Part shown: positions 1-43,044 of the stretch, piece by piece | Numbering within the stretch: position 1 is the first letter of the stretch | How the letters are laid out: every line of letters begins with the position of its first letter | Assembly: GCA_036271915.1 (NCBI GenBank) | Contig: DATAZS010000509.1 | Span: 1 to 43,044 of the forward strand | DNA length: 43,044 bases | DNA from: Polyangia bacterium | GTDB lineage: Bacteria > Myxococcota_A > Polyangia > Fen-1088 | Direction: 5' to 3' | Notes under the pieces: model-generated | Told to the model about the DNA's origin: nothing | What the model saw: only the letters and a program-made list of their open reading frames with translations | Database searches by the model: none | Made by a program: the position numbers and the translations under genes

Positions 1-1382
1 GCCGAGAGGCGCAGACCGTTCGTGCTGCCGACGTAGGTTCGGCTCAACGCCGGATAGTTGGGCGAGCCGATCGTGAGGCCGGCCGACGCGTCGATCGTGC
101 CGGCGATGAAGATGTCGAGCTCGGCGTCGGGATCGAGCGCGAACGTCAAGGCGTCGCTGCCGCTGACGTCACCGTCGATGTAGAGCGCCGTTCGTCCGTG
201 CGCGACCACCGTGAGGGGATCACTCTGCGAGATGCTCGTCAGATAATAGTTACCGCACGGCAGATCGAGCCGCCGCGGGCTCCCGCGCGTCGCGAAGATC
301 GCGGGATCGAGGTTGATGAGCGCGTCGTCGTTGTTGGGCGCGCGGTGCGCGGCCACGATGGCGGCGATCGGGATGAGCTGCTGCGGTTGACAGTCGCAGG
401 GCGGCGCGACGGTCACCGGTTCGCGCGCCAGCGTCCCGTAGGTCACGTTGGCTCCGAGCATCGACGTCGCCGGCAGGTGAAGCGCTCCGCCGATCTGAAT
501 CGAAGAGCTCGTCGAGACGTCGCCCGCGACGTAGGCGTCGTCACCGACCGCGAAGGTGTCGCTCGTGTGGAACGGGCCGCCCACGCGGAGCTCCTGCTTG
601 ATCGTGTTGGGCGCCTTCGTGTCGACGCCCGTGTCTGCGGCGCACCAGAGGGTTCCCCAGATCTCCGCGGCGGCCGACGTGTCGTAGCCGCCGTTCACGC
701 CGACGCCGCCGCCCAACCCACCGGGGTGATAGAGGCCGAGACGGCTGTCGTACGCGTCGACGAGGAGCTTGTCGCTGACGTGAACGTCCTTGCACGAGCA
801 CAACCCCCACCGAAAGGTCGTCTGCGCGAGGTCGCCGAGGCAGCCTCCCAGGTTCGCCGCGCCCACGATCGGAGGGCCGCCGCCCGCGCAGTTGGTGGAG
901 CCGGCGCCGACGGGGACGGCGGCCTCGCAGCTGCCTTTCACGCAGCCTTCTCCCTTGGCGCAGACCTTCCCGCACGAACCGCAGTTCTGGCTGTCCGACA
1001 TGCGATCGACGCAGCTCTGCGCGCAGCTGTCGAGACCGGGTAGACATCCCGACGCGCAGGATCCGCCGGCGCAGGACAGCGTGCTCGCGCACTTGATGCC
1101 GCAGCCGCCGCAGTTGTTCGGATCGGTGCTCGTCGGGATGCACGCGCCGTTGCAGAGGCTTTGATACGAAGGGCACGCGCCGCCGTCCGACGGTGCGCCG
1201 CTGGTTCCGGCCGTGCCGCCCGTCGAAGGGGAGCCGTCGACGAAGCTCGCGCCGTCGGGCCCGGGAGACAGCGGGGCGACGCTGCTCTTCCCACACCCGC
1301 CCTCGACGAGCGCCGCCGCGACGATGACGGCGAACAAAATCAGTCCGGGGCGCAGAGCGAAGGTCTTCATGATCGTGCTCAT
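1..1382 (-). CDS. Secreted Cys-rich lipoprotein, 3' end cut by the window edge (absent from the ORF track because there is no in-window stop)
   Basis: The reverse frame is open from ATG 1382 (alternative ATG 1370) to position 1. The N-terminus MSTIMKTFALRPGLILFAVIVAAALVEGGCGK looks like a signal peptide with a lipobox-like Cys. It has repeated C-x2-C-G-x3-C motifs (NNCGGCGIKC, QNCGSCGKVC), then a Gly/Asp/Thr-rich tail. Codon third positions are strongly G/C. Confidence 0.8.
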   Translation of the reverse strand, partial: MSTIMKTFALRPGLILFAVIVAAALVEGGCGKSSVAPLSPGPDGASFVDGSPSTGGTAGTSGAPSDGGACPSYQSLCNGACIPTSTDPNNCGGCGIKCASTLSCAGGSCASGCLPGLDSCAQSCVDRMSDSQNCGSCGKVCAKGEGCVKGSCEAAVPVGAGSTNCAGGGPPIVGAANLGGCLGDLAQTTFRWGLCSCKDVHVSDKLLVDAYDSRLGLYHPGGLGGGVGVNGGYDTSAAAEIWGTLWCAADTGVDTKAPNTIKQELRVGGPFHTSDTFAVGDDAYVAGDVSTSSSIQIGGALHLPATSMLGANVTYGTLAREPVTVAPPCDCQPQQLIPIAAIVAAHRAPNNDDALINLDPAIFATRGSPRRLDLPCGNYYLTSISQSDPLTVVAHGRTALYIDGDVSGSDALTFALDPDAELDIFIAGTIDASAGLTIGSPNYPALSRTYVGSTNGLRLS

Positions 1383-1417
1383 CTCGCCGGTTAGGTACCG
1401 CGAGCGCGGGGATCGGC

Positions 1418-2470
1418 TCACCGGAACCGCCACCAGCCCCCGAGGGCCAACGAGAACAAAGGTCCCGACAGGCTGGCAACCTGCGCGCCGCCGTCGAAGA
1501 TCTCGACGGGATGAACGGGAACGCCGAAGGCCCCCGTGAGCGAGAGCCCGAAGGCGGGCGCGACGCGGACAGCGCCACGGAGGCCCGCGCTCAAATACAG
1601 CGCGGTCACCGAGGTGTCGGCGCCGCGTGCGCCGGGCCGCGGCTCGCCGGAGAGGCTCACGTGCATGAGTCGCCCGTCCCCGAGGACCTCGAGGTGCCAC
1701 CGGCGCCCGTGCGGAGGCAGCGAGAGCGCCGCGCCTGCGCTCGCATCGATCGATGTCCCGTGGACGGCGCCGTCGACCGCGTGCGTGGGCGCTTGAGCGC
1801 GAAGGCCGAACTTCGCTTCGAAGGCCAACGACGGCGCGACGGCGACGCGTCCCTCGACGTCGACGCCGGCCTGATCGACGCCGCCGCCGAAGTGATCTGC
1901 CGCCAGCGCGGCGCCGAGCTGCCACCGGTCGTCGCTCGCTCGCGTCGTCGCCGGGGTCGCGATGGCTTTCGTGATCGCGGCGGGAACGGGACGGGAGGGC
2001 GAGGGCGCGTCCGGGAGCGTGAGCTCGAGCCAGCTCGCCCGCAGGAGCTCGTCGACGGCGAGCGCCACGGTGAGCGGCCTCGCGTCGGGCGGCACGGCCC
2101 GCAGGTCCACCTCGCGCGCGACGCGTTTCGCCGTGATCGCGTCGCGAATCACGATCGACATGATCGAGTCCTTCGATCCGGCGAGCTCCACCTCGCTCGC
2201 GTCGTCTGCCGCCTCCGCGCCCGCGACGCACAGCTCGAGGTGGCGGGATCTCAACCCTGCCTCGAGCTGCGTCGCCAACTGTGCGCGGAAGACCACGTCG
2301 ACGGGCACGTCGACCTCGACCAAGCGGACGACGGGCGTTCCGGAAGATCCGCAGGTCAGCGTTGGGTGGGGCGCCTCCGCGCGCGCCGGCTTCGCGAGCA
2401 ACAGCAACAGCAGCAGCGCCGCGCGGGCGCGACTGCTCGCGCGCACGAGGGAGGGAGCTACTCGGTACAA
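1418..2470 (-). CDS. Secreted hypothetical protein, possibly an outer-membrane beta-barrel-like protein
   Basis: Track ORF of 350 aa. Signal peptide RARAALLLLLLLAKPARAEA. The C-terminal half has alternating Gly/Ala/hydrophobic beta-strand-like composition and ends in GGWWRFR. It lies 35 nt upstream of the Cys-rich lipoprotein gene. Confidence 0.7.
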   Translation of the reverse strand: MYRVAPSLVRASSRARAALLLLLLLAKPARAEAPHPTLTCGSSGTPVVRLVEVDVPVDVVFRAQLATQLEAGLRSRHLELCVAGAEAADDASEVELAGSKDSIMSIVIRDAITAKRVAREVDLRAVPPDARPLTVALAVDELLRASWLELTLPDAPSPSRPVPAAITKAIATPATTRASDDRWQLGAALAADHFGGGVDQAGVDVEGRVAVAPSLAFEAKFGLRAQAPTHAVDGAVHGTSIDASAGAALSLPPHGRRWHLEVLGDGRLMHVSLSGEPRPGARGADTSVTALYLSAGLRGAVRVAPAFGLSLTGAFGVPVHPVEIFDGGAQVASLSGPLFSLALGGWWRFR

Positions 2471-3522
2471 CGCGCGACGATCTTCTCTCGGTGAACGCCC
2501 TGTGGATAGCGCGACAGGTAGGTCGCGCGGGCTTCGAGACAGCGTTCCCGATCCCCGGCGGCTTCGTAGGCTTCGACCAGTCGGGCCTGCGCGTCCTGCC
2601 GGAATGGCGCGTCGGTGATGGAGAGGGCATCTCTAAACGCCGCCGCGGCGCCGCGAGGATCGCCGAGCTGATCCAGGCGGAGCCGGCCGAGCTCGAACGC
2701 CGCCAAGCCGGCGCGTGGATCCGACGGATGACGAACGCGCAGGAGGTTGAACAGGCGAGCCGCCGCCGCTGGGTCGTTCGCTGCGCGGAACGCCTCCGCG
2801 CGGATGAGCAGGTCCTTGGTGCTCTCTTCGCCACCGACATTCCTGATTGCTGGGCGCATCTGCGCCGAGGACGCTGGGGCGCTTCCCGGGAGCGGCGTCG
2901 CGACGGGCGGCGTTCCGTCGATCGTCGTGGACCATGTCTCGCCCGCGTCGAGCACGAGTTGATCGCCGGCGTCCGATCGGCCGTCGTCGGCGCGACTCAC
3001 GCGCACGCGTCCGCGCGCCACCTCGACCTCGAGGACGGTCGCGCCGCCATTTTCGAGGAGACGCTCCCGAAAGCGAGCCGCCGAGACCTTGCTCTCGTAG
3101 CCGCGCGACACGACGACGAATGGCTTGCCGTCCGCGGGAAAAACCTCGAGATCAAGGCCACCTCGTTCGAGCGTCATGGCAATACGCTCGGCGCGTGCGG
3201 AGCTCAACGTCACCTTGCTGCCCGGGTCCAGGACGGCGCGCGAGCCGTCGGCCAGCGTGATGGTCTCGCCGCCCGCGGGCGCCTCGATCGTGGTGCCCAA
3301 GGTCGCGGCGGGGACTCGAGCCGCAACCCGATCTCCACCTCGCCGGACCGCGAAGAGGCCCAGCCCACACACGGAGACGGCCGCCGCGGTCAGGAGGACG
3401 AGCCGCCGCTGACGGCGTCGCGGGCCAGCGCGCTCGACGATCGCCGCCACCTGGCGCTCGAGTCTCGCTTCGTCGAGCGCTGGCGAAACGTGACGCCCCA
3501 ATGATTTCGAGGTCTGGGTCAT
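2458..3522 (-). CDS. FecR-like anti-sigma factor with a C-terminal TPR-like region
   Basis: Internal ATG at 3522 (MTQTSKSLGRHVSPALDEARLERQ) of track ORF 2458..4335, forming an ATGA overlap with the stop of the sigma gene. It has one TM segment (LVLLTAAAVSVCGLGLFAV), a FecR-type beta-rich periplasmic part and a helical TPR-like tail. The upstream 271 codons of the track ORF are Arg/Pro junk that overlaps the sigma gene. Confidence 0.8.
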   Translation of the reverse strand: MTQTSKSLGRHVSPALDEARLERQVAAIVERAGPRRRQRRLVLLTAAAVSVCGLGLFAVRRGGDRVAARVPAATLGTTIEAPAGGETITLADGSRAVLDPGSKVTLSSARAERIAMTLERGGLDLEVFPADGKPFVVVSRGYESKVSAARFRERLLENGGATVLEVEVARGRVRVSRADDGRSDAGDQLVLDAGETWSTTIDGTPPVATPLPGSAPASSAQMRPAIRNVGGEESTKDLLIRAEAFRAANDPAAAARLFNLLRVRHPSDPRAGLAAFELGRLRLDQLGDPRGAAAAFRDALSITDAPFRQDAQARLVEAYEAAGDRERCLEARATYLSRYPQGVHREKIVARCTE

Positions 3523-4106
3523 CGTCCCTCGCCGCGCAGAAAGCTGTCGCGCAAGGCCACCTCGGCGGTCGTGATCCGCCGTTTCACGGTCGCGAGGGAC
3601 GCCCCCGTGAGCTTGGCGATCTCGACGAGGCCGAGCCCCTCGACACGCTGAAGGAGGAGAGGGATGCGCAGCGCCGCCGGGAGCCGCTCTGCCAACGCAT
3701 AGAGCCGGCGCAGCTCGAGCGCCTCGTCTTGGGGGACCGACGGTGCAATCAAGGCGTCGAGGTCGATCGCGAGCAGCGCGCGCCCGAGGCCCAGACGGGC
3801 CAGCATGCGTCGTCGGCGGATGGCCTTGCCGACGGTGCGAACGAGAATGCCGCAGATCCAAGCCTCGAACGCCTGCGGATCTTGAAGTCTGTCGAGCGCG
3901 CCGAAGGCGGCCGCGAAGCTGTCCTGGACCACGTCGTCGACATCGCCGTCGCGTCCGAGCAGCCGCAACGCGAGGCCGTTCACGGCCCGCACGTGTCGGC
4001 GCACGAGGATCTCGGCAGAGAACGCGTCGCCGCGACGGGCAGCCTCCACGAGCTGCGCGTCGGAAGACGGGGCGTCGGCACGAAGCCGCGGGACGGCTCG
4101 AAGCAT
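3519..4106 (-). CDS. ECF (sigma-70 family group 4) RNA polymerase sigma factor
   Basis: Region 2 (DVVQDSFAAAFGAL, FEAWICGILVR) and region 4 HTH (GLGLVEIAKLTGASLATVKRRITTA) are present. I place the start at ATG 4106 (MLRAVPRL). The track start at 4148 is a TTG and adds 14 residues. Confidence 0.9.
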   Translation of the reverse strand: MLRAVPRLRADAPSSDAQLVEAARRGDAFSAEILVRRHVRAVNGLALRLLGRDGDVDDVVQDSFAAAFGALDRLQDPQAFEAWICGILVRTVGKAIRRRRMLARLGLGRALLAIDLDALIAPSVPQDEALELRRLYALAERLPAALRIPLLLQRVEGLGLVEIAKLTGASLATVKRRITTAEVALRDSFLRGEGR

Positions 4107-4169
4107 CACCACGCGTGAAAGGTACCCCCAGCGGACAGAACAGCTCAATGCCGCGTGGATCAGGTCGCG

Positions 4170-4442
4170 CTAGGCGGCGATCGCTGCCGGGACCTGGATG
4201 AGTCGTTGAGCATCGGTCGCCTCGAGCTCGGTTCGCGCGTACGTGCTCGACCAGCGACGAAGGTCCGCCGCGGCGCAGCTCGCGCGTATCCCGCGATCGA
4301 GGACCTTCGAGCGCAACACAAAGTCCCGCGTCCACGCCGACCGGATCGCCTCTTGAAAGACCTTCGCTTGCTCGAGCGCCTCGGTCTCGTTGTCGAGCCC
4401 CTCGTCCTCCAGCCCCGTCACGATAAGCTTGTTTGCGTCCAT
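4170..4442 (-). CDS. Small acidic hypothetical protein (90 aa) between cheB and the ECF sigma gene
   Basis: ATG 4442 (MDANKLIVTGLEDEGLDNETEALEQAKVF...) is in frame with the 3' end of track ORF 4170..5051. Composition and G/C third positions are reasonable. I recognise no domain. Confidence 0.45.
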   Translation of the reverse strand: MDANKLIVTGLEDEGLDNETEALEQAKVFQEAIRSAWTRDFVLRSKVLDRGIRASCAAADLRRWSSTYARTELEATDAQRLIQVPAAIAA

Positions 4443-4570
4443 ACAGCTTTGAAGTGCATGCGCCGTGCCCGCAAAGAGGCCGCTGGAATGGGCGCCGCGA
4501 GCGTGGGCCACGGCACTGCTTCGAAACACCTCACCGTGTGGTGACGGGGCCGCCGCGACGAAGACCGAGG

Positions 4571-5599
4571 CTAGACGCTCTTCAAGATCAGGTCGGCCAT
4601 GTCTTCGATCGACGCGGTGCCGTCGGAGAAACCGGCCTCGACGACCGCCCGCGGCATCCCGTAGACGACACAGGATCCTTCGGACTCGGTCAGCGTGCGG
4701 CCGCGAGCGCCGTGAATGGCGCGCGCGCCCGCGACGCCGTCGTTGCCCATGCCCGTGAGGACGACGCCCAGAACCGCAGATCCGAGCGCGGCGGCGGCGC
4801 TCTCGAACAGCACGTCGACCGAGGGCAAGAACGGGGACGCCGTGGGCGTCGCATCGAGGTGCGTCGTGATGGTGCCCCCGTCGGAGCGGAGGCGAAGGTT
4901 CACGCCGCCGCGCGCGATCGCGACGCTGCCGGGCGCGAGCGTGGCGCCCTCGGACGCCTCGAACACGTGCAGCGCGCAGGCCTCGTCGAGCCGCCGCGCG
5001 AGCGCGTCCGTGTAGCCCGCCGGGATGTGGAGCGCGACGGCGACGGCGCACGGCAGGTCGCCGGGCAGGGCGGTGAGGAGCCGGGTGAGGGCCTGCGGTC
5101 CGCCGGTCGAGGTGCCGATGACGATCAGGCGCACGTCTCCCGTCGCGACAGAGAGCGGGCGGGGCGCGGGCGCCGGCGCGACGAGCCGACGATGCGAGCC
5201 GCCCGCGGCGATGACCTTCGCGACGAGCTCGCTCGACAGCTCGTACAACCGATCGGTCGCGAGCGCCGTTGGTTTCTGAACGAGGTCGACGGCGCCGATC
5301 TGCAAGGCCTCGACACCGAGGGCGCTGTTGCTGTCGGAGATGCTGACGATCACGACGCGTGGTCCCCCGTCGGGCGGCAGCGCGCGCAACACGCCGAGAC
5401 CGTCGAGGTTGGGCATCACGAGATCGAGCGTGACGACGTCCGGCTTCAGCTCGGCGATCTTCTCGAGCGCCTCGAGGCCGTCGCGTGCGACGCCCACGAC
5501 CTCGAGCGCTCTGCTCACGGAGAGCGTCTCGCGGAGGACCTTGCGCGCGAAGGCCGAGTCGTCGACGACGAGGACACGAAGGGGGCGGGCGGGGTTCAT
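4571..5599 (-). CDS. cheB: Chemotaxis response regulator protein-glutamate methylesterase CheB (REC + methylesterase)
   Basis: N-terminal receiver (VLVVDDS, VVTLDLVMP). The catalytic motifs are present: GTSTGGP (Ser), ALHIPAGY (His) and TGMGNDG (Asp). There is a 4-nt overlap with the cheR stop. Confidence 0.95.
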   Translation of the reverse strand: MNPARPLRVLVVDDSAFARKVLRETLSVSRALEVVGVARDGLEALEKIAELKPDVVTLDLVMPNLDGLGVLRALPPDGGPRVVIVSISDSNSALGVEALQIGAVDLVQKPTALATDRLYELSSELVAKVIAAGGSHRRLVAPAPAPRPLSVATGDVRLIVIGTSTGGPQALTRLLTALPGDLPCAVAVALHIPAGYTDALARRLDEACALHVFEASEGATLAPGSVAIARGGVNLRLRSDGGTITTHLDATPTASPFLPSVDVLFESAAAALGSAVLGVVLTGMGNDGVAGARAIHGARGRTLTESEGSCVVYGMPRAVVEAGFSDGTASIEDMADLILKSV

Positions 5600-6414
5600 G
5601 AAACCTTTTTGTAGAGGAAGACGCCGCTCTGCTCTTCGCAGCGCAGCGACGTGCCGAAGCGGAGGAGCGACTCCGAGATCCCGACGAAGAGGGCGCCGTC
5701 GGGAGCGAGGCGCGCGCCCAACCGCTCGATGACCTGCCGCGCGGTCTCGTCGCTAAAATAAATGAGGACGTTGCGGCAGAAGATCACGTCGAACGTCCCC
5801 AGGTCAGCGACGGCGGCGTCATCCATGAGGTTGATCCTCCGCCAATCGATGCGCTGCGTGAGGCCCGGGTCGATCGTGACCTCTCGCTCCTCGACGCGCA
5901 GGCGCGAGGCCGCGAACGCGGGAACATCGGCGCGAACGGCGCGGCGGCTGAAGCGGCTCGAGCGCGCGCGCGAAAGAGCCGCGGCGTTGATGTCGCTCGC
6001 GACGATGTCGACGGCGGACAGCAAGCCGCGCGCCGCCAGCAACAACGCGAGCGTGTGTGGCTCCTCACCCGTGGCGCACGCCGCGCACCAGACGCGCGGG
6101 CGCCTTCCGGCCTCGACGAGGGGCCCGATGAGGTCGTCGACCGCCGCTTCGAGCGGCGCCAGCTCGCGAAACAAGTAGGTCTCTCCGACGACCAGCGCCT
6201 CGATGAGGCTGTCGAGCTCGCGCTGACTCTGCGGGTCGTAGCGAAGAAAGTAGTAGTAGTCGAGCAGCGACTCGAACCCTGCTTCGACGGCGCGCGCGCC
6301 GACCTTCTCGGCGAAGATGGGCGCGTGCGGAACGTCGAAGTGCAGGCCGATCCGCTCTGCGACGAGCGCGCTCAGGATCGAGAACACCTGCGGGGACATC
6401 GGCAGAGGCGGCAT
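5596..6414 (-). CDS. cheR: Chemotaxis protein methyltransferase CheR
   Basis: CheR_N helix bundle plus a SAM-binding domain: ETYLFRE, VWCAACATGEEPHTLALLL, DVIFCRNVLIYF. Confidence 0.95.
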   Translation of the reverse strand: MPPLPMSPQVFSILSALVAERIGLHFDVPHAPIFAEKVGARAVEAGFESLLDYYYFLRYDPQSQRELDSLIEALVVGETYLFRELAPLEAAVDDLIGPLVEAGRRPRVWCAACATGEEPHTLALLLAARGLLSAVDIVASDINAAALSRARSSRFSRRAVRADVPAFAASRLRVEEREVTIDPGLTQRIDWRRINLMDDAAVADLGTFDVIFCRNVLIYFSDETARQVIERLGARLAPDGALFVGISESLLRFGTSLRCEEQSGVFLYKKVS

Positions 6415-6421
6415 GTCCGCC

Positions 6422-8770
6422 TCAGCGCGACAGGAGCAGGGAGCAGATCTGACGGACCTCTGGCTGGGGATCGGCGCTGGCGGCGGTTCGGAGCGCCGCG
6501 AGCGCCTCTTTGCTGCCGAGGACGGCGAGGGCGCTCGCGGCGGCTTTTCGAGCCGCGACGTTGCGCATCGACATCGCCTGCACGAGCGCCGCAGAGGCGT
6601 CGGGGCGTCGCATGCGCGCGAGCGCCGACGTGAGCGCGGGGGCCGTCTCGTCGTCCGCTTCCTCGAGCCCGACGACGAGGCCCGCGATTCGACCTTCGAC
6701 GTGCAGGGACAGCGCCGCCAGCACCTGCTCGGTCACGGTCCCCGTCGCCAGCAAGCTGATGAGCGTTCGCGTCGCGGGGCCGCCCGTCATCGCCGCGAGG
6801 AAGCCGATCGACGCCGTGCGCACGCTCTCGTCGGGATCGGCCGCCGCCACGCGGAACGCGCTCAGCACCGACAGCGATCGGAAGCCGGCGAGCGCCGAGA
6901 TCGCGACCAGGCGAGTCGCCGCGTCGGGTGAGCGCGCCGCGTTCAGAATGAGCGGCAGCGCGTCGGAGCGCTGCGCGACGCCGAGCCCGACGAGCGCCGC
7001 GCGCTGGATGTCGCTGTCGGCGTCCACGGCCGCGGCGTTGAGGGCCTGCGCCGCGGCGTCGCCGCGCAGGCAGGACAGCGCCTCGACGGCGGCGACGCGC
7101 ACCTGGCCCGCGGGATCGGCGAGCAGCCTGATGATCGCCTCAGCCGCCGGCTCGGAGGCCAGCTTGCCCAGCGCCTGGCACGCGTAGTAGCGCACCCACG
7201 CGTCGGGATCGCCGAGGCCCTTCAGCAAGTACGCGCTCGCGCGCAGATCGCCGACGCATTGGCCGAGGCTGCGCATCGCCGCCGCGCGCGTCTTGTCGGA
7301 GGCGTCCTTCGCGGCCGCCAACAGCGCGTCGAACGCGCGCGGATCGTCCATGAAGGGCAGCCCCTGGACGGCCGACTCGCGCACGCGCTCGTCGGGATCG
7401 CGCAGCGCCTCGATGAAGACGTCGAGCGCGAGCGACGAACCGAAATAGCTGAGAATCCGCAGGGCCGCGCGCCGGATGCGCACGTCGGACGATCGCGCGG
7501 CCTCGACGGCGAGTCGGTCGGCCTCGTGGCTGCCGAGGGATTGAATCGCCGCGACCGCGGCGTACGAGACGCGCGGGTCGGCGTCGGCGAGCACGCGGAA
7601 GAGCGCGCCCACCGCGGGGACGGCGCCCATGCGCGCGAGCGCCTCGCAGGCGAGGACGCGCACGTCGGCATCGGGGTCGTTCAGACAATCGACGACGTCG
7701 AGGGTCGCGCTCGCGCTCGAGATGAACGGCAGCAGGGCGCGCTTGTGCGTGCTGTCGCCGTCGCGAATTCCCTGCAGGATCTGCTCCTCGACCTGCGGGC
7801 CGAGCCCGCGCAAAGCCGCCGAGGCGGCGTCTGCGACGGGTGGCGCCGCGTCGAGGAGCGCCGTCAACGCCGGCGCCGCCGACGGATCGTGCGCGACGCC
7901 CAACAAGACGCAGATGGCCACCTGCTCGCCGGGCTCGCCCTGAGTCAGTGCGAGGATCAGCGGTCGAACGATCCCCGCGTCGCGGGCCCCGGCCGCGATC
8001 TCGGCGGCGACGACGTCGCCGTTGCCAGCGCGCTCTTGATAGCGCTGGCGGAGATCGGCGAGCGAGACGGCACACAGGCGCACGATGGCGCTCGCTGATT
8101 TCGAGATGAGCCGTACGAGGGGCGCGACGGCCGCCACGTCGCCCGTTCTGCCCAACGCGCGCGCGGCTTCCGCGGCGTACTGCGGCTGGTCGAGCAGCGC
8201 CGTCAAGGGCGCTACGGCGCGCGGATCGCCGCTGCGCCCCAGCACCTCGATCGCGGGGAAGGCTCGGAAGAAGTTCGCGCTCTTGACGGCGTCCACCAAG
8301 GAATCGACGGCGGCGCGGCCGCCGATGCGCCCAAGCGCCTCGATGGCCGCGGCGGCGACGTTGTCATCGGCGTGCCGGCTGAGCGCGATCACGGTCGACA
8401 GCGCCGAGGTCGTGCGCCGCCGCCCGAGGATCTGGGCGATGTCGGCCAGCACGGGGATCTCGACGTCGGCGGCGGCCATCGCGGCCAGCGCCGGGTCGGC
8501 GTCGCCCGTGAAGGCGGCCAGGGCATCCACCGTGGCGGCGATGCGTCCTTCGTTGTCTCGTCGGTCCTGCAGCGCCTCGCAGAGGAGACCCACGGCGCCC
8601 GGCCCGCTGGCCGCGAGCGCCGCGACGACGGCGCGCCGCACGGCCCAGTTCGGGTCGTCCAACATGCCGATGAGCCGATCGACGCCGCCGCCCTTGGCGA
8701 GGCGCTCGATCTCTTCGACCCGCCGCAGATCCTCGGGGGAGAAGGCTATGCGGCCCGCGACGAGGCTCAT
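6422..8770 (-). CDS. HEAT-repeat (PBS-lyase-type) protein, 782 aa, embedded in the che operon (Cpc7-like)
   Basis: About 16 units of the pattern D(P/A)Dxx(V/I)RxxAxxALGxxG by eye, for example [87 protein letters not shown] overlap with the mcp stop at 8767-8770. Confidence 0.9.
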
Positions 8771-11352
8771 GCACGCTCGGCGGGCGCTGACGACGCGCCC
8801 TGAGCTTCGCGCAGCGCCGTGAGATCGGCCGTGAGGTTCTCGATGGCTTCCGCCTGCTGCGCGTTGGCGGTCCTGACCTTCCCGATGCTCGCGGCCACGG
8901 CGCCGACGTCCTTGGCGGTCGTGATCGCGCCCTTCGCGTGCTGCGCGACCGCCGAGACGATCTCTTTGACGTTCACGCGCATGTCGACGACGGCCTTCGA
9001 GATCTGGGAGCTGGCCGTCGCCTGCTCGGCGGCGGTGCGCGCGATCGTTCCGACGCCCGTGGTCTGCTTGGTCGCCGTGCCCGACAGGGCAGTCAAAGCG
9101 TCGGCCTGCTCCGCGACGGCGCGCGCGGTCTGCTTCGCGATGCGGCGAACGTCGTCGCCGGCCTTCGCGAGGCCTTCGAGCGCCTTGCCTTGCTCTCCCG
9201 TCGCCTTGGTGACCTCGGCGGCGAGCTTCGCGACTTGTCGAGTCGCCACCTCCATCTGTCCCATGGCGCGTGACTGCTCGGCGATCGCCTTCGCGCTCTG
9301 CGTCGTCTCTCTCTTCGTGCTCTCGACGGCCGTCGTCACCTCGGCAGCGCCGCGCGCTTGCTCGGCCAACCCCGTCACCATCCGCTGCGAAGCCGTCGTG
9401 ACCTCGGTCGCGAGCGTCGTCAGTCCCGTGAGCGCCCGCGTCTGCTCGACCATGGCGGCGGTCGTTTGCTGCGCCACCGTGCGCATGCGGGCCGCCGCCT
9501 TCGCGAGCTGCCCGGCGCCCGAGGCCTGCTCCTCGGCGGCGCGCGCCACCTTCTGAATGTTCGTGCCCAGCTGGGTCGTCGTCTTGACGTTCGCGCGGAT
9601 GGCGCGCGCCTGCTCGCCCGTCGCGTCCTTCGTCTGCTTGGCCATGCGCCGCATCTCGGTCGCGGCCTGGCTCAGGCTCTGGCTCGCGTTGACCTGCTCG
9701 GCGGCAGCGCGCGCGACGGCCTTGCCCTCGTCGCTGACGCGCGTCGTGCTCTGCGTGAGGGCCTGGACGGCCTGCGCCTGCTCGCCGCTCGCGCGCTCGA
9801 TGTCGGCGACACCGCGGCTCACGACGTCGATGCCCTGCAGGATCGAGCCGAGCGCCTTCTCGGCGTCGCCCGCGAGCCGCGCGCCCTCGTCGGCGACCTT
9901 GAGGCCGTCGCTCGAGGCCGTGACGGCGTCTCGCGCCGTGCTCTGCAGGCCTCGCACGATCTTCGCGATGTCGGCGCTCGCCGCCGCCGCGCGATCGGAC
10001 AGCGCGCGGATCTCCTCGGCGACGACGGCGAAGCCGCGGCCGTGCTCCCCGGCGCGCGCCGCCTCGATGCTCGCGTTGAGCGACAGCAGGTTCGTGCGGT
10101 CGGCGAGGAGGTTGATGGTCTGGACGATGTCGCCGATCTCCTCGGTGCGCTTGCCCATCTCCTTGATGACGGAGGACGACTCCTGCATCGCTTGTCGAAT
10201 GCCGCCCATGCCCGCGATCGATCGCCCGACGACGGCGCCACCGTCGCGCGCCGTCGCCGTCACCTCGTCGGTCGTGCGACGGGTCGTCGTGATGAGCTCG
10301 ACGATGCGCCGCGCGGCCCCTTCGGCCTGACCCGACGCCGCGGCATTGCTGCTCGCGAGCGTGTTGATTTGATCCGCCGAGCGCGCCATCGCGTGCGCCG
10401 AGCGCGCGAGCTGCTCGATGCTCGTGGCATTCGCGTCGATGACCGCGGCGTTCTTCTCGGCGGTCGCGGCGACCTCCTCGACGGAGGCGGCCAGCTCCGT
10501 GAGCGTGGTCGAGGAGCTCGCGGCGGCGCCTTCGAGCTCCTTGACCTGCTCGGCGATGCCGCGCGCCGAGCGCGACATCTGCTCCGCCGTCGCGGAGGTC
10601 TCCTCGACGGCCGTCGCCATCTCGGCGCCGTCCTTCGCGACGCGTTCGACGGTCGAGGCCGTGCTCGCGATGGCGCCCGTCATCTCGGCGATGCGCGCGC
10701 CGACGCCCTCGGCGTCCGTCGCGAGCCGGGTGACCCCCTTCGCCATGCCGCCCACCGTCGACGTGACCTGCTCCATCGCGGCCGCCGTCGATTGGCCGCG
10801 CTCGGCGAGCTCCTTGATGCTGAGCGTGCTCTCCGTCGTCGCGGCGAGCAGCTCTTCGGCCGACGCCGCCAGATCCTCGGCGTTCGCGCCCACGCCCTTG
10901 ATCGAGCGCGTCGTCTCTTCGAGCATGGCCGCCGTCGACTCGGTCGACGTCGCGAGCGCCTCGCCGTCCTTCTTGACGCCGCCCACGGACGAGGCGATCT
11001 CGCGCAGCCCGCTGCTCACCGTCTGCTGCGCCTGCTCGAGCTCCTTGGCGGTCTCGGCGGCGTGGCCTTGTGAGCGCGCGAGGCTCTGCACGGAGGTCGC
11101 CGTCTCCTCGATGCCGGCCGCGAGGGCCTCCATCGAGACGCGCACCTGTTCGCTCGCGGCGGCCTGCTCATTGCCACCGGCCGCGAGCCGCGTCGCGGCC
11201 TCCTCGATCGACGAGGCCTGCGCCGCCGAGTCGCGGAGCGCGCGCGCGGCGTCGGTCGCGCCCGACAGGGCGTCGTCGAGGCTCACGCGGCGGTTGCCGT
11301 TCGTCCCGCTCGCGTTCTTCGTGCTACTCGGCATGCTCCCGCTCCTCGCCAA
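8767..11352 (-). CDS. mcp: Soluble (no TM segment) methyl-accepting chemotaxis protein, 861 aa, with a central signalling hairpin
   Basis: The canonical MCP tip [50 protein letters not shown] sits at residues 404-454 (AGEHGRGF is encoded at 10030-10053). There is no hydrophobic stretch, and Ala/Glu/Thr/Gln-rich helical sequence flanks it on both sides. Alternative start at ATG 11334. Either start overlaps the cheW 3' end. Confidence 0.93.
8770..9783 (-). repeat. In-frame 84-nt / 28-residue periodic array (about 12 units) forming the C-terminal arm of the MCP
   Basis: An 'EQ' dipeptide occurs at residues 524, 552, 580, 608, 636, 664, 692, 720, 748 and 776. That is ten consecutive intervals of exactly 28 residues. 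Degenerate QH (804) and QQ (832) follow in the same phase. The units are diverged in sequence, so they are not recent DNA duplicates. Confidence 0.85.
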
Positions 11353-11761
11353 TGACCTTCGTGAAATCGATCAACATGAGCAGCCGGTTGCCCGCTTGCG
11401 CGACGGCCTTCACGAGCCCGTCGGTCTGCTGCACGACGACGGGCGGCGGCGGCTGAAAGTCGGCGGCCGGGATCTTCAGCACCTCGCGCGCGCTGTCGAC
11501 CAAGAGGCCGACGGTTCGCTCGCCGCGCTTCATGACGATGACGCGTGAGTCGATCGTCGCCGCGATCCGCTCGAGGCCGAAGACGACGCGCATGTCGAGC
11601 ACGGGGACGACGCGGCCGCGGATCTGTACGAGCCCCGCGACCTGCTCGGCGGCGCCCGGCACCTTCGTCGCGGCCGTGAATGACTCCATCTGCAGGACGT
11701 CGGCCGCGGGCAGGACGTACTCGACGTCCGCGATCTTGCACAGCACGTGGAGCTCGCTCAC
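11324..11761 (-). CDS. cheW: Chemotaxis coupling protein CheW
   Basis: 145-aa single CheW-like domain ([36 protein letters not shown]). 4-nt overlap with the cheA stop. Confidence 0.93.
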
Positions 11762-13827
11762 GACGGCTCCCCCGTCCCATCGGCGACGAGCCGTCCGCCG
11801 AGCGCCGCCAGGTCGAGGACGAGCGTGGGCCGTCCGTCGCCGAGGTCCGTCGTTCCCGACACGCCGTGCACGCGCACGAGCTGATCCTCGAGGGGGCGCA
11901 CGACGACCTCTTGCTGACCGAGCATGCGATCGACCGTGAACGCGAACGGCTCGCCGTTGCGCCTCACGATGATGGCCTTGCGGTGCAGGTCGTCGCCGAC
12001 GCCGAGGCCCAGGATCTCCTCGAGGCGCAGCACGGGCACCGTCTCGCCGCGACGATGAATCATGTCGGTGGCGCGCGCGGCGCGGCGACGATCGGGCTCG
12101 CCCCGCGGCGCCTTTCGCCGATCGGGGCCGCGCACCGTCTTCGCGAGATCGATCTCCTGGATCTCCTCTACCATGGCGACGGGCACGACGAAGGTCTCAC
12201 CGCCGCAGAGGAACGAGAAGGCGTCGACGATCGTGATGCTGAGCGGAATGCGCAGCGAGAACATCGTCCCTCTCCCCTTGGTCGTCGTCATGGACAGCTC
12301 GCCGCGCAGCTCGTCGACGGCGATGCGCTTGACGACGTCCATGCCGACGCCGCGACCGCTCGTCGTCGTGACCTCGGTCTTCGTCGAGAGGCCGGGCCGC
12401 GTCAGCAGCGCGAGCAGGCCGTCGTCGGTCGTGGGAACGGGCGCGCCAGCGCGGCGCGCGACGGCGACTGCGTCGACGCCGCGACCGTCGTCGGTGACGG
12501 TCAATTCGAGCTGGCTGTCGGACAGCTCGTGGCACGCCACCGTGACGAGCCCCGTCTCGGGCTTCCCCGCGGCGCGCCGCTCGGCCGGCGTCTCGAGCGC
12601 GTGGTCGACGGCGTTGCGCACGAGGTGGACGATCGCGGGGAAGATCCGCTCGGCGACGGCCTTGTCGAGCTCGGCGTTGCCCGTCGTCATCGACAGACGC
12701 GCGTCCTTGCCCGTCGTGCGGCTCAGCCCGCGAACGATGAGGGGAATGCGCTCGAGCAGCTCGGTCACCGACACCATGCGCGCGCGCATGATCGAGGCGC
12801 GCAGGTCGCGCAGCTGGCGGCCGTTCTCCGAGATCACCTGGGCGAGCGCGCGCACGTCGGCGCCGGCGGCCCGCATCTCGGCCATCGTCCTTCGAAGGCG
12901 AAACTGGGTCACGACGAGCGCGGACAGGCGCTCGAGCGCCTCGTCGAGCCGCGCGACCTCGACGCGAACGACGCCGCGATGATGGAGATCGTCGTCGGAG
13001 GTCTCTTCGTCGAGTGCTTCCAAATTGGAAGAGCCGGAAGAGCCGGAAGAGTCAGACGAAGGCGCGAGCAAACTGACAGCCGTCAACGCTTCGGGCGTCG
13101 TCGCGGCGGCGGTCGCGAGCTCGGCGTCCGCGCCCTCCGTGAGCAGGACCAGCGCGAAGGCGAGGCCGCCTGGCGAGGCGTCGGTCGTCGCCGTCGAGAC
13201 CGGGACGACCTTGACGATCTCGGCGAGCGTCGCGATGCGCTCGCGGACCGAGGTGATCGTGATCCCCTCGCTCGCGCGCACCGGCGTGGGCACGAAGTGG
13301 ACGATGAGCGCGCGTCGACCGTCGACGAGGCCTTGCGTGAGCTGGCCCCGCTCGGCGGCGTTCATCTTGCCCCAGAGCTCGGCCGGCATCGTCGTCTCGA
13401 CGCTCGCGGCGGCGCGCTCGTCGCCCGTCTGGCGGAGCGCGTTCAACGCGTCGACGAGCTTCGCGGGCGCCGCGGCGACGGTCTTTCGTTTCGCGAGCGC
13501 CTGCACGCGATTCTCGACGGCCTTCACGCCCGCGAGCAGCAGGCTGACGGCGCCCGCGGGCAGCCGCCCAGCGGCCCGATCCGCCTCGCGCAGCACCGAC
13601 TCCATGGCGTGCGCGATGTCGACGATGGGCTCGACGCCCACCATGGCCGCGAGGCCTTTGATGGTATGGAACGAGCGAAAGAGCTCGCGCACCTGTCGCG
13701 GCGTCGCTTGTCCCTTGGCGACAGCCTCCTCGACCGACAGAAGGTTCGTGTTGGCCGACGCGAGGTGCTCCTCGGCCTCGGCCGTGAACCCTGCGATGAA
13801 GTCGGAGGCCTCGAACCCGTCGCTCAC
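11758..13827 (-). CDS. cheA: Chemotaxis histidine kinase CheA
   Basis: HPt P1 with the phospho-His motif FRSFHTIKGLAAMVG, a dimerisation region, HATPase (HLVRNAVDHA, TSGRGVGMDVV) and a C-terminal CheW-like P5 domain. There is no C-terminal receiver. Confidence 0.95.
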   Translation of the reverse strand: MSDGFEASDFIAGFTAEAEEHLASANTNLLSVEEAVAKGQATPRQVRELFRSFHTIKGLAAMVGVEPIVDIAHAMESVLREADRAAGRLPAGAVSLLLAGVKAVENRVQALAKRKTVAAAPAKLVDALNALRQTGDERAAASVETTMPAELWGKMNAAERGQLTQGLVDGRRALIVHFVPTPVRASEGITITSVRERIATLAEIVKVVPVSTATTDASPGGLAFALVLLTEGADAELATAAATTPEALTAVSLLAPSSDSSGSSGSSNLEALDEETSDDDLHHRGVVRVEVARLDEALERLSALVVTQFRLRRTMAEMRAAGADVRALAQVISENGRQLRDLRASIMRARMVSVTELLERIPLIVRGLSRTTGKDARLSMTTGNAELDKAVAERIFPAIVHLVRNAVDHALETPAERRAAGKPETGLVTVACHELSDSQLELTVTDDGRGVDAVAVARRAGAPVPTTDDGLLALLTRPGLSTKTEVTTTSGRGVGMDVVKRIAVDELRGELSMTTTKGRGTMFSLRIPLSITIVDAFSFLCGGETFVVPVAMVEEIQEIDLAKTVRGPDRRKAPRGEPDRRRAARATDMIHRRGETVPVLRLEEILGLGVGDDLHRKAIIVRRNGEPFAFTVDRMLGQQEVVVRPLEDQLVRVHGVSGTTDLGDGRPTLVLDLAALGGRLVADGTGEPS
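13027..13053 (-). repeat. 9-bp tandem repeat x3 (GGAAGAGCC GGAAGAGCC GGAAGAGTC) inside the cheA linker
   Basis: Read directly on the plus strand. It encodes the SSGSSGSS part of the Ser/Asp-rich linker ...APSSDSSGSSGSSNLEALDEETSDDD... between the N-terminal region and the dimerisation domain. Confidence 0.9.
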
Positions 13828-14210
13828 GTCTGGATCCCTGGACGTCCGTTGGTCAACGATTTGACCTCGCCCAGGAGTGCGTCCGGTGAGAAGGGCTTCG
13901 TCATGAAGCGCGTCGCGCCCGCGGCGAGGGCGCGCGCGCGCGAGCTCTCGTCACCGCGCGTCGTCACGACGAGGATCGGCAACGTGCGCAGCTTGTCCTG
14001 ACCGCGAATGAACTCGATGACCTCGTAGCCGCTGATGTCGGGCATGTTGAGATCGAGCACGACGAAGTCGAACGGCCTGAGGGAGAGCCGCTCGAGCGCC
14101 TCGAGGCCGCTGGCCGCTTGCGTGAAGCTCACGCCCTCGATGCCACGCAGACACGCGATCTCCATCTCGCGCATCACCTTGCTGTCGTCGACGATGAGGG
14201 CTTCGGGCAT
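13824..14210 (-). CDS. cheY: Single-domain CheY-like response regulator, first gene of the che operon
   Basis: 128-aa receiver with LIVDDS, FVVLDLNMPDISG, LVVTTRG and FMTKPF. 4-nt overlap with the cheA start. Confidence 0.93.
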   Translation of the reverse strand: MPEALIVDDSKVMREMEIACLRGIEGVSFTQAASGLEALERLSLRPFDFVVLDLNMPDISGYEVIEFIRGQDKLRTLPILVVTTRGDESSRARALAAGATRFMTKPFSPDALLGEVKSLTNGRPGIQT

Positions 14211-14259
14211 GGGTTGCCGCCCGAGGGGCGGGAAGCCAGCCTAAGAACGACTGCATATC

Positions 14260-14287
14260 GTGTCAAGGCCACGAATCCCTTTGACAC
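14260..14287. promoter_or_regulatory. Imperfect inverted repeat GTGTCAAGG-N9-CCTTTGACAC in the divergent che / kinase promoter region
   Basis: Read directly. The 7-bp core arms GTGTCAA / TTGACAC are perfect. The repeat lies in the 105-bp gap between the cheY start (14210) and the kinase GTG (14316), and the right arm contains a TTGACA -35-like hexamer. Confidence 0.3.
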
Positions 14288-14315
14288 CCCGTGACCCACT
14301 GCCTACGTTCGGAAC

Positions 14316-15788
14316 GTGCAGGGCGCCGTAAAATCACGACCTTCCGTTTGGGTCGTCGATGACAGCCCCCTCGACACGGAGCGTGCCCGCAAGGTGCTCG
14401 AGGTCCCGTACGACGTCAGGGTGTTCGCTGACGGCTCCGCGATGCTCGAGCATCTCGCGAGCCATCAACCGCCGGACGTGTTGGTCCTCGACTGGGTCAT
14501 GCCCGGCGTGTCCGGCATCGAGGTCTGCCGCTTCCTTCGCTCGGGCAGCGCGGCGCAGCCGCAGCTCGCGATCTTGTTGCTGACGACGCAGACGCGCACG
14601 GACGACATCGTCGAAGGGCTCGCGGCCGGCGCGAACGACTACCTCGTCAAGCCGTACGCCGATCCCGAGCTGCGCGCGCGCGTCGACGCGCTCGTGCGCT
14701 GGAACGGCCTGCTCGATCGCGCGCAGAAGGCCGAGGCGAGCGTCCTGCAATTGCTCGAGCACGCCCCCGATCCGCTCATCAGCGTCGACCGCGACCATCG
14801 CATCTCGTACGTCAACGCCGAGGCCCAGCGCGTCTTCGGTCAGAGCGCGTCGCAGCTCGCCGGGAAGACTTTGAAGGAGGTGTTGCCGACGTTCCCCGCG
14901 GACCGGCTCGGCGACGCCGTTCGCACGGCGCTGCCGCTCGCCGACATCGAGATCGAAGAGCAAATCTACTCGCCGTCGGTGCGGCTGCTCCCGAGCTCGA
15001 GCGACGGTGGCCTCACGATCGCGCTGCGCGACGTGACCTCGCGGCGGAAGAAGGAGTCGCGGCGCCTCGATTTTTATACGGTGATCGCGCACGACCTGCG
15101 CTCGCCGCTCGGCGCGATGCTCATGCGCACCGATCTCATGCTGCGCGGCCACCGCGGCGTCCTCTCGACGGAGATGATCGCCGATCTTCGGAAGATGGAC
15201 GCCAACATGCGCAGGCTCGTCGCGCTCATCAACGACTTCCTGGACTTTGCGCGCATGGAAGACGCCGCCCACAAGTTGGCGCGCGCGCGCGTCGATCTCG
15301 CCGACCTCATGAACGAGGTGGCCGACGAGTTCAAGCCCCTCGTCGAGAGCACCCACCAGCGCATCGAGCTCGAGGCCGAGCGAGGTGTCGTCGTCGCGCT
15401 CGGCGACAAGAGCCGTCTGCAACAGGTCCTCACGAACCTTCTCGCCAACGCCATCAAGTTCGCGCCCGCGGGCGGCGTCATCGTGCTGCGCGCGCGCATG
15501 CAAGGTCACTGGTGCGAGATCAGCGTCGAGGACGACGGGCCGGGCATTCCGGCTGAGCTCTTGCCGACGCTGTTCAAACGGTACAGCCGCGGACCGACGG
15601 GGATCGGGCAAGCGGCAGGCACGGGGCTGGGCCTTCTCATCGTGCGCGAGATCGTCGAAGCCCACGGCGGAACGGCCGGCGTCGAGAGCGAGCCCAATCG
15701 AGGAAGCCGATTTTGGTTTCGCATCCCGACTGCGGATCCAGGCTTCGTCGAGACCGGACTCGGGATCGCCGAATCGCCGACGGTGTGA
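14316..15788 (+). CDS. REC-PAS-HisKA-HATPase sensor kinase (receiver at the N-terminus)
   Basis: GTG start. Receiver motifs VWVVDDS, VLVLDWVMPGVSG, LLLTTQT and YLVKPY. PAS region (LLEHAPDPLISVDRDHRISYVNAEAQRVFG). H-box VIAHDLRSPL, N-box NLLANAIKF, G-box GTGLGLLIV. Confidence 0.93.
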   Translation: MQGAVKSRPSVWVVDDSPLDTERARKVLEVPYDVRVFADGSAMLEHLASHQPPDVLVLDWVMPGVSGIEVCRFLRSGSAAQPQLAILLLTTQTRTDDIVEGLAAGANDYLVKPYADPELRARVDALVRWNGLLDRAQKAEASVLQLLEHAPDPLISVDRDHRISYVNAEAQRVFGQSASQLAGKTLKEVLPTFPADRLGDAVRTALPLADIEIEEQIYSPSVRLLPSSSDGGLTIALRDVTSRRKKESRRLDFYTVIAHDLRSPLGAMLMRTDLMLRGHRGVLSTEMIADLRKMDANMRRLVALINDFLDFARMEDAAHKLARARVDLADLMNEVADEFKPLVESTHQRIELEAERGVVVALGDKSRLQQVLTNLLANAIKFAPAGGVIVLRARMQGHWCEISVEDDGPGIPAELLPTLFKRYSRGPTGIGQAAGTGLGLLIVREIVEAHGGTAGVESEPNRGSRFWFRIPTADPGFVETGLGIAESPTV

Positions 15789-15871
15789 CCGGTTCCGAAT
15801 TGTTATTGGCAAACCGTGAAAGCGCGCCGCCGCGTTGGCTGGATGCCTAGATATCAAGGCGACGTGCCGCG

Positions 15872-16240
15872 ATGAGATCCGTCCGCTCAATTCTGATCGT
15901 CGATGACGATGAAGATGTTCGAACGACGCTGGTGGACGCCCTGCGGTTCGAAGGCTTCGCCGTCGAATCGGCGCGCGACGGTCGGGAGGGCCTGGCTTGG
16001 CTTCGTGGCCATCAGGAGACGCCGTGGGTCGTCTTGCTCGATCTGATGATGCCCGTCATGAACGGTCGGGCGTTTCTCGAGGTCAGGGCGAGCGAGCCGG
16101 CGTTGGCTGCGATCCCCGTGATCGTCCTGACCGCGGGGGGCGACTGCCGCGAGCTCAAGGCCGCGGGATACATCGAGCACTGCCTGCCGAAGACGACGTC
16201 GCTTCAAGAGATCGTCGCCACGATCGAAGCGTGCGGCTGA
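15872..16240 (+). CDS. Orphan single-domain response regulator (receiver only)
   Basis: 122 aa with ILIVDDDEDV, VVLLDLMMPVMNG, VIVLTAGG and CLPKT. Confidence 0.9.
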   Translation: MRSVRSILIVDDDEDVRTTLVDALRFEGFAVESARDGREGLAWLRGHQETPWVVLLDLMMPVMNGRAFLEVRASEPALAAIPVIVLTAGGDCRELKAAGYIEHCLPKTTSLQEIVATIEACG

Positions 16241-16300
16241 GATGGAACGCGCGCCACGCGACACAGACGCTCCGCTGTCTTGACTCGCGTGTGAGCGGAT

Positions 16301-16317
16301 ACACCTTTCAAAGGTGT
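16301..16317. promoter_or_regulatory. Perfect 8-bp-arm palindrome ACACCTTT-c-AAAGGTGT overlapping the annotated GTG start of the next receiver gene
   Basis: Read directly. The GTG at 16314-16316 lies inside the right arm. Confidence 0.3.
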
Positions 16318-16721
16318 CGGAGACGGGCCCGGTGTTGCCTCGAAGACGCCATGACTGGCGCGTCTTGGTCATCGAGGATGACTTCGAAATTCAGGTGACT
16401 GTTGCCGATTTGCTGCGCGAGGAGGGGTATGAGGTCACGTGCGCCGCCAACGGCGCCGAGGGGCTGAGAGCGCTGGAGGCGATGTCGAAGCTCCCGTCCC
16501 TGATCATCTTGGACATGTGGATGCCTGAGATGGATGGCGTGCGATTTCTGGCCGTTCAGAGAACAATCCCGCGCTTCGCCAACATACCCGTGCTGATCAC
16601 GACGGCCGTCAAACCCAGCCGCGCCGTCGACGAGATCGCGGGCGTTCCCGTCCTCATGAAACCGCTGAGCGCGACGTCGCTCCTCGCGGCCGTCGAGCAA
16701 CTGCGATGCGATGGGCCTTGA
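16314..16721 (+). CDS. Second orphan single-domain response regulator
   Basis: Receiver motifs VLVIEDD, LIILDMWMPEMDG, VLITTA and LMKPL. The start is ambiguous: GTG 16314 (inside the palindrome, no spaced RBS), or GTG 16332 / TTG 16335, which sit 9-12 nt after GGAG at 16319-16322. Confidence 0.88.
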   Translation: MSETGPVLPRRRHDWRVLVIEDDFEIQVTVADLLREEGYEVTCAANGAEGLRALEAMSKLPSLIILDMWMPEMDGVRFLAVQRTIPRFANIPVLITTAVKPSRAVDEIAGVPVLMKPLSATSLLAAVEQLRCDGP

Positions 16722-16745
16722 GAGACGGGATGGCAGTCTTCGCGT

Positions 16746-16764
16746 GAGTGCTTACAGATAAGGC
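16746..16764 (+). promoter_or_regulatory. AT-rich motif GAGTGCTTACAGATAAGGC (copy A), 27 nt upstream of the DUF2934 gene start
   Basis: Near-identical to 23643-23662. It lies within and next to the loop of a stem formed by GAGTGC (16746-16751) and GCACTC (16770-16775). GGAG RBS at 16781-16784. Confidence 0.35.
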
Positions 16765-16791
16765 GATCCGCACTCGCAACGGAGATCAGCC

Positions 16792-17019
16792 ATGAAGAAC
16801 AAACACAATCACGCCCATCATCTCTCGTCCTCGATGACGTCGACGTCGATGTCGGCGTCCGAACTGTCTGACCCGGAGGTCGAGCCCCACCTCTCCCATG
16901 AAGCCATTGCGATGCGCGCCTACGAGATCTTCTCTCGCCGCGGTCTCGGTCAGGGCAACGCGGACGAGGACTGGTTCGTGGCCGAGCGAGAGCTGCGCCA
17001 CGAGACCAGCGGGCGCTGA
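16792..17019 (+). CDS. DUF2934-family small protein
   Basis: 75 aa. The C-terminal signature HEAIAMRAYEIFSRRGLGQGNADEDWFVAERELR matches the DUF2934 pattern (IAxRAYxxxxxRG...DWxxAExEL). ATG with a GGAG RBS. Confidence 0.8.
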   Translation: MKNKHNHAHHLSSSMTSTSMSASELSDPEVEPHLSHEAIAMRAYEIFSRRGLGQGNADEDWFVAERELRHETSGR

Positions 17020-17167
17020 CTCACGAGCTGATCAAGCTCGGCCGGCGGCGCGCCGTCGACGCGCCACCATCTTCGCGTGCCGGGCCGCGCCTTGGCCTCT
17101 TGCCCTCGCGAAGATCCTTCTTGGCCTCTCGAGCGTTTCGTTTGTCTGGCATCAGCGACGTTCCGAC

Positions 17168-17398
17168 CTATCGAATCGTTTTCAATCGCTTGGCGGTGGG
17201 CGGCTCGCCACTCGCGGAGGTGGAGGCGGCTCGTCGTGCCTCTTCGAGCATCTCGATGAGCTCGGAGATGTCCTCGGGATGGAGGGCAATCGGCGCAGGC
17301 GCCTCGTCTTGCTCCGCGCGTGGCTGCTGGGTGAGCGAGATCATCCCCCGCTCGTCGAAGGACACTTCGCACCTCGACCGAGCAGATATGGCGCGCAT
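17168..17398 (-). CDS. Small hypothetical protein (76 aa)
   Basis: Track ORF with G/C-rich third positions and an acidic helical segment (HPEDISELIEMLEEARR). There is no clear RBS, because AT-rich sequence runs right up to the ATG. I recognise no domain. Confidence 0.4.
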   Translation of the reverse strand: MRAISARSRCEVSFDERGMISLTQQPRAEQDEAPAPIALHPEDISELIEMLEEARRAASTSASGEPPTAKRLKTIR

Positions 17399-17414
17399 GT
17401 TTGTAACTTAGGTT

Positions 17415-17441
17415 GCGAAAACCGACCACACCAGTGGGTGG
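17415..17441 (-). terminator. Candidate intrinsic terminator after the DUF3618-like gene
   Basis: The minus-strand RNA reads CCACCC-acu-GGUGUGG, a 6-bp stem with one bulge, followed by UCGGUUUUCG. It lies 9 nt after the TAA at 17450-17452. The stem is short. Confidence 0.3.
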
Positions 17442-17449
17442 TCTATGTA

Positions 17450-17866
17450 TTAGCGACCCTGCGCGGTCGAGCTCCAGCGCTCTGCGGCCCGCCGCGCGAG
17501 CACCGCAGCGACGGCAGAGGCCGCCGCGGCAAAGACCTTCTTCGCAACATCTGGAGATTGCTTGGCGACGCGCTCAGGATGGTTCGTCACGCGTCGCAGA
17601 GCTTGTGCCACCCGGCTCGCGCGCGAGGGTCGCGAACGTCGGATACGCCAGAGGACGTAGCCGCCGATGCCGAGCGAGACGACCGCGACGGCGCCGATGG
17701 CGAGCGGCTTCGCCGCGCGGTGCCGTCGGCGATCGAGCTCACCGACGAGACCGCCCAGATCGTCCCGGATCGCCTCGACGTTGGCTTCCAACTGCTCAGC
17801 CTTCGCATCGGGCGCGGCGTCTGGCGCGGGTTCCCCGTGTTCGTCCCGAGAGCTTTCGGACGGCAT
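17450..17866 (-). CDS. DUF3618-like membrane-anchored stress-type protein
   Basis: Internal ATG 17866 (MPSESSRDEHG...) lies 2 nt after the stop of the upstream gene. It has a helical segment LEANVEAIRDDLGGLVGELDRR followed by one TM segment (PLAIGAVAVVSLGIGGYVLW). Confidence 0.65.
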   Translation of the reverse strand: MPSESSRDEHGEPAPDAAPDAKAEQLEANVEAIRDDLGGLVGELDRRRHRAAKPLAIGAVAVVSLGIGGYVLWRIRRSRPSRASRVAQALRRVTNHPERVAKQSPDVAKKVFAAAASAVAAVLARRAAERWSSTAQGR

Positions 17867-17868
17867 GT

Positions 17869-18285
17869 CTACACCACCCTTTCTTTGGCGAACTTCACGT
17901 CCTGTTCGAGCTCGTGGCGCGTGCGGGCCAATGGCCGCTGCACCCGTTTGCCCCAGCCCATGGCCCCCGCGATGACGGCGACGATGATGACCGCGCCGCT
18001 CACACATAGGCCCGCGAGCCACGCCGGCAGCACCATGGCGAGCCCCAAGATGCCCGTGACGAGCAGCAAGGCGATCGCCAGCAGCCCCGCGAGCGCGGCG
18101 ACGCTCAGACCGGCGATCATGGACTGCTCGCGTGACAGATCGGCGCGTAGCTCAGCCTTCGCCAGATCGATCTGCGCCGTCACGAGGTGTTTGCTCTGGC
18201 GGACGATCTCTTCGAGGAGCTCGGGCGTCGACAGCGTTGCAGGGCTGGTGTGCTCCGTGGGTTGATTCTTAAAGTCTGTGGCCAT
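17869..18285 (-). CDS. Phage-holin-family / DUF1469-like small membrane protein
   Basis: Internal ATG 18285 (MATDFKNQPTEH...). Pattern LVTAQIDLAKAELRADL followed by two TM segments (MIAGLSVAALAGLLAIALLLV, LAGLCVSGAVIIVAVIAGAM). The upstream part of the track ORF is Arg/Pro junk. Confidence 0.7.
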   Translation of the reverse strand: MATDFKNQPTEHTSPATLSTPELLEEIVRQSKHLVTAQIDLAKAELRADLSREQSMIAGLSVAALAGLLAIALLLVTGILGLAMVLPAWLAGLCVSGAVIIVAVIAGAMGWGKRVQRPLARTRHELEQDVKFAKERVV

Positions 18286-18398
18286 GCCAATCACTGTGGT
18301 TACGAAGTGCGCGCGCAAAAGGGGGACGAAGAAAGTCGTCCGGCCGCAGCCCTCGACAACGGCTTGCGGGCTCTTAGTTTGCTGGGGGAGGTATGACG

Positions 18399-18560
18399 AT
18401 GAACTGTTCAGCCTGTGGCTCTCAGAATTGCGCATGTGACAAGGGCGGCAAGTGCACCTGCGCGAAGGATTGTCCTGCGTGCGCCTCGAAGCACGGCAAG
18501 GGCAAGGCGCCCAAGACGTCCGTCCCGTCCGAAGCGGGCAGTGGGAATCCGCGAAGGTAG
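18399..18560 (+). CDS. Unannotated 53-codon Cys-rich, aromatic-free ORF (metallothionein-like)
   Basis: MNCSACGSQNCACDKGGKCTCAKDCPACASKHGKGKAPKTSVPSEAGSGNPRR. It has 8 Cys arranged CxxC-x4-CxC-x5-CxC-x3-CxxC and no Phe, Tyr or Trp. GGGGGAGG at 18384-18391 lies 7 nt before ATG 18399; an upstream in-frame ATG at 18393 is too close to the RBS. A GC-rich hairpin follows the TAG. The ORF is too short to appear in the ORF track. Confidence 0.55.
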   Translation: MNCSACGSQNCACDKGGKCTCAKDCPACASKHGKGKAPKTSVPSEAGSGNPRR

Positions 18561-18575
18561 GCCGTGATGGTGGCG

Positions 18576-18625
18576 CCTTGGCGGCGTCGAGCCGTCGCGA
18601 CATCGCGATGGCGCCGCCGCCAAGG
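18576..18625 (+). terminator. GC-rich hairpin downstream of the Cys-rich mini-ORF (possible terminator)
   Basis: CCTTGGCGGCG (18576-18586) pairs perfectly with CGCCGCCAAGG (18615-18625). The 28-nt loop is itself partly self-complementary (ATCGCGAT). Only a weak T tail (TTCGACTG) follows. Confidence 0.3.
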
Positions 18626-18761
18626 TTCGACTGACATGGAAGCCGCGTCGCGCGGTTACCGGGACGTTACATCCGAACCGTGATCGGGTTTCTTTGCCGG
18701 CGGCTCGTTAGTCGACGGTATTTGTGCGGCCGCGGAACTATGTTACGCCGGGGAAGCGGTC

Positions 18762-21799
<3,038 letters not shown>

Positions 21800-21803
<4 letters not shown>

Positions 21804-23488
21804 GCAGAGCACGCGCGAAAGGTGATCGGCTCCCCGCGCGGCCCCGGCGGCCCACGCTGCGCGCCGGCGCGACGCCAGGGAGCCGGGCGCTGCACGATCA
21901 GCTCCACGCGCAGATCGAAGATCTCACGACGACGCAGACGCTGCTCGAGGCGTCGCGGGATCGGTACGCGGCGCTGTTCGACGCGGCGCCGATCGCCTAC
22001 GTCGTCTGCGATCCGGGCGGCCGCATCGAGGATCTGAACCTCCCCGCGGCCACGCTGTGCGGCCTGCGGCCCGCGCAGGCTCAGGGGAGCCTTCTGCGGT
22101 CTTTGCTGGCGCCCGGGGATCGCGGTCGGCTCGACGTCCACCTGCGTCGCTGCGTCGAAGAGACCGTCGCCGTCAGCGAAGCGGTCCTCCGGTCGCGGTC
22201 GCGCCCGGGTGGCCCCGCCGTTCCCGTCGAGCTGCGCAGCCACTACATCGCGCGCGAGCCCTTCATCCTCACGGCGATCCTCGACCTGACGGCCAGCAAG
22301 CAGCTCGAAGCCGAGGCGCGGCGACACGAGGAGGCGGAGCGAGGGGCCCGAGAGGCGAACAAGGCGAAGGACGATTTCATCGCGATGTTGAGCCATGAGC
22401 TGCGCACGCCGCTGACGCCCGTGCTCGTGGCCGTCACGGCCTTGCAGCGCGGTGGCCTCGCGCCCGACAAGGTCGCGAAGCTCTACGAGACGATGACCCG
22501 CAACATCCAGGCCGAGGTCCACCTCATCGACGATCTGCTCGACGTCACGCGGATCGTGCGCGGGAAGATCCAGCTGCAACCGGTGGCGTGCGACGTCCAC
22601 GAGCTGGTGCGGGAGGTGGTCGAGAGCCACGACGCCGAGGCGCGCGCGAAGGACCTGCGGGTCGCGCTCGAGCTCGCCGCCGGCGAGAGGTATGTTCACG
22701 GCGATCGTGATCGGTTGCGCCAGGTGTTCGAGAACCTGGTCAAGAACGCCATCAAGTTCACGCCGCCGACGGGACGGATCGTCGTGAGCTCTTGGAATAA
22801 GGACGGTGGCGTCGCGATTGAGGTCACCGACACGGGGATCGGGATGGAGCCCGAGGCGCTCAGTCGGGTGTTTCGCCCGTTCGAGCAGACGACGGACGGC
22901 GGTCGCCGCGGCGGACTCGGCCTCGGCCTCGCCATCTGCCGCGGCATCGTCGAGATGCACGGCGGCGCCATCGCCGCTCACAGCCGAGGTCCAGGGAAGG
23001 GCGCGCGCTTCGTCGTGACGATCGCCACGTGCGACGCGCCGGCCTTCACGCCCGCGGCGATCGTGCCAGAGGGGGTTATGCCGGCTTTCGCGCACCACGG
23101 CCCGCTGCGGGTGCTGCTCGTCGACGACAACGAGGACGTCGCCGAGGCGCTGCGCGATCTCCTCGAGCTCGAGGGCTTTGGTGTACGCGTCGCCGGAACG
23201 GCCGAGGAGGCGCTGAGCGTCGATCCGGTCCAGATCGACCTCGTCATCAGCGATCTCGGATTGCCCGGAATGAGCGGTCACGAGCTCGTTCGGCAGCTGC
23301 GACGGAAGCGGGAAGTTCCCGCGATCGCGTTGAGCGGGTACGGGACCGAGCAGGATCGTCGCGCGAGCTCGGAGGCGGGCTTCGCGGTTCATCTCACGAA
23401 GCCAGTCGAGGCCCAGGCCATCCTGAGCGCCATCGAGCGGGTGACGCGGCCGCCGCGCACGACGCACAAAAATACAGAGTCGGTCTGA
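21800..23488 (+). CDS. PAS-HisKA-HATPase-REC hybrid histidine kinase
   Basis: The GTG start overlaps the preceding stop (GTGA). PAS region (RYAALFDAAPIAYVVCDPGGRIEDLN). H-box MLSHELRTPL, N-box NLVKNAIKFT, G-box GLGLGLAICRGIV. C-terminal receiver (VLLVDDNEDV, LVISDLGLPGMSG, HLTKP). Confidence 0.93.
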
Positions 23489-23569
23489 CAAGACAGCGTG
23501 ACGGGGGAGACTTACATGTGGCTGGTCGCGAAGGCGGGAGTGGCGTTGCGGGGGAGCGACTTTACTTTT

Positions 23570-23603
23570 CCGCCTGTGGTCGGGCTCGCTCGGCCACAGG
23601 CGG
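23570..23603 (+). terminator. Strong stem-loop, probably the intrinsic terminator of the cheBR-kinase unit
   Basis: CCGCCTGTGG (23570-23579) pairs with CCACAGGCGG (23594-23603), a perfect 10-bp stem. It can extend inward to about 15 bp with two G-U pairs around a CTCG tetraloop. GATTTCTATTC follows. It lies 82 nt after the stop at 23488. Confidence 0.55.
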
Positions 23604-23642
23604 GATTTCTATTCGGCGGTCGTGTACGTCCAGCGCCCGCAG

Positions 23643-23662
23643 GAGTGTTTACAGATAAAGGC
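23643..23662 (+). promoter_or_regulatory. AT-rich motif GAGTGTTTACAGATAAAGGC (copy B), upstream of the LuxR-type regulator gene
   Basis: Differs from copy A (16746-16764) by one substitution and one extra A. Flanked by a 7-bp inverted repeat, CCAGCGC (23630-23636) / GCGCTGG (23667-23673). It lies between the terminator hairpin and the RBS (GGAGG, 23695-23699). Confidence 0.35.
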
Positions 23663-23706
23663 ATGTGCGCTGGTTCTCGATGGCGCCCTGTCCCGGAGGA
23701 GCTCTG

Positions 23707-24348
23707 TTGAAGCTGGCTCTCGTGGACGACCACGCGCTCTTTCGCGAGGCGCTGCGCGCCACCTTAGGGATCCGCGCGCCTGACATCGAGGTCCTGGGAG
23801 AGTTCTCGACGGCTCGTGAGGTCATTCACGCGGGACCGAAGCTCGCGCCGGACGTGATCCTGATGGACGTCCTGCTCACGGGGACGAGCGGCATCGCCGC
23901 GACGCGCGAGCTGCGGCGCCTGGGGTTCACGGGCCACGTGATGATTCTGACGGCGCTCACGGAGCCGGCGTTCGTCATCGACGCGTTCGCGGCGGGCGTT
24001 CAGGGATACGCGCTCAAGGAGCAGACGATTGACGATCTCCTGCTCGCGATCCGCCGTGTCTCGGGAGGCCAACCGTATGTCGCGCCACGCCTCGAGGCGG
24101 CGCTGGCCGAGCGGCAGATCCGTCCCGTCGTGAAAGGCCCCGGTCTCATGGAGACCCTGTCGACGCGCGAGCGAGAGGTCTTCAGCCTCATCGTGGCGGG
24201 ACATACGAATCAAAGGATGGCCGCGGAGCTCTGCATCAGCGTCAAGACGATCGAGACGCACCGGAGCCGCATCAACAAGAAGCTCTGCGTGCACTCCACG
24301 GCCGAGTTGGTTCGCTTCGCGGCGCTACACGACCTCATTTCGGCGTAA
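23707..24348 (+). CDS. NarL/LuxR-family response regulator (REC + HTH)
   Basis: A TTG start at 23707 gives MKLALVDDH and lies 7 nt after GGAGG. The track start GTG 23665 adds 14 unlikely residues. Receiver motifs VILMDVLL, MILTA, ALKEQ. LuxR HTH: LSTREREVFSLIVAGHTNQRMAAELCISVKTIETHRSRINKKL. Confidence 0.92.
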   Translation: MKLALVDDHALFREALRATLGIRAPDIEVLGEFSTAREVIHAGPKLAPDVILMDVLLTGTSGIAATRELRRLGFTGHVMILTALTEPAFVIDAFAAGVQGYALKEQTIDDLLLAIRRVSGGQPYVAPRLEAALAERQIRPVVKGPGLMETLSTREREVFSLIVAGHTNQRMAAELCISVKTIETHRSRINKKLCVHSTAELVRFAALHDLISA

Positions 24349-24419
24349 ACGAGCCAACGAACGACGGCGCGTGCTCGCAGGTCCTCCAGGGTTGGTACAA
24401 TCATCCGAGGGTTCAGGAC

Positions 24420-25763
<1,344 letters not shown>

Positions 25764-25820
25764 CCATGAGGCCACCCAGCAACGCCACGCCTGCGACGGC
25801 GGCGGCGAAGCGCGGCTCCG

Positions 25821-27842
25821 TCACGGCTGGTGCCTGAGGCCGTCGATCGCCGCCGGCATCCCGATCACCATCCATCGGTCGGCCCCCGTGGTCGCCGCGA
25901 TGGTGTCGGGCTCCACCCACGCGTCGCCGATCGAGGGTGATCGCACGCCGATGACGACGACGTGGCTCGCGGCGCGCAGCGCATCGACGTCGACGGGGCG
26001 CCCGACGGACGCGCGCGGCGCGGGGATGACCTCGACGCGCTGACCTCGTGGCAGCTCGAGATAATCGGCGGCCTCCACCTGGCCGTTCGTCCACACGACG
26101 CGCGTGTACAGCAGATCGCGCTGCAAGATTTCGCGATCGAAGGCCGCGAGGAGCGTCCGGCGCGATACGACGCCGAGCAGACGGCCGGGCTGCGTCGGGT
26201 CGACGATCGGCAGCTCGCCCCAATCGACGGCGAACAGCTTCTCGCTGAGCGTCGGGAGCGAATCGTCTGGGAAGCCCGAGATCACGGCGCGCGCGCATCG
26301 TTCGCAAGTGTCGGCTGTCGTCTCGTCGTGGGGCGCGGTCCAGAGGCTCGCGGCGGCGTGCAGATCGATCGCCGTGACGGTCTCGCCGCCCGTGACGAAC
26401 ACGACGCGCGCCCGCGTGTGCGCGAGGAGGTCGAGCGCCGATCGCGCGGGGGCCGCGCGATCGAGGGTCGGCGGATCGAGCTCCATGATGTCGCGCGCGC
26501 GGACGGTCGTCGCGATCCGCTCCTCGAGCGACCGCTCCCACGGGACCCCGCGGCGCTGCAGCTCTTCCGTGTAGATCGACGTGGGCCGGAGGATTCGAGC
26601 GACGAGCGTCGCGAGCGCCGTCGCGATGAACAGCGGCAGAACGATGCCGTAGTCGCCCGACAGCTCGAAGGCGAGGACGGTCGCCATGAGCGGGGCGTGC
26701 GTGGTTGCGGCGATCACGCCCGCCATCCCGACGAGCACGTACCCGCCCAAGAAGCCGTGCGTCGGCAGCGCGGCATGCGCGAGCGCGCCCGCGAGCCCGC
26801 CCGTGGCCGCGCCCAAGAAGAGCGAGGGCGTGAACACACCGCCCGGGCTCCCCGACGACACGGAGGCCGTCGTCGCGAGGGCCTTCGTCAGGAGGAGGAT
26901 GGCGACGAGCGCGACGCCGTACTGCGCGTCGAGCATCTGCTGAATCGCCTCGTAGCCATTGCCGGTCACTTGCGGCAAACGGAGCGCGAGCGCGCCCACG
27001 ACGAGGCCGCCGAGCGCGCCACGCACGGGCGCCGGCGCCGCGAGCCGTCCCACGAAGCGGCTGCCCAGATCGAGGGCCGACATGAAGGCGACGCCGACGA
27101 CGCCCGTGACGAGGCCGAGCACGCCGTACGCGACGAGCTCGCTGCCCGAGCGCAGCTCGAAGGCCCGGAGACCATAGAGCGGCCCGGCCCCCAGGACGAG
27201 CCGCGTGAGCCACGTCGCGATCGTCGTCGCCACGACGACGGGCACGACGACCTCGAGCGTGAGCACGCCCGTCACGATCTCGACGACGAAGATGACCGCC
27301 GCGATCGGCGTGTTGTACGCGGCGGCGAAGCCCGCGGCCGTTCCCGCCGCGACGAGGGTGCGCACGCGACGGGGCGTGAGGCCGAAGCGCTCCGCGATCG
27401 TGCCGCCCGCCGCGGCGCCGACCTGCAGCAGCGGCCCCTCGCGTCCGATCGAGCCGCCGCTCACGATCGCGAGGAACGATGCGAGCGCCTTCCACAGCGC
27501 CGTTCGAAGGGAGATTCGCCCGCGCCCGAGCGTGACGGCCTCGAGGATCTCCGCGACGCCGTGCCCGCCCGAGCGCGCGGCGACGAGGCCCAGCGTCGCG
27601 GCGGCGGCGCCGCCGATCGCGGGCGTGAGGAGGCGGGCGAGCGGCGGCAGATGCTGGAACGCCGCCAGCAAGTCCCGCTGCCCGAACAGATGCGCGAACG
27701 AGAACGACAGCCCGGCGCGGAACGCGACGCCGAAGGCACCCGCCGCCAGGCCGACGGCCGCCATGGCGAGCGCGTAACGCAGAGGCCCAGCGATGCTGGT
27801 CGCCGCCGAGCGGTGCTTGCCCGCGCTAGGACTGGCCCCCAT
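25821..27842 (-). CDS. ClC-family chloride channel / H+-Cl- exchanger with C-terminal CBS pair and RCK_C-like domain
   Basis: Selectivity motifs GSIGREGP and GGVFTPS. Multiple TM helices. The C-terminus has CBS-like segments and a TrkA_C-like tail (GQRVEVIPAPRASVGRPV). A later start (for example MAAVGL, near 27764) is possible. Confidence 0.9.
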   Translation of the reverse strand: MGASPSAGKHRSAATSIAGPLRYALAMAAVGLAAGAFGVAFRAGLSFSFAHLFGQRDLLAAFQHLPPLARLLTPAIGGAAAATLGLVAARSGGHGVAEILEAVTLGRGRISLRTALWKALASFLAIVSGGSIGREGPLLQVGAAAGGTIAERFGLTPRRVRTLVAAGTAAGFAAAYNTPIAAVIFVVEIVTGVLTLEVVVPVVVATTIATWLTRLVLGAGPLYGLRAFELRSGSELVAYGVLGLVTGVVGVAFMSALDLGSRFVGRLAAPAPVRGALGGLVVGALALRLPQVTGNGYEAIQQMLDAQYGVALVAILLLTKALATTASVSSGSPGGVFTPSLFLGAATGGLAGALAHAALPTHGFLGGYVLVGMAGVIAATTHAPLMATVLAFELSGDYGIVLPLFIATALATLVARILRPTSIYTEELQRRGVPWERSLEERIATTVRARDIMELDPPTLDRAAPARSALDLLAHTRARVVFVTGGETVTAIDLHAAASLWTAPHDETTADTCERCARAVISGFPDDSLPTLSEKLFAVDWGELPIVDPTQPGRLLGVVSRRTLLAAFDREILQRDLLYTRVVWTNGQVEAADYLELPRGQRVEVIPAPRASVGRPVDVDALRAASHVVVIGVRSPSIGDAWVEPDTIAATTGADRWMVIGMPAAIDGLRHQP

Positions 27843-27859
27843 AGATTCGAGAACAGTTC

Positions 27860-28471
27860 ATGTCCATCGCCCGGCCCGAGCACCAGGTTTTCTTGCTGTC
27901 GCCCGCCACTTTGTCTGGTCGCCGCGCCGCGATGGTCTCCAACCCGCGCGCCACGTTCGACCTCGCGCGCCGACTGCGCGACCCCGAGGGCGCGCCCGTC
28001 GGTGAGGTCTTCGCCTTCGTGAGCGGCCTGTACTTCAGAGGCAAGGTCGCGTACGCGAACGCCTTCGGCCGTCCGCCAGAGGGCCTCGCGGGTGGCCTCG
28101 TCATCAGCCCGGCCGAAGGCTTGGTGCCGCTGGATGAATCCGTCACGGTCGCCCGCCTGCGCGCCTGGGCGGAGGTCGAGATCGACGCGAAAAATCCAGG
28201 CTTCACGAGGCCTCTTTGCTTCGACGCCGAACAGCTCGAACGCGCGCACGGCAGTCGGACGCGGTTCGTCCTGCTCGGCAGCGTCGCGACCAGCAAGTAC
28301 GTCCGTCCGCTCGCGACGGTGTTCGGCGATCACTTGTTCTTCCCGTCCGACTTCGTCGGGCGAGGCGACATGAGCCGCGGCGCTCTGATGCTGCGTGCCG
28401 CGCGAGCGCGCGAAGAGCTCGACTACGTCGAGGTCGAGGGCGCACGCCTCTCGACGGCGCGACGCTCGTGA
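27860..28471 (+). CDS. Hypothetical cytoplasmic protein (203 aa), family not recognised
   Basis: Track ORF with good composition and a conserved-looking C-terminal block: FVLLGSVATSKYVRPLATVFGDHLFFPSDFVGRGDMSRGALMLRAA. The ATG is only 17 nt from the annotated ClC start on the other strand. Confidence 0.65.
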   Translation: MSIARPEHQVFLLSPATLSGRRAAMVSNPRATFDLARRLRDPEGAPVGEVFAFVSGLYFRGKVAYANAFGRPPEGLAGGLVISPAEGLVPLDESVTVARLRAWAEVEIDAKNPGFTRPLCFDAEQLERAHGSRTRFVLLGSVATSKYVRPLATVFGDHLFFPSDFVGRGDMSRGALMLRAARAREELDYVEVEGARLSTARRS

Positions 28472-28556
28472 CGTCGAGGGCGGGGCGTGCCCTTCGACGT
28501 CGCGCTGTAGAGATCCGACGGGCACCCGAGGATCGCTCGGATTGACGTAAGCTTTC

Positions 28557-29861
28557 GTGCGAAGCGGCATGCGATCATCTTGGAAAATGGTGCTCGTCGC
28601 CGTGTCGGCCTCTGCGTGCGGGCGGTCGGCCCTTTTTGAACCCGTGAGCACGACGAGCGGCGGCGGTGCGGGGGATGCGAACGGCGCCCGTCCGACGACG
28701 GACGCTGCGAGCTCCGACGCGGGCGTGATCGTCGACGCCGCGAGCTCCGACGCGCGTCCGACCGTCGACGCGGCGATCGACGCGCCCGGCGACCTCGCCG
28801 ACGCGCGCGTCGACGGCGGTCGCATCCCCTACCGCGCGCTCGCCGTGGCGACCGGCGAGGTCCACACGTGCGCCGTCCTCGACGATCACAACGTGAAGTG
28901 CTGGGGCGACAACTCGTACGGCCAATTGGGGTACGGCGACGCCGTCCGACGTGGCGGTTCGCCCTCAGACATGGGCGACAACTTACCGACGGTCGACCTT
29001 GGCACGGGGCGTACGGCGACGGCGATCGCGGCCGGCCGATATTCGACGTGTGCGATCTTGGATGACGGCTCGCTGAGGTGTTGGGGTTGGGCAGGGCTGC
29101 TGGGCAACGGCGTCGGCCTGGATCGGAACGTCGGCGACGCGCCGGGCGAGATGGGAGACCACCTGCCCGCGCTCGACTTCGAGGGCCGAAAGGCGGTCCA
29201 CCTCGCTATGGGGAACGACTCGGCCTGCGCTTCGATGGACGACGACACGATCTGGTGTTGGGACGGCAACAAGCCGTGGTTTCAGTTCTGGCTGCCGACG
29301 AAGGAGGTGAGCGCGCTCGCACCCACGGGGGACGGGACCTTCGCCCTATACGCCGACGGGTCGGTGAGCCCACAGCTGCCGAACGGAACGGTCCCGTTGT
29401 TCACGTCCGCTTCCGAGGTACTCGCGGTGGCTGGATCTGCGGGGAACGCACCCACCTGTTATCTCCTCGCCGACCACACGACGACCTGTATGGAAGGAGG
29501 AGCGACGCGGCGCGAGTCATCCAACGCGCTCGCCATCGGCGTCGAGCTCGACGGCGGCCTCTGCTCCGCTCTGTCGGACGGATCCGTTCAGTGCGACGCT
29601 CAGCGCTGCGTTTCCCCGACGAACTATCCGTGCACGAGCGATGGCGCCTTCGTCCTCGGCGCGCCCGCCGTCGCCGTGACCAGCAACGGGACCAACTTCG
29701 CGTGTGCCCTGTTGGTGGGCGGACAGATCAAGTGTTGGGACGGAAGCCCGATCGGGACCTCGCCCGCGTGGCTCGGCAGCGAGCTCGACGCCACGACGCT
29801 CGCCGACGGTGGCGTCGCCTACGGTCCGTGGCACGCCGTCGCCCTCGGCATGCATCCGTGA
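28557..29861 (+). CDS. Secreted RCC1-repeat (beta-propeller) lipoprotein
   Basis: Signal/lipobox MVLVAVSASACG. RCC1 signatures HTCAVLDDHNVKCWGDNSYGQLGYGD and STCAILDDGSLRCWGW recur along the protein. ATG 28569 is an alternative to GTG 28557. Confidence 0.85.
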   Translation: MRSGMRSSWKMVLVAVSASACGRSALFEPVSTTSGGGAGDANGARPTTDAASSDAGVIVDAASSDARPTVDAAIDAPGDLADARVDGGRIPYRALAVATGEVHTCAVLDDHNVKCWGDNSYGQLGYGDAVRRGGSPSDMGDNLPTVDLGTGRTATAIAAGRYSTCAILDDGSLRCWGWAGLLGNGVGLDRNVGDAPGEMGDHLPALDFEGRKAVHLAMGNDSACASMDDDTIWCWDGNKPWFQFWLPTKEVSALAPTGDGTFALYADGSVSPQLPNGTVPLFTSASEVLAVAGSAGNAPTCYLLADHTTTCMEGGATRRESSNALAIGVELDGGLCSALSDGSVQCDAQRCVSPTNYPCTSDGAFVLGAPAVAVTSNGTNFACALLVGGQIKCWDGSPIGTSPAWLGSELDATTLADGGVAYGPWHAVALGMHP

Positions 29862-29877
29862 CCGGACCCCCGCAGCC

Positions 29878-31413
29878 TCACTGCGGCAGCGTGAACACGC
29901 GGATCTGATTGTTGCCGCTGTCGGACACGTAGATGAGACCGCGCTTGTCGACGGCGACGCCGCTCGGTCCCTTGAGCGGATTGGCGGCCGTGCCGGCGAG
30001 GACGGACTTGGCGTTGCCCGTCGTGTCGAAGACCTGGACGTCGGCGTTGCCCGTGTCGACGACGAAGATGCGGTTCGACGCGTCGATCGCGACGGCGTAC
30101 GGTTCGTTCAAAGAGCCCAGCGCTTGCGTGGTCCCGAACGTTCCGTACTGCGCGACGAAGGCGCCGGCGGTCGTGAACTTCGCGAGCGCGTGAAGGTAGT
30201 AGTCGGCGATCCAGACGTTGCCCGTCTGATCGAGCGCGAGCCCGACGGTGCCCGCGAGGCTGCCGCCCGCGCCTCCGTCGGGCGTCACGGACGTCGAGAA
30301 TTGCTTCACGAGCTTCCCTGTCCCGTCGAGCTCGATGACCTGGCTGTTCCCGTCGTTGGCGATCCACAGATTGCCTTGGGCGTCCGAGGCGATCTGGGCG
30401 GGATCGCTGACCGTGACCGTCGGGTCCACGGTGAAGGTGAGCTGGTTCGCGGCCGCGTTGTCGAACTCGAGGATCCGGTTCGCGCCGTAGTCGCTCACGA
30501 AGATGTGGCCGCTCGGATCCTCGGTGACGCCCACGCCGTTCGTGAGCATCGTCGCGCCCGTGTCGGCGAAGGTCTTCAGGTAGTTCCCGTTCTTGTCGAG
30601 CTCGACGACGCTGCCCGTGAAGCAGGCCACGAGGATGTTCCCCGTGACGGGCTCGATGTAGATGTTCTGCGGCGACGTGAGGTGCCCGTCGCCGCTGAAC
30701 ACCTGCGCGGTGCCGGCGTCGCCGCCGTCGCCGGGCTGCGCGCCGCCGTCGCTCGTGTCGGCCGCGAGGCACACGCCTTCGAGACACGTCCCACCGTTCG
30801 GGCACGCGGTCCCCGTGACCTGCAGCGGCTGCTTCGTGCTCGTGTCGATGAAGGTCGTCGCCGTGTCGCAGGCGATCTGGTTCTCCATGCCGCTTGCGTA
30901 GGGTGGCAGGCGCCACGAGGCGATCGTCTCTGGTTGGCAGCGGCCTTCGATGCACGTGTCGCCGGCACCGCAATCGAACATCTGCTCGCAGGCCGAGACG
31001 ACGCCCAGCCGCACGAACAGCGTCTGCTCAGGAATCAGGCTCAGCACGGCGGAACGCTCTACCAGTTTCGCGCCGTGATCGTCGGACGCCGTCAAGAGGA
31101 CCCGCACGCGATCCGCGCCGCCGTTGGCCGAATAGACGCCGTAGGTTCCCGGCAGCTCGTACACCTCGTCGAGGGTCCCGGAGATCGTGAGATCTTGCTC
31201 GTCGGCCACCACGGTCGACGTCGGCGGGTTGAACACCTGCAGCGTCACCGAGCGCAACGGGGCCGGCGCGTCGACGTCGGTGGCGAGGCCCAGGATGATC
31301 TCGGTGCGCTTCTTCGCCGCGCAGCCGGTCAGCGCGAGCGCGACGGCGAGCGCGCCGACGATCCACCGCGAAGTTCCAGAGCTCATCGTCGTCGTCGTCG
31401 TCGTCATCGTCAT
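29878..31413 (-). CDS. NHL-repeat lipoprotein with an N-terminal poly-Thr run
   Basis: The start MTMTTTTTTMSSGTSRWIVGALAVALALTGC (ATG 31413; alternatives 31407 and 31386) lies 8 nt after the upstream stop. NHL blades: GHIFVSDYGANRILEFD, GNLWIANDGNSQVIELD, NRIFVVDTGNADVQVFD, GLIYVSDSGNNQIRVF. The track start at 31545 overlaps the upstream gene and is rejected. Confidence 0.88.
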   Translation of the reverse strand: MTMTTTTTTMSSGTSRWIVGALAVALALTGCAAKKRTEIILGLATDVDAPAPLRSVTLQVFNPPTSTVVADEQDLTISGTLDEVYELPGTYGVYSANGGADRVRVLLTASDDHGAKLVERSAVLSLIPEQTLFVRLGVVSACEQMFDCGAGDTCIEGRCQPETIASWRLPPYASGMENQIACDTATTFIDTSTKQPLQVTGTACPNGGTCLEGVCLAADTSDGGAQPGDGGDAGTAQVFSGDGHLTSPQNIYIEPVTGNILVACFTGSVVELDKNGNYLKTFADTGATMLTNGVGVTEDPSGHIFVSDYGANRILEFDNAAANQLTFTVDPTVTVSDPAQIASDAQGNLWIANDGNSQVIELDGTGKLVKQFSTSVTPDGGAGGSLAGTVGLALDQTGNVWIADYYLHALAKFTTAGAFVAQYGTFGTTQALGSLNEPYAVAIDASNRIFVVDTGNADVQVFDTTGNAKSVLAGTAANPLKGPSGVAVDKRGLIYVSDSGNNQIRVFTLPQ

Positions 31414-31421
31414 TCTAGAGC

Positions 31422-32405
31422 TCACGGAGCGCCGTTGCTGTTGCCGATCCCCAGCGAGCCGATGATCGGACCCTGCGTGGAGCGCGGCCAGACGGCGATC
31501 GTGACGGCGGCCGCCGCGACGACGCCCACGCCCGCCCACAACCACCAGCGGCGATAGAGCGGCCGCGTGTCGGGCTCAGCCCGCGGCGACTCGAGCGTCA
31601 CGGTGACCGTCCGTGATTGCCCGGCGGCCACGGTGAGCTCGCTCCGATCGGGCGCGTAGCCCGGCGCCGAGACCTCGACCTGATGGCCGCCGACGGCGAG
31701 CTCGACCTCGACGGGCGACGATCCGACGTCCTTGCCGTCGATCGCGACGCGCGCGCCGAGCTGCGTGGCCGCGATCTTGATGCGCGCCGTGTGCGGAATC
31801 TCTGCCAGCACGAGCGAGAGCGTCTGCGGCGTTCCCGCGACGACGGTGAGCGCGCGCTTGTCGCCCGTGTAGCCGCGCGCCGAGGCCTCGACGACGTGGG
31901 TCCCCGGCGACAGCTTGACGATGCCCTCGATGCCCAGCGTGACCGCCCGCCCGTCGACGACAACGGCGGCGTCGGCCGGCCGCACGACGATCGTCACGTC
32001 GGCGAGGAGACTCTTGAGCTCGCTCACGACGCGCTCGACGTCGAGCCTTCGCTCCTTCGAGATCTTCGGACCGCTCTCGCCGAGGTACCGATCGAGCGCG
32101 TCGACGGCCTCGCTGTAGCGAAACAGCGCCTTGTACGTCAACCCGAGGTTGTAGAGCACCACGGGCTCGTGCGAGATCCCGTACGCGCCGAGGAACTCGG
32201 CGAGCGCGGCGTCGTAGTTTCGATCCTGATAAAGCGCGACGCCTTGCTGAAAGTGCAGTCGCGCCGCGGCCGCGCTCGAAGCGAGAGTCGCAGGGGACAC
32301 GACCGCGGGGGCGTCGCCCGCCGTCGCCGCGCGCGCGGACGGCACGACGAGCGCGCTCGTCACGCAGACGAGGACCAGCAGATTGAGATGTCGCGCCTTC
32401 ATCAC
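31422..32405 (-). CDS. TPR + tandem PEGA-domain protein with a C-terminal membrane anchor
   Basis: Signal peptide MMKARHLNLLVLVCVTSALVVPSARA. TPR-like segment (HFQQGVALYQDRNYDAALAEF). Two PEGA-like modules (VVVDGRAVTLG...GTHVVEASARGY and VAIDGKDVGSSP...GGHQVEVSAPGY). TM segment WWLWAGVGVVAAAAVTIAVW. Confidence 0.88.
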   Translation of the reverse strand: MMKARHLNLLVLVCVTSALVVPSARAATAGDAPAVVSPATLASSAAAARLHFQQGVALYQDRNYDAALAEFLGAYGISHEPVVLYNLGLTYKALFRYSEAVDALDRYLGESGPKISKERRLDVERVVSELKSLLADVTIVVRPADAAVVVDGRAVTLGIEGIVKLSPGTHVVEASARGYTGDKRALTVVAGTPQTLSLVLAEIPHTARIKIAATQLGARVAIDGKDVGSSPVEVELAVGGHQVEVSAPGYAPDRSELTVAAGQSRTVTVTLESPRAEPDTRPLYRRWWLWAGVGVVAAAAVTIAVWPRSTQGPIIGSLGIGNSNGAP

Positions 32406-32476
32406 CTTCTTCGCACGCGCGACAATAGCGGTCCGCCCCGTCGGTCACAAGGCCGCCGCGGGTTTGCGCCCGACGG

Positions 32477-32749
32477 TTAGACGGCGTTCTCGGCGGCCCT
32501 GGTCCCCGCGTCTGGGATTGCCTTCTTCACGAGGTCCGGAACGCGCCGAAGGCCGTTGCCGATGTCCTCGCGGAGCCCGCTGCCGGATTTGGGCGCGAGG
32601 AGCAGGGCCGCGACTCCTCCCGTCAACGCGCCGACGAGAAATGCGCCGCCGAAGCTGAGCAGTCGCTCGGTCACGGTTTGTCGCGTCGCGAGGCCGATCG
32701 CCGCGAGAAGATCGTCGGATTTGAGCTTCGTGATGTCAGTGAGGTCCAT
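32477..32749 (-). CDS. YtxH-domain small membrane-associated protein
   Basis: 90 aa. The hallmark GGAFLVGALTGGVAALLLAPKSGSGLREDI matches the YtxH motif (G-rich helix followed by APKSGxxLR). Confidence 0.8.
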   Translation of the reverse strand: MDLTDITKLKSDDLLAAIGLATRQTVTERLLSFGGAFLVGALTGGVAALLLAPKSGSGLREDIGNGLRRVPDLVKKAIPDAGTRAAENAV

Positions 32750-32765
32750 GGTTTATGTCCTTGTT

Positions 32766-33143
32766 TCAGGTCTGAGGTTCGGGGGTAATGGTCGAAGCTG
32801 ATCGCGCGCGGCGCTGATTGTGCCGATGCGAAGACGCGTCTTCGTCGTCGTCTTCGTCATCTTCACGTCGACCGCCGGCGAGCTCGGCGGCGATCACGGG
32901 CAGCACGACGAGGCGCGCGCCAAATGAAATGAAGCGAAGCGTGAGCCGGGAGAACAGGCCGCCCGCCAAGAGGTATCCGGCGCCCGCTGCGACAGCCAAA
33001 GTGCGGAACGGGTGGAGCTCGAGCTCGCGCGTCACGGCGTCGCGCAGATCGATCACGCGATTCCTCCCCGCCGAAATTCGCTCGGCGACGAGACCCAAGA
33101 CCTCGGCCACCGGAGCCAGCGGATCGTCGACTTTGATCATCAT
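32766..33143 (-). CDS. DUF883/ElaB-like membrane-anchored protein with an acidic tail
   Basis: I prefer the start at ATG 33143 (MMIKVDDPL); the track start is at 33173. ELELHPFRTLAVAAGAGYLLAGGLF resembles the DUF883 C-terminal anchor. A second hydrophobic segment and an REDDEDDDEDASS tail follow. Confidence 0.65.
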   Translation of the reverse strand: MMIKVDDPLAPVAEVLGLVAERISAGRNRVIDLRDAVTRELELHPFRTLAVAAGAGYLLAGGLFSRLTLRFISFGARLVVLPVIAAELAGGRREDDEDDDEDASSHRHNQRRARSASTITPEPQT

Positions 33144-33228
33144 GACGTGGTTAGTGAGCACGCCGCATGCCACTCGGCGAACCGAGCCGAAGCCTGGATC
33201 GGCGCTGTTTCACGGCGGTTCCCGCGAG

Positions 33229-33263
33229 AACGGGAGGACGCGGTGGCACCGTAACCTCCCGTT
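33229..33263. other. Perfect 9-bp stem hairpin AACGGGAGG-N17-CCTCCCGTT in a divergent intergenic region
   Basis: Read directly. The loop has an inner GGTG/CACC stem. The left arm (CGGGA) can instead pair with TCCCG at 33220-33224. Confidence 0.4.
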
Positions 33264-33369
33264 CGAGAGGTGAGCGATAACGTCCGGTGACCTCCCGCGG
33301 CCACTCGTTGGCCGGCCGAGCGCGCGCTCTTGCGTGAATTCGTCGCCGGTGGCTCCATGAGGGATCTCC

Positions 33370-33999
33370 ATGCGGTCGTCGGTGAGGTTGCTGCTGTTGC
33401 TGACCTGCTCGTTGGCCTGGGTCGCTTGTGGGAGGTTGCCGCTCGCCGGGCCTCCGACGGGCTCGGGTGGAGCGAACGGTTCGGCTGGCGGCGCGACGGG
33501 AACCGCGGGCGCCGGTCGCGTGCCGTCCGTGCACCGACCGACGGCCGCAGCATGTCCCAGGCTCGCCGCGCCGACCTCGACGGTATGCGCGCTGGCTTCC
33601 TTCAATCCGCAGGGGGACTGCACGGACGCCTCCGATTGTCAGGCGGGGATCGACGGACGCTGCGTCGGCTCGCTGCCCTCCGGCCGCTGCAGTTGCACCT
33701 ACGACGCGTGCTTCTCCGACGGCGAATGTCCGGGCGGCGAGGTGTGCGCGTGCAGCGGCTCGTTCAGTGGAAACGCGTGCGTCGCGAGCGCGTGCTACGT
33801 CGACGCCGACTGCGGTGCCTCGGGCTTTTGCGCGCCCGAGATCGACCACTGCACGAGCGCGGTGCTCGGCTACTTTTGTCGAACGGCGAAGGACACCTGC
33901 ACGGACGACAGCGACTGCGGCACGGGCTCTCGCTGCGAACGCAGCCCGGACGCCGGGATCTGGGCGTGCCGGTTGTCGTTTGACGGCTGCCCTCTTTAG
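33370..33999 (+). CDS. Secreted Cys-rich lipoprotein
   Basis: Signal/lipobox MRSSVRLLLLLTCSLAWVACG, a Gly-rich linker, then about 24 Cys in motifs such as GDCTDASDCQAG, DGECPGGEVCAC, DADCGASGFCAP and DSDCGTGSRCE. Confidence 0.85.
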   Translation: MRSSVRLLLLLTCSLAWVACGRLPLAGPPTGSGGANGSAGGATGTAGAGRVPSVHRPTAAACPRLAAPTSTVCALASFNPQGDCTDASDCQAGIDGRCVGSLPSGRCSCTYDACFSDGECPGGEVCACSGSFSGNACVASACYVDADCGASGFCAPEIDHCTSAVLGYFCRTAKDTCTDDSDCGTGSRCERSPDAGIWACRLSFDGCPL

Positions 34000-34029
34000 C
34001 GGCGTCTCAGTCGCGCCTGCACGGGGCAA

Positions 34030-34833
34030 TTACCCGAGCGTCGGATCGACGAGGACGTCGATTCGACAGAGCTCCTCGAAGCCGCACCTCGCGAGGATGG
34101 GGCGGGACATGGCGCCGGCCTGGATCGCGAGCCCGGGCTTGCCCATCGCCACGGCCGCCTCCCAGCGCGAAGCGACGAGCGCGCGATACGCCCCGCGCCC
34201 ACGGAACTCGGGCAGCACGGCGCTGCCGGCGAGGAGGACCGCCGCCGCGCCCGGCGCCGCGAAGCCGAAGCCGGCGACGTGGCCGTCGACGAACGCGATG
34301 TGCGTCTGCTGCGCGACGCCGCTCACGTGCTCCCAGATCGCGGGTGCGGACTTCATCCAATTCGCGATGTCCTCGTCCGACATCTCGCTGGCCCTCAGGC
34401 CAGCGTGCAGCGCGCGCGCATACTCGTCGTAGCTCGCGACGAGCCGCGCCTCGACGCCGGGCGAAGGCGCGCGCGCGGGCGGCGGTCGCGTCAACGTCAT
34501 GGCCGTGTAGGTCGGTTCGAACGGCGGCTCGTTCGAGGGCGTGAAGCCGCGCTCGACGAGGAGCTGAACGATCTCGGCGGGGCGAGACGAGGGCCCGAGG
34601 TACCACCGGCAGCCGATGTACCCGTGCTCGCGCAAGAGGGAGCGGACCTCGGCGATCGTGGCGTCGAGCGCGGCGGCGGTCGTGCGCACGCGCGACACCG
34701 ACGTGTGCGTCGGCGTCGGAGAGAGCCCGAGCGTGAAGTTGGGCCGCACGAAGCGCTGACTCGGCGGCGGCAGCTCCGGCACCTCGTGGTGCGGCTCTTC
34801 TGCGAAGCTTGCGATGGCGTTCGACGTGGGCAT
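34030..34833 (-). CDS. GNAT-family N-acetyltransferase
   Basis: Internal ATG 34833 (MPTSNAIASF). Acetyl-CoA binding motif VLPEFRGRGAYRALV. The upstream 78 codons of the track ORF are Arg/Ser junk. Confidence 0.8.
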   Translation of the reverse strand: MPTSNAIASFAEEPHHEVPELPPPSQRFVRPNFTLGLSPTPTHTSVSRVRTTAAALDATIAEVRSLLREHGYIGCRWYLGPSSRPAEIVQLLVERGFTPSNEPPFEPTYTAMTLTRPPPARAPSPGVEARLVASYDEYARALHAGLRASEMSDEDIANWMKSAPAIWEHVSGVAQQTHIAFVDGHVAGFGFAAPGAAAVLLAGSAVLPEFRGRGAYRALVASRWEAAVAMGKPGLAIQAGAMSRPILARCGFEELCRIDVLVDPTLG

Positions 34834-34918
34834 CCCGCGACACGATCTCACGTCGACGGGTGCGCGCGCAAAGGTGGACGAATCAGGCCCGCAATCGGCC
34901 TGCCGCGCGCACCGTCCG

Positions 34919-35374
34919 TCACAGGCCGTGCTGCGCGAGCCGCGCCTCGAGCGTCGCCTTCGGGACGGCGCCCCGGATCTCGTCGACGAGCGCGCCGCCG
35001 CGGAAGAGGGCGAGCGTCGGGATCGAGCGGACGGAGAAGCGCGCCGACAGCGCGGGGTTCTCGTCAACGTTGACCTTCGCGATCTTGAGGCGGCCCGTTC
35101 GCTCGCCCGCGAGCTGCTCGAGCATGGGCGCGACCGCGCGGCAGGGGCCGCACCAGGGCGCCCAGAAGTCGACGAGGACGGGGACGTCGGCTTGCTCGAC
35201 CTCGGCGCGGAAGCTCTGATCGGTCACGACGACGGGGTGCGCCGACGCCGAGGCCGACAGGGGCGCGTGGCAACGGCCGCTCTGCGGGTGGTCGGCCTGG
35301 CGCGATGCGGGAACGCGGTTCTTCGCGCCGCACTTCGCGCACACGCGGATGTTGGTCTCCTGGGCGACGTTCAT
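34919..35374 (-). CDS. trxC: Thioredoxin with an N-terminal zinc-finger-like extension (TrxC / thioredoxin-2 type)
   Basis: Internal ATG 35374 (MNVAQETNIRVCAKCGAKNRV). Active site FWAPWCGPC. The architecture resembles E. coli TrxC, but the second CxxC is degenerate (SGRCH). Confidence 0.88.
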   Translation of the reverse strand: MNVAQETNIRVCAKCGAKNRVPASRQADHPQSGRCHAPLSASASAHPVVVTDQSFRAEVEQADVPVLVDFWAPWCGPCRAVAPMLEQLAGERTGRLKIAKVNVDENPALSARFSVRSIPTLALFRGGALVDEIRGAVPKATLEARLAQHGL

Positions 35375-35560
35375 GGTGCCCTCAGATAAGCACCGTTCGT
35401 GAGCGGTCAACGCGACGTGGGGCCGAGGATGAACGAGAAGAGGTCGCGGTTGCCGGGCTGCTCGTATCCGGCTTGGCCTGTACGCTCCACCGGAACGCAA
35501 GCGACGGCGTCAGCGATCGAGGGCGTGGCAGAAAGCGGCTGGCGTGGCAGATTGAACCCG

Positions 35561-37096
35561 ATGGCCGATGTCCCCCTGAGCGCGCGCAGCGCCGCCGCGA
35601 TCCTCGAGCCGCGTCTGGCCGGTTTTCGCGGCGATTTGACGGTCGCCGACGGATCGGCGCGCGGCGGGCTCGCGCTGCGGGACGCCGAGGTCGGGCTACG
35701 CTGGCTCGCGAGCGAGCGCGGCGGCCAGCTCAAGGCCACCGAGAACGGCGAGCTGCTCTATTCGTTCCCGCGCGGGTTGGCGAAGCCGCCGGGCGCGCGC
35801 GGCCTCGCGCGCGCGCTGCGGGCGACGGGCCGTGCCCTCGCGAGCGTGGGCCGGTTCGTCGTGCGCGCGTGGGTGTCGGTCGTCATGGTGACCTACGCCG
35901 TGGGCTTCGTCGCCGTCGCGATCGCGCTCGCGAGCTCGCGCGAGGGCGAAGGCGCGGGCGACGCGATCGCGGGCGTGCTCGACGTGGTCTTCGAGGCGCT
36001 CTACTGGACGTTCCACCCGTTCTCGCCCGTGAACTGGGGCCGCGCGCCGGGCTGGATCGTGACCGGGCGAAGGCGCAAGCGCGGGCTGCCGTTCTACGAG
36101 CGCGTGAACCGGTTCGTCTTCGGGCCGCCGCCCGTCGTCGAGGATCCGCGCGAGCGCGAGCGGCGCGTGCTCGACGAGATCCGCCGCCTCGACGGACGCG
36201 TGGGGCCAGGCGATCTCATGCGCGTCACGGGCGCGGATCGCGAGTCGGCCGAGCGCGATCTGTTGCGGCTCGTCGTCGACTACGACGGCGACATCGAGGT
36301 CAGCGACGACGGCGCCATCGTCTATGTCTTCAAGGCGCTGCGCACGACGGCCGTCGAGCGGCGCGCGCTGCCGGTGTCGCCGGCGTGGAGCGAGCGGCGC
36401 GCGCTGCCGCCGCTCACGGGCAACGGGGCGTCGACGAACCTGCTGCTGGGCGCGCTCAATGGGTTCAACGTCATGATGAGCGGCTTCGCCGTCGCGGGCG
36501 GCGTCACGATCGAACGGCTCTTCCAGATCGTCGAGCACGCGCGCCTCGTGGCGGCGCTCGGGCCCGACGCGCCGCCGCTCATGGCCGCGCACGGCGTTCC
36601 GCTGCTGCTCGGCTGGATCCCGCTCGTGTTCTCGTCGGGGCTCTTCCTGCTGCCCGCGCGTCGGCTGCTCGGCCGACGGAAGCAGCGCGCGGCGATCGCC
36701 GCCGAGAACGGGAAGCGCGCGCTCATGCGCCTCGTCCTCGCCGAGCCGGGCGCCCCCGAGCTCACGCCGGGCGTCGCGCGGCACGCGTGGGTGGCGGCCA
36801 CGGGGCTCAAAGATTCGGACGCGCTCACGCCGCAGATCGAGGCCGCCGTGCGCGCGCTCGGCGGCGAGATCGATCTCTCGACGGCCGGCGCCGTCGTCTA
36901 TCGCTTCTCGACCGAGGCACGCGAGCGGCGCGCGCTCGGCGTCTTGCGCGCGCAGGCGCCAGTCGCCGAGGCGCTGCCTGGCGCCGTCGTGTTCTCGTCG
37001 GGGAGCGAGCAAGGCGAGGGCGACGAGGCCGACGTGCTCGACGACGCGGGCGCGCGGGCGCTCATCGAGGCCGCGCGCGATCGTCGCGGGAACTGA
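35561..37096 (+). CDS. Hypothetical multi-pass membrane protein with three repeated soluble modules
   Basis: ATG 35561 (MADVPLSARSAAAILE); the track start 35399 adds 54 junk residues. Hydrophobic segments VRAWVSVVMVTYAVGFVAVAIALA and VPLLLGWIPLVFSSGLFLLPA. There are three modules ending in NGELLYSF, DGAIVYVF and AGAVVYRF. Confidence 0.72.
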   Translation: MADVPLSARSAAAILEPRLAGFRGDLTVADGSARGGLALRDAEVGLRWLASERGGQLKATENGELLYSFPRGLAKPPGARGLARALRATGRALASVGRFVVRAWVSVVMVTYAVGFVAVAIALASSREGEGAGDAIAGVLDVVFEALYWTFHPFSPVNWGRAPGWIVTGRRRKRGLPFYERVNRFVFGPPPVVEDPRERERRVLDEIRRLDGRVGPGDLMRVTGADRESAERDLLRLVVDYDGDIEVSDDGAIVYVFKALRTTAVERRALPVSPAWSERRALPPLTGNGASTNLLLGALNGFNVMMSGFAVAGGVTIERLFQIVEHARLVAALGPDAPPLMAAHGVPLLLGWIPLVFSSGLFLLPARRLLGRRKQRAAIAAENGKRALMRLVLAEPGAPELTPGVARHAWVAATGLKDSDALTPQIEAAVRALGGEIDLSTAGAVVYRFSTEARERRALGVLRAQAPVAEALPGAVVFSSGSEQGEGDEADVLDDAGARALIEAARDRRGN

Positions 37097-37099
37097 GCG

Positions 37100-37870
37100 T
37101 CAGCGCGGCGCGGGCGTTCCCGGGACGCACTTGCCGTTCGAGCACAGCGCGACCTGAAAGAGACATGGCGGCTCTACGTTGGTGGGCGGGCAGGTCCCGC
37201 AGTCGGACGTTGCCTCCGCGTCGAGGTTTGACGTCGCGGTCATGACGAGCGCGGCGTTGACCACCGTCCCGCAGTTGTGGGCGCACTGATTGCTCTCGGT
37301 GAACAACGCGCAGTCGTCGTCGGACGTGCAGCCGCCCTCGGTGTACTTATCGACCAGCTCGGCCCTGAGAGCCAAGTATCGTTGCCGACCCGTCGCGCAC
37401 GCGGAGTCGTCGAGGCCAGGCATGCAGGTGGCGCAGCACTGACCGGCCGCCTTCTCGAGGTGGGTGTTGGGGCCGCACGTGGGGACGACGCACGCGCCGT
37501 TGCAGACGATCGGCTTGCAGACGGGGCAGCACGACGCGGGATCCGCGGTGGCGACGTAGCCCGGCGCGCACAAGACGGCGTCGCAGGCGCACGGTCCGAT
37601 CTCCCCGCCGGCCGCTCCGCCCGTCGCGCCCGCCGACCCGCCAACTGCGCCCGCGTCGCCGGCGCCCGCGCTTCCCGTGGTCGCGCCCGCTTGCCCTTGG
37701 GAACCGCCCGTCTGTCCGCCCGTTCCGGTTCCCGTCGGCGACGCTCCGGCAGAGCCGCCGTCGGGGTGGGGCAAGCCCAGCGTGCGGGAATCGCAAGCGG
37801 AGAGCACGACCACGCAGGTCCCGAGAGCCATCACGACGGCCATGGAGTTGGAGCGATGCTGACGGGTCAT
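37100..37870 (-). CDS. Secreted Cys-rich lipoprotein with a VWC-like CCxxC motif
   Basis: ATG 37870 with an AAGGTGG RBS. Signal/lipobox MAVVMALGTCVVVLSACD, a Gly/Thr/Ala-rich linker, then the Cys-rich core GPCACDAVLCAPGYVATADPASCCPVCKPIVCNGACVVPTCGPNTHLEKAAGQCCATC. Confidence 0.85.
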   Translation of the reverse strand: MTRQHRSNSMAVVMALGTCVVVLSACDSRTLGLPHPDGGSAGASPTGTGTGGQTGGSQGQAGATTGSAGAGDAGAVGGSAGATGGAAGGEIGPCACDAVLCAPGYVATADPASCCPVCKPIVCNGACVVPTCGPNTHLEKAAGQCCATCMPGLDDSACATGRQRYLALRAELVDKYTEGGCTSDDDCALFTESNQCAHNCGTVVNAALVMTATSNLDAEATSDCGTCPPTNVEPPCLFQVALCSNGKCVPGTPAPR

Positions 37871-38150
37871 GAAGCCACCTTTCGACTGAAGATCTTCGAC
37901 CTCGGGCCCCGGGTCAATGCGCGGCCTCCCGTCGCAATGCACGTGCCATGCAGCCTCGCCGCCCAGAACGCTTATGTCACAAGCGCCATCATCAGGCGGG
38001 GGTCGAACAAAGTCCGAAGACAGAAGTTATTCCCGATCGCGATCATTTTCGGTCCCGCTCGGCAGCGCGCGGAATGGCCCGAAGATGTTGCACCCAGCGA
38101 AGTTAGAACGAATCACTTGGCCGCCTCGGTGTGATAGACACTAGCCCACC

Positions 38151-39695
38151 ATGAGCAAGCGGAGCCTCTCCGTCGGGGTCAGTCGTAGAAAGTTTCTCGG
38201 AGTCTCGGCGGTGAGTATGGCGGCGGCGACAGCGGCGAAGGCGGCTTCCAAGGGTGACAAGTCCGACAAGAGGGGCGCTGTGAAAGACGGGGGCAAGGGC
38301 GGGGACGTTTTCCCCAAGGACTTCTTGTGGGGCGCCGCGACGGCGTCGTACCAGATCGAGGGCGCGGCCAACGAAGACGGCAAGGGCCAGTCGATCTGGG
38401 ACGTCTTCTGCAAGAAGAAAGGCGCCATCTTCGAGGGGCACACGGGCGACGTCGCCTGCGACCATTACCACCGCTACAAAGAGGACCTCGCGCTGCTCAA
38501 GCAGCTGGGCGCGAAGGCCTATCGCTTCAGCGTGTCGTGGCCCCGCATCATTCCCGAGGGCACGGGGACCGTGAACCCCAAGGGCGTCGACTTCTACGAT
38601 CGCCTCGTCGACGAGATCCTGCGCAACGACCTCAAGCCTCTGTGCACGGCGTTCCACTGGGACTACCCGCAGGCGCTCTACAAAAGAGGCGGCTGGCTCA
38701 ACCGCGACTCGGCCGACTGGTTCGCCGAGTACTGCGCCGTCATCGGCGACAAGCTCGGCGATCGCGTCAAGACGTGGGCGACGCAGAACGAGCCGCAGTG
38801 CTACATCGGGCTCGCGCTCCTCGACGGCGTGCACGCGCCCGGCGACAAGCTCGAGTTTTCGAAGTACCTCGTCGCGGCGCACAACTCGATGCGCGCGCAC
38901 GGCAAGGGCGTGCAGGCGCTGCGCGCGCACGTCAAGGACGCGAAGATCGGGTACGTGCTCGCGGCGCAGATCACGCAGCCGGCGAGCGACAAGGCCGAGG
39001 ACGTCGAGGCCGCGCGTCAGGCCATCTTCTCCGCCACCGTGCGCGACCCGTGGCGCAACTCTTGGTGGACGGACCCCGTGATGTTCGGCAAGTACCCCGA
39101 GGACGGCGTCGCCTTTTACGGCAAGGACATGCCGAAGGTGAAGGCGAGCGACCTCGACGAGATGAAGCAGCCGATCGACTACCTCGGCCTCAACATCTAC
39201 AAGGCCGATACGTACAAGAAGGGCGCGAACGGCAAGCCGGAGATGGTCCCGTATCCGCCCGGCTATCCGCGCTCGGGCGTCGACTGGCAGCCCATCACGC
39301 CAGCGGCGCTGTACTGGGGTCCGCGCTTCTTCTACGAGCGCTACAAGGTCTCCCTCGCGATCACGGAGAACGGCCTCTCGACGCGCGACCAGGTGTTCCT
39401 CGACGGCAAGGTCCACGATCCGCAGCGCAGCGATTACATGCACCGCGTGCTGCTCGAGCTCGCGCGCGCCATCAAGGACGGCGTGCCCGTGAACAGCTAC
39501 TACGCGTGGTCACTGCTCGACAACTTCGAGTGGGCCGACGGCTACAAGCAGCGCTTCGGCATGATCTACGTCGACTACACGAACCAGAAGCGCATCCCCA
39601 AAGAGTCGTACGAGTGGTACCGCAAGGTCATCGCGACGAACGGCCGCAGCCTGCTCGACCACGGCACCATGCCGATCACGCAAGTGACGGCCTAG
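38151..39695 (+). CDS. GH1-family beta-glucosidase with a twin-arginine (Tat) signal peptide
   Basis: Tat motif SRRKFLGVSAVSMAAATAAKA. GH1 signatures FLWGAATASYQIEG and YRFSVSWPRI. Acid/base Glu in TQNEP and nucleophile Glu in ITENG. Confidence 0.93.
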   Translation: MSKRSLSVGVSRRKFLGVSAVSMAAATAAKAASKGDKSDKRGAVKDGGKGGDVFPKDFLWGAATASYQIEGAANEDGKGQSIWDVFCKKKGAIFEGHTGDVACDHYHRYKEDLALLKQLGAKAYRFSVSWPRIIPEGTGTVNPKGVDFYDRLVDEILRNDLKPLCTAFHWDYPQALYKRGGWLNRDSADWFAEYCAVIGDKLGDRVKTWATQNEPQCYIGLALLDGVHAPGDKLEFSKYLVAAHNSMRAHGKGVQALRAHVKDAKIGYVLAAQITQPASDKAEDVEAARQAIFSATVRDPWRNSWWTDPVMFGKYPEDGVAFYGKDMPKVKASDLDEMKQPIDYLGLNIYKADTYKKGANGKPEMVPYPPGYPRSGVDWQPITPAALYWGPRFFYERYKVSLAITENGLSTRDQVFLDGKVHDPQRSDYMHRVLLELARAIKDGVPVNSYYAWSLLDNFEWADGYKQRFGMIYVDYTNQKRIPKESYEWYRKVIATNGRSLLDHGTMPITQVTA

Positions 39696-39705
39696 CGGCC
39701 GCAGA

Positions 39706-41334
39706 TTAGCGCTTGGTTTTGCTCGCGGTAACCGCGGGCGTCTCGGCGGAGGCGATCCAGTCGACCATGGCGTCGGCTTGGGCGGCGGGAGGCATGGCGC
39801 CGACCTGCGCGAGGAGCCAATCACCGGCGCGTTCGCGTTCGCCGCGCGCGAGCAGCGCGCGGTAGACCCAGACGCCCATCTTCGGATCGGACGCGAGGCT
39901 CGCGAGCTTGGCGTCGTCGGCCGCGACGAGCCCCAGGCCGCGCATCTCGGCGTCGCTCGAAGGCGGCTCGAGGAAGGTCTTGAATGCGGGGAACGTGCCC
40001 TTCGCGTGGCGCTTGAGCAGCAGCTCGCCCGCGGCGCGCTGCACGGGGACGAGCGGGCGCCGCATGAGCTTGGCGATGAAGCCCGTCGCCGCCTCCGTGG
40101 GCACGCGGTCGAGCTCGTGCAACACCGCGACGGCGGGGCGCGGGTCGCTGTCGCGGAAGAGCATGTAGAGATCGTCGAAGTCGCTGTCGCCGCCCGCGCG
40201 CACGACGCCCGCCGAGCCTGCCGTGCGCAGCTCGATGGCCGGGTCCTTGAGCAGGTGGACCATGGCGAGCATCTTGGCGCGGCCCGCGCCCGGACGAACC
40301 TGGGCGAGCGAGGCCGCGGCGCGCACGCCGACGTTGTCGTCCTTCGTCGCGGTCGCGACGGCCGTCTTCGCGGCGTCGTCGTCGACATTGCCGAGCGCCG
40401 TCACGGCGGCCACGCGCACGTCCGTCTTCGACTTCGGGTTCTCGAGCAGCTTGACGAGCTCGGGGACGCACGCCGTCTCGTTCGACGTCGCGAGCGCCTG
40501 CGCCGCCGTGAGCTGCTCGGCGGCGTTCGCGCTCTCGAGGCTCGCCTTGACGAGCGGGCAGATCGCGACCTTATCCGCGGCGAGGATGGCGCCGGCCGCG
40601 CGCGCATCGGCCGGCTTCTTGACGTCGACCTTGAGCCACGCGAGGGCGTCGGCGTCACCGCGGCTCGCGAGCACGTTCGCGATCTTCGTCGTCATCCACG
40701 GCGCCTTCGGGGCGCCGCGCAGCCACTCGCCCGCGAGCGCGCTCACTGACGGCTCGGCGTGCAGGCCGCCCGCGCGCGCCGCGATGACACGCGCGACGAT
40801 CTCGTCGCGACGTCCGGCCTTCATGAGCTTGGGGATCGCGATCTGCAGCGGATCATCGACGTGCAGCACCGTGATGCCCGAGCAGCGGCGCTCGTCGCGC
40901 GCGAAGACCCAGTGCAGGTGCAGGTTGTCGTCGTCGGAGCGCGACGAGACGGGCGGAACGGGGAAGGGCACGCTGTCCTTGAGCACCTCTGGGATCGCGT
41001 CGTCGAAGCCGGCGAAGCCCGAGACCTTCGTGAGCGTCGCCGAGATGAGCTTGCCCTGCGCCGAGATCACGACGTCCGCCTCGGCGACGCGAGAGCCGTC
41101 GTTGAGCGGGTTGTCGAGCGCGAGGTTCTGGCCGATGAGCGCGAGGAAGTTGTCGGTCCAGCGCTTGTGGACGTGCGCGTGGATTGTGCGCAGGTACTCG
41201 ACGTCGTTCGGGCCGCCCACGACGGCGGGCTCGGCCTTCTTGTCCGACGGCAGTTGAGCGGCGACGGCGCGGCCGCCGGAAAGAGCCGCGAGGGCGGCCA
41301 CCAACAACGCTGTCCCTTCGGATCGTCGTGTCAT
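39706..41334 (-). CDS. Secreted TolA/TonB_2-like domain protein fused to HEAT/ARM-like repeats
   Basis: Signal peptide ALLVAALAALSGGRAVAA. The N-terminal module YLRTIHAHVHKRW...ADVVISAQGKLISATLTKVSGFAGFDDAIPEVLKDSVPFPVPP fits the TonB_2/TolA C-terminal pattern. The rest is helical repeats (DVRVAAVTALGNV, NVGVRAAASLAQV). Confidence 0.82.
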   Translation of the reverse strand: MTRRSEGTALLVAALAALSGGRAVAAQLPSDKKAEPAVVGGPNDVEYLRTIHAHVHKRWTDNFLALIGQNLALDNPLNDGSRVAEADVVISAQGKLISATLTKVSGFAGFDDAIPEVLKDSVPFPVPPVSSRSDDDNLHLHWVFARDERRCSGITVLHVDDPLQIAIPKLMKAGRRDEIVARVIAARAGGLHAEPSVSALAGEWLRGAPKAPWMTTKIANVLASRGDADALAWLKVDVKKPADARAAGAILAADKVAICPLVKASLESANAAEQLTAAQALATSNETACVPELVKLLENPKSKTDVRVAAVTALGNVDDDAAKTAVATATKDDNVGVRAAASLAQVRPGAGRAKMLAMVHLLKDPAIELRTAGSAGVVRAGGDSDFDDLYMLFRDSDPRPAVAVLHELDRVPTEAATGFIAKLMRRPLVPVQRAAGELLLKRHAKGTFPAFKTFLEPPSSDAEMRGLGLVAADDAKLASLASDPKMGVWVYRALLARGERERAGDWLLAQVGAMPPAAQADAMVDWIASAETPAVTASKTKR

Positions 41335-41393
41335 TCGTTTCTCTTCCTTCGGCTCCCCGGGCCGCCAGCTTAATTCCGGAGGGTCTTCGTGGT

Positions 41394-42494
41394 ATGCCGG
41401 GCGGCATGAATGGGATGCGTCACACGTTCATGGTGGGGGTGTGTGCGGCCATGTCGGTGTGGTCCGCGGGATGCGCCGGGCTGAAGCTGCAGCTCGTCGA
41501 CGCGTCGGTGCGCAAGCCGTCGAACGTCGCCGTGTACTTCACGGTCGACACGCGCGGTGGTGAGCCGGTGGCCGACCTCACGCCGCAGGACTTCCACATC
41601 TATGAGGACAGCCAGCCGGTCTCGATCCTCGAGAGCAAGCAGACGATCCTGCAGGAGCAGGTCGCGGCCATCCACTACACGCTGCTGCTCGTCGACATGA
41701 GCGGCAGCGTCGTCGACTCGGGCGACATGCCGACGCTGATTCAGGCAGCGGCGTCGTTCGCCGATCGCGTGGGGCCGTACCAGAAGGTGGCCGTGTACAC
41801 GTTCGACGGCAGCGCCCACCTCACGCCGCTCGTCGGCTTCGGCGGGAACGTGCGCGCGGGTGTGAGCGCGCTCGCGACGCGGCGGCCGCGCGATCCGTCG
41901 ACGAACCTCAACGGCGGCGTCATCGAGGGCGTGCGCGTGCTGTCGCAGCAGATGGAGCACGCGCCCGTGCCGCTGCGCTTCGGTACGCTCGTCGTGTTCA
42001 CCGACGGCACGGATCGCGCCCACCGCGCGAGCCCCGAGGACGTCGGCCACGCGCTCGACGGCGCGGGCTTCGAGACCTACGTCATCGGCGTGGGCCAGGA
42101 GGTCGACCGGCGCCAGCTCGAGCGCATCGGGCGCTCGGGTACGTTTGCGTCGAACGATCGCGCGGACGTCCAGAAGGGGTTCGACGAGATCGCGGCGCGC
42201 ATCGAGGCGTCGTCGCGGCGCTATTACCTGCTGTCGTACTGCTCGCCGTCGCGCGCGGGCGAGCACGACGTCGAGGTCGAGGCCGTCGCGCACGGCACGG
42301 CGGGGCGGCTGCACTATCGCTTCGACGCGACGGGCTTCGGCCCGACCTGCGATCCGAACCAGCGGCCCTCGTTCGACGTGCGGCACCCGCGCGCCGTGCC
42401 GCCCGATCGCGCGGCGCCCGAGGCGGCGCCGCCGGCCCACGCGTCGTCGCGGCCACCGGCCTCGAGCGCTCAGGGCTGGCAACCGGCGCGCTGA
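41394..42494 (+). CDS. von Willebrand factor A (VWA) domain lipoprotein
   Basis: ATG 41394 lies 10 nt after GGAGGG (41378-41383). Signal/lipobox FMVGVCAAMSVWSAGCAG. MIDAS motif LLLVDMSGSV, plus TNLNGG and FTDGTD. The track start 41184 adds 70 Arg-rich residues. Confidence 0.88.
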   Translation: MPGGMNGMRHTFMVGVCAAMSVWSAGCAGLKLQLVDASVRKPSNVAVYFTVDTRGGEPVADLTPQDFHIYEDSQPVSILESKQTILQEQVAAIHYTLLLVDMSGSVVDSGDMPTLIQAAASFADRVGPYQKVAVYTFDGSAHLTPLVGFGGNVRAGVSALATRRPRDPSTNLNGGVIEGVRVLSQQMEHAPVPLRFGTLVVFTDGTDRAHRASPEDVGHALDGAGFETYVIGVGQEVDRRQLERIGRSGTFASNDRADVQKGFDEIAARIEASSRRYYLLSYCSPSRAGEHDVEVEAVAHGTAGRLHYRFDATGFGPTCDPNQRPSFDVRHPRAVPPDRAAPEAAPPAHASSRPPASSAQGWQPAR

Positions 42495-42545
42495 AGCAAA
42501 CTTTTCGTCTGGTCACCGCGCGTCCGCCGACCCTCCCCGTGGGCC

Positions 42546-42563
42546 TGTCATGGGTGTCATGGG
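42546..42563 (+). repeat. Perfect tandem direct repeat TGTCATGGG x2 in the intergenic region upstream of the DUF1587-type gene
   Basis: Read directly. It lies 94 nt upstream of ATG 42657. Confidence 0.8.
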
Positions 42564-42656
42564 AATCTCGGACTCGGGCGTGATCGCGCGGAATCGGGCG
42601 GTGCGACCCAGAAAGTGGACGCGATGCGCACGAATCGCGCGTCGTTCGGCCATTCA

Positions 42657-43044
42657 ATGATGATGCGCGTGCATTTCGTCGTCTCGGGCGTCGCCGCGCC
42701 GCTGCTCCTCTCGCTCGTCCTGGCGACGGCAGGCGGCTGCCGCGGCGTCATCAGCGCATCGGGTCAGCAGCCGAGCTTCTCGGGGACGGGCGGCACGACG
42801 GGCACCGCCGGGGCTTCGGCCGTGGACGCCGGTAGCGCCGACGCCGCGATCGCGCCGCTCGTGCCGGGGCGCGCGCCGCTGCGTCGCCTGTCGAACGTCG
42901 AGTACGACAACACCGTGCGCGATCTGCTCGGAGACAAGACGCAGCCCGCGCTGAAGTTCGATCCCGACACGCTGGCCGACGGCTTCACGAACAACGCCGA
43001 CACGCAGAATGTGGGCACGAACCTCGCGCAGGACTACCTCACGG
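42657..43044 (+). CDS. DUF1587/DUF1592-type lipoprotein, N-terminal part only (runs off the window)
   Basis: MMMRVHFVVSGVAAPLLLSLVLATAGGC (signal + lipobox), then RRLSNVEYDNTVRDLLGD, the DUF1587 signature. The frame stays open to position 43044. It is absent from the ORF track because it has no stop. Confidence 0.85.
   Translation, partial: MMMRVHFVVSGVAAPLLLSLVLATAGGCRGVISASGQQPSFSGTGGTTGTAGASAVDAGSADAAIAPLVPGRAPLRRLSNVEYDNTVRDLLGDKTQPALKFDPDTLADGFTNNADTQNVGTNLAQDYLT

Follow-up and report, generated by a model that had tools for sequence, protein, structure and literature searches.

The window, a stretch of 43,044 nucleotides that makes up an entire contig of an uncultured, Polyangia-type myxobacterium, carries seven chemosensory genes that sequence comparison shows to be orthologous to the Che7 operon of Myxococcus xanthus, a relationship that goes beyond mere similarity. 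We consider it likely that these genes specify a cytoplasmic pathway orthologous to Che7, which controls a protein partner and not a motor. The contig belongs to a metagenome bin that is 64% complete, from a genome of about 6 Mb.

The operon and its relationship to Che7

The seven genes lie head to tail on the minus strand. They begin with cheY (13824-14210), which encodes a single-domain response regulator of 128 aa (Pfam Response_reg, E 2e-25), followed by cheA (11758-13827), which encodes a 689-aa histidine kinase with Hpt, dimerisation, HATPase and CheW-like domains and without a receiver (Pfam), and by cheW (11324-11761), which encodes a coupling protein of 145 aa (Pfam CheW, E 5e-27). 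The mcp gene (8767-11334) encodes a soluble giant receptor of 855 aa from its ATG, or of 861 aa from an alternative TTG listed at 11352, with Pfam MCPsignal at residues 365-540. Next come the gene for a 782-aa HEAT-repeat solenoid (6422-8770; Pfam HEAT_2, E 3e-77, in eight stretches), cheR (5596-6414), which encodes a 272-aa methyltransferase without a TPR extension (Pfam CheR, E 1e-38), and cheB (4571-5599), which encodes a 342-aa protein with a receiver and a methylesterase/deamidase domain (Pfam). As calculated from the ORF coordinates, neighbouring genes overlap by 4 nt at 13824-13827, 11758-11761, 8767-8770 (where the start of the HEAT gene and the stop of mcp share the four nucleotides) and 5596-5599, and a gap of 7 nt (6415-6421) separates cheR from the HEAT gene. 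If mcp starts at its ATG, it shares 11 nt with cheW, and an overlap of this size is also the most frequent one among orthologues. GC3 lies between 0.88 and 0.94 across all seven genes. This arrangement is in agreement with the preliminary description, which had given the same order, overlaps and gap from the DNA letters; all the ORFs are present at these coordinates and every domain is supported by Pfam.

The Che proteins have kept their active-site residues. CheY keeps D8/D9, the phospho-acceptor D53, T83, F102 and K105, as read from its sequence and a PDB alignment, and no other member of the module is as well conserved, its mean identity across orthologues being 69%. CheA carries H54 within an HTIKG motif, CheR has the CATGEEP SAM motif, and CheB has candidate catalytic motifs for Ser (GTSTGGP), His (ALHIP) and Asp (GMGNDG) and scores 324 bits against the NCBIfam CheB subfamily, whose cut-off is 293 bits.

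The preliminary description had compared the operon with M. xanthus Che7 on account of the HEAT protein, and synteny bears this out: the che7 locus (MXAN_6959-6965) matches the window both in gene order and in the pattern of its junctions. Each of the seven proteins can be aligned over its full length with its counterpart among CheY7, CheA7, CheW7, Mcp7, Cpc7, CheR7 and CheB7, at 51-69% identity: CheY at 69% over 123 aa, CheA at 51% over 696 columns, CheW at 66%, the receptor at 51% over 844 aa, the HEAT protein at 52% over 779 aa of Cpc7 (ABF92517.1), CheR at 55% and CheB at 61%. Their sizes are also close (window/M. xanthus, from CheY to CheB: 128/125, 689/687, 145/148, 855/850, 782/788, 272/273 and 342/348 aa). 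The receptor and the HEAT protein had been thought unusually large; next to the 850 aa of Mcp7 and the 788 aa of Cpc7, and with family medians of 849 and 784 aa, they are of normal size for Che7. How far CheA and the HEAT protein stand apart from paralogues was assessed in genomes of Corallococcus, Sorangium and Minicystis, which have many che systems. In these, the best match of CheA is the che7-type locus at 632-748 bits, with the next paralogue at 143-179 bits, and the HEAT protein has one strong orthologue per genome at 656-716 bits, with the next HEAT protein at 61 bits at most.

The same operon recurs in the 80 loci compared, which come from Myxococcota and from a few Bdellovibrionota and Planctomycetota bins. 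Wherever the DNA reaches the neighbouring che genes, the seven-gene order is identical, and the linkage of che genes to the HEAT gene, on which the earlier comparison with Che7 had depended, is present throughout; the 4-nt overlap of mcp and the HEAT gene is found in 59 of 72 loci, and gene lengths are conserved across the family. Since gene order and junction pattern are alike in 80 independent loci, the operon is not a chance assembly. Of 89 genomes from the window's own order, 19 encode the receptor, and precisely these 19 encode the HEAT protein, so that the distribution of the module is patchy. A concatenated tree agrees with taxonomy and places the window within the Polyangia clade, and the copy in the window is an ordinary one for its lineage. 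A phylum-level search gave 7 of 401 genomes, a figure that we do not rely on, as no more than two candidates were scored per genome and the sample looked odd.

The absence of a desaturase gene after cheB had been taken as a departure from Che7. A desaturase in this position is confined to two Myxococcus loci, and none is found in the window or in the 80 others, which include Corallococcus and Hyalangium; it is therefore a genus-level addition and does not define the family. In the Myxococcus loci examined, the desaturase gene (des7), a PilZ protein gene and a receiver gene follow cheB, and this trio is absent from the window. Downstream of the operon in the window lie instead a 90-codon ORF, an ECF sigma factor and an anti-sigma factor. 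We considered these three as members of the module and rejected them, because they are missing from every related locus.

The receptor and the HEAT protein

In keeping with the preliminary description, no hydrophobic segment is present in the receptor: on the Kyte-Doolittle scale, the highest mean over 19 residues is 1.03. There is no transmembrane segment, and Pfam finds MCPsignal as the sole domain, with no HAMP, sensor or ligand-binding domain. The M. xanthus receptor is likewise soluble and without a sensor domain; Mcp7 has been described as a cytoplasmic protein of 821 aa without transmembrane, HAMP or ligand-binding domains, which interacts with CheW7 and gathers in one or two subpolar clusters that are mobile (PMC3945109). 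In the AF2 model, the window's receptor consists of four long helices (14-179, 229-427, 433-631 and 683-845) with the hairpin tip near residue 430. Heptad periodicity runs along both arms, and the autocorrelation peaks at multiples of 7 only, most strongly at 28, 56 and 112. Across 66 orthologues the alignment is free of gaps from residue 36 to about residue 805, which gives a gap-free coiled coil of about 395 residues, or about 56 heptads, per arm. There is a second conserved glycine hinge at G200/G655. Ten invariant Glu-Gln pairs lie between residues 518 and 770, one per 28 residues, that is, exactly every four heptads, and seven motifs fit the strict methylation consensus, compared with 1.05 +/- 1.04 in shuffled sequences.

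The core of the receptor (356-562) has its best solved match in Thermotoga maritima TM1143 (PDB 2CH7, E 2e-27), which we take to belong to the 44H class, and the two share the hairpin tip motif and the absence of gaps within the class. To our knowledge, the classes described in the Alexander-Zhulin heptad classification run from 24H to 64H, 64H being the largest; the arms of about 395 residues would far exceed it. From its core, Mcp7 has been placed among the 40H receptors (PMC3945109). Soluble, clustering receptors with a dedicated CheA and CheW are also found in other cytoplasmic arrays, such as Rhodobacter sphaeroides CheOp3 (TlpT/TlpC) and M. xanthus FrzCD. There the receptors are of ordinary length and the output is motility, whereas the receptor in the window reaches about 56 heptads per arm and its pathway would act on a HEAT protein.

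The protein encoded between mcp and cheR had been described as an all-HEAT protein of 782 aa, and both Pfam HEAT_2 and the structure model agree. The AF2 model is all-helical, with 49 helices and a mean pLDDT of 94.6, and a fold search with it returns generic solenoids, among them CAND1, SF3B1, karyopherins and the PP2A-A subunit, so that the protein is confidently predicted to be a solenoid of scaffold-like character. An invariant block at about residues 110-210 includes a set of invariant non-repeat residues (N166, F167/F168, R169, P172 and G178-P183). C64, C287, C362, C375 and C531 are invariant or nearly so in an alignment of 12 sequences; across 147 sequences, C362 alone is still nearly invariant.

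The control region and the divergent kinase

Between cheY and a divergently transcribed kinase gene lie 105 bp (14211-14315) that would serve as a shared control region. On the minus strand it contains a candidate che promoter, with TTGACA at 14261-14266, a 17-nt spacer and TAGGCT at 14238-14243; a TTGACA on the opposite strand (14281-14286) faces the kinase gene. Among 74 orthologous regions upstream of cheY, 48 contain TTGAC, compared with about 7 in shuffled sequences, and 16 contain the full pattern TTGACN-N16-18-TAnnnT, compared with 0.12 in shuffled sequences. It is on this conservation that the proposed promoter is based, as a generic scan for promoters and terminators called no promoter and found terminators at chance level only. 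We also considered an inverted repeat operator in this region. The two boxes are better read as back-to-back TTGACA -35 boxes, since the distance between them differs among orthologous loci.

The divergent gene (14316-15788, plus strand) encodes a REC-PAS-HisKA-HATPase kinase of 490 aa (Pfam), and no other neighbour of the operon is widely shared among the related loci. Its orthologue is present in 45 of the 69 loci with enough upstream DNA, including Bdellovibrionota and Planctomycetota bins, and other REC-first PAS kinases occupy the same position in Sorangium, Corallococcus and M. xanthus. Within the window's order, 18 genomes encode the kinase and every one of these has the module, whereas the kinase is absent from all 70 genomes that lack the module. 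We therefore propose the kinase, which co-occurs strictly with the module, as its eighth gene. A REC-first PAS kinase is encoded directly upstream of the M. xanthus operon as well, namely MXAN_6966, which the literature describes as a receiver-first hybrid kinase. It differs in that it is 655 aa long, co-directional with the operon and 32% identical to the 490-aa, divergent kinase of the window. Among the receivers in the window, that of the kinase is the closest to CheY (54 bits), and this weak similarity, along with the co-occurrence, suggests a possible link between CheA and the kinase receiver.

Behind the kinase gene lies the gene for a stand-alone receiver of 122 aa (15872-16240, plus strand; Pfam Response_reg). 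In each of the four closest loci a copy of 57-73% identity follows the kinase gene, some other loci have weaker copies, and the neighbour cluster of this receiver spans 17 loci, so that it is conserved in part of the family only. For a second stand-alone receiver (16314-16721) no separate conservation is seen.

Reading of the pathway and its meaning for the Che7 family

In the pathway that we favour, the giant soluble receptor, which lacks a ligand-binding domain, would assemble arrays with CheW and CheA. CheA would autophosphorylate at H54 and pass the phosphoryl group to D53 of CheY and to the receiver of CheB, and CheR and CheB would adapt the receptor through the many Glu-Glu and Glu-Gln sites along both of its arms. 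Phosphorylated CheY would then bind the co-translated HEAT solenoid, the Cpc7 orthologue, which as a large interaction scaffold would relay the state of the pathway to downstream partners. For M. xanthus, PMC11514114 and PMC9040617 credit Darnell et al. (2014, J Bacteriol 196:3160) with the findings that CheY7 regulates development and that it binds Cpc7, an interaction that depends on phosphorylation. That CheY would likewise bind the HEAT solenoid of the window is an analogy drawn solely from that pair, to which the two proteins are 69% and 52% identical. The alpha4-beta5-alpha5 face of CheY is conserved no more than the rest of the protein in the orthologue comparison, and so lends this interface no added support. 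The divergent kinase would most likely form a second branch, with its N-terminal receiver either fed by CheA or acting as a phosphate sink, and with its kinase core signalling to the adjacent stand-alone receiver.

The main alternative concerns the place of the HEAT protein. Rather than being the output, it could belong to the receptor array as a structural or sensory component, for example a scaffold along the hairpin or a means of stimulus delivery, in which case binding of phosphorylated CheY would be feedback and the REC-PAS kinase would carry the true output on to gene expression. The translational coupling of mcp and the HEAT gene, conserved in 59 of 72 loci, would fit a HEAT protein that belongs to the receptor complex equally well, although neighbours in che operons are often coupled in translation without their products binding each other. 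A receptor without a sensor domain, the perfect co-occurrence of receptor, HEAT protein and kinase in the window's order and the resemblance of the fold to clamp-like scaffolds such as CAND1 and PP2A-A point the same way, and the invariant block with its non-repeat residues suggests one specific partner. We nevertheless regard an array subunit as rather unlikely, as M. xanthus genetics and biochemistry, in the account given in PMC11514114 and PMC9040617, put Cpc7 downstream of CheY7. Similarly doubtful is an extension to a module of eight or more genes in which CheA would feed the kinase receiver, coupling the array to a two-component cascade, while the receptor would serve as a high-capacity, slowly resetting memory, with Glu-Gln pairs that would need deamidation by CheB before methylation, and the HEAT solenoid would bind along it.

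That the system steers motility (gliding, type IV pili or flagella) through motor genes elsewhere in the genome is very improbable. Soluble receptors such as FrzCD do control myxobacterial motility (PMC3945109), and other contigs of the bin encode three T2SSE-type ATPases and one FHIPEP export-gate protein; however, the FHIPEP gene adjoins a thyX-like gene (recognised by a sequence motif only), and neither FliG nor flagellin was found in the 64%-complete bin. The window, as had been noted before, contains no flagellar or pilus genes, and no motility gene adjoins the operon here or occurs in the flanks of the related loci, an absence that indirectly favours the 'alternative cellular function' (ACF) class of Wuichet and Zhulin. 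Furthermore, the cluster is orthologous to Che7 and not to Frz or Dif, and a second che cluster in the bin (contig C250) is available for motility control. In phylogeny, Che8 groups with Che7 and Dif (PMC3945109). Equally improbable is a HEAT protein that acts as an enzyme of the PBS-lyase type, like CpcE, CpcF or NblB, and attaches or removes a cofactor under Che regulation. Its M. xanthus counterpart is annotated as a 'PBS lyase HEAT-like repeat protein', a few of its cysteines are conserved as described above, and, NCBIfam having no model specific to the Cpc7-type family, its best matches there are NblB (103 bits) and CpcE (69 bits). These scores are far under the curated thresholds, 300 bits for NblB and 330 bits for CpcE, however, and the matches are confined to generic repeats; the protein is three times as long as CpcE, phycobiliproteins are not known from such bacteria, and the fold matches are scaffolds, not enzymes. 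The Che7-type pathway acting on a protein partner remains our preferred reading.

As a further copy of a known M. xanthus system, the window changes little by itself, and its use is comparative. What is new here is the strict co-occurrence of the kinase with the module and the gap-free receptor hairpin with Glu-Gln pairs every 28 residues. The core of the Che7 family consists of seven genes fixed in order and coupling, an indel-free giant receptor, a HEAT protein of about 784 aa and a neighbouring REC-first PAS kinase; the desaturase, the PilZ protein and the receiver after cheB are specific to Myxococcus. A connection to the desaturase and to temperature is thus unlikely to be the ancestral function of Che7, and what Che7 does for development in M. 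xanthus should not be carried over directly to the lineage of the window. The receptor, with its periodic Glu-Gln sites, is a good case for studying adaptation through many modification sites, and the missing link from Che7 to gene expression may lie in MXAN_6966 and its counterparts.

Identity and family of the operon

The window, a complete contig of 43,044 bp with ~70% G+C, comes from a metagenome bin of 4.1 Mb and 64% completeness. Seven minus-strand ORFs occupy positions 4571–14210, where the preliminary description had placed them, and Pfam identifies all seven: cheY (128 aa, single-domain receiver), cheA (689 aa, with Hpt, dimerisation, HATPase and CheW-like domains and without a receiver), cheW (145 aa, CheW), mcp (MCP signalling domain only), a HEAT protein (782 aa, HEAT repeats), cheR (272 aa, CheR) and cheB (342 aa, receiver and methylesterase). 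The 4-nt overlaps cheY/cheA, cheA/cheW, mcp/HEAT and cheR/cheB and the 7-nt gap between the HEAT gene and cheR are likewise as first described. For the receptor, the ATG at 11334 is the most probable start and gives 855 aa; from this codon mcp overlaps cheW by 11 nt, the commonest overlap in orthologues. GC3 is 0.88–0.94 across the operon, and no membrane-spanning segment was found in any of the seven proteins. The phosphorylation residues of CheY (D8/D9, D53, T83, F102 and K105) are intact, as are H54 of CheA, within an HTIKG motif, and the CATGEEP motif of CheR, and CheB has candidate catalytic Ser, His and Asp motifs (GTSTGGP, ALHIP and GMGNDG).

Starting from a Corallococcus family member, we reached M. 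xanthus through a 90%-identity cluster that includes ABF92517.1 ('PBS lyase HEAT-like repeat protein [Myxococcus xanthus DK 1622]', 788 aa). The M. xanthus locus reads REC-PAS kinase (655 aa), CheY (125 aa), CheA (687 aa), CheW (148 aa), receptor (850 aa), HEAT protein (788 aa), CheR (273 aa) and CheB (348 aa), followed by a fatty-acid desaturase (324 aa), a PilZ protein and a receiver; sizes and locus-tag order agree with the published Che7 tables (PMC3945109). Che7 is MXAN_6959-6965, and its receptor Mcp7 is cytoplasmic and without a HAMP domain (PMC3945109). Aligned end to end with Che7, the window proteins are 69% (CheY), 51% (CheA), 66% (CheW), 55% (CheR) and 61% (CheB) identical, the receptor 51% over 844 residues and the HEAT protein 52% over 779. 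Indeed, the shared gene order and 51–69% identity bear out the initial Che7-like reading. Two alternatives, a look-alike and the related HEAT-containing Che8 type, are rejected by comparison with paralogues in Corallococcus, Sorangium and Minicystis genomes, each with six to nine CheA-like genes: the window CheA scores 632–748 bits against the che7-type locus and at most 179 bits against the next paralogue, and the HEAT protein 656–716 bits and at most 61 bits against any other HEAT protein. The operon is therefore the Che7 orthologue, and a plain orthologue of an already known system.

Using the HEAT protein as a query, followed by a scan of species genomes, we collected 80 related loci. The HEAT family is large and very uniform in length (~780 aa), and most members come from bins of Polyangia and Myxococcales. 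Among the loci are Sorangium, Polyangium, Minicystis, Corallococcus, Hyalangium, Archangium, Anaeromyxobacteraceae and Kofleriaceae, along with a few from bins assigned to Bdellovibrionota and Planctomycetota. All seven genes keep the same order and strand wherever the DNA reaches, with median lengths, from cheY to cheB, of 128, 680, 145, 849, 784, 274 and 344 aa, so that the receptor and the HEAT protein, once suspected of being unusually large, have the family's standard sizes. The −4 overlap is kept for cheY/cheA in 49/71 loci, cheA/cheW in 64/70, mcp/HEAT in 59/72 and cheR/cheB in 58/74. In a close relative of 81% identity (P0006, an ENA contig of 43,875 bp) a 1057-aa HEAT-CheR fusion is recorded. 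Since just 7 nt separate these genes in the window, the loss of a stop codon or a faulty assembly may account for the record, rather than a genuine fusion.

The lack of a desaturase had been taken as a departure from Che7. However, just the two Myxococcus loci have a desaturase after cheB, and the 80 others have none there (in Corallococcus, a convergent PAS kinase takes that place), so its lack is the rule and not the exception. On the same strand after cheB, positions 3–4442 encode ORF90 (90 codons) and a 350-aa protein, both without a family match, together with an ECF sigma factor, a FecR/TPR anti-sigma factor and a Cys-rich, secreted Stig1-like protein. No counterparts of these genes were found beside the module in the 80 related loci, the same-genus locus included, which makes cheB the last gene of the conserved unit. 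ORF90 and the ECF sigma gene are present as first noted but are not part of the system.

Receptor and HEAT protein

The receptor has a hairpin tip motif near residue 430, and its autocorrelation peaks solely at multiples of seven, most strongly at 28, 56 and 112. The 66 receptor orthologues align with zero gaps from residue 36 to about 805, which therefore points to a conserved coiled coil of ~56 heptads per arm; the largest described heptad class is, to our knowledge, 64H in total. At 1.5 Å per residue the hairpin, if fully extended, would be ~55–60 nm long. Conserved Glu-Gln pairs are spaced by exactly 28 residues (518, 546, 574, 602, 630, 658, 686, 714, 742 and 770), the N-arm carries more Glu-Glu or Glu-Gln pairs, and the strict methylation consensus has seven sites, versus 1.05 ± 1.04 in shuffles. 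The conserved Glu pairs are putative modification sites; the C-terminal pentapeptide is absent from the receptor. AF2 predicts four long helices (pLDDT 71.6), with low-confidence stretches at 181–223 and 635–678 that are symmetric about the tip and contain G200 and G655. These two glycines are nearly invariant and may be a second hinge of this giant receptor. One orthologue, in a genome of the same family (G405:C13:59909-62416), has a single in-frame TGA that could mark a pseudogene or a sequencing error.

AF2 models the HEAT protein with confidence as a 49-helix solenoid (pLDDT 94.6, pTM 0.85), similar in fold to the interaction scaffolds CAND1, SF3B1, karyopherins and PP2A-A; it does not reach the NblB and CpcE family cut-offs. 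Invariant residues cluster at ~110–210 (including N166, F167/F168, R169, P172 and G178-P183) and at 521–559, which are candidate partner sites. Elsewhere in the window, a 542-aa protein with a TonB C-terminal domain and HEAT repeats (39706–41334, minus strand) is unrelated to the Cpc7 family.

Control region, neighbouring kinase and signalling model

The 105-bp intergenic region upstream of cheY contains two TTGACA boxes, one per strand. TTGAC occurs upstream of cheY in 48/74 loci (~7 in shuffles) and the full TTGACN-N16-18-TAnnnT pattern in 16/74 (0.12 in shuffles), and we read the pair as two back-to-back −35 boxes. An earlier reading as an inverted repeat was set aside because the box spacing varies between orthologous regions. 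A generic scan called no promoter, and no terminator after cheB.

Divergent from cheY lies a 490-aa REC-PAS-HisKA-HATPase kinase (14316–15788, plus strand). An orthologue, defined as divergent, within 600 bp of cheY and with at least 40% identity and 85% coverage, is found in 45 of the 69 loci with enough upstream DNA, including Bdellovibrionota and Planctomycetota loci, making the kinase the only neighbour common to much of the family. In the other lineages this position is taken by different REC-first PAS kinases, namely a REC-PAS-PAS-HK-REC protein of 846 aa in Sorangium, a divergent 553-aa kinase in Corallococcus and, in M. xanthus, the co-directional 655-aa MXAN_6966, listed as a receiver-first hybrid kinase (PMC4603909). 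Among the window's receiver domains, that of the kinase is closest to CheY (54 bits). Two stand-alone receivers after the kinase are each other's best likeness, and in the closest relatives the first is again found after the kinase. In the literature searched, we found no paper tying the kinase to Che7.

Farther along the plus strand, a second signalling neighbourhood (18762–25763) comprises a 1013-aa CheB-CheR fusion with PAS domains, a hybrid kinase (21800–23488) whose start lies inside the stop codon of the fusion, a LuxR-type response regulator (23665–24348) and another kinase (24420–25763); the related loci end short of it. The bin also holds a smaller che cluster, cheW-mcp-cheA-cheB-receiver, on a 6.6-kb contig (C250), with a 520-aa MCP and a 685-aa CheA missed by the dimerisation-domain search, as well as three T2SSE-type ATPases. 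An FHIPEP (FlhA/SctV-type) export-gate gene (C464:3316-5253) adjoins a thyX-like gene, recognised by sequence motif and not by Pfam, and may be part of a type III system other than the flagellar one, because neither FliG nor flagellin was found in the 64% of the genome that the bin represents.

The best-supported model applies the published Che7 logic, as citing papers present it: the soluble receptor, with CheW and CheA, would lead to phosphorylated CheY acting on the HEAT scaffold, CheR and CheB would adapt the receptor, and the kinase is probably a second branch. Our data concern the parts list, orthology, co-occurrence and folds; each signalling step is presumed from family knowledge and from the M. 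xanthus work known through those citing papers.

Distribution of the module

Within the window's own order, sampled as 89 genomes that are all bins and belong to one family, 19 encode the HEAT protein and exactly the same 19 encode the Mcp7-type receptor, its gene always adjoining the HEAT gene. This supports the recurrent che-HEAT linkage expected at the outset, and the receptor-side test avoids the circularity of loci picked by HEAT similarity. Furthermore, the kinase co-occurs with the module: it is present in 18 genomes of the order, all module carriers, the contig of the nineteenth carrier stops short of the kinase site, and none of the 70 genomes lacking the module has it. The module occurs in one of seven other genomes of the window's genus and in 27 of the 81 sampled from the family of Corallococcus.

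A FastTree phylogeny of the seven concatenated proteins (56 rows) broadly follows taxonomy. The window lies among uncultured Polyangia loci, and this group is sister to Kofleriaceae plus Polyangiaceae. A further clade unites Myxococcus, Corallococcus, Hyalangium and Anaeromyxobacteraceae; the Bdellovibrionota loci cluster in one clade, and the two Planctomycetota loci branch together inside the Myxococcota. The Planctomycetota loci L059 and L072 and the Bdellovibrionota loci L023, L026, L036 and L079 have the complete module and the divergent kinase where the DNA reaches far enough, suggesting either that the unit was transferred as a whole or that the contigs were mis-binned. Together, the simplest reading is that of an old myxobacterial module, often lost and occasionally transferred.

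Follow-up and report, generated by a model that had tools for sequence, protein, structure and literature searches.

A soluble chemoreceptor with two length-matched arms of about 59 heptads in a Polyangia chemotaxis operon

Mcp7 of Myxococcus xanthus and the Polyangia operon

Mcp7 (MXAN_6962) of Myxococcus xanthus is an 821 aa chemoreceptor (MCP) with no transmembrane (TM) or HAMP region and a central MCPsignal domain (residues 317–534). It binds CheW7, and its clusters in the cytoplasm are mobile; a HEAT-repeat protein has been tied to the Che7 pathway. With the exceptions of DifA and McpK, the MCPs of M. xanthus have all been assigned to heptad class 40H, and Mcp7 would by implication be among them. 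The Mcp7 paper leaves the length of the protein without comment, and the published account describes neither a ~118-heptad hairpin nor 28/56-residue modules. In the Alexander-Zhulin and MiST3 classes, as in the protein reported here, a symmetric antiparallel hairpin is counted in heptads and is free of indels within a family; the longest class catalogued in the MiST3 paper is 64H.

The window analysed is a 43,044 nt stretch of a Polyangia bacterium genome (contig DATAZS010000509.1, assembly GCA_036271915.1). It is ~70% GC, and both strands contain long spurious ORFs. The genes of interest are, in operon order:

13824..14210, minus strand: CheY, the operon's first gene, a single-domain response regulator (Pfam Response_reg)
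11758..13827, minus strand: CheA histidine kinase (Hpt, dimerisation, HATPase and CheW-like domains by Pfam; NCBIfam CheA models)
11324..11761, minus strand: CheW adaptor (Pfam; its stop codon falls within the 5' end of the MCP ORF as annotated)
8767..11352, minus strand: giant soluble MCP ORF (861 aa from TTG 11352; ORF listing and translation)
6422..8770, minus strand: HEAT-repeat protein, 782 aa, PBS-lyase/CpcE/NblB-like, Cpc7-type (Pfam HEAT_2, 255.6 bits)
5596..6414, minus strand: CheR methyltransferase (Pfam CheR)
4571..5599, minus strand: CheB methylesterase/deamidase with receiver (Pfam CheB_methylest and Response_reg)

Compared by description, the Polyangia MCP resembles Mcp7: both are soluble proteins of ~820–860 aa, without TM or HAMP regions and with a central signalling domain. 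The operon order matches that of Che7 (CheY7-CheA7-CheW7-Mcp7-Cpc7-CheR7-CheB7), as the numbering of the locus tags MXAN_6965 to 6959 also suggests, and the neighbouring products are close in size (Che7/Polyangia: CheA 683/689, CheW 148/145, CheR 273/272, CheB 348/342 aa). The 40H class implied for Mcp7, however, fits awkwardly with the 44H/long-class affinity of the Polyangia protein. Che7 also includes a desaturase gene, des7; none was seen between CheR and CheB at the Polyangia locus. R. sphaeroides TlpC/TlpT, V. cholerae cluster I and DosM are likewise soluble MCPs with their own CheA and CheW, but DosM-type receptors have two tips where the Polyangia MCP has one.

The order CheY-CheA-CheW-MCP-HEAT-CheR-CheB is a conserved operon type. 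Operons with the HEAT gene occur in Myxococcota, Chloroflexota and Acidobacteriota; in eight of the ten family loci it lies next to the MCP gene (locus L005 ends before the HEAT position), and the position of CheY is conserved in L001–L003 and L008–L010. At a Verrucomicrobiota locus (L007), CheA-CheW-MCP-CheR-CheB is present, while CheY and HEAT genes were not detected. NCBIfam NblB/CpcE-like models match the HEAT protein below cutoff.

The MCP itself divides as follows:

11281..11352, minus strand: N-terminal non-helical tail, residues 1–24 (P8, NG(N/R) motif; AF2 pLDDT <50; family tails)
10054..11280, minus strand: N-arm helix, residues 25–433, ~59 heptads (constant heptad phase; AF2 helix)
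10030..10053, minus strand: hairpin tip AGEHGRGF, residues 434–441 (kinase/CheW-binding tip; family-invariant)
9733..10260, minus strand: Pfam MCPsignal match, residues 365–540 (136.8 bits, cutoff 34.6 bits; TM1143 alignment at residues 362–568)
8797..10029, minus strand: C-arm helix, residues 442–852, ~59 heptads (heptad phase; AF2 helix)

An ATG at 11334 (residue 7) has a GGAG..GGGAG Shine-Dalgarno sequence upstream and gives a protein of 855 aa; it is likely the true start, in which case the residue numbering may be 6 lower. A prior reading of the sequence alone (hereafter, the sequence-only reading) had placed the tip at the centre of the protein and reported no TM, HAMP or sensor domain. 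The translation reproduces the first point, and a sequence scan finds a single tip in the protein. As for the second, a Pfam scan returned no HAMP or sensor domain, only MCPsignal, and no TM segment was found in 19-residue windows (maximum KD 1.03). The protein is 22% Ala, with a single Phe, two Pro (residues 8 and 857) and no Trp, Tyr or Cys. The evidence strongly supports the ORF product as a genuine MCP whose single, canonical kinase-control tip is central.

Heptad register and the 28/56-residue modules

Both arms are built from a common repeating pattern:

8776..9783, minus strand: twelve C-arm 28-residue modules, residues 524–859 (the first ten open with EQ, then one with QH and one with QQ)
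10270..10941, minus strand: N-arm 28/56-residue modules, residues 138–361 (module logo, per-module conservation, methylation-consensus matches)

In the C-arm, EQ stands at residues 524, 552, 580, 608, 636, 664, 692, 720, 748 and 776, followed in the same phase by QH at 804 and QQ at 832. All of these positions agree with the sequence-only reading, except that ten EQ sites make nine intervals of 28 residues rather than ten (eleven with QH and QQ). That reading had proposed sequence autocorrelation at lag 28 as a check; BLOSUM autocorrelation of the C-arm peaks at lags 56, 28 and 84 (z 9–13 against shuffles), and every top lag is divisible by 7. Logos and per-module conservation show that A-type and B-type modules alternate (B: M16-R17-R/K18), forming a 56-residue super-repeat.

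The N-arm had seemed less regular by eye. A profile of 15 family sequences corrects this: lags rank 56 > 112 > 28 ≈ 84 in both arms alike, well above other multiples of 7, with non-multiples lower still, and the two arms are therefore equally periodic. Some of the N-arm xEE/xEQ motifs proposed at 28-residue spacing are present, but residue 138 is ES and 222 is AE; the module logo gives the consensus E-E/Q-T-A-A-S-I-E-E/Q-M-A-A-S-I... From these profiles, the stronger repeat unit is 56 residues (eight heptads), in which a pair of 28-residue half-units alternate. At the DNA level no tandem repeat with a period of 84 or 168 nt was found, indicating that the modules are old. EQ is invariant, or nearly so, at 524, 552, 580, 608, 664 and 692 in the 15 relatives.

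The heptad register runs unbroken through residues 25–852, with a phase coherence of R = 0.96 (shuffles 0.16, maximum 0.45; neighbouring HEAT protein 0.13) and a drift within ~78° across 115 windows. The evidence strongly supports arms of ~59 uninterrupted heptads each (~118H), matched in length and composed of alternating 28-residue half-modules; it also supports a modular architecture in multiples of four heptads. This is nearly twice the longest catalogued class, in agreement with the ~120 heptads first estimated.

The E/Q pairs of the two arms differ in their heptad positions. Those of the N-arm occupy exposed b,c positions at a spacing of 7 residues, and their motif, EExAASxE(E/Q)xAAS, resembles the Tsr methylation sites E304 and Q311. 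The MCP contains seven strict matches to a methylation consensus drawn from other species, against 1.1 ± 1.1 in shuffles; the N-arm modules match the consensus at 166, 194, 250 and 292, and the conserved columns among candidate sites are 166, 194, 278, 292, 552 and 664. CheR and CheB of the operon probably act on the N-arm E-E/Q pairs, which would give many adaptation sites. In the C-arm, heptad assignment places the Gln of EQ in the core d layer of every fourth heptad, and EQ is for that reason probably a structural, register-setting feature and not a methylation site.

Relatives, ordinary chemoreceptors and structure models

Fifteen relatives from four phyla (24–53% identity; the best from a named genome, the myxobacterium Hyalangium versicolor, at 53%) align without internal gaps over residues ~110–773, and the tip is invariant among them. 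They fall into two size classes of ~340 and ~415 aa per arm, the short class being a sister group with ~47–48 heptads per arm. The classes differ by ~80 aa at both termini together:

11023..11280, minus strand: distal N-arm extension, residues ~25–110 (large, Myxococcota-type class only; family alignment)
8797..9033, minus strand: distal C-arm extension, residues ~774–852 (large class only; the short group stops near residue 773)

N- and C-arm lengths correlate at r = 0.96, a value driven mostly by two clades and hence few independent events. The proposal that the arms were extended by matched, modular 28-residue insertions is supported in that both arms change together; the stronger unit, however, is 56 residues, and in the alignment the extra length is distal (terminal), without internal insertions.

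The EQ repeat is not special to this receptor. The nearest non-giant relatives, ordinary TM+HAMP MCPs with 64H-sized arms of ~210–240 aa, align to residues ~190–645; TM MCPs with ~220-aa arms carry 4–5 copies of the EQ/28 module, and the 28/56 lag peaks recur in 82 ordinary MCPs (explicitly in P0137 and P0219). By these comparisons the EQ/28 repeat is a lineage-wide trait of ordinary TM MCPs. What sets the Polyangia protein apart from them is that it lacks the membrane, sensor and HAMP parts, and that each arm runs ~190 residues further distally. Equally long arms occur in a TM CHASE3 receptor, P0121.

The closest solved structure is T. maritima TM1143 (PDB 2ch7; E = 2e-27, residues 362–568, with a single gap of one residue towards the C-terminal end), a 44H receptor with arms of ~150 residues and a TM sensor, where the Polyangia MCP has arms of ~410 residues and no sensor. 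An AF2 model of residues 190–690 (60-sequence alignment) is one continuous MCP-like hairpin with unbroken helix (pLDDT 81.8); Foldseek matches it to the MCP hairpin 9a65_A (318 columns, RMSD 3.2 Å), and the tip to that of the E. coli core unit, 6s1k_E (99 columns, RMSD 1.1 Å). The full-length model (7-sequence alignment) is all-helical, with helices at 25–246, 254–613 and 621–852 and modest confidence in the distal 165–190 residues of each arm (pLDDT 55–72). Both models match TM1143 over >300 columns. Each subunit is probably a single antiparallel hairpin, ~60 nm long. SMC, MukB and Rad50 likewise have very long intramolecular antiparallel coiled-coil arms and match at fold level, but the Polyangia protein lacks both ATPase head and hinge, and its NCBIfam scores, all far short of the cutoffs, give it no membership of their sequence families; the likeness is that of coiled coils in general.

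Use of the long arms

We consider it probable that this MCP is the cytoplasmic receptor dedicated to a Che7-type operon, with a continuous long hairpin. It is hardly credible that the periodicity merely reflects an Ala-rich, high-GC composition, or that the ORF is not a gene, for all that composition and the spurious ORFs invite the thought: shuffles of the same composition give neither the lags nor the phase coherence, EQ columns are invariant in four phyla at 24–53% identity, and the operon context is conserved. The conservation data refute this reading. Were the flanks independent, unpaired helical domains (for instance a sensor bundle at the N-terminus and a tail at the C-terminus), a count of 120 heptads would be meaningless. 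Pfam MCPsignal does cover residues 365–540 only, and distal AF2 confidence is modest; yet a single register and a common 56-residue period span both flanks, AF2 models each flank as one long helix and not as a bundle, the termini change length together, and ordinary MCP arms already span residues 190–645, making such flanks very improbable.

A continuous hairpin might still bend back on itself, with an elbow close to residues 250 and 617 like that of SMC, MukB and cohesin arms, giving a ~30 nm particle with the distal half packed on the proximal half. The only two breaks in the full-length AF2 model, of low confidence, lie there (247–253 and 614–620), symmetric about the tip, and Foldseek matches this model to elbow structures of MukB, cohesin and Smc5/6 as well as to MCP hairpins. 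The deeper-alignment model, however, gives unbroken helix at both places (pLDDT ~78–79), conserved Gly/Pro are absent there across the family, the heptad phase is unperturbed, ordinary MCPs align through the region as continuous arms, and monomer AF2 is prone to compacting long rods; we regard the elbow as rather improbable. It is also unlikely, if conceivable, that the arms serve mainly as a scaffold or ruler, binding the co-translated, Cpc7-like HEAT protein all along the arms or setting a wide baseplate spacing in a sandwiched cytoplasmic array, with the E/Q pairs as binding epitopes and not methylation sites. The MCP stop and HEAT start overlap (ATGA), HEAT follows MCP in those eight loci across three phyla, the HEAT protein of Acidobacteriota and Chloroflexota has a PAS-like domain at its N-terminus, which would fit a role in input, and, since known cytoplasmic arrays have two receptor layers with baseplates 27–35 nm apart, receptor length sets array thickness. 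Against this, the operon-conserved CheR and CheB argue for methylation, an Oleiharenicola locus has a long MCP without a HEAT gene, and the long arms of P0121 indicate that length is not tied to HEAT or to soluble arrays.

As the dedicated receptor of its operon, the ~60 nm subunit hairpin would dimerise into a four-helix bundle, as in other MCPs; the tip would bind CheW and CheA, and CheR and CheB would modify the N-arm pairs. Because the MCP has no ligand-binding domain, input would probably arrive via a partner protein or via the rod itself, and the HEAT protein is a candidate partner given its translational coupling and the PAS domain of its counterparts in other phyla. The architecture as such has already been named and studied in Mcp7, while catalogued classes stop at 64H; the new part is a hairpin nearly twice as long as the longest of them. 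In a sandwiched array, ~60 nm receptors would need a baseplate spacing of ~100 nm, or another geometry.

Gene neighbourhood and identity of the giant chemoreceptor

The giant MCP is encoded together with CheA and CheW in a closely packed operon, every gene of which lies on the minus strand.

Genes of the giant-MCP operon in the window
13824-14210, minus strand: CheY (Pfam)
11758-13827, minus strand: CheA (Pfam)
11324-11761, minus strand: CheW (Pfam); its stop codon falls within the annotated MCP 5' end
8767-11352, minus strand: giant MCP, a single open reading frame, 861 aa from TTG
6422-8770, minus strand: HEAT-repeat protein, 782 aa (Pfam)
5596-6414, minus strand: CheR (Pfam)
4571-5599, minus strand: CheB (Pfam)

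The start of the HEAT gene overlaps the MCP stop codon (ATGA; window 8767-8770). At the other end of the MCP gene, an ATG at 11334 (residue 7), which follows GGAG..GGGAG, is the more plausible start and would give a protein of 855 aa; residue numbers here are counted from the TTG, and are possibly 6 too high. Loci from Myxococcota, Chloroflexota and Acidobacteriota share the gene order CheY-CheA-CheW-MCP-HEAT-CheR-CheB. In the locus from Verrucomicrobiota the HEAT gene is missing, and a CheY gene was not detected upstream of CheA.

Several neighbouring arrangements were also observed. A hybrid kinase gene transcribed divergently (receiver-PAS-HisKA-HATPase; window 14316-15788, plus strand) adjoins the operon, and weak partial matches (28–53% identity) to its receiver and kinase domains adjoin the same operon in five related loci (L002 and L007-L010). 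Further downstream, 235 nt beyond CheB and in the same orientation, lies a gene for a FecR-domain and TPR protein (window 2458-4335, minus strand). In a Nitrospirota MAG, three tandem MCP genes precede those for CheW, a HEAT-repeat protein, CheR and CheB (locus L012, 7001-17011): a variant of the giant-MCP operon type, with receptors of ordinary length.

The protein is an MCP with a hairpin tip, and its operon encodes a kinase, an adaptor, a methyltransferase and an esterase. Pfam places MCPsignal (PF00015) at residues 365-540, scoring 136.8 bits (cutoff 34.6), and detects no other domain over the full MCP; neither were any TM-like windows found, in line with the sequence-only reading of a receptor lacking both. 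That reading was also right about the tip motif: AGEHGRGF is central, at residues 434-441, inside a conserved hairpin-tip sequence (421-449) that is invariant within the family. All NCBIfam matches are far below cutoff, and no specific family is assigned. The protein has a single Phe and lacks Trp, Tyr and Cys; its only Pro residues are at positions 8 and 857. Many family members carry short, unstructured N- and C-terminal tails with NG(R/N/K) motifs such as NGRG, NGKR and TNGNRR; in the giant MCP the stretch concerned is residues 13-21.

Two other known architectures were considered. A DosM-like double receptor was rejected because a single G(E/D)xGRGF motif means a single tip, while a MAC—a coiled-coil methyl-acceptor without the MCP signalling tip, defined in the MiST3 paper—is ruled out by the canonical tip and the MCPsignal match. 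Separately, ten distant matches are soluble MCPs of ~650 aa with two tips (P0024, P0026, P0029, P0031, P0036, P0038, P0044, P0045, P0052 and P0079; the three with a source name come from a Firmicutes MAG), and these look like DosM-type receptors with double signalling domains.

Periodicity, heptad count and predicted hairpin

An EQ dipeptide recurs every 28 residues from 524 to 776 of the C-arm; the earlier count of ten applies to the sites, which leave nine intervals between them. Further on, QH at 804 and QQ at 832 keep the phase. The autocorrelation suggested as a check puts the C-arm maxima at lags 56, 28 and 84 (z 9–13), and all high lags are multiples of 7. The periodicity is far beyond chance. 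The N-arm, previously thought less regular, proves not to be so: in the family profile both arms share the lag hierarchy 56 > 112 > 28 ≈ 84 >> other multiples of 7 > rest, and N-arm regularity therefore equals that of the C-arm. The true repeat unit is 56 residues (8 heptads), consisting of two 28-residue halves; the proposed 4-heptad module survives as a real lag, but as half of the unit. At the DNA level, TRF finds no tandem repeat of 84 or 168 nt period, so neither a recent amplification nor faulty assembly accounts for the repeats.

The heptad register is continuous. Fourier analysis of the 3.5-residue hydrophobic periodicity shows a phase constant within ~78° across 115 windows (residues 25-852), with a phase coherence of R = 0.96, compared with 0.16 in shuffled sequences (maximum 0.45) and 0.13 in the neighbouring HEAT protein. 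This amounts to ~118 heptads without stutter or skip, ~59 per arm in phase, and bears out the earlier estimate of roughly 120, about twice the 64H class.

The nearest solved structure is Thermotoga maritima TM1143 (2ch7), which aligns to residues 362-568 with one single-residue gap. A profile search of the 5.8-billion-protein set contributed fragments only, and so the AF2 alignment of the distal arms stayed shallow. From seven aligned sequences, the full-length AF2 model (pLDDT 64) is all-helical, with helices at 25-246, 254-613 and 621-852 and with both breaks symmetric about the tip; Foldseek matches it to MCP hairpins and also to SMC/MukB elbows. The breaks could be read as a real elbow. 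Nevertheless, when residues 190-690 were modelled from 60 sequences (pLDDT 81.8), the helix ran unbroken, including through 247-253 and 614-620, and the elbow is most likely an artefact of model compaction. As a monomer, the 190-690 model superposes on 9a65_A (318 columns, 3.2 Å) and on the MCP structures 2ch7 and 1qu7; against 6s1k_E, the tip from E. coli, the fit is 1.1 Å. The models thus give good support to a continuous hairpin in the central 250 residues of each arm; the distal parts are predicted to be helical and probably extend that hairpin. With a rise of 0.148 nm per residue, an arm of ~412 residues computes to ~61 nm.

Matched arm lengths and modules shared with ordinary MCPs

The best match in the 5.8-billion-protein set shows 43% identity, with none closer; full-length relatives were found by scanning GTDB species genomes. 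The nearest in a named genome is from Hyalangium versicolor (848 aa, 53% identity over the full length), and two Polyangiaceae MAGs encode relatives of 844 and 831 aa. Shorter relatives (660–722 aa) occur in Anaerolineae, Acidobacteriota/Vicinamibacterales and Oleiharenicola lentus (Verrucomicrobiota). The tip is central in all 15 full-length members, whose arms average ~425/414 aa (N/C) in one group and ~354/337 aa in the other, and N- and C-arm lengths correlate at r = 0.96 over these 15 members, whose differences in length go back to essentially one or two evolutionary events. In a MAFFT alignment of the 15, the stretch from ~residue 110 to ~773 is gapless, and the short group lacks ~80–85 N-terminal and ~80 C-terminal residues. 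A hairpin with pairing ends would require length to change at both termini at once, as is seen. The expectation of matched arms therefore holds up; growth by modular insertion does not, since length was gained distally.

Ordinary MCPs with TM and HAMP regions and arms of ~210–240 aa align to query residues 190-645. These are HMMER local alignments; in a global MAFFT alignment, gaps of 14 and 28 residues fell at arbitrary places within the repeat region, and for this reason it was not used to locate class-specific indels. As a group, the ordinary MCPs (n = 82) show 28/56/84 lag peaks on both arms, and two of them, P0137 and P0219, each carry four or five perfect EQ+28 modules. By these comparisons, the 28/56 repeat is not unique to the giant MCP but common to ordinary long MCPs. 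Nor are long arms confined to soluble MCPs: P0121, a two-TM CHASE3 receptor without HAMP, is membrane-bound, has arms of ~333/342 aa (~96 heptads in total) and aligns without gaps to query residues 35-757. Compared with relatives with ~220-aa arms, the giant MCP has ~190 extra residues per arm (~seven 28-mers), standing where those relatives carry their membrane, sensor and HAMP part. The giant MCP is thus the most extended case in a lineage whose arms lengthen distally by modules, and the comparison shows growth by 28/56-residue units on both arms. In P0219, an MCP with 4HB and HAMP, the five EQ+28 modules are very regular, and the C-terminal tail is rich in Cys and His (CWDILHC…CPAYQ…CWLINGTWC…CMHC) and resembles a metal-binding segment.

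Candidate methylation sites, the Che7 likeness and possible function

The half-modules of the two arms differ in pattern. In the N-arm, E1 (E/Q)2 T A A S I7 E8 (E/Q)9 M10 A A S13 I14 … V17 … L24 … has core positions 3, 7, 10, 14, 17, 21, 24 and 28, and two acidic/amide pairs, 7 residues apart, are therefore exposed at b,c. This we take to be the classical methylation-helix motif, as in Tsr (EETAASMEQLTATV, sites E304 and Q311). In the C-arm, E1 Q2 a x A a x x L9 … (M/V/L)16 … (V/T/I)23 … A26 (L/T/M)27 has its a/d positions set by hydrophobic residues at 6, 9, 13, 16, 20, 23 and 27, placing the conserved Gln at core d and the Glu at c; M16-R17-(R/K)18 marks alternate C-arm modules (552, 608, 664, 720 and 776).

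A strict methylation consensus drawn from other species, [ASTG]2-x2-[EQ]2-x2-[ASTG]2, matches seven times, compared with 1.1 ± 1.1 in shuffled sequences, and several matches are conserved and keep the 28-residue phase. Six columns, 166, 194, 278, 292, 552 and 664, are matched in 5 or more of the 15 members. Acidic pairs and EQ layers are conserved within the family, and genes for CheR and CheB lie in the operon. The N-arm pairs are likely CheR/CheB targets. The C-arm EQ pairs were mostly dropped as candidates because their Gln occupies core d and the strict consensus fits only at 552 and 664 in several relatives; most would instead contribute a polar layer that recurs along the core.

Among studied systems, Myxococcus xanthus Che7 comes closest. 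Its receptor Mcp7 (MXAN_6962) has 821 aa, no TM or HAMP and a signalling domain at 317-534; it binds CheW7, and Mcp7-GFP forms fast-moving cytoplasmic clusters (PMC3945109). Compared by description, both receptors are soluble proteins of ~820–860 aa that lack HAMP and have the signalling domain in the middle. The genes around the two receptors are nearly equal in size. In the window, as expected for a Che7-type operon, a PBS-lyase-like HEAT-repeat protein directly follows the MCP, and then come CheR and CheB; the window's PBS-lyase/CpcE/NblB-like repeats fit the name Cpc7. Secondary citations tie Che7 to a HEAT-repeat protein, aggregation-sporulation coupling and temperature-stress resistance. 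Likened in this way, by description, the giant MCP gene adds a member to a type of pathway already known.

PMC3945109 assigns every M. xanthus MCP other than DifA and McpK to class 40H, by implication including Mcp7, on whose length it makes no comment. The MiST3 paper lists twelve classes, from 24H to 64H; at ~59 heptads per arm, the giant MCP lies outside this catalogue, whose ceiling is 32. No description of classes beyond 64H was found in the literature searched, and a hairpin of ~118 heptads, a sister size of ~96, and the 28/56-residue modules appear to be undescribed. Overall, the earlier observation is confirmed and its interpretation largely right, with four corrections: the repeat unit, distal growth, the shared repeat and the named homologue.

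Mechanistically, the giant MCP would (i) dimerize as a four-helix bundle, (ii) control CheA at its tip, (iii) be methylated at many sites on its N-arm modules, and (iv) receive input via a partner protein or via the rod itself. Some context for partner input comes from Chloroflexota and Acidobacteriota loci, where the HEAT protein has an extra N-terminal PAS-like domain of ~130 aa (GILTTD…SWD…), which suggests that it may be a sensor there. The domain does not occur in the HEAT proteins of the window or of two related loci, L001 and L002.

HEAT proteins with the PAS-like domain
L004, 3999-6788
L006, 4414-7098
L009, 8929-11178
L010, 8980-11796

The extra length could serve memory capacity, HEAT-protein docking or array geometry. 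Baseplates of known cytoplasmic arrays lie 27–35 nm apart, and the giant receptor would need a quite different geometry. One far-reaching proposal, which we regard as rather improbable, combines these ideas: an unrecognised length class of two sizes (~96H and ~118H), its adaptation region amplified to at least 10 tandem modules per arm, would form a ~60 nm rod that acts as a high-capacity methylation register, integrating signals with a long memory in a pathway of development or stress, is read or written lengthwise with help from the co-translated HEAT-repeat protein, and forces an array geometry (~100 nm between baseplates, or single-layer) unlike any imaged.

Receptor length is treated as a defining property of chemoreceptors, setting array compatibility. 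A conserved family of ~96 and ~118 heptads would stretch the catalogued range nearly two-fold. It spans four phyla and has a genetically tractable member in M. xanthus Mcp7 (matched by description), and distal module addition on both arms offers a simple, testable evolutionary rule. The giant MCP bears on chemotaxis structural biology as a test case for conformational signalling along a very long four-helix bundle, for the number of adaptation sites one receptor can use, and for the assembly of membrane-free arrays.

Follow-up and report, generated by a model that had tools for sequence, protein, structure and literature searches.

The locus raises two questions: whether a 53-codon, cysteine-rich open reading frame (ORF) on the forward strand of the window (the whole stretch of 43,044 nucleotides of Polyangia DNA that was analyzed) is a gene, and what its product would do in the cell. 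Four features bear on the first question:

18353 to 18380, forward strand: candidate promoter block, consisting of TCGACA (18353-18358), 16 nt, and TAGTTT (18375-18380); conserved in the twin locus L039.
18384 to 18391, forward strand: Shine-Dalgarno (SD) sequence GGGGGAGG, read from the sequence, 7 nt 5' of the ATG.
18399 to 18560, forward strand: coding sequence of a 53-amino-acid, eight-cysteine metallothionein-like peptide, stop codon included; assigned from the translated ORF, its homologues, and its invariant cysteines.
18575 to 18626, forward strand: nested GC-rich stem-loop with a minimum free energy (MFE) of -54.8 kcal/mol (z = -5.8 versus shuffles).

Translation of 18399-18560 gave MNCSACGSQNCACDKGGKCTCAKDCPACASKHGKGKAPKTSVPSEAGSGNPRR, which is 53 amino acids long and is followed by a stop codon. 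Eight cysteines span residues 3 to 28 in the spacing CxxC-x4-CxC-x5-CxC-x3-CxxC and make up 15% of the 53 residues; F, W, and Y are absent, and the single histidine is H32. A preliminary description, made from the sequence alone, had reported an unannotated 53-codon ORF with this cysteine spacing and without aromatic residues, preceded by a strong SD 7 nt before the ATG, divergent from a holin-like gene, and lower than its neighbors in third-position GC content (GC3). All of these observations were reproduced. The translation agreed, GGGGGAGG was found in the expected place, and the divergent gene, which is holin-X-like (PF07332), occupies 17869-18285 on the reverse strand. The exact peptide was absent from ~15 billion predicted proteins, and the ORF is therefore considered uncalled. 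GC3 was 0.74, with 14 of the 53 codons ending in A or T, versus 0.83 to 0.90 in four neighboring genes and 0.76 in the unassigned ORF at 17450-17866. The cysteine codons were also atypical, with four TGT and four TGC in this ORF versus no TGT and 12 TGC in three large neighbors. When all six frames of the window were considered, at least seven cysteines within 26 residues occurred in only three places; one was this ORF, and the other two were an irregular cysteine run on the forward strand and a CCCCCC run on the reverse strand.

A second in-frame ATG at 18393 would yield a product of 55 amino acids. Because this codon is ACG in the closest relative and every relative begins M-x-C, the start was placed at 18399. 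GGAG-like SD sites stand at the same distance from the start in nearly all relatives.

A six-frame search of 41 related genomes recovered clear homologues in four of them, three belonging to the same genus and the fourth to the same family. The homologues in G001 and G004 begin MKCSQCGSANCSCDKDGKCNCSSTCACAKKK and MTCAACGRENCPCDKNGQCNCGPDCVCTKK, respectively, that in G005 is nearly identical to the G001 copy, and that in G013, a genome with a second copy, begins MTCSACAQNNCNCDKDGKCNCSKDCACAKQK. Scanning 185,579 species genomes with the pattern CxCDK[DGN]G[KQ]C yielded 30 loci, all of them in metagenome-assembled genomes and labelled Acidobacteriota (Vicinamibacteria and Thermoanaerobaculia) or Polyangia, together with one "Proteobacteria" bin and one Thermoleophilia bin. 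Among 1.84 billion representative proteins, a full HMMER pass found 15 clusters, named only "hypothetical protein," and a word-indexed search of 5.8 billion proteins returned only one to three relatives, since the gene is rarely called. Members of the family are 31 to 60 amino acids long.

An alignment of 24 sequences (A2) showed M1, all eight cysteines, D14, K15, and G17 to be invariant. The invariance of C11, C13, D14, K15, G17, and C19 in A2 is partly by construction, these residues being part of the search pattern; C3, C6, C21, C25, and C27/28 were invariant even though they lie outside it. Profile matches varied at two positions, with K15 replaced by Q and K18 by T, E, A, or R. Aromatic residues were absent from the core in all 24 aligned members, one member having a Phe in a long tail, and cysteine accounted for 23% of a typical 35-amino-acid member and 28% of the 29-residue core. 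Variation was concentrated at third codon positions, where the summed entropy was 29.2, versus 10.5 and 12.8 at the first and second positions, respectively. Mean pS was 0.65 and mean pN was 0.155, for a pN/pS of 0.24.

The closest relative is P0012 (locus L039), a 53-amino-acid peptide from a JGI metagenome that shares the CxxC variant and the tail of the window peptide. Relative to the rest of the family, the variant in the window has a one-residue insertion (CPAC for CxC) and a conserved 24-residue tail. The DNA of the window and that of L039 can be aligned from the SD to the stop codon and over a short upstream block, the flanks being unrelated. Nine synonymous and three nonsynonymous changes separate the two tails, which argues that the tail is translated and constrained. 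Judged by these substitution patterns, the ORF at 18399-18560 is a genuine gene under purifying selection and, by its conserved residues, belongs to a so far undescribed family of mini-proteins with eight cysteines, found in Polyangia and Acidobacteriota of soil. Conservation of the frame and of the cysteine positions in relatives, which the preliminary description had proposed as a check on the ORF, was found at the 30 loci, with invariant cysteines and the pN/pS of 0.24.

Of 301 genomes sampled from the class of the window, 5 had a match, and all 5 belong to one family; in the class to which L025 belongs, 18 of 301 genomes had one. The window peptide was 66 to 74% identical to Acidobacteriota/Thermoanaerobaculia copies versus 43 to 51% identical to copies from its own genus, in sequences that are too short for a firm tree. 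Horizontal acquisition is suggested by the atypical GC3 and TGT usage, by the closer resemblance to the Acidobacteriota copies, and by the different flanks of the twin locus; from these features, the window copy was probably acquired horizontally. No orthologous empty site corresponding to window positions 17400-20400 was found in relatives, in none of which are the holin-X-like and CheB-CheR genes adjacent.

The gene also has candidate expression signals. Apart from the SD, the TCGACA-N16-TAGTTT block is the sole conserved stretch upstream of the gene in the window and L039, and it is tentatively assigned as a promoter block of both; it lies under the threshold of the sigma-70 consensus scan, which found no promoter between 18200 and 18800. 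A scan of the same interval found only one terminator-like site, at 18671-18689, not adjacent to the ORF. The stem-loop that follows the stop codon consists of an outer stem of 12 bp (18575-18586 and 18615-18626) around an inner 9-bp stem (18591-18599 and 18604-18612), has no U-tract 3' of it, and is likely a transcript-end or stabilizing hairpin. An 11-bp hairpin had been described here previously; its arms (18576-18586 and 18615-18625) are present but are only part of the larger nested structure. A hairpin after the stop codon is found family-wide, the sequence itself not being conserved: over the 70 nt that follow the stop codon, the MFE averaged -32.2 kcal/mol in the family versus -23.8 kcal/mol in controls (P = 3e-9). 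The only Rfam match was a chance one to mir-128, far under threshold.

Upstream of the peptide gene, a sigma-54-type -24/-12 element was present in 18 of the 30 regions (L011, L012, L014 to L016, L018 to L021, L023, L025, L027 to L032, and L038) versus 0.5% of control windows, the criterion being TGGCAC-N5-TTGCA with at least 9 of 11 matches, GG and GC fixed, at 25 to 60 nt before the ATG. These predicted elements imply control by an enhancer-binding protein. At this criterion, the element is missing from the window copy and its twin. One candidate in the window, GGGCTCTTAGTTTGCT, matched at 8 of 11 positions and was rejected, as no more than 15 nt separate it from the ATG and its GG is missing in the twin locus; at that distance from the ATG, the transcript would probably lack the SD. 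To judge from the recurrence of its parts, the usual unit is a promoter, an SD, an ORF of ~35 codons, and a hairpin, which makes it a small gene in its own right rather than an upstream ORF. A dyad, GGACGA-N6-TCGTCC, was also seen at window positions 18324-18341, between the holin-X-like and peptide genes; it is not conserved in L039.

The second question, that of function, was approached through likeness to known proteins. The single window peptide had no significant sequence match in Pfam, NCBIfam, or the PDB, and searches with the family gave none either, with no NCBIfam model matching any of the peptides. Its cysteine spacing had been described as unlike that of the known bacterial metallothioneins, and the profile comparisons agreed: at E <= 10, none of the 24 members matched PF02069 (SmtA/BmtA), and SmtA (score, 15.3; probability, 3.8%) and MymT (score, 11.3; probability, 0.65%) stayed at background in hhalign, two comparisons that serve as leads only. 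PF00131 (vertebrate metallothionein) gave no match in the family, and PF02067 (insect metallothionein) gave weak, subthreshold matches in 10 of 24 members (best E, 0.04) and none for the window peptide; all of the metallothionein-profile matches are below curated thresholds and arise from cysteine-rich, low-complexity sequence.

A search of the PDB with the family profile returned only two matches, to metallothionein beta-domains from mouse (MT-1, 1dft) and from a fish (1m0j); they were weak, with E values of 2 and 8.4, respectively, but in exact register (nCgCDKgGkCnCgkdCaC versus NCSCSTGGSCTCTSSCAC). Aligning A2 with mouse MT-1 by hhalign gave a probability of 87 to 94% over 22 to 24 columns. 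The score was 30.6, versus 13.7 +/- 3.0 for 200 shuffles of MT-1 (maximum, 26.8); since no shuffle of the 200 reached 30.6, the likeness lies in residue order and spacing and not in composition alone. Neurospora Cu-metallothionein (23.1) and Drosophila MtnA (25.2) scored at intermediate levels, again as leads only. The AlphaFold2 model built from the 24-sequence alignment was of only moderate confidence, with a mean pLDDT of 66.8, 74 to 81 in the core, a small bridge, and a helix, and a Foldseek comparison of this model with the PDB gave no structural match.

The register CxC-x5-CxC-x3-CxC is shared by the family and the vertebrate beta-domain (mouse MT-1, 1dft; Notothenia metallothionein, 1m0j), with six cysteines and the first-loop GG aligned (NCSCSTGGSCTC versus NCACDKGGKCTC). 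It is also the register of the seven-cysteine Cu-metallothionein of Neurospora crassa, a comparison that is a lead only. Lysines flanking the cysteines, the lack of aromatic residues, and a unit of ~30 residues add to the likeness with both. The family differs from them in being bacterial and in having eight cysteines, whereas the vertebrate beta-domain has nine and the Neurospora protein has seven. Its extra cysteine pair is the N-terminal CxxC, in place of the C-terminal CxC-xx-C of the beta-domain; in contrast to vertebrate metallothioneins, it has an invariant Asp-Lys in the loop and no alpha-domain. The beta-domain likeness may reflect either homology or convergence, between which the alignments do not distinguish.

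Among bacterial proteins, the Cu(I) metallothionein MymT of Mycobacterium tuberculosis resembles the family in being small and cysteine rich, is 53 amino acids long like the window peptide, and has a role in the copper stress response (PMC13578184). By analogy, it is expected to be a functional counterpart of the family. The MymT sequence has no similarity to the family in hhalign and a different Cys/His pattern, and MymT is under a CsoR-type repressor, whereas most family members have sigma-54-type promoters instead. The SmtA/BmtA proteins (PF02069), of which Pseudomonas is one source, are likewise bacterial, small, and cysteine rich, and the family may by analogy sequester metals as they do. 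The fold of SmtA is zinc-finger-like, its ligands are Cys9His2, and it contains aromatic residues; in contrast, the aligned family has no conserved histidine and no aromatic core residue. The traits by which metallothioneins are classically recognized, namely, a mass under ~10 kDa, a high cysteine content in CxC/CxxC motifs, and no or few aromatic residues, are all found in the family.

The gene neighborhoods of many relatives hint at metals, and at copper in particular. Metal-transport genes, chiefly those for CopA-type ATPase and CusCBA-like proteins and also those for multicopper oxidase, ZnuA, Nramp, and CorC proteins, occurred at no fewer than 14 of the 30 related loci. The gene for a CopA-type ATPase immediately follows the peptide gene on the same strand in five loci (L022, L023, L025, L027, and L038), immediately precedes it in L013, and stands 2.8 kb from it in L010; several of these ATPase-linked loci come from close Vicinamibacteria relatives and are not independent. 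The CopA-type (P1B) ATPase has YHS and HMBD domains and a CPC motif, scored 595 bits against TIGR01511 ("copper-translocating P-type ATPase"; cutoff, 397), and had CopA as its best equivalog model. Its sequence contains the YN of FAFIYNSLG and MSLSS, which we take to be Cu(I)-type signatures. Genes for OEP, CusB-like MFP, and RND proteins were found in L020, L025, L028, L030, L031, and L038, and further loci carried genes for a multicopper oxidase (L030), ZnuA with ABC-3 (L020 and L031), Nramp (L034), and CorC (L018). The commonest Pfam families among 121 neighbor proteins were E1-E2_ATPase, YHS, and HMBD (six each) and HlyD_D23 (five). At least four distinct arrangements of metal genes were seen, and the link is therefore not one inherited synteny. 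Metal genes are lacking at roughly half of the related loci, where G6PD, a TPP enzyme, GH15, PFL, and protein kinases are among the neighbors. The neighbors of the window copy comprise the holin-X-like gene and genes for DUF2934, response regulators, a CheB-CheR-PAS protein, and histidine kinases, with no metal gene among them; neither this nor the beta-domain register had been remarked on in the preliminary description. Cytosolic copper handling by CopZ (an HMA-domain protein) and Csp3 is also encoded beside CopA-type ATPases, a possible parallel to the Vicinamibacteria loci; in contrast to CopZ and Csp3, the family has no HMA fold and no four-helix bundle, is far smaller, and has a cluster-like cysteine density instead of a single CxxC site.

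Because its genes often lie beside copper-export genes, the family is probably metal binding and metallothionein-like. The window peptide itself is likely to be a new bacterial metallothionein-like metal-thiolate peptide, probably with a link to Cu(I). The earlier reading as a possible new bacterial metallothionein or metal-buffering peptide thus gains support, at the level of sequence, from the conservation, the lack of a match to known families, and the metal genes of the relatives. The peptide has no signal peptide and no hydrophobic stretch, is lysine rich, and is predicted to be cytosolic, and its eight invariant cysteines are by their spacing in a cluster-type register. The mini-gene would be expressed autonomously from its candidate promoter block, strong SD, 53-codon ORF, and stem-loop. 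The eight cysteines (CxxC-x4-CxC-DKxG[KQ]-CxC-x3-Cx(x)C) would then wrap several metal ions in a metal-thiolate cluster, with a load per peptide of ~4 to 6 Cu(I) or 2 to 3 Zn/Cd(II) by analogy with the beta-domain and Neurospora Cu-metallothionein. D14, or H32 in the window variant, may serve as an extra ligand. The peptide would thereby serve as a buffer or sink for surplus metal in the cytosol, most likely Cu(I), and could possibly hand it on to CopA-type or CusCBA-type exporters, the window copy being a free-standing variant of the family.

The same cysteines could instead belong to a structural zinc mini-protein, in which two fixed Zn(Cys)4 knuckles would form a lysine-rich adaptor or regulator acting on a transporter, a regulator, or nucleic acid and would not store metal. 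Eight cysteines fit two tetrahedral sites, and the N-terminal C-x-x-C-G, with its nearly invariant G7, resembles a zinc-knuckle half-site. The strongly conserved D-K-x-G-K loop suggests a defined fold, the AlphaFold core has a pLDDT of 74 to 81 with its small bridge and helix, and metal genes are absent at many loci. Against this reading, the three CxC pairs in the CxC-x5-CxC-x3-CxC register typify metal-thiolate clusters and not zinc ribbons, no match was obtained to a zinc-ribbon or zinc-finger family in Pfam or to a fold in the PDB, and the copper-export context better suits buffering. A structural zinc role is therefore judged unlikely.

A bolder version of the metallothionein reading would make the family a true bacterial homologue of the unit found in the eukaryotic beta-domain and fungal Cu-metallothionein, serving in Acidobacteriota as the sigma-54-driven, cytosolic copper-buffer arm of CopA/CusCBA export modules and moving horizontally between soil phyla. 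This full combination is quite doubtful. If it is true, eukaryotic-type metallothioneins would have a prokaryotic counterpart or source, and bacterial copper homeostasis would include an enhancer-dependent circuit that responds to metal.

Alternatively, the peptide might act as a sacrificial thiol buffer against redox stress or electrophiles, with the link to copper arising from copper-induced oxidative stress and not from direct metal binding; redox buffering had also been raised in the preliminary description. The high cysteine density would suit such a role, as would the position of the window copy amid genes for signaling proteins and small "stress-type" membrane proteins. A thiol sink, however, has no need of exact cysteine spacing maintained over two phyla, and family members neighbor genes for metal export and import rather than for peroxidases or thioredoxins; a thiol buffer consequently seems highly improbable. 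Still less credible is a precursor of a modified or secreted cysteine-rich peptide (RiPP or bacteriocin), which the small, cysteine-rich ORF and a glycyl-radical enzyme beside locus L016 might bring to mind. The cysteine core begins at residue 3 and so leaves no leader peptide, signal peptide and hydrophobic stretch are lacking, and the tail is short and variable in most members. No radical-SAM, cyclodehydratase, lanthipeptide, or peptidase/ABC-export family recurs among the 121 neighbors, and no maturase family is among their 25 commonest families. The preliminary description had likewise considered a RiPP precursor less likely, and both the lack of a recurring maturase-type neighbor and the early start of the cysteine core bear this out. 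Finally, the ORF might have arisen by chance or might act in cis as a regulatory upstream ORF with an immaterial peptide product, as its shortness, its GC3 under that of its neighbors, and its omission by gene callers might suggest. This reading has a negligible probability and is refuted as far as sequence comparison goes by the cysteines that are invariant across phyla, the low pN/pS with saturated synonymous sites, the comparison with L039, and the free-standing position of the gene in unrelated contexts with its own SD and hairpin.

Only a small number of bacterial metallothioneins have been characterized, among them MymT, the pseudothioneins of Pseudomonas, and the SmtA/BmtA types of cyanobacteria; a 2026 paper that lists them still described knowledge of them as limited (PMC13578184). 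When the literature was searched with motif strings and by topic, the eight-cysteine family was not found described; by its sequences it would represent an undescribed family within the metallothionein functional class. It spans two abundant, mostly uncultured soil groups, Vicinamibacteria with other Acidobacteriota on the one hand and Polyangia on the other, and gene callers nearly always miss it, with ~15 clusters in 1.84 billion representative proteins, none of them functionally named. If it binds copper, the family would fill a gap in the cytosolic handling of copper by these Acidobacteriota and Polyangia groups. At ~35 residues it would also offer a compact, easily synthesized metal-binding unit, and it would permit a direct test of whether the beta-domain cysteine register had one origin or several. 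Given that sigma-54-type promoters recur in the family, Acidobacteriota may have a metal-response circuit, of which no description was found.

Several minor observations were made at these loci. Small ORFs with a CC...CC pattern and a hydrophobic N terminus (e.g., MAADDCCTSDGPTIAGTCCGDD) are present at L031:5260-5595 (forward strand), L030:5230-5649, and L032 ~8342-9043. They lie between the peptide gene and the OEP-MFP-RND genes in L030 and L031, and 3.3 kb downstream of the peptide gene in L032, where no OEP, MFP, or RND gene was found. They have no Pfam or NCBIfam match and may encode a further metal-related protein. L009:1384-4122 (reverse strand), 0.9 kb from the peptide gene, encodes a P2-type cation ATPase (Cation_ATPase_N/C) with an N-terminal HMA domain, an unusual combination of domains. 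L019:6323-8635 (reverse strand), 1.3 kb from the peptide gene, encodes a 771-amino-acid pyridine-nucleotide-disulfide oxidoreductase with a long N-terminal extension. The second copy in G013 (L035:24-140, forward strand), a genome that also holds L021, has a Tyr in place of the seventh cysteine (CAYAK) and may be a decaying paralogue or a contig-edge assembly error. The holin-X-like gene at 17869-18285 of the window has a paralogue with 83% identical DNA on a different contig of the same assembly, at G000:C186:9211-9598.
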